Shown piece after piece: positions 1-64,000 of a DNA stretch of 64,000 bases. Numbering within the stretch: position 1 is the stretch's first letter; every line of letters begins with the position of its first letter. The notes beneath the pieces are model-generated. The model worked only from the letters and a program-made list of their open reading frames with translations. It had not been told where the DNA came from and ran no database searches. The DNA comes from Zancudomyces culisetae HAW-14-8 (Eukaryota > Fungi > Kickxellomycota), in assembly GCA_052426225.1 (NCBI GenBank), contig JBNJNM010000006.1, forward strand, positions 1,488,001 to 1,552,000. The letters are read 5' to 3'. The translations under genes were made by a program, and so were the position numbers.

Positions 1-222
1 AGTTGTAAATTAGTTTAAATCGTAGCTACAGTGCTATATTCGCATATTTATTTGCCTGTTCTTGTATTGTTTAATGGGTAACCAATTTATAGCATATTGC
101 AATTTCATAGTGAAAAAATGTTAAGTACCACAGAATACTTACCCACGCGAGCCACCAGTAACCAGCACAACTTTTCCTTTAACGCCAAAAAGATTGTTTA
201 CGTTCATAGCAGAAGCAGCCAT
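1..222 (-). CDS. Second copy of the short-chain dehydrogenase/reductase gene: exon 1 (143-222) plus part of intron 1; the rest lies off the left edge
   Basis: Reverse complement of 39937-40158. ATG at 222 gives MAASAMNVNNLFGVKGKVVLVTGGSRG followed by a GTAAGT donor. Confidence 0.85.
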
Positions 223-380
223 TGTAACTAAGGTTGAGTTTGAATTGGAATAGTTTTTCGATCTAACACGCTATCTATTGCAAGTTATTGAACCTTAAAT
301 AAGAACGAATACAAGATTCAAGAGTGAAGAGTCGGGCAGAGGTTAAGTTTAAATACTTTTATTTTCATGCGTAAACACAA

Positions 381-428
381 AACATGAAATCGGCTCCAGA
401 ACATGAAATTGGCTCCAGAACATGAAAT
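381..428 (+). repeat. 19-bp tandem repeat (x2.5) in the SDR upstream region
   Basis: aacatgaaatYggctccag twice plus aacatgaaat; mirrored in the right arm near 39731-39778. Confidence 0.85.
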
Positions 429-505
429 AATTATTTTTTTCACGAGTATTTCCGAAACAAAAATTAACGAAAAAAAATGCCGATTTTGTATTGTGTGTAT
501 CCATT

Positions 506-842
506 TGTCGCATCCTAAGTTCCGCATGACTCAGAAAATAATCGAAAAGATAAACAAACCAAGGGTTTTCTCAATCAAAAAGAAAAAGACATAGTATATA
601 TAAACCGACAAAGGTCAAAACGAAGGAGGGGGGCGGGGCGATTAATTATTACTTTTTATTTATCCAAGATATATTTTAGTATTAAGTTATTAACAGTTTT
701 AAAAAACAAGAACAGTAGAAAATTCGGAAAAAGTACAAAAAAATCATAAAATAAAGAAAAGATTGAGAAAAGATAAGGATAACTGAACTTGGGAAATTTG
801 ATGAGTCGATACGTAAATTATCTCAAGCATACGTACGCGACA
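506..842 (+). repeat. 5' LTR of element 1
   Basis: TG...CA ends with 6-bp inverted termini; identical by eye to 5168-5504. Confidence 0.97.
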
Positions 843-1949
843 AATTTGGTAGCACCACCTAGTTCAGAAGATCCCGACAGTTCAGATAACTCAGACAGAG
901 TTGACAGATCAGATTATTCAGATAGCTCAGACAGAGTTGACAGATCAGATTATTCAGATAACACAAATAACCAAGATAGGTTCAAAGAAACAAGTTTAAC
1001 AGACAGTTTAAGTAGATTAGATTTAACAGATAAACCAGATAACTTAGAAGAAATAAAAAGATTAAAACCAGACACAAGACAACACACCAAAAGCAATATG
1101 TCCTTCCAAACAAACAGCCAAATAGTATTCACTGAAGAACAGTTTAAAAACCTGTTAGCGACTATTCAAGAATCAAGAGTGGAAAAGAGAACATCACAGG
1201 TAAACCTACCCTATTTCGAGGGTCGTCCTTCAGAGAACATTGAACAGTGGTTATTTCAGTTCAAAATATGGAGACGTAACAGCGGAGAATTGGATGATAA
1301 ACGACTGATAACCACAGCAGCAGGATGCTTAAGAAAAAACGCTCTAGCGTGGTTTCAATCTTGGATAAGTGAGGATAAAGAAGATACTAAATGGAGTAAT
1401 TGGAATAGCTTTGAGACGGCATTAACAATGAGGTTCAAAAACCCACAACGAACTCAAAAACTCAGAGATAGACTGCATTACCTAAGACAAACCGGATCGG
1501 TGATACAATATTCCGAGGAATTTCTCAACCTTAAAACATTGATAGGAGATGTATCAGAAACCGAAGCCTTAGACCGATATATCAGAAATTTAAGGACAAA
1601 AATTAGAGCAGACGTGAGAGCAAAGGAGCCCAAAACGCTAGACGAAGCAATGAGGTTAGCCGAGTTATACGACTCTAACGCACCAGTATGGAATTCCAGC
1701 CCTAGGGGAACATCGTTTACGCAACCCCGCGAAACGTATTTCAAACCAGACCCACCAAGTTGGAAACCGAGACAACAACCAGAGCCAATGGAAGTGGACA
1801 CGATTTCATACCACAGAAAAATACAAGAAAAGCAAGATTGTTTAAAAAAAGGATTATGTTTTCATTGTAAGAAACACGGACACCGAGCACACGAATTCCC
1901 AGAAAGAAAAGAGAATGGAAACCAAAAAAAAGTAACAGGGGACCACTAA
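801..1949 (+). CDS. gag: Gag of element 1 (capsid-like domain plus degenerate zinc knuckle); start may be ATG 801 or ATG 1098
   Basis: Retrotransposon gag features (LRQTGSVIQYSEEF, PEPMEVD) and knuckle CFHCKKHGHRAHEF. Confidence 0.9.
   Translation: MSRYVNYLKHTYATNLVAPPSSEDPDSSDNSDRVDRSDYSDSSDRVDRSDYSDNTNNQDRFKETSLTDSLSRLDLTDKPDNLEEIKRLKPDTRQHTKSNMSFQTNSQIVFTEEQFKNLLATIQESRVEKRTSQVNLPYFEGRPSENIEQWLFQFKIWRRNSGELDDKRLITTAAGCLRKNALAWFQSWISEDKEDTKWSNWNSFETALTMRFKNPQRTQKLRDRLHYLRQTGSVIQYSEEFLNLKTLIGDVSETEALDRYIRNLRTKIRADVRAKEPKTLDEAMRLAELYDSNAPVWNSSPRGTSFTQPRETYFKPDPPSWKPRQQPEPMEVDTISYHRKIQEKQDCLKKGLCFHCKKHGHRAHEFPERKENGNQKKVTGDH
847..856 (+). promoter_or_regulatory. Primer-binding site, probably initiator tRNA-Met
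   Basis: TGGTAGCACC 4 nt after the LTR; resembles the TGGTAGCGCC iMet PBS of yeast Ty elements. Confidence 0.7.
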
Positions 1950-1968
1950 GAGTCAACAGTGGTTCCCC
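1925..1968 (+). promoter_or_regulatory. -1 ribosomal frameshift signal: A AAA AAA slippery heptamer, 6-nt spacer, 10-bp hairpin
   Basis: Pol is in the -1 frame and open from 1925. GGGGACCACT (1938-1947) pairs with AGTGGTTCCC (1958-1967). Confidence 0.75.
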
Positions 1969-4900
1969 GTCAAATTCATTAACCACCAATTATCAAACTA
2001 CGGAACCAAAACCATATATCATAAAAGTAAAAATAAACAATCAAGAAGTAGAAGCTTTAATAGACAGTGGAGCAACCACGGAATTCATTTCGGACAAACT
2101 AATCGAAAGTATGAGAATATCCCCAACCATGATGTCGGAACCATTCTCCGTAAAGCTCGCCAACAATACATTGATCAAGATAGACAAATATTACAATGTT
2201 GACTTTTCTATCAAAAATTTAAATTTTAACACAAACTTTTATTCTATAAATAATTTAAACTATGATTTAATACTAGGTCGAACATGGTTATACAAAACGA
2301 ACCCTAATATAAATTGGGAGAAACACGAGATAACGTTTGATAAGTCAAGCGAAGAAACACGGCTGATTGGTATAAGAAATTTAAACAATTCAAAAACTGA
2401 GAATAGCGAAGTACTCCTAATCGACATAGTAAAAGAAGACCTTAATCCGAAACCGATATTAAATTCTAAAATAAACGACTTACTTCATTTTTATTCAGAT
2501 AATTTTAAAGATGAGATAGATACCTTACCTCCACTGAGGAACAATAACATCACGATAAATGTGAATAATCACGAACCAATTAATAGACATCCATATAAGA
2601 TGTCACCAGAAGAATTGAGAACATTAAAAGAACAATTAGAAAAACTACTGGCTGCGAAGCTTATCAGACCTTCGACAGCAGCTTGGGGTGCCCCAACGTT
2701 ATTCGTTCGTAAACAGGATGGGACGTTAAGATTATGCATCGACTACAGGGCTTTGAATCAAGTCACAACTCGCAATACGGCGCCTATGCCGAGGATCGAA
2801 GAGTGCTTAAATCAATTAGGAAAAGCAAAAATCTTTTCTAAACATGATTTACGTGCGGGATATCACCAACTACGAATAGCCATAGAAGACGAAGATAAAA
2901 CCTCGTTTAATACGCGATACGGAAAATATGCTTTCCGCGTACTACCGTTCGGACTCGCGAATTCTCCTGCAGTTTTTCAACAAGTAATGAATGATATTTT
3001 TAGGGAATATTTGGATAAATTTATATTAGTGTACCTTGACGACATTTTAGTTTATTCATTGACACTACAAGATCACACTGACCACTTGATAATAGTTTTT
3101 AAATTACTAAAAGAAAACAACTTATTTTTAAACAAAGAGAAGTGTGAATTCGCTGTTACCAGCTTAAATTTTTTAGGACATAACGTAGAAGAAGGAGGTA
3201 TCCGACCAAAGGAAGATAAAATCAAAGAAATACAAAACTGGCCCATCCCGACTACAGTCAGACACATAAGACAATTTCATGGCATAACCTCATATTATAG
3301 GAAGTTTATACAAGGTTTTGCAAGACTATCAGCACCGATAACAGATTTATTAAAAAATACACCTAAGAAGAATCAATCGATAAAATGGGGCCCAGTACAG
3401 CAAGCAGCATTCGATAAATTAAAGGCAGCTTTAACAAATAGCCCAGTGTTAAAAAATCCAGTTTTCGATAAACCGTTTACAATAGACACGGACGCTTCGG
3501 ATTCAGCGATTGGCGCCATTCTACAACAAACGGGCAGCGAAGACTTGGAGCTACACCCGGTTTATTTCCTATCAAGAAAACTCTCAGAGACTGAAAAAAG
3601 ATATCCGATACACGAAAAAGAATTATTAGCGATAGTGATTGCACTCAGAGAATTCAGGCATTATATTAATAACGGGATGGAGATCACAGTCAGGACTGAC
3701 CACTCCACACTCCAACACTATTTAAAACAAAAAGAACTCTCCAAAAGACTAGCTCGTTATTTAGAAGAGATTAGCGAATATAATTTAAACATTATATATA
3801 GGCCAGGGAAGAATAACACAGCAGCCGATGCACTTTCGAGGAAACTCGAAGTAAATAACATTGAACAATCGCAAGAACTAAACATAGAGTTGGTTAGGAG
3901 AGCACTACGAGGCGAGAACTTAGATAATATTGAAACTAAACTAAAAGAACAAATTAGTATTTTAAAAAAAAACTTTATTTTAAATGAAGATAATGAATTA
4001 TTCCGAATACTAAATGATGGAACACCAAGTAGATATATAGATGTAAACTTAAGAAGAGATATATTTAGACACTACCATCAGAATTACGGACATCCAGGGA
4101 CATTGTCAACACTGAACTTATTAAGGAGTAAAGCATGGTGGCCAGGGATAGCCAAAGATATAAAAGCATGGACGTCAACCTGTACCGAATGCCAAGTAAT
4201 AAACGCCAATTTCTCGGCTAGGGAAGAGTTGAATCCAATTAAACTACCACTACCATTCGAACGATGGGGTTTAGACTTTATAGGACGACTTCCGAAGAGT
4301 GAACAGGGAAATGAATATATCTTAGTAGCTATAGATTATACTACAGGATGGCCGATAGCAAAGGCTCAAAAAGATTCAACTACCGAAACAGTAATTAATT
4401 TTTTAGAAAAAAATATATTTATTAATTTTGGAATACCAAAAGAAATTCTAACAGATCAAGCAAAAGCGCTAACTAGTCAAAGACTAGAGGAATACTTAAA
4501 AAACAAAGGAATTAAGCACTTACGGACTACAGCTTTTCATCCACAGACAAACGGAAAAGTGGAAAGGTTCAACGGCACACTTAAAAGAACGATCGAGAAG
4601 TATGGTAAAGGAAAAAAAAAACAATGGGATTTACATATAAATAGGACCTTAATGGCAAACAGAGTACAGGTACACTCTAGTACCGGCTATTCACCCTTCT
4701 ATTTAACCTACGGATGTCAACCAAGGTTAGAACCACCAACGGAATCCCCTGAATTGGAAGAGAGAGATAACTTTATCTTAAATATAACCGAAAGAATCGA
4801 TAATCTCGAGCTGTTAAAAATTTCCAGAAACCAGGCAAGGTCGAATGGAGAGAAGGCCGCTCTACGACACAAGTCATACTACGATAAGATTAGAAAGAGG

Positions 4901-5155
4901 AAAACATTCGAATTAGGCGAGATAGTAATATTAAAAAATAACCACAGAAAAGTATTAGAACCAAGAGTTTTCGGGCCTTTTATTATAGTCAAGAAATCAG
5001 ATACAGGTACTTACCGTCTAAACCCAATATTCGGATACAATGTGTCGAAGTGGATACACGGAAATCGCTTAGCGAGATTCAATATTGACGAACACACTAT
5101 TCTAGGTAGCAGTATAAGATTACCACGTAAAATGCGAGGTCGCATTTTTATTTAA
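1925..5155 (+). CDS. pol: Pol of element 1 (protease, RT, RNase H, integrase with GPF motif; no chromodomain), reached by frameshift
   Basis: ALIDSGAT protease motif near 2054, upstream of the ORF-track Met. YLDD RT; DTDAS/EKELLA RNase H; HHCC and DDE integrase (GLDFIG, LTDQA, VERFN). Confidence 0.95.
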   Translation, partial: KKSNRGPLRVNSGSPSNSLTTNYQTTEPKPYIIKVKINNQEVEALIDSGATTEFISDKLIESMRISPTMMSEPFSVKLANNTLIKIDKYYNVDFSIKNLNFNTNFYSINNLNYDLILGRTWLYKTNPNINWEKHEITFDKSSEETRLIGIRNLNNSKTENSEVLLIDIVKEDLNPKPILNSKINDLLHFYSDNFKDEIDTLPPLRNNNITINVNNHEPINRHPYKMSPEELRTLKEQLEKLLAAKLIRPSTAAWGAPTLFVRKQDGTLRLCIDYRALNQVTTRNTAPMPRIEECLNQLGKAKIFSKHDLRAGYHQLRIAIEDEDKTSFNTRYGKYAFRVLPFGLANSPAVFQQVMNDIFREYLDKFILVYLDDILVYSLTLQDHTDHLIIVFKLLKENNLFLNKEKCEFAVTSLNFLGHNVEEGGIRPKEDKIKEIQNWPIPTTVRHIRQFHGITSYYRKFIQGFARLSAPITDLLKNTPKKNQSIKWGPVQQAAFDKLKAALTNSPVLKNPVFDKPFTIDTDASDSAIGAILQQTGSEDLELHPVYFLSRKLSETEKRYPIHEKELLAIVIALREFRHYINNGMEITVRTDHSTLQHYLKQKELSKRLARYLEEISEYNLNIIYRPGKNNTAADALSRKLEVNNIEQSQELNIELVRRALRGENLDNIETKLKEQISILKKNFILNEDNELFRILNDGTPSRYIDVNLRRDIFRHYHQNYGHPGTLSTLNLLRSKAWWPGIAKDIKAWTSTCTECQVINANFSAREELNPIKLPLPFERWGLDFIGRLPKSEQGNEYILVAIDYTTGWPIAKAQKDSTTETVINFLEKNIFINFGIPKEILTDQAKALTSQRLEEYLKNKGIKHLRTTAFHPQTNGKVERFNGTLKRTIEKYGKGKKKQWDLHINRTLMANRVQVHSSTGYSPFYLTYGCQPRLEPPTESPELEERDNFILNITERIDNLELLKISRNQARSNGEKAALRHKSYYDKIRKRKTFELGEIVILKNNHRKVLEPRVFGPFIIVKKSDTGTYRLNPIFGYNVSKWIHGNRLARFNIDEHTILGSSIRLPRKMRGRIFI

Positions 5156-5167
5156 ACCGGGCGGTAA

Positions 5168-5504
5168 TGTCGCATCCTAAGTTCCGCATGACTCAGAAAA
5201 TAATCGAAAAGATAAACAAACCAAGGGTTTTCTCAATCAAAAAGAAAAAGACATAGTATATATAAACCGACAAAGGTCAAAACGAAGGAGGGGGGCGGGG
5301 CGATTAATTATTACTTTTTATTTATCCAAGATATATTTTAGTATTAAGTTATTAACAGTTTTAAAAAACAAGAACAGTAGAAAATTCGGAAAAAGTACAA
5401 AAAAATCATAAAATAAAGAAAAGATTGAGAAAAGATAAGGATAACTGAACTTGGGAAATTTGATGAGTCGATACGTAAATTATCTCAAGCATACGTACGC
5501 GACA
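5168..5504 (+). repeat. 3' LTR of element 1
   Basis: Identical to the 5' LTR; preceded by weak purine tract aaaccgggcggtaa. Confidence 0.97.
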
Positions 5505-7809
5505 CATTCATTTAGTTAGGGGTATGTGGAAGTACAATTCGCTCTTATCAATCTTCTAAATCAATGATGTTTGACACTCCACGTTCACAATTTTGAAGCA
5601 ATATTCATATTTACCTACTAGCACAAGATTACTAAAGGTCAATTTATTCATTGTTCGTGTACTGCTGCTTCATAGATTAAATATGTCAGCTCTTTGCTCA
5701 ATAAATACTCCAACTCAAAGAAAAAACAAACATGTACAAAATACTCATACGTGAATGGTTCTGCAGTGGAGTGTGTTCCAAATACAGAAATATCACTTTA
5801 TTGCCAACTTTTATATTCAATGATTCTTCTCAATTACAGCGACTGTGTTTTTTTCTGACTGCTTGTCAAAAGTATATCAATTAAAGTACATACAAGCCAA
5901 CTAGATAGCTGTACATATTGCTTAGCAGTTGAAAATATCCCACTGGAAGCAATAAATCTGAAAAGTGTTAAGTTCAAACCATACTGAGCTTTTAAGCTTA
6001 TTTCATGGTTTGCACACTATTGAGTATACTCACCAGTATCAAAGCTAGACAAAAAGACGATATACATAGTTCAGCTCAGGCTGGTCTAGTAGCAGGTTAG
6101 TTGAGCAAGTTTCAAAGATATCATATAATGGGTCTTATTTAGTAGCTTAGATGTGTAGCAATAGTCGGATAATTGAATTTGGAAATTTATACTTTTTTTA
6201 TATCATTTTTACATGTCTAATTTAGTAGGTGTAATATAAAAGTAGTATGCGAATAAAGTTGTTAAACTTACTATTCAGTCAGATTTTTTTGGTTTATTGC
6301 AAATTCGCGTGCTAATGAACTAAGGTTAGTTGATAACATGAAATTCAATCCACTTTGCCTGGTTAATGTTGATATGTAATAATACTTTTGGGATAATTTG
6401 CTTGATTTCGATATAAGTTTAGAAAAGGCAAATTTAATGTTATTTGATTCCAAAAAATCTAACTTGTTCACTTTTGATCTTTGTTAACTTTTGTGTACCA
6501 TTTAAAACAACTGAGAGTATTCTACACATTCAAAGTAAAATTTAAACTCTATTAGCGCAAACGTCACAAAGCAGCTTCAGTTTACGCTTTTGTAGTCGAT
6601 TTAACGTGTGGTTTCAAAATTTACATTTTTGTGAAGGTTTTAATAGTGTCTAATCTTGTTCACTTTATTTTAATTTGTTTCCTGTTATAATCATTTAACT
6701 AGTATTCTACAATTTGGTAATTAAAATGTTATAGTTTTTCAGTGGAAAAGAAGATTTGTTTTGGTCAAAGTACCAGATTCATGGGTTTATCGTGTATTTA
6801 GCTTACCTTAAATTATACATTGTATCTGCGTTTAGTCAATTAATGTTTTAATAAATCCAATTAATGCTATTAAGAAACTATAATAGTAGAGGTTTTAAAA
6901 AGAGTTGGGGGTCAGGTTTAAATAAAACTAGTTTCTTCGAGATAAAGCATTAATGTATATACGAATTTCCAGGCCTTCTAAAGAGGTAGAGCTCGATTCT
7001 TAATTTGTAACTGAGATACTTTTCATTGAATACCACAATTTTCCGTTAGTATTATAGTATTAAAAAATGTAGAAAATTATCTGATAACGTTAAAACAATT
7101 AACCTAACTAAAGCTGAGTTGAGGGAAAAGTTGGTATTGAAAAATATTTATATTTAAAATTTCGGAAATAGTAAGAAGTGAATAATTCGAGGAATGAATC
7201 TCTTTTGTGAGAGCGATAAAAAAGATTGATAGTGTATTAAGAGCTTCAGAATTATATTTTATTGGTATCATTGCTACTTTATAAATCCTAAAATGTCATC
7301 AATGTCATGTTATTGATTGTTTAGGCTTAGATATAACCTAACAGGTGTAGTTCAGGAGGGTTAATAGGAATTTTTAAACCAAGAAGCGAAAAGTTATCAG
7401 TTTTGGTATTCTGCACTGTTGATCAAGCAATTACGTGTTTGAAATATTCCGCAACTTACAAAAAACTATAAAGGTGAAATCAACTGAAATCACTCAGATT
7501 TACAAATTTGTAATTGGAAAATTTTTTTTTTATATAAATTATCTATTTGGTAAAAATAAATAATCTTTAAAAAAGAAATAAAGAGAATAAATAATTTCGC
7601 GAAATAAAGAACGATTTCAAATCGAGAATGAAATTTTTTTTATAACCGAAAATTAAAATAGTGTACACAAACAAAAAACAAACAATAAAATAATCACTAG
7701 ATTATTAGATAAATTTGTAGAATAAAATATATACAAACACGAGTAAATTATATCGGGGACAAGAGGAGAATCTAAAAACAACAGTTGGGTAAAAGAAAAA
7801 AAGTTGTAA

Positions 7810-10800
7810 ATGAGTTCCGGGATATACACGAATTTTGATGTGTTTGCGACTAGATTGTCAGATGACAATTTAGGTAAGTTTAGAATAAATGATAAATAAT
7901 CTAGAGATGAGTAAAAACAAAAACTAAAAACTTGAGGGTTGGGAGTGATGGGGGCGGGGGGGGGGCGAGGGAGAGAAAGAGAAAGAGAAATGACCACGGG
8001 AATTAACATGGAAATACAAAATAAAATAGATGTGGAGCTGAAATGCACAATCGCCAACGAGCTTTGTGACTCGCTGGAGATGCTGCAGGCACAGGATGCC
8101 AATAGATTTAACACCGTGTTATGGCCAGTCATTCGGGACATATTACTAAAAGGAACACCGCCGGTATTCCAAAGCGAACTATTTGAGCAGGTAAGGGATA
8201 GAAATAGGAATAAGAATTATAATAATTTAAAAATGGAAAATTTAAAGGAAATGATGAATGGTGAAAAAAATAGAAATTACGAAACAAGATGCTAGAGATT
8301 ATACAGAGAATAACGAATGGAGAGGTAATAAAGCAGCTGCCGACAGATGTAGGCAGTACGTTGCTTACGGTGGTGAGGACAGATAATGAGGAGAATGTAA
8401 CAATAGCACTAAAAACGTTGTATGAGCTGACACGGGTTCATCGAACAACGATGGAGAATTTTGCAAAGTCGTTTCTAGAATTTGCATTGGATATGTATGA
8501 GCATTCAGGTGATATCTTGAGAGAAACAGAGGAAAATAGTGAGGTGATGCAGGTGGGCAGTGCGGCGACGATGCTGACGCCGGGGCCAAATGCGCAGATG
8601 ATGACACCGTCAGCGGCGTCACCAGGAGTAGAGCAGACGGAACAGCAGCGAAAAGTATTACAAAGAGGAAGCAGGTCGTTCAAGGTGATGGCGGAAATAC
8701 CGATAATGATAGTATCAGTGCTGCAAGGGAATCGTAAGCTTGCACCAGAGTTTGTGATGAGGTTGTTGCCACATGTAGTAAATATGTTGGAGCAGGATTT
8801 TAAGGTAGCGGGACAGAGGAATAAGGAGAAAATAAACGACATGTTTAATGCGAAGAACAAGACACTGTCATTTCTGGCGTATTTTGTGCGTAGCTTTGTA
8901 CCACTGTTGGCGGCATACGAGGGGAGAATAGCGGCGGCGTTTATAAATATACTGCGAAAGTGTCCAGCCGAAGCGGTGAATACTAGGAAGGAGCTTTTGG
9001 TGGCGGGAAGACATATAGTGAGCAGTGAGATTAGACGAGCGTTTATTCCACATACAGAGGAGATGTTGGACAATGGGTTGCTGCTTGGAGAGGGGTTGAC
9101 GAGTGTAGAGGTGTTGCGGCCATATGGAATCAGTATGGTGTCGGATTATGTACATCAAGTGAAGGCGAGATTGGATGAGAGGCAGATGGGAGCGGCGGTG
9201 GAGTTTTACTTTAGTACGATAATCAATACGCGATTGAGTGGACATATAAGAGCGCTTAGTGGAAAGATAATGCATAGCATTATAGAGAGTATAGCGAATT
9301 TCAAGGATAAAAGAATAGCAAAGCAGTTACAGCTAAAGATACTGTATGGATACACAACAGCAATTGAACAAGTAGGGCGAAGAGTAAAGTCAGAAAGAGA
9401 GGAGGAAAAAGAAAAGGAAAAGGTACAGGCAGAGAGAATCAAACTGAGTGTAGGGACAGAGGCAGTTGATTGGGAAAAGGATAGTAAAATGATGATAAAG
9501 AGTATACTTCCAGGATGTAGTTCAGTGGTAACAGCGATGGAGTTGTGTGGACATAGAGTGGGAGCAGGAATGGGGGTTGGAGTAGGAGGAGATGAAGAGA
9601 AGGCAGGAGTAGGAGTAGGAGTAGGAGTAGGAGTAGGAGAAGGAGGAATAGGGGTTGGAACGAGTATGGAGATAGCAATGATAAACAAAATAATGATATG
9701 GGGATTAGAAGCGTGGAAAGTGCATTTAAGCAAAAGAGAAAGTAAACAGAAAGAAGAAATAGGAAAAGAGAAAGAGAGGGAGAGAGAGGTAGAGATAGAG
9801 CGATGGGGAGAGTATAGAAGTGGAGTGGACAAGGCGAGTAGCGAGGAGGAGAAAGAGGGTATGGAGATGCTAGTAAAAGTGTTTGTGGGATTGGATGTAC
9901 GAGTGTTCCAGGAGGTAATGGGAAACCAGATCAAGCGGGTGTTTGAAATGGTGGTGGAAGAGCCAAGATTAATGAGATTTTTTGAGATGATATTGGGAAA
10001 TGGAGGAACGTCGGCAGCAATGAGTTCGATATTGCTAGGGTTTTTGGTGGGGAGGATAGAGGAGTTGGGGCGGTTTGGAGAGGCGTCGAATGTGGGATTG
10101 CAGGTGTACGAGATGGTGTTTATGGTGTTGACGCTTTATCCCGAGACAAATGAGGTGGAAATTCAGCCGTATATACAGCGGATTATTAATTATACGATTC
10201 AACAGGCAATGGAGGCGGCCAACCCAGAGTATTATTTTTTGCTTCTCCGGACATTGTTTAAGAGTATAGGCGGCGGGAAGTATGAGAGTTTGTATAAAGA
10301 AGTGGTTCCGAATCTGCAGCAGCTGTTGGAGTTGCTGAATGCGGAGATGCGGAGGGCGCTTCCACATTCAAGATTTCAAGAGTTGATAGTGGAGATTAGT
10401 TTGACAGTTCCGGTACGGCTGAGTGTGTTGTTGCCACATTTGTCGCAGCTGATGCAGCCATTGGTGTTATCGTTGAAATCCGAGACCGAGTTGGTGAATC
10501 AAGGGTTGAGAACGTTTGAGTTGTGTATAGATAATCTTACAAAGGAGTTTTTGGATCCGATAATGCAGCCGTATATGGAAGAGTTGTTGACGAGTTTTTG
10601 GAAGTTATTGGAGCCAAAAACAACAACAGGTCAACAAAAACGAGATGAAGAAAGTCGAATGGGAAGAGCCAAGATAGCAGCACGAATATTGGGGAAATTG
10701 GGAAAACGGAATCGAGGAATGTTGGTGACAGGACAACAGTTGGAGATGCGAAAGGAGAGCGAAACATTTGAGATTGAACTTTGTGGGTTGGAAAAGAAAA

Positions 10801-11251
10801 AGGGCAAAATACAAATTCCGATTACAAAAGTGTTGAGGTATATAGAAGAGAGATTGAAACCTATTGGAGGAGGATTACGATGGGAATTGATGGATAAGAG
10901 ACAAGTGGTTGATAGATACTTTGGGTTTTTACAACAAGTGATTGAACGTAATGATATCAAAGAGAATATTGATAGTACAAAAGTAGAGATGGAGATAGAG
11001 ATGGAGAAAAAGAAGAACAAGAAGAAGAGGTCGGAGGAAAAAGTGGAAAGGGATACTCAACAATTGATGATACGAGTAATGATATTGATATATAAATATA
11101 TTGAAAAAGACGAGGAGAAAAAGGAGTATATTAAGCAAAAAATTAGTAGAAGAAATGGGGGAGAAATGATGTTGGAGGAAATAACAGAAGCAATGGTTAA
11201 TAGTAATGTAGAGATCCGAAAGGTAGGGCAAGAGATGATGAGATGGGCGAT

Positions 11252-11287
<36 letters not shown>

Positions 11288-14200
11288 AGGAGGAGCAGGA
11301 GGAGTGGTAGGTAATGGGACAGAAAGAGTGGTGGAGTATTTAAGTATAAAGTGTTATAGTGAAGATAGTTTGACGAGACAATATGGATGCATGTCGATAA
11401 TGTATGTATTGGAGCAATTCGAGTTGAATAGTAAATATATCGAGAGCAATATCAATAAGATATTTAAATCGTTGTTGTTTGGACTGAAGGATTATAAAGA
11501 AGCGAAAAGGAGTATTAGTAAACTTATAGAAATAGGAATAAGTAAAGGAATAATAGGAGTAGTAATAAAAAAAGAGGAGGAAGGAAAAGATAAAGAAAAG
11601 GAAAAAGAAAAAGAAAAAGAAAAAGAAAAAGAAAAGCAGGAAAAAGTAGCGAATCAAGTATTGATGGGAATGTTGGCAATATTTAGTAAAGAGTTGGCGA
11701 GTCCAAACCGAAATGTGCGACAGGCAATCAAAAGCAGTTTGGAGCAAATAGGAAAAGGATTAGGAGTTACAGAAGCAGAAATGATGAAGCCGATGAAAGA
11801 GCGGCTATTGGTGCCGATATTTGGAAAGCCACTGCGGGCACTGCCGCATGGAATGATGATAGGATACGTGGATGCGTTGACGTATAGTCTGGAGCTGAAG
11901 CCAGATTTTGTGGAGATTAGCGGGGAGTTTATGCGGTTGTTGACAGAGGTGTTGGCGATAGCAGATGCGGAAGATGGGGCGTTGGTGACGCATCCAGACC
12001 AGATCAACACGGCGCAGGCGGCGCTGGTGGAGCTGCGGTGTAGTTGTATTCGGCTGCTGACGGCAGCGATGTTGCGGACGGAAATGATGGGAGAGTTGCA
12101 TAATGGGATTCGAGAGCGGGTGATAGCAGTGTTGTTTAAGTTTTTGTATAACAAGTCGGAGCTGGTAATTGAGGCGGCGAATTTGGGGCTGAAGGCGATT
12201 ATGGGTAAAATGCACAAGTTGTCAAAGGATTTGTTGCAGGCTGGGTTGCGGCCATTATTGCTGAACCTTAGCGACTACACCAAGCTGAATGTTGCGTGTT
12301 TGGAAGGACTGTCACGGCTGTTGCAGCTGCTTACGAATTATTTCAAGGTAGAGGTAGGAATCAAGTTGTTGGAACATTTGAAATTGTGGGCAACACCGGC
12401 CAACCTACAGCGAGCAAGTGTGAAGTTGGCGAGTGGAGAGGCGGATATTCAGGTAATGGTGGCGATTCTGAATATATACTATTTATTGCCGACGAATGCG
12501 TACACGTTGATTCCAGCGCTGGTTCAGGCGGTTATTATGATGGAGACGCAGTTGATGCGGCGGAAGGCTAGTCCATTTAGATTGCCGTTGTTTAGGTTTT
12601 TGAATATGCATCCGAGTCAGACGTTGGAATATTTCCTGCAAAATAACAAACATTTGATGGATACACGACACGTCGAATTGTTTGTGAGTTTATTGGATGA
12701 TCCTGTAAATTCAGTTAATATCAGAAGTTTGCTTGTTGAAAACAAAGTCAATACTAATACTAATATTAACCCAACCACAACCACAACCTCAGCAGCAGCA
12801 GCAGCAGCAGCAACAACAACAGCAACAACACCAGTTCCAGCAACAACATATATAACCAAATTGGTAGAATTATGTTGTTTAATACCCAATGATAATGAGG
12901 GTGTCAACAACAGCAACTTGATCAAACTAAAATACCACGCAACCAAGATATTGTGTAGTTTGGGAGCTCAAGTTATCACAAGTGTTGAAAGAGTAGGCCA
13001 AGTGTACGACAAGCTTTTGGGAGAAATTAGACAGTTAAACAAGATGACACTAACTCTAAATTCCAAAGAGTCAGCAAGTGTGTTTGACAGAGTAGTAATG
13101 GTAGACACAGTGGTGAATCTTTGTTTGCTGTATTCAGAATTGATATTAGAAAACCCGACATTGAAATACAGTTATCTAGTGGATTTTGTGGCGATAGTTG
13201 GGACGACTAGCAGTTTGTATAGTAACAAATTAATAGTAGACAAGATTAACATGATTATTGAAAAAGTGATTAATACCAATCCAACAACAACAACAACAAT
13301 GACAACAACAACAACAAATGTAACAAATGTAGCTACATCAGCATCAACGAGTTGTAGGTTGTTTATGGCAGTTTCGGAATTGATTCTAGATAAAACAACA
13401 GATTCTAAAGGAAAAGAATATGTGTTGGAAACGATAGCTACCAAACTATTTACCGACAATGTGGGCAAAAAAGTAGAGATGAAGCGGCTGATTATGATTA
13501 TGCAGCAGCGGATTTGGGGACCAATAATAGCGCTGCAGGCCAATTCAGCATCGATGACGGCAGTGAGCAGCAACATTAGCATGGCGATTTTACAATTGAC
13601 GTACCAGCTGATCAAGACGGTTCCAGGGCTGATAGTGGAGGTGCGGAAAGAAATCATCAAGTTTGGATGGTCGTACATAAAATGCGAAGATGCACTGGTT
13701 AAGCATGTGGCGTATGTCATGGTGAGCACGTTTGTGGCGGCGTTTGCGACTCCTCCAAAGATTGTTTTGCAACTCTATGTCAATTTGCTCAAATCTAATG
13801 TGTATGAATGCCGGCATTTGATTCATCAGGGATTGAATGTTTTGGCTCCTGTTTTGGCTAATCGAATAACTAGTACCAATACAAATACCAATATAAATCT
13901 TAATAGTGGTAATGTTAGTACTGTTGGAAGTGGTGTTTCTACACCAATATCTATTGCTTCAACACCAAAATCTATTTTAAACACAAACACAAGTGTCAAT
14001 GTCAATGTGGTTGTGGATTTTGAAAAGGCAGTATGGGCTAAATGGACACGATTTATAATGTTGGAGCAACAAAACTCGACTAGCGGATTCAACATGACAA
14101 TATATCAATTTGTAGTTAGTAACAGCGAGTTGTTTTATCCATACCGTACGAGATTTGTAGCCAACTTGATCAATGTTTTGAAAAGACTGTGTATTAGCCA

Positions 14201-17200
14201 AACGGCTAATAATGAATCACGGATTTTGGCAATGGATATTATAGAGGTATTATTGAAATGGCAAACGACTAGTAATAGTGAAGATATTAATAATAGTAAT
14301 AATAATAATAGTAATAGTAATGTTGGAGGATTGGTGATTAATGATCAAAGAAGAGAAGTAATAGTAGGATTATTAATGCGACTATTGTGTGCAGGACATG
14401 ATTTCCTATCCAAGACAGCAGGACTGTTTGAGCGAGCACAAATGTTATTGAGACAGTGTTTGGACCGACAACTTTGGGCGCCGTTGAATATTCGCTTGTC
14501 GTTTTTCGAAAAGACAATGCAACTAAATAGTCTGAAAACGCTGAGAAATGTGGTGGGAGAAATGGAGCCCAGTTGGTTTGTTGAAAACTTTGGAGTGTTG
14601 CAGACTATATTTTTGAAGAATATGGAACAGGCAGCGACAGGATTCATGGAAAACACCACTACATCTACATCTACATCTACGCCTACATCTGCCACTACTA
14701 CTACTACTGCTACTACTAACTCCACAATTAGTACTAATAGTAGTAGTAGTAGTAGTAGTGAGGTGTTGACGGATTTATTACATGTGATTTTGGTCAATAC
14801 TACATCGATTCATACAGCGTTTTTGAATCAGTTGGTTACAATTATAGTGGATGGAATTTTGGTAGCTAGTAAATCACGGTTTTTGTTGAATGTGTTGGGA
14901 AGAATTTCAGAGTTTCTAGTAGGCGACTTGATATCACCAACAATTCCATTATTGACAAAGTTGCTGGGAAGACATATTAAAGAACATTTAGCAATACAAA
15001 ACAATACTGAATCATCAACATCAACATCATCAACAACATCATCATCAACAACAACAACAACAGCAATTGGTAATAGTAATGAATTGAATGAAGAGTTTTA
15101 TAATTGTCAACAAACCAAGTTGGATTGGAATTTGGTTACACAAATAGATTCCAAGTTGGCGGGACAGACCACGTTGATAATGACGAGTATCTATATTCTC
15201 AAGACACACTATGATATGTTGGGAGATAGTCGGCGGTTGTTTATCAACAATTTGATTAATTTAAATGAAAAAAGCAACAATGTACATATCAGATATGGAA
15301 TGTTGGTGTTGATGAAGGAGTGGATTGGTAGTGATGCGTCGTTTAGTCCGTCAGTAAAAGATAAGGCATCTTTGATGATATCAATGTTGGTATCCAACAC
15401 TAACTCTAATGCCAATTCTAATGCTAATTCTAATGCTAATGCTAATGCTAATATAATTCTGGAAGCTCAGTATCTACAGTTGGTAGGAAGTATTTATTCT
15501 AGCAGACGATTTGAGAGAACAGATTTGAACATGAAGTTGGAACCAGCATTTATGTTGGGCGCACTGCATTGCAATCCCGAAATCCACACAGTATTTCTGC
15601 AATTATTGGATGGTAGTTTAGGTGGCGATGTGTATAGTCGAGCAAGTTATTTGTTTGATACACAGAATTGGTCGTTTGTGTCTGAAAAGTTTTGGTTGAA
15701 TTTGGTAATATATATGATATTACAAACAGCCAAAAAAGAAGAAGCAGGTCAAAATGAAAATGAGAATGAGAATGAAATTTTAAAGATAATAATAGAAATG
15801 GTAGTGTCAGAAGATTGGAATTGTCACAAGTTTTCATACGAGTTGTGGATTGATATATTTCCACAACTGTTTGGATTGTTGGATTATAAACAACAACACG
15901 ATTTACAACAGTCGCTCGTCAAGTTGCTGGGCAAGACATATCTCAAAAACCACCAAGTTGTCCAGGCACTATGCGAATCGTTGAGTAGGTGTCGCCAGGA
16001 ATGCATTAATTTGCCGCCTTCACTGTGCAAGTATTTGGCACAGACGTATAATTGCTGGTTTAGTATGATTTATATTTTGGAACAAGCTGTTCTCAACAAT
16101 GACAAGAAACAGATTTTGAACAACAGTACTGCAACATCGTTGACAAATTCGGCATTGTCAGGATCAGGATCAGGATCAGCAGCAGCAGCAGCGGCAGCAG
16201 CAGGCATTTCGTCTAGCGGGTCTTATATATCCAATCCACTGCTTGCCAATTCGGCGTTTAGTTCGGGTGCGAATGTTGGTACGAACAGTACAGGATACTT
16301 TGAGGCATTGACTGAACTCTACGCCAATTTAGAAATGGAATTTGAGTATTATGGAGCATGGAATCGGTACTGTCAATATCCCGAAACGTATACAGCAATT
16401 TCGCATCGACTGATTGGCAATTGGAATGCCGAGCTGGCTATGGTAGAACGAGCGCAAGTCAAGGCGCGATCGGGATTGGTTCCATTTAGCGAGTTGGAGT
16501 ATAATTTGTGGGAGTCTGAATGGATTTCTGCATCAAAACGGTTATTAAATTGGGAGTTGTTGTCTGAATTGGTTAATTCTGAACTATTACAGCAACAACA
16601 ACAACAACAGCAGCAGCAGCAGCAGCAGCAACAGCAACAACAACAACAACAACAATCTCAACAACAACAATCCCAGCAATCAATTGAACAACAAAAACAA
16701 CAACAACAACAACAGCAACAACAACAGCAAATGGCAGGTGATGGAGATTTAGATGGATTAGATCTTGAATGTAGTCTACGACTGGCCAATATCAACAAGG
16801 AAAAATTCAAATTTAACGTGACCACGAATTCGTTTATTGGAAACTTTATCAATACACATTTAACACTAGTTGATATATTGAATGGAAATGCAAATAGTAT
16901 AAACATAAATGGTGCAAATGTTGGGAGTGTTGGAGGTGCGAATTATAATGATTTCAATATAGCGTATGAACAAACACTCAACCTAGTCTTGAATTCATTA
17001 CAAAAATTGCCCAACAACAACATCAATTGTAGCCTCAAATACCTTGACATTCTCAACCAATTCCAGCTGCTTGTAGAACTAAATGAATCCAAGTCGATAT
17101 ATACTTCGCTGGCCAGCATTAAGCAGCAGCAACAACAACAACAGCAGCAGCAGCAGCAACAGCAAATCAATCCACAGCTTTTGGAATCGAAATCCAACGA

Positions 17201-18014
17201 GCTGAAGCAGATTATCTATTCGTGGCGTGAGCGGCTGCCGTGTCTGTCGGATCCTATTGGGGTGTGGGGCGATTTGGTGGCGTGGAGGCAGCAGGTGTTT
17301 CGGGCAATCAACGATGTGTACATGCCGCTGATTCCACTGTTATCCAAGACACTGTCGTCGTCGTCATCATCGTATGCGTACCGAGGATACCACGAAATGG
17401 CGTGGATCATCAACCGGTTTGCAACAGTAGCGCGGCGGCAGAAGCTGATTGATGTGTCCAACACGCTGCTGTCGAAAATCTATACATTCCCAAACATTGA
17501 GATTATGGAGGCGTTTTTGAAGCTGCGCAGCCAAGCCAAAAACTATTTGGTGTCGAATTTGTCGCTGGGAGTTGATACGATAGGAAACACCAATTTGATG
17601 TACTTTTCGACGTCGCAGCGTGCCGAGTTTTTCAAGTACAAGGCGATGTTTCTGGCCAAGCTGGGCAAGCCTGTCGAAGCCAACGTGGCGTTTGCATCGG
17701 GTGTCCAAGTCGATTTGAATTCGGCGACGACGTGGGCCAGCTGGGCCAAATTCAACGATGTGCGGTTCCAGCAGGCGCTGTCGCATCCGTACAATAAACT
17801 GGCTGACCACGAAAACTCGGCGCATCAGTTTGGCCGTAATGCCATGAGCTGTTATTTGCAGGCATCTAGTCAAATCAAGCATCCAAAGACTAGACGCTAC
17901 TTGTCGCGTATTTTGTATCTGTTGAATAATGACATTGCCCCCGATTATCCTATTCTAAAAGCGTATGAATCGTTTAAGAATTCCGACTCTATCACCAACA
18001 CCTCTTCTACTATC

Positions 18015-18071
<57 letters not shown>

Positions 18072-20966
18072 ACCAACAATAACAATAACAACAATACCAA
18101 CAACAATAATAATGTTAATACTACAACTTCATCAGGTACAAATCCAAACATTCTTAATACTGGAAATGGATTTACTGTGTTTTATTGGGTTTATTTCATT
18201 CCTCAACTCTTGTTAAATCTACACAGTGACCGATTTGCCATCCACAGCAAACTCATTCTCCTCAAAATTGCCAAACGATATCCCCAATCTCTCCACTATG
18301 CTTTAGGAACAATTCGTGACGATTTAGCCACTCTTGATTCTATTCCTTCTTCTACTTCTTCTTCTTCAAAACCTGTTCTTGCTTTGGTTGACGAATTGGT
18401 TTCCAAACTCAAAACTGCTCATCCTCTACTTGCTCTTTCAATTGAGACTCTGATTGACCAACTCAAATCACGCCTCAAACCTCCAAATGTCGACCATGAT
18501 ATTTATCATGTTTTGAACACTTTGTTCCATTCGTCATGTGACTTGTTTTACAAATTCCTATCATTTAAATACCAATATCAGTGTCAAAACTACAATTACA
18601 ATTACAACCACAATCACAATTGCGATTCGATTGAAATATGGAACGAATTTGTTACTAAAAACAGCAAATCGTATTTACATTTACTGACAAATATTCGAAA
18701 CCTAGTGTCCAATAATGAATTGGCAACACCAGCATTTGGATATGTGAGGGCGAAAATGGTGCCGATAGTTTCAGGCGCGCAGAACCACAACCCGACGATT
18801 AAAGAGATATTTGAGGGGTTGTATGAATCAGTCAACTATGTCAAGACGGCAATAGCAAATCATCATCGAGCGCACCGACTGGATTTGTCATATTTGTATT
18901 ACTCACCATACTTGATTGAGTTTGAACATCAAAAGTTTGAGGATGTGCATTTGCCAGGTCAATATTTACAGCTTGTGGAATCCAATGCTGATTTTGAATC
19001 TATTGATCGATTCTTATTACTATCATCACCATCTTCTTTTTCTTCTTCCTCATCATCATCAAATAATAATGAGTACAATAATAATGAGGATTATAATCCT
19101 GATTCACGTACTGTAACTCTGGTTGCAAAATCAGGCCAGTTATTTACATACACTCTGAACCATTACACTCAATCTCCACAGACTACACGTCGACACGAAC
19201 GGTTTGTCCAACTGCTGAATATTCTGGACACTTCATTATCCGCATACCGCCAAAACTACTTTAATATCCGTGTTGGGTTTGGTGTAAAGAATTTGGTGGT
19301 TGGTTTGTCCAATTCTGTTTCTCTTACGCTAACTACTACTGGCGGAAGTGGTCGTTCGAAATCTCTTTATGATTTGTTGGAATCTCACAATGAGGATAAT
19401 CCTATATCTTTTTACTCGATTCTTAAATCCATCGATTCAATTCTTTCCTCCTTCAACTCAAACTCAAACCAAAATCAAAACCAAAACCAAAACCAAAACC
19501 AAAATCATCATCATTCTCTTTCGACTGCTCTCTTCTTTATCTCTCAACAAAATCCTTATCTTTCTTCCTCTTCGTCTGCTTCTACTTCTTCTTCTACTTT
19601 TTCCACAGAGTTGTTTATTCCTCGTGATATTATTACTTCTCATCTAATGCGTTCTGTTACTTCAATGTCTGCATATACTCAGCTAAGAACTGCAATTTCT
19701 TGGAGATTTTCCACATTTTTGGCTGTTGAGCATTTATTCGCTCCTCCTGGAACTATTTCTACCTCCTCAATTCACGATATAAATAACAACAACAACAACA
19801 ACAACAATAATAATAATAATAATAGTAGTAGTGGTAGTAGTAATAATAATACTACTGTGGTAATGAATCCTCAAAATTGCTTTGTTGCTATTGGTTCAGA
19901 TTATACAAATCCCAACGATCCAAATTTGGTATTTGTAGACTCGTATTTGCCTCCAATTCCCAGTCTCACCTCTACCACTAATATGAATATGAATATGAAT
20001 CTGAATAACAGTATCAACTCTCTTGATAAATCTATTATTACTAATCAAAAACAAAAAGTACAGGAAAATGAACAAGAAGGGGAATCAAGTATAAAACAAG
20101 TTGAAATGACTAGTGTTGATGATACTCAAAATACTACTCTTGATCAAAGCGAAAATACCGGAATTCAAATCAAACAGGAATCAGATAATCCGGCTGAAAA
20201 TGAAACCCAGCTCAAAGATAGTTCTAATTCAACTGCTCAAATGGATGTAGATACTGAAATGCAAGTTGATAAAGATGAAAATGCCATGCAAGTTGACACA
20301 CAACATCAACATCAACAGCAACATCAACATCAACAGCAACAGCAACAACAACAACAACAAGTGGAACCTCCACCATTCCGTCTCACACCAAATATCCAAT
20401 GTCTAATTGGTGATTTTGGTCTTGAATCTATTCTTCCTTATGTTCTAACTTCCATTCCAACCTCTCTATTTGACGATGAAAACTTGTTGCTTGATTATCT
20501 TCAACTATTCCACACTTATGAACCTCTCCAACTTTTGATATCAACTAAACCTTCTCTCTCTTCTTCCTCTCTTTCTCCTTCTTCTCCTCTTGATTTATAC
20601 TTTCCCAACCAATCTCCAATCTCCATTGTGCCTATTCCTGATAACCCTTCTTCTCTCTTTGCTTATTCTCTTCCTGCTCCCACCCTGTCTATCAACAACA
20701 CTATTGATACTTTGTTGCTTAGATCCTGTCTTTTGACCTTTAATTCCAACTACACTCTTGATCCCTCTGCTCCTCGCCATGCTGTTCTTGCTAACAATAA
20801 CAACAATCCCACATCAAATAACAATAACAACAACAATAACAACAATGGTAGCACGGTTGCTAGTACTGCCAATGATGGGTTTGTTCATGCGTTATCTCTC
20901 ATCAATCATGCTACTAATCCTCAAACTCTTTCGTTGTACCCATTCTTGGCACTACCTTGGTACTAG
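7810..20966 (+). CDS. TRA1: Tra1/TRRAP pseudo-PIKK subunit of SAGA/NuA4; exons 7810-7873, 8030-8190, 8274-20966
   Basis: >4200 aa HEAT/FAT/PI3K-like/FATC architecture with hallmark segments (LFKSIGGGKYESLYKE, TVPVRLSVLLPHL, KPLRALP, YAYRGYHEMAWIINRFA, PFRLTPNIQ). GT-AG introns restore the N-terminus in phase. Confidence 0.95.
16590..16730 (+). repeat. CAA/CAG microsatellite encoding poly-Gln in TRA1
   Basis: Directly visible trinucleotide run; further poly-Q near 17123-17166 and 20301-20360. Confidence 0.95.
18015..18113 (+). repeat. AAC/AAT microsatellite encoding poly-Asn in TRA1
   Basis: Long pure (AAC)n run followed by degenerate AAT/AAC. Confidence 0.95.
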
Positions 20967-21077
20967 GTGATATTATTTCCTCCCTTTTTTTTATTTTCAT
21001 GTTTTTATATATGATATTTCTATGTTTTATTTTACCAATTATTATACTTTATGATATAGACCAACTAAATTAATAAA

Positions 21078-22250
21078 CTAGAACAAAGTTCCAAAAACCC
21101 TATCCCACATTGTGCTAGATACTCCAAATCCCAATTTATGGGTAAGATAATGATGTTTGTTATGGAACGACTTGAGACGCATAAGTGGATATAACAGCAC
21201 ATTTCTTGATGAATACTGCCAGCCGCCAAAATGAACTCCATAGTGGATAGCATCATAAACCGCAAACATTGCCAAAAGTCCGGCTGACCAGGCATGGCCA
21301 AGACCATGAGGAAGACACAAATTTGCTGTGTACAGGATGGGTGCTGCATTGATTGCCAGCAACGGTAGTGGAATCTGTGCCTTGCTAGGATCGTATGGCA
21401 ATAGGTGGTGTACTCCATGCCGCATAAAATGCCATACCTGTCCATATGTAGTGTGCAGGATTGCGGATTCGGTATGTAATGAGAATCGGTGTAGGAAATA
21501 CTCCAATATACTCCAACTTGCCGCTCCTGCAGCACATGCAGTCAATAGTACTGTCCAAGCAGATGTAGTTGTAGTTGTAGCTGTAGTTGTAGCTGTAGCT
21601 GTAGCTGTAGATGCAAGCGAACTCAAATATTGTGTCGCTGCACGCCGCAACAGTAGTATAGCTGCTGGAATTGCGGCCACCGTCACGCTATACTTTTTCA
21701 TCGTACATGCGGTCTCGAGCACTGGGTTGCTAAAGTATCGGGTTTGCCCTACGTGCATACATGGTGTGTGGACATATTCGAGGTACTCGGCACGTGACAG
21801 GCGAGCACGCATAAGTTGCCATACTAGAGGTTTCGTAACATCGAGATATTCCAAGCGGGTATTTTCCTTTTCGTTTTCGTTTTGCTTTTCCTTTTCGTTT
21901 TCGTTTTGCTTTTCCTTTTCGGTTTGCATATCTTTTTCTACTGTTTGTAATCTTTTTATTTCGTTTTCTTGCTGTTGCTTTTCTAGTGTATCTTGGTGAG
22001 TTACGTAAACTCGTCCGATCCGAGACCGTGCCATTAAATCATCAATAACTGAGCGTGGGTGCATATGGGGGCCTGAAAACAACAAGTCGCTGACGTCGGT
22101 GCCTGCGCACATTGCAAGTTGTGAGTATCCACCTGGGTGGTGCGCTGCAAACGCAGTTATGTCACAGACGTGCCCATCGTAAATCACCCACAGTGAAGCC
22201 GCAGTGTTATGTGTTGCGACTTGCTCCTTTGTGTAGTAAGCTATTGTCAT
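21078..22250 (-). CDS. SCS7: Cytochrome b5-fused sphingolipid fatty acid 2-hydroxylase
   Basis: N-terminal b5 domain (HPGG) and His boxes HRFSLH, HGVHH, HYGVH, HNKHH; C-terminal GFGVSSTMWDRVFGT. Confidence 0.9.
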   Translation of the reverse strand: MTIAYYTKEQVATHNTAASLWVIYDGHVCDITAFAAHHPGGYSQLAMCAGTDVSDLLFSGPHMHPRSVIDDLMARSRIGRVYVTHQDTLEKQQQENEIKRLQTVEKDMQTEKEKQNENEKEKQNENEKENTRLEYLDVTKPLVWQLMRARLSRAEYLEYVHTPCMHVGQTRYFSNPVLETACTMKKYSVTVAAIPAAILLLRRAATQYLSSLASTATATATTTATTTTTSAWTVLLTACAAGAASWSILEYFLHRFSLHTESAILHTTYGQVWHFMRHGVHHLLPYDPSKAQIPLPLLAINAAPILYTANLCLPHGLGHAWSAGLLAMFAVYDAIHYGVHFGGWQYSSRNVLLYPLMRLKSFHNKHHYLTHKLGFGVSSTMWDRVFGTLF

Positions 22251-24734
22251 TTCCTTTCCTTTTCTCTTTTTTTTTTACAATTTCTATTTTATATTTTATA
22301 TTTTATACTTTTTATCTTTATCTTATCCTCTTACTGTTTTATGTTATATCTATCCTTGTTATTATTTTTATTTAAAGAAAAAAAGTTTTTTATATTTAGG
22401 GGGGGGAGAGGGGAAGATTAACGATATTTCTTTGGATTTACCAGATTTTTTGTTTTAATTACCAAATAATATATTATTGATAAGATATAATTGAAAACTA
22501 GCACAAGATGAATTAAAATATAAACAGAACAAGCTGTAAATAAGATATTTTTTGAACTTGCTATCCAATTTTAATATACTAGCCACCATAGATTTAATTT
22601 CTTTCCGAAAATAAAGTAGTCTCTTTTTCCCTGACACCCATTCTATACTGTTCCACAGTCCCATTCCTCATGATCTTTTAAGCACATGAATTATAAAATA
22701 TTGATGGAGAGAAAGGAAGGGGAGGGGGAGTTTGTTTCAACATAAAACATACACACAAAACAATGGAAAATAACTACTAAAGAAATGTGCTCAAGTCTAA
22801 CGTTATGTATTTTTGCACTTGGGTTTGTGCATCAATCAACTTGCATTCTCCCTTCTCCCTTCTCCCCTTCAACCCCTGCCAATTTCAAGTTAATCGAAAC
22901 ACGTGATAATAATTGCAAAATTGCGATTTCAGACTAAAATTCGGCTCGGGACTACACGTAGTTGATGAGTATATCATATATTACCAAACTAATTAGGTAA
23001 TTAATTAATAGTGCTTTGTTTGTTTGTTTGTTGCAATATAACATTGGTTACATATTTGTTTTGCTTTGTTATTGAAATTATTTTGAATAGTTTGTAAAAT
23101 AAATACACTAACAATGCATGGTTGTTTACTTGACTATCCCAACTAATTCCAACGGGTTATTTCATCGGCAGTTGAGTTGTCCTGACTATGCGTTGCTACT
23201 AAAAGATATTTTAACAAAGTAAAAAGCAACTAGTAGTGTTGATTTTACTTTGCATGTCTTTGGTTTTTTGCTATTTTGAAATGTGCAAAATAAACACTAA
23301 CATTACTAATTCAACAATTCTTATTTATAGACAAAAGATGACAAAAACAGGTAGTGGATAAAGAAAAATAAATAAATATACTGATATCATATGCCATCAA
23401 ATCGCTTTGAAAGGGAAGAGGGGATGAAGGTGGGGGATGGAGATAGAAGTCGAGATGGAGATGGAGATGGAGGGTTAATTAACAATTATATATATTACGC
23501 TTTAAGCCAATATATTTTATTCCCAATACCCTTGAAAAATGGTCAAAATTTTTTTTTTGAATAATCGGATGGGAAAATTAATCATCAACATCTTTGTAAT
23601 TCGGCAATACTTTCCCCCTAAATTTTTCCACACTTATCGCAAATTGCTCTACAACTGAAAACGTAAAGAAAAACGTAAAGGAAAACGAAAAGGAAAAAAA
23701 AAAGGTGCAAATGGTAAAGTGTGTGACAATTGGCAGTATTTGTTGTAATATTTTGATTGTTGATTATGCAATTGGCGTTTCATTGGCTGATTTACCTAAA
23801 CCCAAAGCTTTTTTTAATTTTTTTAAAGGTATGGAAATATTGGTGGGTGAGAAAGAAGGGTGGAAGAAAGAAAAGTGGTGGGGGGGGGGGGGGGGACGGA
23901 AATGAAAAGTAGGGAAGGGGTCAAGTAAAAAAATTACAAGGGAACTTTGGAGAATGACCGGAAAAAAATACAATTTATTGCAGAGTAAAAAAGAAAAATA
24001 ATTACAAAGAAAACACAGAGCTTTGTAAACAAAAATAGAGCTTGCAATTTATATTAGTCAGCTTTGGACTAAAAAGCCTTATATAATAATAAATAAACTA
24101 AAGGACTAAAGAGGGTAATAAAAAAAAACGTCAAGAATATGGCCCAAAGACAGAAAATAATCCCAAGTATATGGTAATTTTTGCCATTCATATTATGAAA
24201 TTTATTGTGGCGAAAATATAATCATCCAAAAGAGAGTATTTATAGGACTAGTAATGGCATATTCGGGTAGCTAAGTGATTAATCACGGAAATTATAATAG
24301 TATAAATAGAAATTTTTTCTGTAAAAACAACATATAACATCTATGGGTTCATAAGAAATGAATCAAGAGGTAGAACTCTAAATAGCTTGAGAAGGGGGGA
24401 GAGGAGGGGGGGAGAAAAAAGGAAGGCGTTGGAAGGAGAGTGATGTTGGAAGGAGAAAATAACAAAATTACGCTATAATTTGTATTCCATTAATTCAAAA
24501 CATCATAAATTCACAGTTAGAAAATAAAATAAATTGAAAATCTTTTATAATAAAAAAAAATCATATTGCAAGTTGTAAAGTGCAAAATTGAAAAAGAAAA
24601 TAGAAAATAGAAAATAGAAAATGGAAAATAGAAAAAAATAATACATTAAATAAAACTATTTATGAAAACAAGATAAGGCAAATAAATCATATAGCAAACT
24701 TGTATTAATAAAGGCAATATATAATAGTTAGAAC

Positions 24735-27287
24735 ATGAATCAAAATAGCACAAATTTAAGAGACGTAGGGGGTGGGGGCACTGTAAATAGCAACATACTA
24801 AACAGGCCAACGCCAACATCATCGATATATCAAAAATCCCTAGAACTGCTGGACAAATTGGCATTTGTTCCTGGCATGGAGCAATTCTATGAGCCACTGC
24901 TCAACCAAAAATTCGACAATAGCGAACAACTATATAGAGATCCAATGCAGTTTCTGTGGTCGATTTTCCAAAAGGGAATCTCATTATGTATTTTGTATAA
25001 CGCATTGGAGCCACTGGAAAAATTGGAAGTCGAGGATATAGAACAAGGCGGGATAAATACTAGAAAAAAGGCAGTATACTCTTTTATGAAGGCAGTTAGA
25101 AATCGACAAATTGGAAACGAGCAAGATTACTTTACGATTACAGAATTATTCAGAGACGACACAAATTCATTTTTAAAGGCAAGTTTCTAGAAATAATCTA
25201 GAAAGTAAAAAATAAAATAAATGTAACTAATGAAATGGGGTGAAAAAAATACAAAATAGGTATTGAGAACAGTAAGTAGTGTACTAGAAGTTTTGGAGGA
25301 GGAAAACCGGCTGGTTCGAAGTCTGATCACACCGCCTCCATCCTCGTATTTTACAGAAACAAATTTAAAGGATCCAACAGACAATGCCGAACGTTCAGTG
25401 CGGGAGTTTTTAGACACAGAAAGAAAATATGTACAAGATTTGGAGATACTACAGGTAAAGCGTTATTTTTTTTTTTACCAAGTATAGAATTAAAAAAATA
25501 CAGTTTGTAAATATTGACAAGAGATGAGAAAAATTAAACGAGAGATTGGCTGTGGAATATAAAAATAGGAATATATGCAAGAACTTTTATCGAAAAATAT
25601 ATTATCGCCTACAACGGTGCGGCAAATCTTTGTAAATCTGAACCAGATGGTAGATTTTCAACGGCGATTTCTGATAGGCGTAGAGGCAACAGCACCACAA
25701 CCAACAAGCGAGCGGAGATTTGGGGCATTGTTTGAGAGTATGGAGGAAGGATTTTCAGTATACGAGCCGTTTATTGTAAACTACGAGCGGGCAGCCAAGA
25801 TAATAGTGTCGAACGAACATATGCTTGGACAGCTAAGTCATCTTATAGAGCCACACTACGAACTACCATCAATGTTAATCAAGCCGGTGCAGCGAATATG
25901 CAAGTACCCAATCTTAGTGCGCGAGATGCTAAAGTTTTGCAAGGAGTCGGAGGATTCTGCCACCAAACGCGATTTAGAGTTATGTCTGGAGGTTTCGTCG
26001 CGGATAGCCACCCGAGTCAACAGCGCTCAAACACGCGAGGCTAATTTGGTGATAGTAAAGAATCTGCAAGAACGGATTCTGGATTGGAAAGGATACAGTA
26101 TTTCTACTTTTGGCGAGCTGCAGCTGCACGATCAGTTTTTGATGTCGACCAGCGACTCGGCTCGCGAACTACAGCTGTACTTATTTGATCAAATTCTCAT
26201 TTGCTGCAAAGAAGTGACCGATTCCAACAAGCGCAAATCCACAAGGCAGAGCAACGGAAATATTTTGGCTGCTCAATCCCCCTCCAGCACCTCCAACCTG
26301 GGCTTGACTCCGCTCCAGCTCAAGGGCCGCATCTTTCTATACTCTATTAGTCGTGTTATTAATTCTAGTCGTAACAACAATCTATCGCTTACTGTCTTTT
26401 GGCGTGACGTGTTTATGGAAAATTTCAGCTTGAAATGTAGATCTGAAGAGCAACTCAACATTTGGAAAACTACTATGGAACGTTTGATTGATCGCTCCAA
26501 AGCTGCTCAAACTACTGAAAAACAGGTTCCTGAAGCTGATCTACCTCCTCTTCCCGATGTAGACAGCAGTCAGGTGGACCGCTATACCTCTGACGACGAT
26601 CTCATCAGGTCACGTGATTTCCCAGATACTCGCAAAACCTACGACGGCTCTTCCTCCGGCCTGATTTCCACCCACAAAGAGACTCGTTCGTTCAGCACTG
26701 TTTCCAAGTATTCTGCTGCTGGCAGCAATGTCTCTGGTACCGACTCAATGCAGTTTACCATGCCTTACAACACCCCACCTGTGCCTCCTATGCCTTCGGC
26801 ACTTTCGCAGCGTTACACTGCTCCCGAGCTGGCGACGTTCAAGACATCGCAGGGCGTGCGGCCGTTTAAGGTCAAAATTCACTACAACGAAGATATGTAT
26901 ATTCTGATTGTTAAAACTACCATTTCATATTCCGAACTTTTAAAGAAAATCGAACACAAAGTTCGACTGTGTTCTGATTTCCAAGCCCTAGAAGATCACA
27001 CAAAGAGCTCTCATCAATCGAATGGCACTACTCCCAACTCTGGCCCTGACTCTCCTACCCTTTCTCTCAAGATTCGCTATATGGATGAGGATGGCGACCT
27101 GGTTCTTGTTGCCAGTGACGATGATGTCATGATGGCCTTTGAAAGTGCTTCTCTCGGTTCGGTTCTGCAATCTACCCCCGATAAACTGCGTTCAGCCTCT
27201 CTTATGACCACAAACTCGGTCATTAGCACTACTTCTACAAACAGTACCAGTACTATTCCTACTTTGAATTTGTATGTTAGCCTTTGA
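24735..27287 (+). CDS. CDC24: Cdc24/Scd1 Rho GEF (CH-DH-PH-PB1); exons 24735-25178, 25260-25454, 25569-27287
   Basis: CH-like LCILYNAL; DH motifs EFLDTERKYVQDLE and LIKPVQRICKYP; PH LYLFDQILICCKE; PB1 KIRYMDEDGDLV. Intron 1 uses a GC donor. Confidence 0.93.
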
Positions 27288-27646
27288 AATTCTTTCCTGT
27301 CTAATTTCTTTTTTCCCTTTTCAATTGTTTATTACATTATTGTTTATATTGTTTTATTTTATTTTTTGTTGTGTTTACCTTTATTTATTTAGTGGTGTAA
27401 ATTATTTTTTAGTCTATTACAAACTTGATGATAAATCTATTTTATACTATATTTGCCATAACTTTTCTTGTAACACTTTTCTCTAATAACTCCAATTGTC
27501 CCCACCTATAAATCTCACACTTTCCAGAATTAATAAATAGTCTGAATTACACATTTACTCTACTGTTAACTACATTATTGCTTTTAAACTTACCCTAGAC
27601 TTACTTGGGCTTGTAAACAATTAGCCACGCGAATATTAAATCCAAG

Positions 27647-28724
27647 ATGACTATAAAAGGTGTAGTTATACTAAATGCACAGGTAAGTTTGCAAACTCGA
27701 AATTCCTTTATATAATCGCTTTATCTTCATTTTCATTTACTAGTAATCCCTGTTACACGAATAAAACTATACTCCTCCTTTAGGATTATCCAATATACAC
27801 CCGAGTATTCGATTCCGAAACGCACTATAATACGGCCGCAACCCTCCAACACGAACATAAAGATTTACCCCAACCACCTCATGGTGATGTTGGTGTTGAT
27901 GATAACTCCAAGTATTCCCAGGACCACGAGGCTGCGACACGGCGGTACCAGTACATGGCCTATACATGCAGCGATCTTATTACAGAAAAGAGTAAGCCCA
28001 CCCTTTTCTTTTATATTTGTGCTACAACATCCATTGTGATTTCTGGATTGAACTGTATACTCACATTTCTATTAAAACCGCTACTACTGCTATGAAAACT
28101 CAATAACTATAACCATAACAACAATCGTAATAATACTTTTCGTATCATGGAATTAGCAAGTGCTATAAACATCCAAAATATTGATCAATTCCTCGGACTA
28201 CTGCAATCCATTGGTGCTCTGTCAATGCAAGTTTCTCCTTTTTCTCTTTTACTTCTTACTTTGGCGTTATCAACTGAAACTATAAGTTTTATCACGAATG
28301 CTACCACATTATCACATACTCTACAGATTAAATGTCAACTCTTTTTTCATTAATGCTATCTATAGATATGGCTACTTGACAAATACTAAAATCAAACTCC
28401 TGTTGTTTGTGCTCGAATCTTCTCCCATTAACAGCAAAGACATTAAACAAGTAAACCTTCTACTTTTTATACACCTTTTATTTTCTTTCTTGTAAGCAAA
28501 AAAAAAAAACAAATATATAATAGAAAAGAATTCTTGTAAATACTAAATAGATACTAAGAAATATTCATTTGGAATATATTTCGCTGGTCTGTAATCCATT
28601 CTATAACACCTCAAACATTCCCTCAAAGGGAACCAATTATGCCATCTCCACCATTATCAACAACAACAACCACAAATCTTTTAACTCAAAAATCGATAAG
28701 ATTATCAAATCAGCAAAGTACTAA
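27647..28724 (+). CDS. TRAPPC2L: TRAPP subunit TRAPPC2L/Tca17 (sedlin/longin fold); exons 27647-27682, 27784-27991, 28157-28226, 28366-28450, 28551-28724
   Basis: Manual splicing gives MTIKGVVILNAQDYPIY...YQYMAYTCSDLITEK...QFLGLLQSIGALSIYGYLTNTKIKLLL...HLEYISLVCNPFY, matching TRAPPC2L motifs (YLGLL, YGYVTNSKVK, CNPFY). All phases are consistent. Confidence 0.85.
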
Positions 28725-28752
28725 ACCGTCGTAAATATCACTTCACCTGCTC

Positions 28753-31482
28753 CTAGAGAACATTTCCAGCAGCCTCTAGATGGTTTAAATATGTGATAAA
28801 CTGTTTCTTAGACACTATACCCACGTATCTACCTTGCCTCTCAACACATAGATATGAAATACCTAGTCGACAAAACAGTTGACATGCGATTTCAACAGGT
28901 GTGCAGTCCTTGACTGTTATCGGTGTTTTGTTGATCAGATATGACAAGTCGTGTATATTCATTTTAATACCTATACTTTTGTTTGGACTTTTCTTGTCAG
29001 TATCAGTATCATTACCATTACCATTACCATTATCTTTATCATCTCCACCCCAAATTCCCTTTCCCTTTCCATTCCCCTTTCCATTCTCATTACTTTTGCC
29101 TTTACTACGCTTTTCATTTTTATTATTACCTTTGCATCTAAAGCTGGTTGACAGAATATTAGTATCAAAATTGCATACTGCAGATTGTGGATTTGAAACC
29201 TCTGTCGAAAGATCAGCTATCGCGATTTTGAGTTCCTCGCACGAAACCGAACCCAACAATTCGTTGCTACTATTGACCAGCGCAAGCCCGCCATCAAAAT
29301 ATCCCAACATGTCTACCGAATACAACAAATTTGCCAGCGATGCAACTGTGTTGAGCTGGTCAACACATATACATGGCAAATTGGCTGTTACCAGCTGGTC
29401 CGCCGTATCCTTTGTAAATGCGTATCGGTTGCGTGCATTGATAAATGGGTACCCATTCAGCTCCATAGTTTTTTCGTAAATGCTCTGCGCATCCAGCGTT
29501 TCCGCCACAAATTTCGATGTCATAATTGCAACCATCACTGGAAGTGTATATGTTAGGGATTCCGTCAGCTCAAACAAAATTACTGCTACCGATATCGTGC
29601 CGCGTGTTACTCCTGTCAACGCCGCACCTGCACCCACCAACGCGTATACTCCTGGTGTTACACAGTATCCCGATGAATCTCCGCACTGCGGCAACACTGA
29701 CCACCCCAGCTCGTTTGCTGCATACTCTACAAACGTTCCAATCAACCGCCCAAATAGTGCCCCAATCGACATTGACGGCAACACTAGCCCCGATGGCACC
29801 TTGATCCCAAACGTCACCATTGCCAGAATACCACGCACTATCAACGCAAATATTAGGTTTAGCACCACGCGGTTCATCGGATGGTCTGCTCCCACACAAA
29901 ATACAGACTGCGCCACCTCTCCCGTGCCATCGTCGTCACACTGGCTGAAAAGTTCACCAACCATCTGACCCAGACTCAGTTTTGTTGCTGGATTATGATA
30001 ACATACAGCGAGCGTTAGAACCGTTATTGCTACTACTTCTATGCTCGCGTACTTCTTCAACACACCTAGTCTTCTCCGCAACTTATTGATTCTGACATTC
30101 ACAAATATATATGTTGCACCAAACAGCCCCCCAAATATCCCAATCAGCACAAAAAACGGAAGTTCTACCCACGAGTAGTTGTGGTTGTAAAATACCTGAA
30201 ACATCACAATCTTCCCTGTTCGGAATGGATCGTAAAATCTTAGCACTAATGCCGCCACAAGCGCACAGAAGTAACTTAACAGCAGGGTTGCATGATTGAA
30301 AAAGTAGCTGACCTCCTCCAAGCTGAACAGTACACCACCAATTGGCGCCCCAAACGCTACGGATACTCCCGCTGCTGAAGCGGCAGAAATTACCGCTCGT
30401 TTGCCAGATTCATTATAGTCGTATTTTTTTCGGTTCAACCGTGTGCAGATATTTCCGATACACGATGCGATATGTACCATCGGACCTTCTCTTCCCGCCA
30501 TTATCCCTGAAGCCACGGAAAAAATTAGACCTGTCGATTTAACCAATAACACTCTGAGCCCCAAAAACTCGTGGATCACAAAGCCACTTAAAATACTCTT
30601 GACCTCGGGAATTCCCGACCCGACCCCATAGTATACCTTTTCAGTTTGTTCGTCACGACTGTATCTCAGTCCAACTCTCTGCTCACTGTCTTCGTTGGCA
30701 GTTGTGGTCGGTGACGACGGTTTTCTACGCTCTGATGCATTACGGAGAACTATTTGTGCCGCTATCCAACCAAGAACTGCCCCAATTACAACAAACATTA
30801 AAAACCCACCATAGTATCCAAAGCCATAGGGCTCTAGCACACTTTCCCAGCTCCTCCATTCAACCTGCCGTGTATTACCATTATCTTTGGCATAATCGTT
30901 TTTAAAAAAGGTGTTAAAGAAGCTGTGTGCATTTTTGTGGATGAGCTTACGTTCACATTGCTCCTTGCCCAAAAATATGTCGCCACTACAGTAGCCTACT
31001 TTGAGACTCGAGAGATATTCAGTAGTTTGTGAAATCACTCCAGCAAATATCCCACACCCTACCCCTACTATTGCCGCCAAACCCCAATCCTCAATCTTGT
31101 CCCAACTCTTTTTATATGAACTATCGTTTATCACCAGCGCTTTCAGTCGGTCCTGTTCCTTTTTGGCATCCTCCAACCAATCAATTGTGGTATATGATTC
31201 GTACCATATGCGCTCCCCTGTTTGCTTGTCACGTGTGTTTCGGGTATGCATAGAAACAGGGACAGCCTCCGCTGATTTTTGACCGCGGCTATGCCCTACG
31301 CTATGCGAAAGCGAGGTTGCTCTTTGATATTTTACTCCACTATTCCTGTCACGGTCCCTGGCTCTCTGGTTATCATTGGTATTGGAATTTGTATCTTCTA
31401 TACTGTAATTGCTTTTTTTGTTTTTATTCAAGGGTAATAGCGAACCGTAGCTGGAAAAATGTGTGTTTTTTAGGCGGTTCAT
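28753..31482 (-). CDS. CLC family Cl-/H+ exchanger (Gef1/ClC-3-like) with C-terminal CBS domains
   Basis: GSGIPE, GREGP (gating Glu), GVLFSLEEVS (proton Glu), YTTIDW N-terminal motif. Confidence 0.93.
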   Translation of the reverse strand: MNRLKNTHFSSYGSLLPLNKNKKSNYSIEDTNSNTNDNQRARDRDRNSGVKYQRATSLSHSVGHSRGQKSAEAVPVSMHTRNTRDKQTGERIWYESYTTIDWLEDAKKEQDRLKALVINDSSYKKSWDKIEDWGLAAIVGVGCGIFAGVISQTTEYLSSLKVGYCSGDIFLGKEQCERKLIHKNAHSFFNTFFKNDYAKDNGNTRQVEWRSWESVLEPYGFGYYGGFLMFVVIGAVLGWIAAQIVLRNASERRKPSSPTTTANEDSEQRVGLRYSRDEQTEKVYYGVGSGIPEVKSILSGFVIHEFLGLRVLLVKSTGLIFSVASGIMAGREGPMVHIASCIGNICTRLNRKKYDYNESGKRAVISAASAAGVSVAFGAPIGGVLFSLEEVSYFFNHATLLLSYFCALVAALVLRFYDPFRTGKIVMFQVFYNHNYSWVELPFFVLIGIFGGLFGATYIFVNVRINKLRRRLGVLKKYASIEVVAITVLTLAVCYHNPATKLSLGQMVGELFSQCDDDGTGEVAQSVFCVGADHPMNRVVLNLIFALIVRGILAMVTFGIKVPSGLVLPSMSIGALFGRLIGTFVEYAANELGWSVLPQCGDSSGYCVTPGVYALVGAGAALTGVTRGTISVAVILFELTESLTYTLPVMVAIMTSKFVAETLDAQSIYEKTMELNGYPFINARNRYAFTKDTADQLVTANLPCICVDQLNTVASLANLLYSVDMLGYFDGGLALVNSSNELLGSVSCEELKIAIADLSTEVSNPQSAVCNFDTNILSTSFRCKGNNKNEKRSKGKSNENGKGNGKGKGIWGGDDKDNGNGNGNDTDTDKKSPNKSIGIKMNIHDLSYLINKTPITVKDCTPVEIACQLFCRLGISYLCVERQGRYVGIVSKKQFITYLNHLEAAGNVL

Positions 31483-32760
31483 TTTTACTGCTGCATTCTA
31501 TTCTAATTGCAATAACATTTGGCTGTGTATCTGTTGTTTTTTGATATGGTGGTTTATATTACACTAGATTTCGACTTTGCTGTTTATATATTTGCTTTCT
31601 AAACACCGTTTACACAATCAAACATCTAGCTTTATTCCCGTTAAATTAAGGCCCAATCCGGACTCAGGCCTTTTGTATTCTTTTTGTAAAAAAAATAATA
31701 ATAAAAGGAAATGGTGATTTAGCACAGGTTACAATTTGGCGAGAAACGTGGATTTAGGATTGTTAAATAACATTGCTTGTTACATGTTGTCACCATTATT
31801 TTCTTTTACTAAAACTCCTTTCAAGCCAAAATGCAAGCAAACAATTGTAAAGCAGGTGCCGAGCCCCCCCCCCCCCCCTCTCACATCATTTTTATCCCTC
31901 ATACCACCCACACCACTCCATTTAACCTGAGACCCCAGACCTCAGACCACATAGTTTATATCCCCTTCTTTTTATTTTGTGTAATCCTGTTTGTAAGTCA
32001 TGGCCATATCAGTTATAGTCAATCTGAGACTGAAATTTGTTTCACTACATTATCTATTTATGATATCGTGTAATTCTGTTCAGGATTTACTTATCTTCTA
32101 TCCAGCACCATCCCCAACATGCGGCGTTGGTCTTGGGTCGCTACCAAAACGTGGGAACGTAGGGGTGAAGAACTAGAAAAGTCCGTGGTAATAATTTTGG
32201 TTCCGTCTGTCTTCATCACATTTTTTCTTTTTTCTCTATTCTCATAACAACAATTGTAAATTCTCAAGGGAAATTGATAAACCAAAAAAAAAACAGGACA
32301 CTTCAACTAACCACAACTTTTATTCACCATCAGAAGTATGATGGTTTCATCCAGATTCGCACTTTGACTAAAATATATTGCGAACCAAAACATCCCTGCA
32401 TACAGATTTGTATTCAATAGCAAACCTTTAGGTTAGAAATGCAAGACTACTCCACCCATCCACCATATAATAAAATGTTGAATTAGATACTTTAGCAATT
32501 AGTATGTATCTCAAACCAACGTACTCACAATGATTTACTCATAATAGCCCCACTTAACAAAGTGTAATCAAAGTAGACAGTGATAATTGAATAACTTTGA
32601 GTAAACACGCCTTCACTTGCAACCCTCCGCAGCATACTCCAAATTGTACGCTGTATTATATTAGTTTCCGGGCAGAAAACTAATGATTCCACACACAACG
32701 CGTTTAACCAATCAAATTATATATAAAATATATTTTTGCTATTTTTGAGGGAGATGCCTG

Positions 32761-34938
32761 TTAGTAGTCAGGTAAGAAAAGCATATTCGAATACGCACTA
32801 GGTTGCCACAGTACAATATTACCATCGGCCCCTGCGGTACACCCTTGCACCTTGTAACAATGCGTACTGACTGCGTACACACGGTCACTATGCCCCTCTC
32901 CCAACCGCTGCGACATGACTGTATTGCTGCTCTGTGAATCCGTTAAATAGTAGTATCTGCTGTTGGTCGTTTGGCTGTAAGCACCACCACTGCTGTTATT
33001 AACGTTGATTCCGCTATTGAGATTGCCAGAAATGGCATCACTACCACTACCGTCCCCATTAATATTGCTGAAAGCGCTCGGCTTGGCGCTTTGGTTTGTT
33101 TGTGTTGATGTAGGTGTGGAGGAGTCAGAAGAAAGAGAGTGGGATGATTGTGTGTTTCCACTAACACCTTTGTTTTCACCACCATCCTCAGCTGTTATCC
33201 CTTTAGCCCCTAACGTTCTGATTCTATAGACATACGCAACGGGCTCGGCGGATCCAGAAAGTAATAATAGTGAACTCGACAAATCCTTTTCAATGGTTTT
33301 GCTCGCTCGGTCGTCATATCGATCGACATCGTGCGATACCATCACATTACGTGCTATTGATTGAACGGCAATGTTGCTGAAAAACGCGCTCTTGATGGGC
33401 CAGTTGCTCGTTTGTACTCCACGGATTTGCTCGAGTAGTCGTGGCTTAGGTACACTCTGGCCGAGCGAAGAATAAGAATAATAATCCGTCAGTCGGTCGT
33501 AGATTCGCAATACATTATCGTAGCAGTTGACGCTAATATAAGCTGTATTTTCCTGCTGAATAAACGCCAGGTGGCTTATTGCACACCCTACCGAAACCAG
33601 CGTACTCATCACGCCGCTCCTTCCCGCTGGTTTGCGCAAGTCAAGTAATGACACGTGACCACCCAAATCAGATGACAACATTTGATGTGCGTTTCCAAGT
33701 CGTTGCAATGCTGTTACGCCACCACCGCTACATCGCCCTAGCTCCATCACACTTGTGGTTCCTGCCCTTCCATCAAACAAGTCAATACTGCCATTGCTTT
33801 GGCCACATACAAGCCCCCCATCCATGTATGCCAGTGATTGTACTAGCGTCTCCGCCCGCATAGTAACCATTGGCTGAGCCTTGCTTACATCCCACTCAAA
33901 AATCTGACGATCAAATCCCCCGCTCGCCACTACCTCGCTACTATCGTGCTTCCACCGCACTACACTAACCGCCTGTTTGTGGCCCTCCATACATTCAACC
34001 TGTTTTAGGTCATTGACATCCCAAATCCGCACTGTTCGATCAAATGAACCCGACGCTATCCACTCTTCTTGTTGACTACCTGTATATTCTACTGTGTATA
34101 TCGCTCCTGTGTGTCCTGTGAGCTCCCCCGCAGTCACAAACTGCTTACCTCTTTTCTCCGAACCCTTCTCAATACTTACATTTGCACTTCCATTACCATT
34201 GTTACCCACACTATTACTTTCTCTACCCACACTGCCCTTTTCTCGCCCCATATCTTCCTCTAGTTTCACTGTGTCATTTACTCCCATTACCTCACTTGCT
34301 CTCTCTCTTCCGCTATGCTTTCGCGCCCCTTTTTCTGGTGCCTTTTTTCTTTCATTTTGATTCGCCACTTCGCTAAGCCTTGTATCCGTATTCGCTTCTT
34401 CAGAAAAATTACTGCTTATCTGCTCTAGTTTGGTCGTATTCTCACTGCTACCAAATCTTTGGTCCTTTTTGAGCTGCTGATTAGTTTGCACAGTATTACC
34501 CTCCTCATTTGGTACCAAGGACCTGTTGACGGCAGAACTATCATTCAGGTTTCCCACCATCGTGTGACTATTACTATTCCTCCTGTTACTGCTACTACCA
34601 CTGTTGTACTCGTTGTCATTGGTACTGGTGCCATTGTTAATACTACCATTGTTGATATTGCTACTGTCATCTTTGCCATCGCCATTGATATTTTTGGCTG
34701 TATATTTTTCATTTCGCATATTTCTATCATATAGCGATACAGACATTGCGTTTTCTCTATTACTAGAGCTTCGTGAATAACGCATCGTCATTTCATAGTT
34801 CCGAAGTTTCAACAGGCGATTTTCTCTCTCTAATTCATCAAGACGGCTCTTTAGACTGCCGATTTCTCTCCGCAGCTTTTCGATCTCTTCCTGGTCCAAA
34901 TCTGCTCGTGAGTCAAATCTCTCCAACGAGTCTTCCAT
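32761..34938 (-). CDS. Coiled-coil plus WD40 repeat protein
   Basis: N-terminal heptads; WD repeats GHTGAIY...SGSFDRTVRIWD, GHKQAV...GGFDRQIFEWD, GHSDRVY...GADGNIVLW. Confidence 0.85.
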   Translation of the reverse strand: MEDSLERFDSRADLDQEEIEKLRREIGSLKSRLDELERENRLLKLRNYEMTMRYSRSSSNRENAMSVSLYDRNMRNEKYTAKNINGDGKDDSSNINNGSINNGTSTNDNEYNSGSSSNRRNSNSHTMVGNLNDSSAVNRSLVPNEEGNTVQTNQQLKKDQRFGSSENTTKLEQISSNFSEEANTDTRLSEVANQNERKKAPEKGARKHSGRERASEVMGVNDTVKLEEDMGREKGSVGRESNSVGNNGNGSANVSIEKGSEKRGKQFVTAGELTGHTGAIYTVEYTGSQQEEWIASGSFDRTVRIWDVNDLKQVECMEGHKQAVSVVRWKHDSSEVVASGGFDRQIFEWDVSKAQPMVTMRAETLVQSLAYMDGGLVCGQSNGSIDLFDGRAGTTSVMELGRCSGGGVTALQRLGNAHQMLSSDLGGHVSLLDLRKPAGRSGVMSTLVSVGCAISHLAFIQQENTAYISVNCYDNVLRIYDRLTDYYSYSSLGQSVPKPRLLEQIRGVQTSNWPIKSAFFSNIAVQSIARNVMVSHDVDRYDDRASKTIEKDLSSSLLLLSGSAEPVAYVYRIRTLGAKGITAEDGGENKGVSGNTQSSHSLSSDSSTPTSTQTNQSAKPSAFSNINGDGSGSDAISGNLNSGINVNNSSGGAYSQTTNSRYYYLTDSQSSNTVMSQRLGEGHSDRVYAVSTHCYKVQGCTAGADGNIVLWQPSAYSNMLFLPDY

Positions 34939-35363
34939 TTTAGCACTGTTTATTTCTTGCCTTTTGTTTGCTTGCGTTGATTGAATTCAGTTTTATTGGT
35001 GTAATCTCGCACTTTTAATAACCAGCTCAAGCTTCTATACTTTATCCCTAATTATCTAGTAAAAAAATAAAGGATACTAAACCCTACTGGTAAATGGAAC
35101 GAATAAACTTATTTCGTAAATTAGAAATCGCACAAGAAAAAAAAAATCGTGCATAGCCACTCCAATGAAAGAGTGGAAAATCTCTTCAATTCCATCTACA
35201 CAGTACGGGGACGAATTTTCTGCGAATTTTGTCCCTTCTCCCTACCATTTCGCTAGCTGAAACGCGGTGGTGAACAAAATCAACAGCGACATGGTGTTAT
35301 TAGAAGCACCAAGGGTTTAAATAAAGCAAACAAAATGCAAAATTATGGGTATACATATCTCTG

Positions 35364-36992
35364 CTATTTACAGTGGGACAGTTTTTGCAATGCATATGTA
35401 GATCTATGAATAAAGCCATCGACTAAATTAGAGGAATTATTGTCATCATTCGGCAACGGGCTCAGAATTATAGATGAGTGTAATTGTTCGAAAAATTGAA
35501 AACCCAAAACCAAATGGTCGTGATAGCATGGTTGCAACACAGCACCACTGACTTCACCGTCTTTGTCTCTTTGAATAACACTAGTTTTTTCTACCTTTTG
35601 CTGGTTCTGATTATCCTTAAACTTTTTTATAATATTTTGGACACCTGGGAACAAGCATTTGTATGATACCGGATCCCCCCTTATCACCTCCAACCTATTG
35701 TCTACAAGATAGCAAATATAGTCAATATACAATCCCGCTGCTGCCATACTCCACTTTTGGATATCCAAAACAGCCTCTGTCTTTGCTCTGAATTCCTTGT
35801 TCATCTGGGCAAACAACGTTTTTAAATGCCCCAAAACAAGTTTTACCATTTCTTGCATTACTGACACTTTTGCATACGAATCCTGATGACTTTGGTTTTG
35901 GTCTTTTTCGATTGCAATTTTCTGTATTGTTTCATTAAGCATTGTAACAACGACCACTGCTATGACAAACTCATCGTATCTGCCGTATTTCGTACCATTA
36001 CCAACATTGTCGCGTCTATCACTCTCACACATAGAGTGGGCATTTTCAAACATTTTTTTAATGTCCTTTCCCTGTTCTATTGGCAGTTCGTTATTAACCA
36101 GCAAATAACCAAAACAACTTGCCAGAAAAATATGTTGCATTCGCATCTTGCATGTATTGACAGAAACAGTATTTACGTAGTTCTTGGCCATAATCGACAA
36201 GTTTTTATCCGCGTTTTCCCTTTTTTCTTGCATACAAACACCAAAACAATTCCAGTAAATTGCCATTTCATTATCGCGTTCGTATGTACTAACAATAGCC
36301 AACTGACTGTATCCACGCCCATTATATCTGTAACTCTTGATCGCGTTAATGTACATTTGTTTTGCTATAGCCCACAAATCCTCGCCTTTTGGCTGATTTA
36401 AAGCCAAATACCTCACTCTGTATCTCTCCAAATCCCCCAAAAAGATATAACAAATACTAAGAAGTTTTACTAGACCCAAAATAGCATCATTTCCTTCACT
36501 ACCTTTGAGCAAATACAAATTCGGCTCGTAGTATTTTCTACCCTCTATTCTCGTGTCTATATTTCTAATCATTCTATTAAAGAATCCTACTCCTAAATTA
36601 ATCTGTCTCTCGAGTAACAGCTCCTCTTCGATTCTCCTTTTCTCCATACTCTTTTTCTGATTTTTTTGCTCCTCCGGTTTCAAGTATTTTTCATTCTCAG
36701 GGCCCAATTTAAGTTTACGATAAAGTTCTATCCCTTCATATACCCCTGCATACCAAAATCGCCCAGTAAATTCACCCACATCATGCCTTTCTGGCCATCC
36801 CAATACAATTTCCTCAAAAATCTCCTGTAGCTTTACTTTTTCCTCCAGGTATCGTTGTACCACATCTTGTTTAAACCTACTTGGTTTCTGCGTACCTTGT
36901 GCTTTGGCTTCGATTAATTTGGCCTCCAATTCTTTGAGAGTTTTCTCACTTACTTCATATTTCTTTACCTTTTCCTCAAACCCTCTCACCAT
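35364..36992 (-). CDS. Est1/Ebs1/SMG6-7-like TPR (14-3-3-like) domain protein; 3' end may include another small exon
   Basis: CYIFLGDLERYR...AKQMYINAI...NGRGYSQLAIV matches the Est1 DNA/RNA-binding domain signature. Confidence 0.75.
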   Translation of the reverse strand: MVRGFEEKVKKYEVSEKTLKELEAKLIEAKAQGTQKPSRFKQDVVQRYLEEKVKLQEIFEEIVLGWPERHDVGEFTGRFWYAGVYEGIELYRKLKLGPENEKYLKPEEQKNQKKSMEKRRIEEELLLERQINLGVGFFNRMIRNIDTRIEGRKYYEPNLYLLKGSEGNDAILGLVKLLSICYIFLGDLERYRVRYLALNQPKGEDLWAIAKQMYINAIKSYRYNGRGYSQLAIVSTYERDNEMAIYWNCFGVCMQEKRENADKNLSIMAKNYVNTVSVNTCKMRMQHIFLASCFGYLLVNNELPIEQGKDIKKMFENAHSMCESDRRDNVGNGTKYGRYDEFVIAVVVVTMLNETIQKIAIEKDQNQSHQDSYAKVSVMQEMVKLVLGHLKTLFAQMNKEFRAKTEAVLDIQKWSMAAAGLYIDYICYLVDNRLEVIRGDPVSYKCLFPGVQNIIKKFKDNQNQQKVEKTSVIQRDKDGEVSGAVLQPCYHDHLVLGFQFFEQLHSSIILSPLPNDDNNSSNLVDGFIHRSTYALQKLSHCK

Positions 36993-37816
36993 TACTGTCT
37001 GTTAGCTCTTTCTATATATTAGTTTAAAACTTTATATACTTTTGTTTTTTATGTCCTTCTATTGCTACTAACTCTATTTTTTTTATATAAATTTGGTTTT
37101 TATTCCTTGTTTCAAAAGTAGTTATTTTAGATGTTTAATTTCAAACACAAATAAAAATCAAAAATATTTTTAGTATTTGGCGACCATTAAGAGACAGAAA
37201 AAGTAATCGTGTATTTTGCTAATGCTGTTGCGTACAATAATGAAAGTACTAGTATAAAAATTTTAAAATTAGACATACGTGACTGCAGGTTTGAAGGTAT
37301 AAATTTTTCAAATACTTAGGGATCACCTATCAACGAAACCAAGTTTGCCAGGTTTGAAACTCTAGAACGGATATATTATGGTAAACTTGTGGCATTAATT
37401 CGTGTTTTGTTTGGCTATAGTAATTTGAAAATGATACCTTTAGTTATGAGGTTTAACATTAGGTAGTGGATTAGTTGATATTTGAATGATTCAATAGATT
37501 TGATAAAAGATCTATTCATCCCGTATTTCTTTTCCCGAATGAGCACACATTACTTAAAAAAGCATATCTTGTTAACCATTATATTTGCCCAACGATCCTT
37601 TATTACTAGAGCCTGCAAATATATAAAACAGTGGTTCAAAAAAACTATCAAAAGTATACAAAATCGAATAGTTAAGCACAACCAGTTTCATTTTTTGGGA
37701 TACCAAGCTCACTAATGGTTTTCATGAATACAAAGTACCAAATTTACATATTTATAATAGAGTATTAGCATTAAAATTACTCCCCATTACTTGATAAAAC
37801 AAGAGATAGGTATTCA

Positions 37817-38783
37817 CTAGACGCAATCTGTGTGTAAATAAACCCCCTCCTCTGCTCCAACGACCACTGCCGGAATAAATGTATTGAGTTCGTATTGATA
37901 TTTGAATACCTTCCTACACACCTGGCACTTTTTCGAAAACACACCAGAATATCCCTGTAGCCATTTTATAAATCCTACAATATCATACTTTCCGACAAAA
38001 CAGAACCTCTCTTGTATAAGCCTTTCCATAACTTTGTATACCCGCGTACCACGCTTATAAAGTATATCAGCCTTGACTGCCCTGATTTTGGTGTTCTTGC
38101 TCTCTTCTAGTATCACTCTGACAATAAAAATATGCCCAATTTTGATCCTGATCTCTTCATCCTTCAAGTATATCTTCAATCCGAATTCCTTGATCTCTTT
38201 TTGAACCCCTTTTAGCTTTTCCACAAGCTGATTCCTGTAGAATTGTTCACGCTCCTGATCAAGCAATTCTGACGCCATCTTTTTTAGCGCTAGAAGTTTC
38301 TGTGCTCTTTGTTTTTCCCCAATGTCTTTTTCACTTGCATCACTCTTTGTCGATTTTTTTGGTATCAGGTTCGACCCTGCTATACTCTGATTGTGCTCCG
38401 CTAATTTTTTAGTAATTTCGCTTATTGCATTATAAATATCAACAGAATTATTCTCAATATCCTCCAAGGTCTGGATCCCTATGTTTATTAAATGTGCTTT
38501 GTCAACTTAGTACAAAATAAAAGCGTTTATACCCATCATAATATCAACAGTGTTTGGGGAGTAGAAGACTTATATTATGAATTAAACAGCTTACTGTTGT
38601 TGTTTCCCTCATATCCAGAAATTTCGCTGGATAAATTCACCATTTTATACCTTATGGTACGAACCTAAATTTAGAATCCCCCAATTACCACTGAATACCA
38701 AAAACTAGTTTCTCATCAGAACAATAAATTATATATCAAGTTTTTACCTTTTCAATCAAATCTTCAAGATGATCCAAATCCAT
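37817..38783 (-). CDS. MED27: Mediator subunit 27-like; exons 38783-38748, 38664-38595, 38478-37817
   Basis: C-terminal WLQGYSGVFSKKCQVC...HTDC resembles Med27 WLxSYxxLFxxxCxxC...HxxC. Two in-phase GT-AG introns supply an ATG. Confidence 0.72.
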
Positions 38784-39019
38784 ACTCTCGATTTTCTAAA
38801 TGATATTTGATCCTTAACGTTTGAAGCTCAAAAGTTATCTGGTACTCTTACATATTCTATATATTTACAAAGCGAATTGTATCAATATGTATGATAAATT
38901 AAATATCGAGTTATAATTGCTCCAATAAAAATAGTGAAAAGTCAAAAATCACAATAATTTACGGACAAAAAGTGAAAATGCACGAATTAACATATCCCAA
39001 TTTGTGGCAAATCTTAGTT

Positions 39020-40158
39020 CTAAATAAGACCCATTATATGATATCTTTGAAACTTGCTCAACTAACCTGCTACTAGACCAGCCTGAGCTGAACTATGTAT
39101 ATCGTCTTTTTGTCTAGCTTTGATACTGGTGAGTATACTCAATAGTGTGCAAACCATGAAATAAGCTTAAAAGCTCAGTATGGTTTGAACTTAACACTTT
39201 TCAGATTCATTGCTTCCAGTGGGATATTTTCAACTGCTAAGCAATGTGTACAGCTATCTAGTTGGCTTGTATGTACTTTAATTGATATACTTTTGACAAG
39301 CAGTCAGAAAAAAACACAGTCGCTGTAATTGAGAAGAATCATTGAATATAAAAGTTGGCAATAAAGTGATATTTCTGTATTTGGAACACACTCCACTGCA
39401 GAACCATTCACGTACGAGTATTTTGTACATGTTTGTTTTTTCTTTGAGTTGGAGTATTTATTGAGCAAAGAGCTGACATATTTAATCTATGAAGCAGCAG
39501 TACACGAACAATGAATAAATTGACCTTTAGTAATCTTGTGCTAGTAGGTAAATATGAATATTGCTTCAAAATTGTGAACGTGGAGTGTCAAACATCATTG
39601 ATTTAGAAGATTGATAAGAGCGAATTGTACTTCGACATACCCCTAACTAAATGAACGGATGCACACAATACAAAATCGGCATTTTTTTTCGTTAATTTTT
39701 GTTTCGGAAATACTCGTGAAAAAAATAATTATTTCATGTTCTGGAGCCAATTTCATGTTCTGGAGCCGATTTCATGTTTTGTGTTTATGCATGAAAATAA
39801 AAGTATTTAAACTTAACCTCTGCCCGACTCTTCACTCTTGAATCTTGTATTCGTTCTTATTTAAGGTTCAATAACTTGCAATAGATAGCGTGTTAGATCG
39901 AAAAACTATTCCAATTCAAACTCAACCTTAGTTACAATGGCTGCTTCTGCTATGAACGTAAACAATCTTTTTGGCGTTAAAGGAAAAGTTGTGCTGGTTA
40001 CTGGTGGCTCGCGTGGGTAAGTATTCTGTGGTACTTAACATTTTTTCACTATGAAATTGCAATATGCTATAAATTGGTTACCCATTAAACAATACAAGAA
40101 CAGGCAAATAAATATGCGAATATAGCACTGTAGCTACGATTTAAACTAATTTACAACT
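39020..40158. repeat. Right arm of long inverted repeat (uninterrupted; probably extends further into the SDR gene)
   Basis: Reverse complement of 1-505 plus 5509-6142; contains the empty insertion site (single CGTT on - strand near 39654-39657). Confidence 0.95.
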
Positions 40159-41176
40159 CTTTTACGTTTTTAGTATCGGACTTATGATAGCCGAGGTAGG
40201 TTACAGCTGAAAATATAACAAAGTATTTGACTTTTCTGTATTTGAACTTTTTGCTGGATATTCTGTCAAACCTAACCTGCTCTTTGAGTATTGTGTGCTT
40301 GTATACACAAGTTTTTGCAACAAAATGGTGAATAAATATAAACACCTACATTTTTAGGGCTTTGTTTCAAATGGTGCAAAAGTATATATTAGCAGCCGAA
40401 GTGCCGATGTGTGTGACAAAGTAGCTGAGTCGCTTACAAAAGTTGGTCCAGGGACATGTATTTCGGTTCCAGCCGATTTGTCTAAAAAGCAGGGAATCAA
40501 GCACCTCGTCTCAGAAATGGAAAAAAGAGAACCAGAAGGAATTGATGTGGTGATTAACAATGCAGGTGCTAACTGGGCAGCTCCATTTAGCCAGTACCCA
40601 GAGTCAGGTTTCGAAAAGGTGTTGAACCTGAATCTGACACATATTTTTTATCTTTCACAAGGGTAAGAATCTGTCTAGGTTTTACATACAATTACAAGGA
40701 TATGTGGCCAAAACTACGAGACGCCATAACTAAAACAAACTGTCTAATTTATTTTGTAAATCATGTAACATTATAGGCTGACACCACTTCTGGAGAAAAA
40801 AGCGACCAAGGATGATCCATCTAGAATAATAAACATTGGGTCAATTGATGGAATCGGAGTCTCGAGACATGAGACATACGCATACGGTGCATCCAAGGCT
40901 GGGCTCCACCATATGACACGGGGGATGGCCAACTTCCTAGCACCTCGCAACATTCTTGTAAATGCAGTTGCACCTGGCGCATTTGAATCCAAAATGATGG
41001 CAGACACACTTAAAAAGTTTGGTAGTGAGTTGGTAAAAGGCATTCCAACTGGGAGAATAGGAATTCCATCAGACATGGCAGCAGTATGCATATACTTGTC
41101 ATCAAAGGCATCAAACTATGTCTGTGGAGCTGTGATTGTTGTTGATGGCGGTGCTTCCTTTGCCCCCAAACTTTAA
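39937..41176 (+). CDS. Classical short-chain dehydrogenase/reductase (RhlG/FabG-like); exons 39937-40016, 40174-40195, 40358-40662, 40777-41176
   Basis: TGGSRGIG Rossmann motif across intron 1, INNAG, catalytic YGASK, VNAVAPG, VVDGG. Confidence 0.92.
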
Positions 41177-42241
41177 AGTCCTAGCTTTGTTTGTTTTAAT
41201 TTCTCAATATTCAGTCTATAATAAAAATGCTAAAATATAAAATTTGAGTTTATGAGATGGGAAAAACCACATTTCTCAATAAATGCTACCGAAAAAGAAA
41301 ACAATTTATAGGCATTTAAACAATACACAACTTTATCCGCGTTATATTCCGATATCCAATACTTTGGAGTCAATGACAATTTTGCATAATAATTACCATG
41401 GTATCAATAATGTGAATACTAGTTTCCATTCCTTGTAGTAAAATCAAACAAACATCCCAAGTGAATATAGTAAAAACATTGAAATGAAAAAAACCCTCTC
41501 GATACATTGTTTAATATTCACCAGGATTATCGCAATAATACAACCATTGAATACTGGAATTTGCAGCTTGACTTTTGCTAGTTTCAAGAATACATTGTGT
41601 AAAACAGTTGATTCTGAGCTCTGTCGTGCCTAGACTTGGCTTATCAAATTTTGCAACCTGATGCTTTTCTGTTAATTTCTTCAATAACCGTGAGTATAGC
41701 ACAACATGTATTTAACACCGGAAACTAATGACTTTTAAAAAAACAGAAGTAAGAATAATAATAATGAATCGAACGTCTTCTGAATTAGTCATTTAAACAA
41801 TCGTAGAAACGCCACTGAAGATGGAGTAGTAATATCTGCTCTTCACACCTCGACACTCATGATTTTAAACATCCGAACGCCATTTACCTTCAAGTTTTAA
41901 ATCACATTACATAATAACGGTGATTCACACAACTATATCTGCTTCTGTGTAGCTTTGAATCAGATGGTCATCAATCACAAGTTTGTTTAGAGCGTCATAA
42001 AATGAATAAATGTTCATATGTACCGCCAGTTGAAGACCTCAGCCCATTGCACTGCCAACATTCTTGAACATGATAGTTTGAGAAACAAGTATCTGTAAAT
42101 ATGTGTCATACTGTGATGGATGATGAGTAGCCGCAGCATAGCCATGAGAAAGATGGATAGAGCTACAAATGGTACAAGCTAATAGTGTTATATCACTCTA
42201 TTAGTGCCGATATAGTATTTCAGCCAATATCTAAACACATG

Positions 42242-42249
42242 TATAAATA
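42242..42249 (+). promoter_or_regulatory. TATA box upstream of the Gly-rich secreted protein
   Basis: TATAAATA about 100 bp before ATG 42350. Confidence 0.5.
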
Positions 42250-42349
42250 CCCGTACTTTCAGCTTCTCACTGACATGTTTACTCGCTCTCAACTGTTTTA
42301 TAAGCTAGTGTAAACTGTATAACAAACTTAATAAACGAAATAACAAAAG

Positions 42350-42949
42350 ATGGCAGTATTAAAATTGACAATCGGAAAGTTGGTTATAACCACATTGTTC
42401 TATATTGCTTGCGCAAATAGCATGCACATCCCAGGTGAAATAAATGGAGCTCACAACTTTGGTGCGCAACTCAAAAGACGTGGTAGTGCTGGATACAACC
42501 ATTACAAAATGCGCGATGTCGGAAATAATGGATATGGTGTGCATTCGCAGTCACAATACAATGACAATGCAAATTACTCAAACGGCAGTGGAGCTGGATA
42601 TAAAATGTACACATCTATAGATACCACAACGAAGAATCCACAACCTACTACCACTACCACTACTACTAGCACTACTACCACTACTACAGGTGGAGGAGGT
42701 GATGATGGAGGCGATGGTGGAAGTGGAGGAGGTGATGGAGGAGGTGATGGAGGAGGTGATGGAGGAGGTGATGGAGGAGGTGATGGAGGAGGCGATGGAG
42801 GAGGTGATGGTGGAGGTGATGGTGGAAGTGGAGGAGGCGATGGTGGAAGTGGAGGAGGCGATGATGGAAGTGGAGGAGGTGATGGTGGAAGTGGAGGAGG
42901 TGATGGCGGAAGTGGAGGAGGCGATGGTGGAAGTGGAGGAGGCCCATAA
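42350..42949 (+). CDS. Secreted Gly/Asp-rich repetitive protein
   Basis: Hydrophobic N-terminus ending ACANS, dibasic LKRR (Kex2-like), poly-Thr, then (GGGD)n/(GGGDGGS)n to the stop. Confidence 0.75.
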   Translation: MAVLKLTIGKLVITTLFYIACANSMHIPGEINGAHNFGAQLKRRGSAGYNHYKMRDVGNNGYGVHSQSQYNDNANYSNGSGAGYKMYTSIDTTTKNPQPTTTTTTTSTTTTTTGGGGDDGGDGGSGGGDGGGDGGGDGGGDGGGDGGGDGGGDGGGDGGSGGGDGGSGGGDDGSGGGDGGSGGGDGGSGGGDGGSGGGP

Positions 42950-45900
42950 GAATTTCAAACGTCGTCAAAGCAAATGAAAGAAAATTTTGATTTCGGATAA
43001 ATACATCAACCTAAACCATGTCTTTCATATAGTTAAATCCAAAGGTATTAATCACGCTTAGTGTAATACTTTTGGAACTGACCCAGTCAATATTTTTACT
43101 TGATTTTTATTTTATCTAAACCACAAATAATTTCTAATTCTAGTCTAGTTATCCAATTTTGTGGATCTGGTTTTTTTATTACTCGACACCTCCAACTCTT
43201 ATTCCCCCTATCTACCAAAACTTACTACTATTTTTGTGATCCCAGCTTTGACCGCTTCTGTAATTTCGCTTAATACAAGTGTACATATCGTATTCCACCT
43301 TACTTTTTTGAAATATTTTCACAAACTGTATACCATAAATAAAAGAATATAATAAGACTAGTCTATTGAAGCTGAACTGAGTTGAGTTTAGGTCAAATCA
43401 CTATTTTGCGTGTCGGGCCATTCGCATGTAGTACTATTTTTGATTATTTCCTTGGTCTATGTTTACTGTATTGTTAAATAGTTATTTATGATGAACTAGT
43501 ATAGAGGTTCATATGAACCTCTATATTTGTAAGATTAAAATTGTTTCAAATCTTCGATCATACTAGCTTACAACAATTACAGTTAGTTTCCACAATGTTA
43601 TTTCTACTCAAATATACATTACTATGCTGGAAGCGCCTAATAGAAAACCACGCTTTTTATCTGATTAAGTCTAGATTGGCTGAGTTTGCAGATTTAGAAT
43701 CTTTAAACATTTACTAGTACAGCACGCCCAACCTAATCGAGATTATCACTAGCAACTTGCGGCTAAAATATTCAGGGAATTGGTGGGATAATCGCAACTA
43801 GACTCTTGAAAGTCTATTTTCTGTATTTAGCATTGCCATTTGGTTTGGCTCGAATCAACCCTATGGAAAAATACAAATGTAACAACTATACATTCTAGAC
43901 GCTATAGTGTCTAAAAACGTATGATTTACTACATTTTTGGTTATATCTGAAAATTCAGGTATTAATTAGCAATTTTTTTACTGGTGCTAATCAACAATGA
44001 ATGAACATACAAAAAAATACATAGCAACTATTGTTTCCAGTAAAACTTTTATACCTTAAAGTTAATAACATCATACTCTAGTTAGTGTGACTTGGTAATT
44101 GGCATTTGACTATAATCACAATGCTTGGTTATAAAGTGTTTATAGAAAATCATCAAATAGACAAAAATTACTAGTTAATTAAATTCAAACCCATATTACT
44201 CACAAGACTGCCGTATCAATCGGAGTATTGGAGATTATACAAACTATGAGTACCATGTATATAGAAAAATTAATAAAATGCAACTTAAACTAAATATTCT
44301 ATAAATAATTATTAATGTTATAGAGTTCTGATATTAATTGAGAATTTCTGATAGTCTAGACTTTACATATCTACAGTTGATATGATATAAATTCAATTAT
44401 TAACATTCAACCTTAACCTTTTAATTCAATAAATTGCAATGTGCTGTTTAAAATGTGCACAGGTCCTAAATTATATTCTTGTGGCTATTTAAATAGAGTT
44501 GTAATTTAATTTGTGGATTAAAACATCAAGAATTATAATTATAGCAATAGGGCAGATAACGCACTATTCAATTATATAAGATTCTAAAATATAGTAAAAT
44601 GTTCTCAGTACAATATAATTGCTATAACCACTAACTTTTACTTTTTTGCAAGCATGAATATGTTATAATACCAGATTACGAATATGACGATAATATTATT
44701 AGGTTAGTATTTGGTAAATATTAGAAAAGTCACAACTATTAAATAGTGCACTCAGTTTATGTAAACGACTTTTCTTATACTATTTCTAATCTAATTTACA
44801 AGTGTATAGAGGAATAGACATTGCCAAATATCTACTAGGTACGTATTTTTAATAAATATTAATTATAACGTAGATTTGATTAGCTATAACCAAGCTAATA
44901 CCAGATAATTCTATCTAAAATATTAATAATATATTGTAGAAATTCTCCTAATTAAATCATGTATCTCGTAAACAATTTAGTCAGTATTTATTTGATTCCC
45001 AATTATTAAATTTATGTTTTTCATAACGCAAGTTTGATGTGTACTAAATATAACAAGAGAATAAATGACAATCGAGATTATTATTAGTTTACAAATGGAA
45101 AAACGTTTACAACGTATTTTAGAATTAATAAAGAAGTATATGTTATGAAAAGTCGATAAGAACACTACAATCTGGCAATAACATAGCCTGAAACCCTAAT
45201 ATCACATTATATATATATTACCCGAGATTGACAGCATACTAAAGTGGGACAAAGGAGAGCTGAGGATATCGGAACACATGATCTAACTGGAGTTTGGGGA
45301 TATGTTATTAGAAGTACAATGAACATTAGATTTAAATTATGATTGATAGGCTTTTGCTTGACAAATTTTCATAGTTTTTTATTTATGCAATAGAAACGAT
45401 GAACAAACAAAACGTGAGAAATGTGTGTCAAAATGAATATTTTAATTAGATTTTTATTTACTAGAATTGTTGATTATTTTTTAAAGAGATTTTAAAGGAT
45501 AATTATATATTATAAATTATAACAACAAAATCGTCATTATATGTATTTAAATATAATGTTAATATTGAAATAAAAGAAAAAATTTAAAGAAAAAATTTAA
45601 AGAAAAAATTGTGAGCAATAGTAGTGAATTTTGGATCATACTAAAGGCAAAATATCATATTCATATTAAGTAATATATCGATATACTTTGTTTGTTATAT
45701 TATTGATAAAAAAAATTGAATCAAACGCCAGGTTGATTCAAAAAATATGAGAATTATTTAATGTTCATTAGGAGTAAAGTTTAAGTGATAAAATACTGAT
45801 GCTCTATAATTAAGCTAAGTAAATATACTAAATCAACTACAAGTTAAATATTTAAAGAGATCTTATCAAGTTGATAACTATAATTGTTGTAAATATAGAT

Positions 45901-46566
45901 ACTTTTAAGTTAGAAAATGAATTATAATATGTTATAGTTAATAGAAGATAGCCCATCCCGCATAGTACTTTGAGCGAAAGTTACCAAGTAGGACCTCAAG
46001 TATTTTCACTACACGACAAAGCTTGTCATACTTAAAAAATCAACTACATAAATTCTTAGTTATTTTTAGTATTATAAAATATTTTATTTTTTGTGGATTA
46101 GAAGGTCGGAAAAGTACAACTTTTCCTTATTTTGGAAATTGGTGTTTTTATATACCATTTTCCCTTTCGCTATAAAAAGTAGAAAAAATAATAAAAACTA
46201 GCTTATTATACTAAATTAAACAATATAATAAACAATAGACGAAGCGAATCTGTAGATTGTTTGACGATTGTTATGGTAAATCCCTAAATTGTATAAAATA
46301 TAGTAAAATATTAAAGTTGTAAAATAAATAAACAAAAAATTGTTGTGCGGATTATATATGCGTCGACAATGTAGTTGATTTCTACTTAATAGCTCTACTC
46401 AGTTGTACAATATCAGATTAAAAATTTATTCTCCGTTTAGTTTTTTGTCATAAAGATAGTTTTTTATTTACTTTGTATTCAATTCTTTATAAACTAGAAA
46501 ACCTAATGGTGAAAAACTAATACCTAAAGGGCTAATAATAAATAATAATAAAAGTCGTTTAAAATA

Positions 46567-46815
46567 TGTCGTATGCCTACAATAGGTGAAACATTTCCAT
46601 TGGTTAAACGTGTTTTGTAATTTTTAGTTAGATTTTTTGTAGATTTTATTGTATAAAATTAAAATTTTTGTTTAACTAAATAAATGTCCTCTTTAGCAAA
46701 ATCATAATTTACTATATATTATTCGCAGCATATAGTAAAAGGTAAGTAAAATGACCCGTCCCGTGTGTTAATTAGTGTAAAAAACACTAAATGGGAGGTT
46801 AAACATGGCAACACA
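46567..46815 (+). mobile_element. Solo LTR, same family as 59309-59557
   Basis: TGTCGTATG...GGCAACACA; collinear diverged direct copy at 59309. Confidence 0.75.
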
Positions 46816-46821
46816 CAAAAT

Positions 46822-47102
46822 TGTCGTATGAATTCTGTAGTTTTATTATTTAATATTTTATCAAGAGATTTTTCGTCGACGTTTAAACTTTTAATATAAA
46901 TTTCCAGTTCGCCTAATTTTTAAGTATATACTATATGTATTTTAATAAAGCGATTTTATTTCAAGAACAGACAAGTTTTTCCACACGAGGTTCTTTTGTG
47001 TGCTATATAAAAGAAACTAAAGTTAAGGTAAATAAATATAAGCATATAAAATTATACTACTAATATAAAATGAGAAACTGTAAATATGTAGAGTCATACG
47101 AT
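46822..47102 (+). mobile_element. Probable decayed solo LTR abutting the previous one
   Basis: Starts TGTCGTATGA and ends TCATACGATG, an 8/10 match to the inverted terminus. Size is LTR-like. Confidence 0.45.
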
Positions 47103-47858
47103 GAAAAAACCCGGTGGGAAAAACGTTTTGACTCTCGAACAACGATAAGAATGTAAGTAACATAAACAACCAAAATTATAAAAAACGTTCTTAAACAATG
47201 TATATTAATGTGTAGTTTTAGCATGAATTATTAAGTTGTAAGTTTCATATAACACAATATGTTGTATGCAAAAGCATCAACTTAAATTTACCGCTTTCAT
47301 TGCAGCAAAATAGCAGAGAAATCAATTTTGAAAAAATTGTTTCCTGCGCAATTCAATTTAGAGTACAAAAATTATGACCATGTTATAAATTTTTGTCAAC
47401 TTTACAGCCAATTTAATAGTACAAATCGATTTATTTTTTAGTCGAATCGATTTTATACTTTATTAGTGGATTTATTTTTAATCAATTTTATTAGTAAATT
47501 ATTAGTATAAATTGAAAAATTTGTAAATCCGACCAAAACCACACTAAAAGTAAAAATAAACATATATAGAGAGGCGTAATACTATTTTTTTAGTGTAAGG
47601 AAAGGGCCATTTTGGCTATATTTTCCAGGTTTTGGGAGGAATTCTTTTAAATAAAATTATTTTTACCAAAAATTGTGGAAATTGTCCAGTTGTGTTCTTT
47701 CCGAGGGGGTTTTATAGATAGTGGTTAACTGGCTAGAAATGGTAAATCCTGTGTCAGTAATAACCACCCTTCTAGGGAACCGTGATTGATATTAGTGGAA
47801 GTTTTTTGGGAAAATCCTATTGGACTAGTACTAAAAAATGAAAACGAATTCAACAAAT

Positions 47859-48194
47859 TGTCGTATGAGAAATACGATGGAACGATTTATCTACCTATTT
47901 TATATTTTATATAATTAGCAGTATTTTTAGATTGGACTTTTTCTCCCCTCGTGGTTTTTGTTCAACATTCATAATTAGGATAGTTTAAATTTAGATTATA
48001 GTTAACACAAAATTATAGGACATATTTGGGGGTTAATACAATCGCCCACAACTTACTTGAATAAAATAACTCTTAACCACATTTAAAATTAGTTAAATAT
48101 AGTATAAACATATAAAAAATAATACATAATATTATACTACACGAATAGAGAAATATATTAAGAAATAATATTAGAACTAGTAAGTTCTACATCA
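47859..48194 (+). repeat. 5' LTR of element 2
   Basis: TGTCGTATG...CTACATCA. Confidence 0.96.
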
Positions 48195-48195
48195 G

Positions 48196-48212
48196 TGGCG
48201 CTCCCAGCTAGG
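48196..48212 (+). promoter_or_regulatory. Primer-binding site (tRNA identity uncertain, possibly Arg)
   Basis: TGGCGCTCCCAGCTAGG 1 nt after the LTR; complementary to a tRNA ending GGGAGCG-CCA. Confidence 0.65.
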
Positions 48213-48311
48213 CCCAATTACTATACAATTTTCAAATATTCAATTATTATAGTAAGTTTAAAAAGAAAAAATAAATAAAAATCAAAAAAAAATATAACAA
48301 GATTACAGAAT

Positions 48312-51300
48312 ATGGAAAGCATTTTGAGTTTCGAGGCTACATCAGGAGTTGACCCTGAAGAATGGCTAAAGCAGTTTCGACTAATCGCAAAGTTAAATAA
48401 ATGGGATGACGAAGACTGGACAGATTTAGTTCAGCTAAAATTGGGCAAGAGAGAACAAATCTGGTACAAGAAAAATGTTGCAAACTTTAGCAACTGGACA
48501 GAGTTCTGTATTGAATTTAAGAAAAAGTATGTATCAGAGGAGCAAAGTTTTTTGAGTTATGATAAGCTCAAGAGGATATATCAAGAAGATTTCGACTCAA
48601 TTGATGAGTTGGAATATGAAATGGAAAAAGCTCTAGATAAAGTAGGAATTGAAGATGACAATGCAAGATTTAATTGGTTGGTTAGCTCGTTAAAGCCAGA
48701 ATTCAGAGTTAAAGTCCGAGAAGAAAAATTAAAAAGTTGGGATGAAGTGATTAGCCTAGTATCAGAATCAGAAATGAAAAGAGAGGAAAACCAGAGTATA
48801 AGAAATGTCAATCGTTTCAAAGACAACGTAGCCGGCCAGCAATCAGAAAAAACTCCATTAAATACAGCTAGTCCAAGTGAAGGATACACAGCAATGCTGG
48901 AGAAAATGGAGGAGTGGAGTCTAAATCTGTTAAGTAGAGTAGATGAAGCCGTTGAGAAAAGGCTAAGTGAAAACAGAAGAAAAAGATACAAGTACAGTTA
49001 TCCACGTGTAGTTACCTGTTACCATTGTCACAAGGAAGGACACAGAAAATTCGAGTGCCCTAAGCTGAAGGAGAACGAGGAGTTAAAGATTGCAAGAAAA
49101 AGCAACAGCGTTAACTTTTTGGAAGTAAGTAGGGATAGTTATAATCAAGATGAAATATTGGCAGTACAAAGAAGAGAAACCATTCAGAAACGTACCCCTT
49201 ATTCAAGAAAAGTACAAAGTGAGGTAAGGGAGAATACAAAATTAAAAGGAAATTTCAAGGAACCAATGATTGTTGAAGAAGAAACAAAATTAGACTCAGC
49301 CGAATCTACCTGCAACCCAGTTATAAGTACTACGTTTAGCCAGGTAAAAGAGACAGGACTGGATAGTGACAGCTCTAAGGTATGTACAAAGTCAAAGACA
49401 AAGAGTGAAATAAGAATGGCAGAAGGGATACAACCCTTTTCTTTGAAGGATCAACTGTCAACTTGGTGTCCAACTATAACTTTTCCACAACTAATGAGTG
49501 TCGCCCCTGGACTGAATACTGAAATGGTGAATCTTTGTAAAAAAGCAAAAAAATCAGAGATTAATGAAATAAGATTTGGTCTACCACGAACTACAAACTG
49601 TAGGATCATAGTAACCGTTTACAATAAGGATATATGGGCGGTAGTAGACACTGGTGCGGCGTGTTCTGTCGCTACGCCAAGATTACTAGAGGCATGGGGA
49701 TTGGTTGCTGACAAGGAAGATGATCAAGTGATCATAACTGCGGATGGGAAGAAGCACTACTCACTAGGCAAAATTAAAGACGTTCCCTTGAAGATCGGAG
49801 ACCATAGATTCCACGCCAATCTAACAATCATGCAACGCAAAGACGACAGTTTGATATTGGGAATGGATTGGCTCATTCAGCATCATGCTGAATTGAACAT
49901 AGGAAAATCTGAACTTAAGCTACCATTAGGAAAAGTAGCACTACTAGTAAAATTATATACACGTGAAACACCTGACCACGTTGAGTATGAGGGTGATGAA
50001 CTATATATGATTATTAAAGAAGATACATTGGATGTGAATAATGACAAAAGATATACTGATCCTCGTATTGAGCAATTGAAACAGGAAAATATGGATATTT
50101 TTGCTGATGATATAGAACAGTTAACGCAAACTGACATGGCAGAGCATAGAATAATACTGAAAGATGAAACACCAATAAAGTTGAAGCCATACAGGATACC
50201 ATACCATCTCTATAACAAAGTACGGAACGAATTACAAATTATGGAAGAAAATGGTGTAATATCAAAATGTGTCTCAGAATGGTGTTCACCGGTGGTCACC
50301 GTGTGGAAGAAAAATGGGAAGTTGCGTATCTGTACCGATTACAGAAGACTAAATCAACAAACCAAAAAAGATACGTATCCTCTCCCAACGATTGAAGATA
50401 TTTTCATGGCAGTAGCTGGATCAAAAGTATTTACCTCGTTAGATGCTTTGAGCGGATTTTGGCAGATCCGCATGGCCAAAGCCGACCGAGAAAAGACTGC
50501 GTTTTCAATTCCAGGTACTGGTAGCTTTTGCTACAACGTTATGCCATTTGGGCTAACAAACAGTCCGGCGTCATTCCAACGCCTAATGGAAAAAGTTCTG
50601 GAACCCGTATTATGGAAAACTGCCATCGTCTTTGTAGACGACATCATAATCTACTCAAAATCTGTAGATGAACATCTTAAACATTTAAGTGAAGTTTTTG
50701 AGCTACTTAGAAAAGGAAGAGTACAGCTTCATAATGACAAATGTTATCTGGGAATGAAGGAGCTAGAGTATTTAGGACATGTTATAACAACAACTGGTGT
50801 AAAAACTAGTTTGAAAAAAGTAGAGTCAATAACAAAGGCAAAAGTCCCAACTAACGTTAAAGAATTGCAATCTTTTTTAGGCCTCATTGGATTCTACAGA
50901 AAGTACGTAGAAAACTTTTCTACTACAGTGGCACCATTACTAAAGCTATTGAAAAAGGGACACCCATGGACTTGGAATTCAGAATGCGAAACTGCAATTA
51001 TTCAAATTAAACAAAAGATGTCATCAGCCCCAACACTAGCCCACCCAGATTGAGAAAAAGAGTTTATAGTAACAACTGATGCCTCGCTTGAAGGGATTGG
51101 TGGCATTTTATCTCAACAATTTAACGAAGGTGAAAAACCCATTTGCTTTATTAGTCGAATAACGAATAAGCATGAGAAGAATTATTCTATTTCGCATCTT
51201 GAAGGTTTAGCAGTTGTTTGGTGCATTCAGAAATTAAAGTACTATCTGTGGGGAAAGCATTTTACTGTGCGGACAGACCACAAGTCCCTTTTGCAGCTTT

Positions 51301-52781
51301 TCGATTCCAAGGAGATAACAGGTAGAGTAGCCCGCTGGGCTATGATCCTGAGAAATTATGATTATACGATTGTGCATTGTAAAGGAAAAAACAATCCAGC
51401 AGACATGCTTTCAAGATTGGGACCTAAAACTCTGGAAGAAAATAGTGAAATCAGCGTTTATTCCTTATCACTTTCAGATTATAACAAAATTAAAAATTAT
51501 ATTACTAATACAATATATCCTGAAAATAGTAGTGAACAAGAGCGCAAAAAGTTGCGAAGTAGAGCAGCAAAATACAAGGTTAGTAATGACAGGTTAGTGC
51601 GAATACTCAAGGGAAACATAAAGAAAGTTTTGCATGAGGATGAAATGAGGAATGTAGTTGAAAATATACACAATGAGAGTCACAACGGAATAAGCAACAC
51701 TTGGGAAAGAATAAAAGATATTTACACTGGAGAAGGCCTATTTGAAACAGTTAAGAATGTGGTAAAGCAATGTCACGACTGTCAGCTATACAAAGGAAGT
51801 CGCGTAAAAAGGAATAACTTACACCCAATCTACACATACAAGCCTTTCAGTATATTCGGCCTTGATGCAGTAGGCCCAATAAGTCCAACATCAAAAGACG
51901 GAAATAGGTTTATATTAACCGGAGTTGATTATTTTACTAGATGGCCGGTGGCACAAGCAGTGGAAAACATTAAATCGGAAACCATAGTAAACTTTATAGT
52001 AACTAACATAGTCCAATATTACGGAGTCCCAGACCAAATAATAACAGATAGGGGAGCGGGATTCATTAGTGAACATGCTTCAAAAGTCTATGATTTTCTG
52101 CAAATAAAACATACCCCCTCCACTGCCTATAGACCACAGAGTAATGGGCAGGTGGAGAGATTAAACCAAACTATGAAGAATATCCTGGTAAAACAGTGCC
52201 GAAAGAACAAGACTGAGTGGGATAAGTATTTATGGAAGACTCTCTTGGCAATACGGACTATGCGAAACAGAAACACAAAATTTAGTCCAGCTGAGCTACT
52301 TTATGGTATCAAACTTGCTACTCCGGCTACGTGGACACCACCACCTGAAATAAGTGACGTAGAACTAGCCATACAAGAGCGGATTGAAGCTATAAAAACT
52401 GACATACCAGAATTAAGAAATGTGGGACTCAATAATAGCAGAGCAGCTAAAGAGAAAGAGCAAGCAGTTTATAACAGAGGAGTAAAACTGAGTGTGTTCA
52501 AAGAAGGTGATATAGTACTCAAATTAACAGAACAACCTCAAGCAAAGCTCGAAAACATTTGGGAAGGTCCGTATAAGGTAACGCGGAGACTAAACAAGGG
52601 AGCATATGTAATAATGGACAGTGAAGGAAACAGGGATTTGGTGAACGGGGATATGTTAAAACTATACCATTACAGTAAATATATGTTGCCCGAGGTAAGT
52701 AACACATTGAAATCCAAGCTAGGAAGGTTCAGAGAGACTCGACCAATGGGTCCAATCTGGAGGCGGGGTTCTGTCGTATGA
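48312..52781 (+). pseudogene. Gag-Pol polyprotein of element 2 with one in-frame TGA at 51051-51053
   Basis: CCHC knuckle CYHCHKEGHRKFEC, VVDTGA protease, FVDD RT, then AHPD*EKEFIVTTDAS continuing in frame to RNase H and integrase (GLDAVG, ITDRG, VERLN, GPY). Confidence 0.9.
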
Positions 52782-53107
52782 GAAATACGATGGAACGATT
52801 TATCTACCTATTTTATATTTTATATAATTAGCAGTATTTTTAGATTGGACTTTTTCTCCCCTCGTGGTTTTTGTTCAACATTCATAATTAGGATAGTTTA
52901 AATTTAGATTATAGTTAACACAAAATTATAGGACATATTTGGGGGTTAATACAATCGCTCACAACTTACTTGAATAAAATAACTCTTAACCACATTTAAA
53001 ATTAGTTAAATATAGTATAAACATATAAAAAATAATACATAATATTATACTACACGAATAGAGAAATATATTAAAAAATAATATTAGAACTAGTAAGTTC
53101 TACATCA
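52772..53107 (+). repeat. 3' LTR of element 2
   Basis: Near-identical to the 5' LTR. Confidence 0.96.
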
Positions 53108-53115
53108 AAATATAT

Positions 53116-53189
53116 GATTTCTTGGTGTAGATGGTTATCACGTCTGTCTAACACACAGACGGTCGCCGGTTCGAGTCCGGCAGAAATCA
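53116..53189 (+). tRNA. tRNA-Val (anticodon AAC)
   Basis: Acceptor GATTTCT/AGAAATC, anticodon arm TCTGT-CTAACAC-ACAGA, T-arm GCCGG-TTCGAGT-CCGGC. Confidence 0.96.
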
Positions 53190-53192
53190 CTA

Positions 53193-53205
53193 TTTTGCTT
53201 TTTTT
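53193..53205 (+). terminator. Pol III oligo-T terminator of tRNA-Val
   Basis: TTTTGCTTTTTTT immediately downstream. Confidence 0.7.
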
Positions 53206-53232
53206 GATTTATTTTAGATGTTTACAAGTTAA

Positions 53233-54050
53233 TTGATATTTTGTTCAATGGTAATTTTTTAGTATAGTTTAACACTGGTAATGTCGGTTATACTCAGGTC
53301 TCGGATCACTTCAATGGTTCTCATTGCTGTAATAGGAATTTTTTCATATCTTTTATTATTGTTATAATAATAATAAAACAACAAGTAAACTATATCAATA
53401 TCAAGTGCTATTTGCTATTAATAAGAATTAAAGACGTATATGTAAAGTATTAACTGTTAAGAAAAGAAAAAAAAACTGTTTTCGTTGTCCGCTCTCGTTA
53501 TATTCGCTTTGTTATTCACTTTACTATCTTAGATCGTTTTTACTATTTATCACGCTTGCTCTCATTGGTAGTTATATTCTACTAAGGAATCGAATTGATT
53601 CACTACAAAAAGAATGTATCCGTTATAATACAAGATTTTCATATAATTATTGATATTTTGTTCAGAGGTAATTTTTTTAGCATAGCTTAGCACTGGATTT
53701 GTCATCTTTTCGTGGCTTGTATTTCTATACTAGTTCTGTATATTTTTTTTGATTATTAAAACTACTTTTATTATTTTTATTATTTGTTCTAAACTCAAAG
53801 TGGATACGATAATTAATAAGTATTGTAACTACTCACAATTCATTAAAATACGTAATGTGAAGTATATCGTTAAAATATCAATAATTATTTTTTTGTACTT
53901 ATCGCTCTGCCATTCATTATACTAACATAGATTATATTAATTATAGCTCCCGTTTCCTTTGATTGGTAGCGTTAATCTATTCTGAATTATAATTGATTAT
54001 CTAACAAAAAGGATATAAATTATTATATAACATGAGTATTTTTTATTGAA
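53233..54050. repeat. ~400-bp dispersed repeat, one clear copy plus a decayed tandem copy
   Basis: 53233-53632 matches 61556-61960 inverted. The unit start tgatattttgttca..ggtaattttttag recurs at ~53650. Confidence 0.75.
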
Positions 54051-56287
54051 TTTTTTTACAGATCATATATTTGTCATCGAATTTTAAATTGATAGTGTAA
54101 TTAACGGTTACACCCTGTTTGCTACAAATAAACTCGATTCATAGCAGATTATGACTACCAACGAGAGACTTTAATAATCTGTAATACTTAGCATGCTAAT
54201 TTGTTAATTCTGAACTGCAGTCAATAGTGAATTATATTGATAACACTCAGTGGATAATTAGTATTTTATTTCTTAATTTACGTATAATAATTAATTTACT
54301 AATACTTTGTGATAATTATGTAGTTTGCAATTATCAATATTTATAATCTTTATAGCATAAAAACTGTTTTTTAGTATCAAAAGTTATATACGGAAATAGA
54401 ACTAAATTATAACCTATGGCCTGAGCAAAACTGACTGAATCTGTACTTTATCACGTTCAAATGTAATCATAGCAAAGAATATATATTTGGTTTAATATTC
54501 GTATACAATACTTTGCAATATTATAATCTATTTACCGTACTTATTGGTTCGCTAATCATTCAGCATGTAAAGTTTGGAAATAATACTTTTATAACTAATT
54601 CTATTTACTGTATTTATGAATCATTGTATTATTGGTTAGCTAATTAAAATCATTATAGCCATTAGTTTCCAAGATTTAATCAATACAATTGTATGTATCA
54701 ATGTTTAGCTGGTATTATACATTATTTACCTTCAATACTTTAAAAATATAATTTAAACTTTGATATATTTTGCGGATTTATGACGGAAATGTTTATACAA
54801 GACACAACTTTTGTATCTGATTGAAATGAAACTTCACAAAATTAATACATGCTCAAATACGATTAGCACCCAGAAAATATGTTATAGTAATTGAAACTTA
54901 TTCAAATACTCATCGCTAATAATAGCTATTAGTTTTTTAACGTATAATTACATGAATTTGTTAATTTAATACCTTAACAATTTAAAGTGATTGCAGACGG
55001 TTTTTAACCTAAAATTATAGACTTACTACTTTATACTACTATTTTAACAATCTAATGTACTCAATTGCGCTCATTTTAATCAATCAAAAAACATTAGTGT
55101 TGGTAAATTCTTTGATTATTATTATGTATGATAATATCATAATTATCTAAATTAACCATTAAATAAAATTTGTTATCGTCTAATTCAAAAAAACAATAAA
55201 CTTCAGCTAGAGACATTACTAGATAGTTAGTTTTTCAATATATTCTTTAGTTGGTATGTTAAATAAATAGTGTGAGTGTTGGCTAAAAGAGAAGTTAGTA
55301 CGTATATAAAAGCTATTGTAAGTATAACAAAATCACAAGTATATAAAAATGAATGAATGATGTTAATTAAGCGAAGGTGTCAACTGAAATACTTGTATAT
55401 TTTCAAATTTTCACTTTTCTCAAACTAACTTTATTTAAAGTCGTGATAATAGTTATTAGGTAAGGAAATATCTTTAATAGCTATAAAGGTTGTGAATAGG
55501 CTAATAATAGAAATTATATAATGTATTTAGAAAAAATAAAGCTTTGAGTTCAAAAATAAAAATCATACCATTGCCATTTGTATTGGCATTTAATTTTTTA
55601 ATAACTAGTCGTAGTAATTCATTAGATAGCCAGGTAAGCAGATAGTAGAAGATAGCTAAAAAATTATGTTAGTAAAAAAGATAGTTATAATAAATTAGTA
55701 AACAAACTTAAGGTATCCTTTGTCTTTATTAGCAGTAGTACCAGATCTAATCTTATAGCTAACATCAATAGGCTTCCCATTATAATGGTTTATCGGTAAC
55801 ATCAGCTACTTATATATATGATAGTGATTCTAAACTTTCATATATCTTGTATTTTATTTTAATAATAAAGAATATCAATTGAATACAAAATAATCAGCAT
55901 TATAGGTATCGGTTTTATTAGAATTTTATGCAAAGAGATGTGTAATCGCAGATTTGATTAGCTTAAAAGTTTAACAATTCCGATCCGACAGAGTTATATG
56001 TTAAAAATGATATTAAAGTAAATACAAGTAAAATTAAAAAAAGACAGTGAATCAATGACTATAAAATAGAAATGATGATTTATTCTAATCGTATTTAATA
56101 GAAAATTATATAGTAAAGTAAAAGTAGAGAAAGAAAAATGTATTCGTAAATGACAAAGTGAGAAATGACCGCTTTTTCAGAACAAAGTTGTATATTGAGT
56201 AAGAAAGTATTACAGAGTTAAACACACCAAACGCAGGAAGGTTATTAGAAATTAAAATAAATGTAAAAAAGCACTATTAAAGCTATT

Positions 56288-57249
56288 TCAAATGGAAATA
56301 AACTGGAATATGGATGCACTGTTGTTATTTTTTGTATTTTTAAATAGAGAAGCGCAATATTTCCCATTAAAATATTCATAGTAAAATTCTTTGTCATAAT
56401 CCATTATATAATACATACTTTTAATACCTGTGGGTATCAATTTTATGTTATTTTTATTAACATTTGAGTATAAAACAAGCATTTCCTTATCCGCTGTAGT
56501 GCCTAGATAATACCCATTAATTAATAAATAATTATACCATTTATCATTTCAAATTTCAAGTAAACTCCTTCAGCATATAATTTTTCGCTAACTAAAAAAT
56601 CTTTACGTCCCCTATGGCCAGTAATATCTGAATATTCGGATTCTAAAAAATAAGAATCAAGAGAGGTTTCTGCGTCCAATTTCGGTAAAATAAAGTACAC
56701 GCTGTCGTTTAACATATTTACGCCGTTAGCCGTGATATACTTATCATCAAATTTTGCCGGTACTGATTGGTTATCTTTCATTTGATGAGTGAAGTTTGAT
56801 TCAGCATATATCTGTAAACTAACTGCGCTATCTTTGTCGGGGGTAAAGTTTAAATTCATATCCATATACAGGTCACCATGTCTTATATTGAATATTTGAT
56901 GATATTTTTCTTCTCTACTCACCAACATATCACTCGAATCGTCTTGCAATAAATCATTACAAGTTGACCCCTCGATATATATCGCATTTTTCTTATCATG
57001 TGATAATGATAATTTATTATTTACATTTGATAGATATTTACAATAATATTTGAAATAAGCACTAGAATCAGGGTATGATTCAGGCACAGTTTCTTCCAAG
57101 TAAAATAGTGTTATGTTATATGTATGTTCATCATTTAAACTAAATTTGTCATTATTCAATTGTAGATTTTTATATTGCCCTGTTACAATAAACTTTACAT
57201 TTGGGAAGTTTATTCCGGTTTCGCCCTTGTATAAATATTTTGAAGTCAT
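56288..57249 (-). pseudogene. Intronless ~320-aa orphan gene split by a 1-bp frameshift near 56548; possible tandem beta-trefoil
   Basis: ORFs 56521-57249 and 56288-56482 join if one A is restored (FE-NDKWYNYLLINGYYLG...). Recurring aromatic/GxYL-like strands. Confidence 0.55.
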
Positions 57250-59308
57250 GATTTGTGTTTAAACTTAGTATTTTTATATCAGAATATTGTTTTTCAATCT
57301 TCAATAGTCGATTTAGGGTTTAGAATTGTGTCTTTGCTTTATATTATATGATATTTTATTGTACCAGTAATTAAAAACAGAGTATAAAATCTTAAAAAAA
57401 AGTAATATTTATATTAATTACAACTTTCTGTTTGAAATAAATTGGTTTAAATAGTTTTTTTTTAGTACTAAATGCAAAAAAAAAATGGTAATAGATCTAT
57501 TTGATTTGGTACATCCCATTCCTCTTAAATCATTTGCATTTTTTTCTTTTCTACCGCAAAACCTGGCAAGAATATAATCAGAAATTGATAAACTACGATT
57601 ATTTGCTTATTAATCTATTCAGTTGTATAACGAATCTCCAATGGTATTGATTGCAATTACAAATGTGATAGCGTAATCAAACAGTAATAACACAGTATAC
57701 ATTTTTATGAATATAGAAATAGTAACTGGAAAACTTTTGAGTTTAGATCTAAATCAAAATAATAGGCGAATGAAAATATCTTCTTATTGCCAAACCCTAA
57801 TCCGCAGAAGACTGGTCATTTTTATTTTTATAAGCAATGATGTTTTGCATGTATTTCAAGGGGTGGTTGAGTTTATATTGCAGCTATGGGATGTTTCCCA
57901 AGTCGCTCCAACATATTAATTTGGTTAGTTTTTATGCTAATACAGTGTAGCTGAATGAAATTAAAAAATCATGTGATCTATTCTGTTGTGACGCTTTAGT
58001 TTTTAGCAGATTATAGCTTTTATACCATTATTTAACGATAAAAAATGACTAAATAATACTAAACAATCTTAATGGATAATACATATACTTATAAATACAA
58101 TTTTATAAAAAAATGTTGTAGCCATGATATGGCTACTGTATACAATTGGTTTATCCGTAAGCAAATTTCAGTATAAATATTGTTATTTTGATCTTCGTTT
58201 AAGTAGTTTATGGTAATAAGATGTGTACAAAGCTCCACAAATATAAATTGGCTAAACTTTAATAGCATAATAACAGGTGTATAACCTGTTCTTGTGATTT
58301 TACAATGGCAGCAGATACAGTAAGATTTGGTTAAAATTCAAAAGTTACAAATTAGCAAAATATAAATTAATCTTTCCTAAAAACTGTAGAGTTTAGTAAT
58401 CACATTTTTTATGATGATATTATTTTATTAGTTGTAAAATTTATACAATATGTTTTTTTACAAATAGTTAGATCATTATTATTGGTATTGTCTAAACAAA
58501 CACAAGTTAATTCATAAATAATTTCTAATGTAATTTTATCTCATTATATTAATAAAAATCTATATGAATAAAAAATATCTATATTATATTCAAATTAAAC
58601 GGCCTATGATATATCCATAATTATGAGAAAAATTAAAATATAAAAGAAATATACAATAAATTCAAATCTAATAATTATAGGATCTGTAAAATATAATGTA
58701 TTTTAAGTTAGTAAGTAGTTAGTGTTTAACTTCTTAATTTGGAAAATGGAGTTAATATCCTAATTTTTATTGAGTAAAAATAGTAAAAAAATGATAAATT
58801 AAATAATCTACTATCTTGCAATTTTTAATAATAATGGAAATGTAAAGAACAGAATGTTATTTCTACAATAAACATATAAATGAAAAATACTATAAATATT
58901 TATATAAATTGAAATTCCTAAAAAAAATAGTTGAGTAATAATACATTATATTAACTCAATTAAGTGAAGTACAGTACAAGACTTTATACATTAAAACTAG
59001 TTACTAATACTAGTTATTAATTGGTCCAAGACTTTTCTAAGCATTAATTTTGGTAATATTAAACCTTAATTTAGCATAAAATTATAAATAAAGGATATAG
59101 AATAAAGATATTATTCCGACACGATTCAATGAATTCCTTGTCGTCGTATTTATAAAGAAAATAAATAAAAGGTGTAAATATAAACTATGTAAAAATTGAT
59201 ACTGAAATGACAACTGTTGTCTGAACTCGTCCAATGATTCTCGTATCAATTATCAAACCGCTGCCTAAATTCTGTATGTATTATACTTAATAAACTCTAA
59301 TTTACGAC

Positions 59309-59557
59309 TGTTGTATGCCTACACTAGGCGAAACATATCCATTGGTTAGTTGTTTTTAGTAATTTTTAGTTAGATTATTTTTAGATTTTATTGTATAAAA
59401 CTGAAATTTTTGGTATAGTAAATAAACGTCCTCTTTAGCTAAATCAAAATAACACTATAATAATTCGCAGCATATAGTAAAAGGTAAGTAAAATGACCCG
59501 TCCCGTGTGTTATTTGGTGTAAAAAACACTAAATGGGACGTTAAACATGGCAACACA
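59309..59557 (+). mobile_element. Solo LTR, same family as 46567-46815
   Basis: TGTTGTATG...GGCAACACA with a near-TSD CGAC/CAAC. Confidence 0.75.
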
Positions 59558-60003
59558 CAACAACAACTGTCATATAGTGACATGAACCCTTGGTGATAAA
59601 CTAATATTATATGTTTATCATCAAGTGAAATAATTAAATTATTAATATACTTTTAGTTTTAGTTTTTTTAGTATTCAATGAAACTGGTTCATTGATGTTT
59701 TTTCTAAGAGTATTAGTTTATTACTCATTTAAATTGTTTCAGTATTAGTTTATTTAGTTAGTATTAGTTCAATAGTTAGTTATTAGTATATTTATAATAC
59801 TAGGAAAAGTATTTAAAGGGTTAGTTATTGCATAAGGAAATAAATATCATTCTATCATACAAGCTTTATAGTAGAAAATAAATAGTTATGATCAACTCCA
59901 GATGTTTATATTAAGTTTATAATAGTTTCAACTAAGTTTATAATTTATAACAATAATTATACGATACATATTATACATATATAAATAAGAAAAATATAAA
60001 TAA

Positions 60004-60384
60004 TTATAAGTAAAATTTAATTATACAACATGTCGCATAATGTGAAGTATCACTACTTCCATTAGCGCTACCATCACGTGTTATACCGGTTCTGGTACGA
60101 TCACTGATGGTTGATGCACTTCTATTGCGTAATGCAATGTGCATCGAGGGGTGCTCGGGTGAGCTAATACCCCTGTACAGTGTCGGTGAAATTGTACTCA
60201 CCGACATTTCTTCCGGGCTCCTACGGATCTGGAGTTGACGGACACTTTCTGTCAACTCACCAAGGGTGCGGGGACTTAATACCCCTGCATCCTGATCCAT
60301 GCTGCTGCCCCTGCTCATGCTGGTAGAAGTGTATGACTCCCTCCTGGAGTCATCCCCAGTTCCAATCCAGTTGTTGTTAAACAT
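60004..60384 (-). CDS. Hypothetical 126-aa Ser/Thr/Arg-rich ORF, possibly element-derived
   Basis: GC-balanced island with an ATG start inside extremely AT-rich flanks; no recognisable domain. Confidence 0.35.
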   Translation of the reverse strand: MFNNNWIGTGDDSRRESYTSTSMSRGSSMDQDAGVLSPRTLGELTESVRQLQIRRSPEEMSVSTISPTLYRGISSPEHPSMHIALRNRSASTISDRTRTGITRDGSANGSSDTSHYATCCIIKFYL

Positions 60385-61369
60385 TGTAATTTAAGAGTTA
60401 ATTTTGGTTTTTATAATATAAATTTATTTAATTATATTTTCTTTATTCCGTATCGAGACATGGATGAGGTTTTCATGTGTCATCCATACGTCTCCTTAAA
60501 TATATTATTCAAATTTTAAACCACTATATATAAACTATATACTAAAATATGACTATTGTTATAATATTATTAATAATTTGTTTGTTATTAATGATAAATG
60601 TAAAATGCATGGGATCATTTTACATTTTACATTCATCATTATTGAACTAGCTCAGTATGAAAAATTGATTGCATACTGAGCTCAAAATTATTTGAATTTA
60701 TTTAAAAAAAGTAAACAAAAATGAATTTGCATTTTCGCACTGAGTGTACCATTTTCAGGCACATCCACGTGCTATTGTACAAATTGTTAATAATGCGACA
60801 AACACATGTTATATAATGAGTAAACATACCTATATGTTTATCATTTATATAAATATTTATATGATTTTATGATATTTTCTTGTAAATATTTATTATTTAT
60901 AGTATTATACTTAATTGTTTGACTTACTTGTTTAATATTTGTTTGTAGTTTACACATATTTATTTATTATTAGTAAACACAGAAGTAGTCTGTGCATATT
61001 TTATTAGTATATTTTAAGTAGTATTTGTTTATGCAAATCATGAATGTTTGCATATGTTTATTTATTTGTAGGAATCATGTATAGTTTTTTTATCTTTATG
61101 GTTTTTCTATGACATGATAAGAAAGTAAAAAAAAGTAGTTTATTAGTATAAATTAATTTCTATTAGTATTTGAATTTTGTATAAATAGGTTGTTTAATTG
61201 ACCTAGAAAGAAAAAATATCAATTTAATAAAGTTGGTTCTACACAGGAACTTATAGTATTATAGTGAAAACTTATACTAAAATAGTACATAGTATAATTA
61301 CTATAATAGTTTCCAACTAATTGAAAAAACAAAAGCTGTGAATCTGAGCTTTTGATAACACACAACACA

Positions 61370-61443
61370 GCTCTGTTAGCTCAGCTGGTTAGAGCGTGGT
61401 GCTAATAACGCCAAGGTCACAGGTTCGATCCCTGTACAGAGCA
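61370..61443 (+). tRNA. tRNA-Ile (anticodon AAT)
   Basis: Acceptor GCTCTGT/ACAGAGC, D-arm AGCTCAGCTGGTTAGAGC, anticodon arm TGGTG-CTAATAA-CGCCA, T-loop TTCGATC, downstream TTTT. Confidence 0.96.
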
Positions 61444-61487
61444 ATATCTTTTAATTTTTAACTTCAGATGATCAGATTTATTTTTTT

Positions 61488-61960
61488 GCGAGCGAATCAA
61501 GTGCGTTTCAGGGGCTAATAAATCATCCAATGAAACCATAACGAAACTAATATAGTGCAGTATAACGGCTACATACTTTTAGCTAGCGAATCAATTGCGA
61601 TTCCTTAGCAGATTAAACTACCAATGAGAGCAAGCGGAATATATAGCATAAACGATCTGAGATAGTAAAGTGAATAACAAAGTGAAAATACGAGAGTGGA
61701 CAACGAAAATAGCATCTTTGGCCTTTCTTAACAGAAAATACTTTGCATATACGGCTTTAACTCTTATTAATAGCAAATAGCACTTGATACTGATATAGTT
61801 TACTTAGTGTTATAATAATAATATAACAATAATAAAAGATATTAAAAACATTCGAAATACGGTAATCAGAACCAGTAAAGTGATCCGCGACCTGAGTATA
61901 ACTGACATCCCAATGCTATACAAAACTCAGCCATCACATTAGCTGAAAAAATATATCAGA
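61488..61960. repeat. Inverted copy of the ~400-bp repeat plus a partial tandem end
   Basis: e.g. aagtgatccgcgacctgagtataactgacat (61878-61908) versus atgtcggttatactcaggtctcggatcactt (53281-53311). Confidence 0.75.
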
Positions 61961-63281
61961 TAAATTATAATATCTACAATTATTACAATAGGAAATTATT
62001 ATTTGGAAAGTAGGACATTAGATTGACCAACTTAATATAAAAGTAAGTAGGAAATGAGTTATAGAAAAAAACAGTCATTCTTAATTGAATATAATATTAT
62101 GGCACTTGTTCTATATGCATAGGTTTTACTTGTGGTTCTTAGTTTATCATAATTTAATAGCGTATATTATTTTTAAATCGATTATAAAAGGTCTGGATAA
62201 ACGAAAATAATAGGTGATCCTGACCTGATATAATTGAGACATCAGTGCTGTTCCAACATAACTACTTCAATTGTAGTAATCTTACCAAATATAAGCAAGT
62301 CAATAATATTCAAATATTACCCTACCAATTCCTATCTTCATTCGTTTTTAATTCGAATATATATTACTTTTGTGACTGATACTTATTATATGGTTATAAA
62401 CTTACAAACCTTTCTTAGGCGTCTGTTCCCAATACTATAACTCTTTGCATTAAAAGTCGTTTGAATTGTATCTTAGATTTTTTTCTTTTTGTTTAAGAAT
62501 GTATGTTTAAATGAACCTTTACTAAATATTCAAAACCTTTAATTTGTAATTAAGCATAAATATTTTTCCTCCCTAATTTACCTATTAGTAAAAACTTTAT
62601 TAATCTATAGTTTTTAAAGTATCATTATAATTCGATTGTTCTGAGGTTAAGATTATGTGCCAGTATTAACTTTTTACTGTTTTATCTCTCACATTCTATA
62701 ATTAGATAACTGGTTTACCTATATATATTTAACAGCAAATTTAGTAAAAAATCCTTTATAATTCAAATTCCCAATCTCCCTCCATACCTTAAAGAATTTC
62801 ATGCCCATCGAGCGTTACCTCAAAGTTGTCTAACATTCTACTTATTTTTATATACTATATACAGCCCCCATTTTCGCAAATTGGTAGCTAGTATTCAGGA
62901 ATATGTTATGGTTGTTGTGGGTATTTATTTCCATGCTTAGAGTTAAATATCCGGAAGGCTGGGACAAGGCTTCATTCACCCCAACTAAGATGCATTAACA
63001 CGTCATTCAAATCAAGATTTAAGAACGAGTAGTCAAAGTAACATAATGTTCAAACTAGTTCCATTAGAGTAAAAACACTAATGACCCATCTCATCGAAAT
63101 TATACAACCATACTTAGGAATGGTTTATATTTCTGTAGTTTCCAGATTTTTAATGGTATAAATAACACTTAGTTTATTGGGTTTATATTTGGTAATATAA
63201 AGAGCGAAATACAAAAACAGAAAATATTACTATAGATATCAGATTAAAAACTCATTTTCAGAGTATAAGGGTACGCGAAAG

Positions 63282-64000
63282 TTATATCATTGGTTTTTTA
63301 GAATCTGAAGATAAGCGTGTGACATCAGAAAGCGAATTCAAAGCAGTTACTGAAGGAACAGATTGAAAATCTGCTGCGTTACTGGTAGAAGAAAAGCCAA
63401 CAGTAGCGCTAGAAGAGTCAGAAGTCTTTGTCGTCGAGTTGTTTATTGCCGAAAAGTGACCGACGCCACTAGTGGTTTCGTCAGATTGAACGGAAGCGGG
63501 AACAGATGGAGATTCATAGGTTGGCTCGGTAGTATCAATAAGAAGCTGTTTATCGGATTTATATAACATCTGGGTTAGCATGCTCAGTTCTTCGGCTGAA
63601 TGCGAGCCTACAGTGAGATTTTCTTGTTGAGTTGAAGAAGGGGGCTCGTTGGAATTGGCCTGCTCATCAGAAAGATGGTATCTGATATTGTTGTCATATT
63701 CAATCAAATCGGCAATATCTTCATCACCAGATACAAAGTACTCAAAGGAAGATGCGGAGAATACTAGCCAAGGCATGGTATCCGAGCTCGTTAGCCTGTA
63801 GTGAGCTTCTGGCAAAGACTTTGTTCTAAACTGAACAACTCTCTTTTTGGTGAGCTCTTGTAAGACCTTGAAGTAGGTAATTGACACGGGATAATATTTT
63901 CCTTGTGCGCTAAATACGTCTGTAATTACTTGGAGATTCTTCTTGAAACTGCTGGCTAGCGGATGGTCGTGCAAAGATTGACAGTTCACGAGAATAGTAC
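63282..64000 (-). CDS. 3' part of a gene entering from the right edge; possibly the C-terminus of a fungal transcription factor
   Basis: Open frame of >235 codons to the window end, helical segment followed by a Ser-rich tail; family not securely recognised. Confidence 0.5.
   Translation of the reverse strand, partial: TILVNCQSLHDHPLASSFKKNLQVITDVFSAQGKYYPVSITYFKVLQELTKKRVVQFRTKSLPEAHYRLTSSDTMPWLVFSASSFEYFVSGDEDIADLIEYDNNIRYHLSDEQANSNEPPSSTQQENLTVGSHSAEELSMLTQMLYKSDKQLLIDTTEPTYESPSVPASVQSDETTSGVGHFSAINNSTTKTSDSSSATVGFSSTSNAADFQSVPSVTALNSLSDVTRLSSDSKKPMI

Follow-up and report, generated by a model that had tools for sequence, protein, structure and literature searches.

Insertion at the start sites of tRNA genes is a behavior known for Ty3, Ty3p, Tj1, Tca8, Tyl3, Tyl6 and DGLT-A (PMC5911963). 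Ty3 of Saccharomyces cerevisiae generates a 5-bp duplication and inserts 15-17 bp from the mature end of the tRNA (PMC5014426); it has a frameshift between gag and pol. A loop of the SH3 domain of its integrase binds TBP and a vestigial chromodomain, integrase residues 446-511, binds Brf1, both being borne on a long linker helix (bioRxiv 10.1101/2021.07.27.453949). Insertions of Tj1 in Schizosaccharomyces japonicus are co-oriented and lie 5-11 bp upstream of the mature end (PMC4600332), and the gypsy element Tca8, with its beta LTR, is found 6-30 bp upstream of tRNA in Candida albicans (PMC5911963). DGLT-A of Dictyostelium has a short integrase extension, a TGGCG-type primer site and several sister families all of which target tRNA genes (PMC5006619).

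A full-length Ty3/gypsy element occupies 47859-53107 (+) of the Zancudomyces culisetae DNA considered here (the whole 64-kb stretch analyzed is termed the window), on the same strand as the tRNA-Val gene that it precedes. Its best match in spacing and orientation is Tj1; compared by description, Tj1 differs in its 5-bp duplication (4 bp here) and in the stop that separates its gag from pol, which here share one frame. The best match in anatomy, again by description, is DGLT-A, as both have a single ORF and a CCHC knuckle and neither has a chromodomain. The short integrase extension, the TGGCG-type primer site and the presence of several sister families at tRNA genes are common to both as well. 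DGLT-A, whose host is an amoeba, nevertheless lies 10-34 bp upstream in most families (in D. discoideum mean 15; 13-33 bp) in contrast to 7-11 bp here, and its integrase is without the N-terminal extension predicted by the model of the present one (PMC5006619). No protein named DGLT-A is among the matches listed in the protein searches. The likeness to Ty3 consists of the narrow window upstream of intact tRNA genes and the NED-NTD-CCD-long helix-SH3 build of the integrase. A Ty3-like helix and SH3 domain are present with no room for a chromodomain, and the 4-bp duplication, non-iMet primer site, lack of a Ty3_capsid hit and single frame all depart from Ty3 proper. Tca8, and Tyl3 and Tyl6 of Yarrowia lipolytica, are likewise gypsy elements at tRNA start sites, but in ascomycete hosts (PMC5911963), and Tyl3 differs further in its 5-bp duplication, iMet primer and two ORFs (PMC5014426).

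Literature searches, with most subscription papers, Repbase and supplements outside their reach, returned no account of tRNA-start targeting for the Harpellales, Zoopagomycota or Mucoromycota, and the accessible text of a review of zygomycete genomics (PMC10386755) has no occurrence of 'tRNA'. The element probably works like Ty3 or Tj1 and is not Ty3; the behavior is a known one, while the lineage and host are those that the literature searches did not find.

The element before tRNA-Val

The LTRs, at 47859-48194 (+) and 52772-53107 (+), are each 336 bp with TG...CA ends and differ from each other at two positions. AAAT is duplicated at 47855-47858 and 53108-53111, the first A of the upstream copy being also the final base of the preceding LTR unit (C1 below), and 8 nt (AAATATAT) separate the 3′ LTR from tRNA-Val(AAC) at 53116-53189 (+). 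The tRNA gene is recognized by ARAGORN and by Rfam (62 bits), and its A box, B box and T-run are intact. One nucleotide past the 5′ LTR is the primer-binding site (48196-48213, +), which corresponds to a tRNA 3′ end with discriminator G, is not of the iMet type and may be for an Arg-like tRNA. A polypurine tract (52759-52768, +) precedes the 3′ LTR. Gag, a CCHC knuckle, protease, RT, RNase H and integrase are encoded in a single, broken frame at 48312-52781 (+), with Pfam recognizing the Gag, protease, RT, RNase H and integrase domains in the order typical of gypsy elements. The order Gag-PR-RT-RH-IN together with a GPY/F motif is that of Ty3/gypsy elements (Metaviridae), and the TG...CA LTRs, target duplication, primer site and polypurine tract expected of these are all present. 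The pol reading frame overlaps the first 10 nt of the 3′ LTR, and its product has the C-terminus GSVV-stop.

This copy does not have an intact, transposition-competent pol, its frame being interrupted by a TGA at 51051-51053; at that position W is found in a database protein with 99.5% identity over 636 residues. RNase H and integrase would therefore not be made from it unless the stop is read through. The 99.5% protein and many relatives at 50-70% are labeled Zancudomyces culisetae; other relatives are labeled Smittium. The host is an insect-gut fungus of the Harpellales. Overall, the element is a young LTR retrotransposon of the Ty3/gypsy type that carries one stop in pol and forms the innermost unit of a stack.

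The window has a second gypsy element, element 1, from 506 to ~5506. It has two overlapping ORFs, an iMet-type primer site, a Ty3-type capsid, LTRs of ~339 bp with one mismatch and a 4-bp duplication, CATT. Situated away from tRNAs, it is inserted in an unrelated repeat, an empty copy of which is present in inverted form at ~38967-40158. The host gene for Tra1/TRRAP (8274-20966) is one open frame of 4230 codons with long poly-Q and poly-N runs. The original prediction had set the LTR end at 53107, the AAAT duplication just beyond it and an intact tRNA-Val from 53116, and the LTR and duplication check, ARAGORN and Rfam agree; its non-iMet primer site (the iMet type being that of element 1), its 4-bp duplication, present as AAAT on both sides, and its placing of element 1 as unlinked to tRNA genes, there being none near 506-5506, also hold. 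Its single-frame gag-pol stands as regards the one frame, but not as regards the continuity of that frame.

Stacks of LTR-like units at both tRNA genes

By ARAGORN, tRNA-Val and an intact tRNA-Ile(AAT) at 61370-61443 (+; also recognized by Rfam) are the only two tRNA genes in the window, and Rfam finds no other Pol III RNA in 37000-64000. The DNA 5′ of the full-length element is not host flank but a chain of three LTR-like units, A1-B1-C1, and tRNA-Ile is preceded by a chain of four, A2-B2-C2-D2. Each of the two tRNA genes thus has four units stacked head to tail before it, one whole element and seven likely remnants in total. Outermost are A1 (46567-46818, 3′ end ± ~5 bp) and A2 (59309-59562, 3′ end ± ~7 bp), solo-LTR-like and 87% identical to each other. 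Between A1 and the full-length element are the solo-LTR-like B1 (46822-47254), with TG...CA ends and a terminal inverted repeat matching at 9/11, and C1 (47260-47855, +), a solo LTR of another family. The solo-LTR-like units that follow A2 are B2 (59568-60030; inverted repeat 8/11), C2 (60031-60800; 10/11) and D2 (60807-61360; 8/11, with an alternative inverted end at 61114). Apart from C1, the remnants are probably also on the plus strand; neither pairwise LTR alignment nor base skew gave a call on the strand of the solos. The interior of C2 (60050-60380) is GC-rich, in contrast to the other, AT-rich, LTRs, and has no Rfam match.

When units are removed singly from the tRNA side, each together with one copy of its duplication, the six with clear TG...CA ends leave a 4-bp duplication that matches 4/4 in five cases and 3/4 in one, and each in its turn is at a similar distance from the tRNA: the full-length element at 8 bp, C1 (AATA/AATA) at 7, B1 (AAAT/CAAT, the 3/4 case) at 8, B2 (CAAC/CAAC) at 7, C2 (AACA/AACA) at 11 and D2 (CACA/CACA) at 9. 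Duplications of 5 bp fit these six less well than those of 4 bp. The A units are less sharply delimited: among four options for the end of A1, AATA/AATA matches 4/4 once (7 bp, with a non-CA end) and 2/4 is obtained three times, and the four options for A2 give 3/4 twice and 1/4 twice (10-15 bp). Spacers are locus-specific, of AAT type at Val and CAAC/ACA type at Ile, the same as the bases directly before each tRNA, and the duplications of two units overlap the last bases of the preceding LTR.

Scanning the whole window for abutting units bounded by inverted repeats gave eight calls (six plus, two minus), 8/8 inside the two stacks, and no such junction is present in the ~38 kb of other non-coding DNA. 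Five calls are intergenic compared with a maximum of two in 200 shuffles (none in 187, one in 12, two in 1), a control that is partly circular since the junction motif was defined from the same ends. The rough chance of a random insertion ≤15 bp upstream of either tRNA is 8e-4 per event. A grouping of eight units, six of them clear-ended and at 7-11 bp, just ahead of tRNA genes that are themselves intact is the pattern expected of targeting to Pol III start sites, here at two tRNA loci of one 64-kb window, itself picked post hoc out of many. That insertion at tRNA starts was repeated, by several families and at both tRNA genes of the window, is well supported.

Two public sequencing runs have matches, each with 0.07 of the words, and no RNA run is listed. 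A low-depth contig from one of them (X1), on which the outside support for C1 depends, is identical to 47711-47858 and then diverges from the window. Past the end of C1 at 47855 it has 2 nt and then a TGG primer-binding site whose complement is a tRNA 3′ end with discriminator C, presumably that of a Pro tRNA, and the sequence that follows is absent from the window. The primer site in this position makes C1 a true LTR of another family, confirms its end and gives it the orientation of the full-length element. The stretch where the contig departs from the window at 47858 is neither a second allele nor a polypurine tract; it is the primer-binding site that comes next to a 5′ LTR. No further insertion junction of the main LTR came from the two runs.

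Family A has two copies in the window, one per stack, and the innermost Val units are almost or fully identical to their partners (two mismatches between the main LTRs; C1 and the contig identical). That the most diverged units are outermost and near-identical ones innermost is what serial insertion predicts. Duplication of one stack as a segment was rejected, because unit A is all that the two share and their tRNAs and spacers differ. C1 and the A pair are repeats by evidence beyond their own ends, and B1, B2, C2 and D2 are recognized by their ends. A further signal comes from the pol proteins of the clade described below, of which some end GSVV, GSVI or GSVA by reading into the LTR (12/326 proteins). 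At the 5′ end B1 reads VV-stop, B2 and D2 read VI-stop, C2 reads VA-stop, and A1, A2 and C1 read VVC, which suggests that the solo units belong to the clade of the full-length element and are co-oriented with it. Against this, B1 and B2 give V-x-stop whichever end is read, and the element 1 LTR likewise starts TGTCGCAT. Away from their ends the LTR units have no sequence in common (a score of 50 for the best non-A pair, shuffle maximum 36), so the indication of clade membership is indirect.

A repeat of ~460 bp is present just 3′ of both tRNA genes, at 53191-53650 (1 bp away) and 61538-61998 (~95 bp away), in opposite orientations and 80% alike. There are decayed copies at 53633-54077 and 54096-54412, no strong copy elsewhere within the window and, with many differences, matches to several contigs of run X1. 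It is possibly another tRNA-associated element.

The integrase, its tail and its lineage

The integrase model (mean pLDDT 83) has an N-terminal extension, zinc and core domains, a helix spanning 287-325 and an SH3 barrel at 338-388, and structure comparison matches it to PFV and Ty3 integrases. Some 35 residues follow the SH3 barrel with no second barrel predicted, the tail having low pLDDT. With no Pfam chromo hit and no barrel in the model after SH3, the element is without the mark of a chromovirus. Its alignment with Ty3 stops at residue 1452 of 1547, short of the Ty3 chromodomain; the Ty3 integrase we take to start near 1012. What does follow SH3 is a conserved tail, M-[IVL]-P-[ED]-[IV]...L-[RK]-S-x-L-x-R-F (52683-52730, +), a candidate targeting peptide located 30-75 nt before the polypurine tract. 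When the Atlas was searched with the tail region, all clusters that came back were unnamed or of generic SH3 type.

The RT-RH-IN tree comprises 113 of 123 proteins, 10 being dropped for missing domains. It places the element in a 12-member clade with support 1.0; element 1 with its plant and algal relatives falls outside, as do chromodomain-bearing relatives, and the link between this clade and the element 1 group is a short branch; deep nodes are short, and Ty3, Tj1 and DGLT-A are in neither this nor any other tree. An integrase tree of 170 of 326 proteins (75% coverage cut), with the tail kept out of the alignment, gives a clade of 41 (support 0.999) whose labels are Zancudomyces, Smittium, Mucor, Rhizopus and Calcarisporiella, with some unnamed. 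A loose form of the tail motif is found in 29/41 members of this clade, several of the others being truncated, versus 2/129 outside it, and across the five named genera the tail is conserved as protein. Several Harpellales database proteins seem to be without RT, probably an annotation artefact of gene models that skip the RT core.

Clade members with flanking DNA were not found: two scans of viral contigs gave 0 loci and two at 28-30%, metagenome contigs three at 26-28% and prokaryote genomes 12 (best 33%), all of them outside the clade. ARAGORN, run on 10 of these 17 loci, found no tRNA, and the tail is in 0 of 9 checked, loci that by lying outside the clade are silent on targeting. A gypsy-like element with 113-bp direct repeats, also outside the clade and with no tRNA near, is at 4228-10873 of a record titled as a bacterial chromosome; it is probably eukaryotic contamination.

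Targeting, proposed in the original prediction from one insertion, gains support from the four-unit stacks at 2/2 tRNA genes of the window. Independence from Ty3, also proposed there, is partly supported by the missing chromodomain, the separate clade and the higher score of element 1 against Ty3 (401 bits versus 337 for the main element), but has to be read with trees that omit Ty3, Tj1 and DGLT-A. The spacing, 8 bp, is indeed closer than that of Ty3, but with Tj1 and Tca8 having the distances given above it is not unusual (PMC4600332, PMC5911963, PMC5014426).

Mechanism and alternatives

We interpret the locus as a young gypsy element in a stack, of a lineage that probably aims at tRNA start sites via RNA polymerase III initiation factors. 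Each unit would very probably have been a separate insertion that later became a solo LTR through LTR-LTR recombination, older units decaying in this way and being pushed outward by newer insertions, with which the outermost and most diverged position of A at both loci is in keeping. The targeting signal quite probably resides in the tRNA gene and the factors bound to it (A and B boxes, TFIIIC, then TFIIIB) rather than in upstream sequence. Upstream DNA is replaced by each insertion and the site is reused at 7-11 bp from the mature 5′ end, so distance is probably measured from the tRNA gene and the factors on it.

One alternative is that insertion is at the ends of older LTRs, by self-targeting or sequence preference, with the tRNA incidental after a first chance event. 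While six of the eight insertions do lie next to the end of an older LTR, and in two the duplication extends into the last bases of the LTR before it, every new unit is on the tRNA side with the 7-11 bp kept, the two founding insertions (one family, different tRNAs) had no clear LTR target, the element 1 LTRs have no stack and the target 4-mers differ between loci, all of which makes it very improbable. It is very improbable that the outer units are degenerate AT-rich DNA or an assembly artefact, with one real insertion only. Four of them do lack a second copy in the window and the duplications are of low complexity, but an independent contig shows a primer-binding site just past C1, A is present twice, the C2 inverted repeat matches at 10/11 and the duplication chains close at both loci. 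The host is gene-dense and positions upstream of tRNAs are safe, so one could envisage insertions that strike open AT-rich DNA without targeting and persist where they do no harm, also in view of the window having been picked post hoc. Selection would, however, be unable to hold eight events to a few bases; with the rough chance per event given above and no such junction in the ~38 kb of other non-coding DNA, this is extremely improbable.

If tRNA starts are targeted, the contact is on balance most likely with TFIIIB, via an SH3 domain carried outward on the long linker helix as in Ty3. The conserved 16-residue tail might stand in for the Ty3 chromodomain, a tentative and somewhat doubtful suggestion; on the evidence of its conservation the tail is the best candidate for the missing contact. 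A serious contender, somewhat short of even, is that contact is instead through TFIIIC, Pol III itself or another integrase surface, the tail having a different conserved job such as multimerization, nuclear import or a constraint from overlap with the polypurine tract, near which it lies. Ty1 works via Pol III subunits and Ty3 also contacts TFIIIC (PMC5911963); the NED reported to bind TFIIIC (bioRxiv 10.1101/2021.07.27.453949) is resembled by the N-terminal extension predicted for the present integrase. On the other side, the 7-11 bp window is much narrower than the ~1 kb one of Ty1, and the tail is kept as protein in Zancudomyces, Smittium, Mucor, Rhizopus and Calcarisporiella. The most far-reaching form of our interpretation, rather unlikely as a whole, is that an old chromodomain-less gypsy lineage of Zoopagomycota and Mucoromycota invented Pol III start-site targeting for itself, that a portable C-terminal peptide of ~16 residues (M-I-P-E-V...L-K-S-x-L-x-R-F) docks on TFIIIB, and that dozens of families contest the few bases at each start site, with tRNA genes pushing out kilobase stacks in which the order of invasion is kept.

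Implications

Targeting of tRNA starts is a model for how an integrase chooses its site, and the solved case, Ty3, relies on a chromodomain. A lineage without one, at the same window and with a short conserved tail, offers a direct test of how such elements, DGLT-A included, find their sites. Site-directed or safe-harbor integration by means of a short tether is a speculative use, and the pol of the present copy is broken. The stacks are an ordered record of insertions and, if the interpretation is true, the behavior would be extended from ascomycete yeasts and amoebae to early-diverging fungi.
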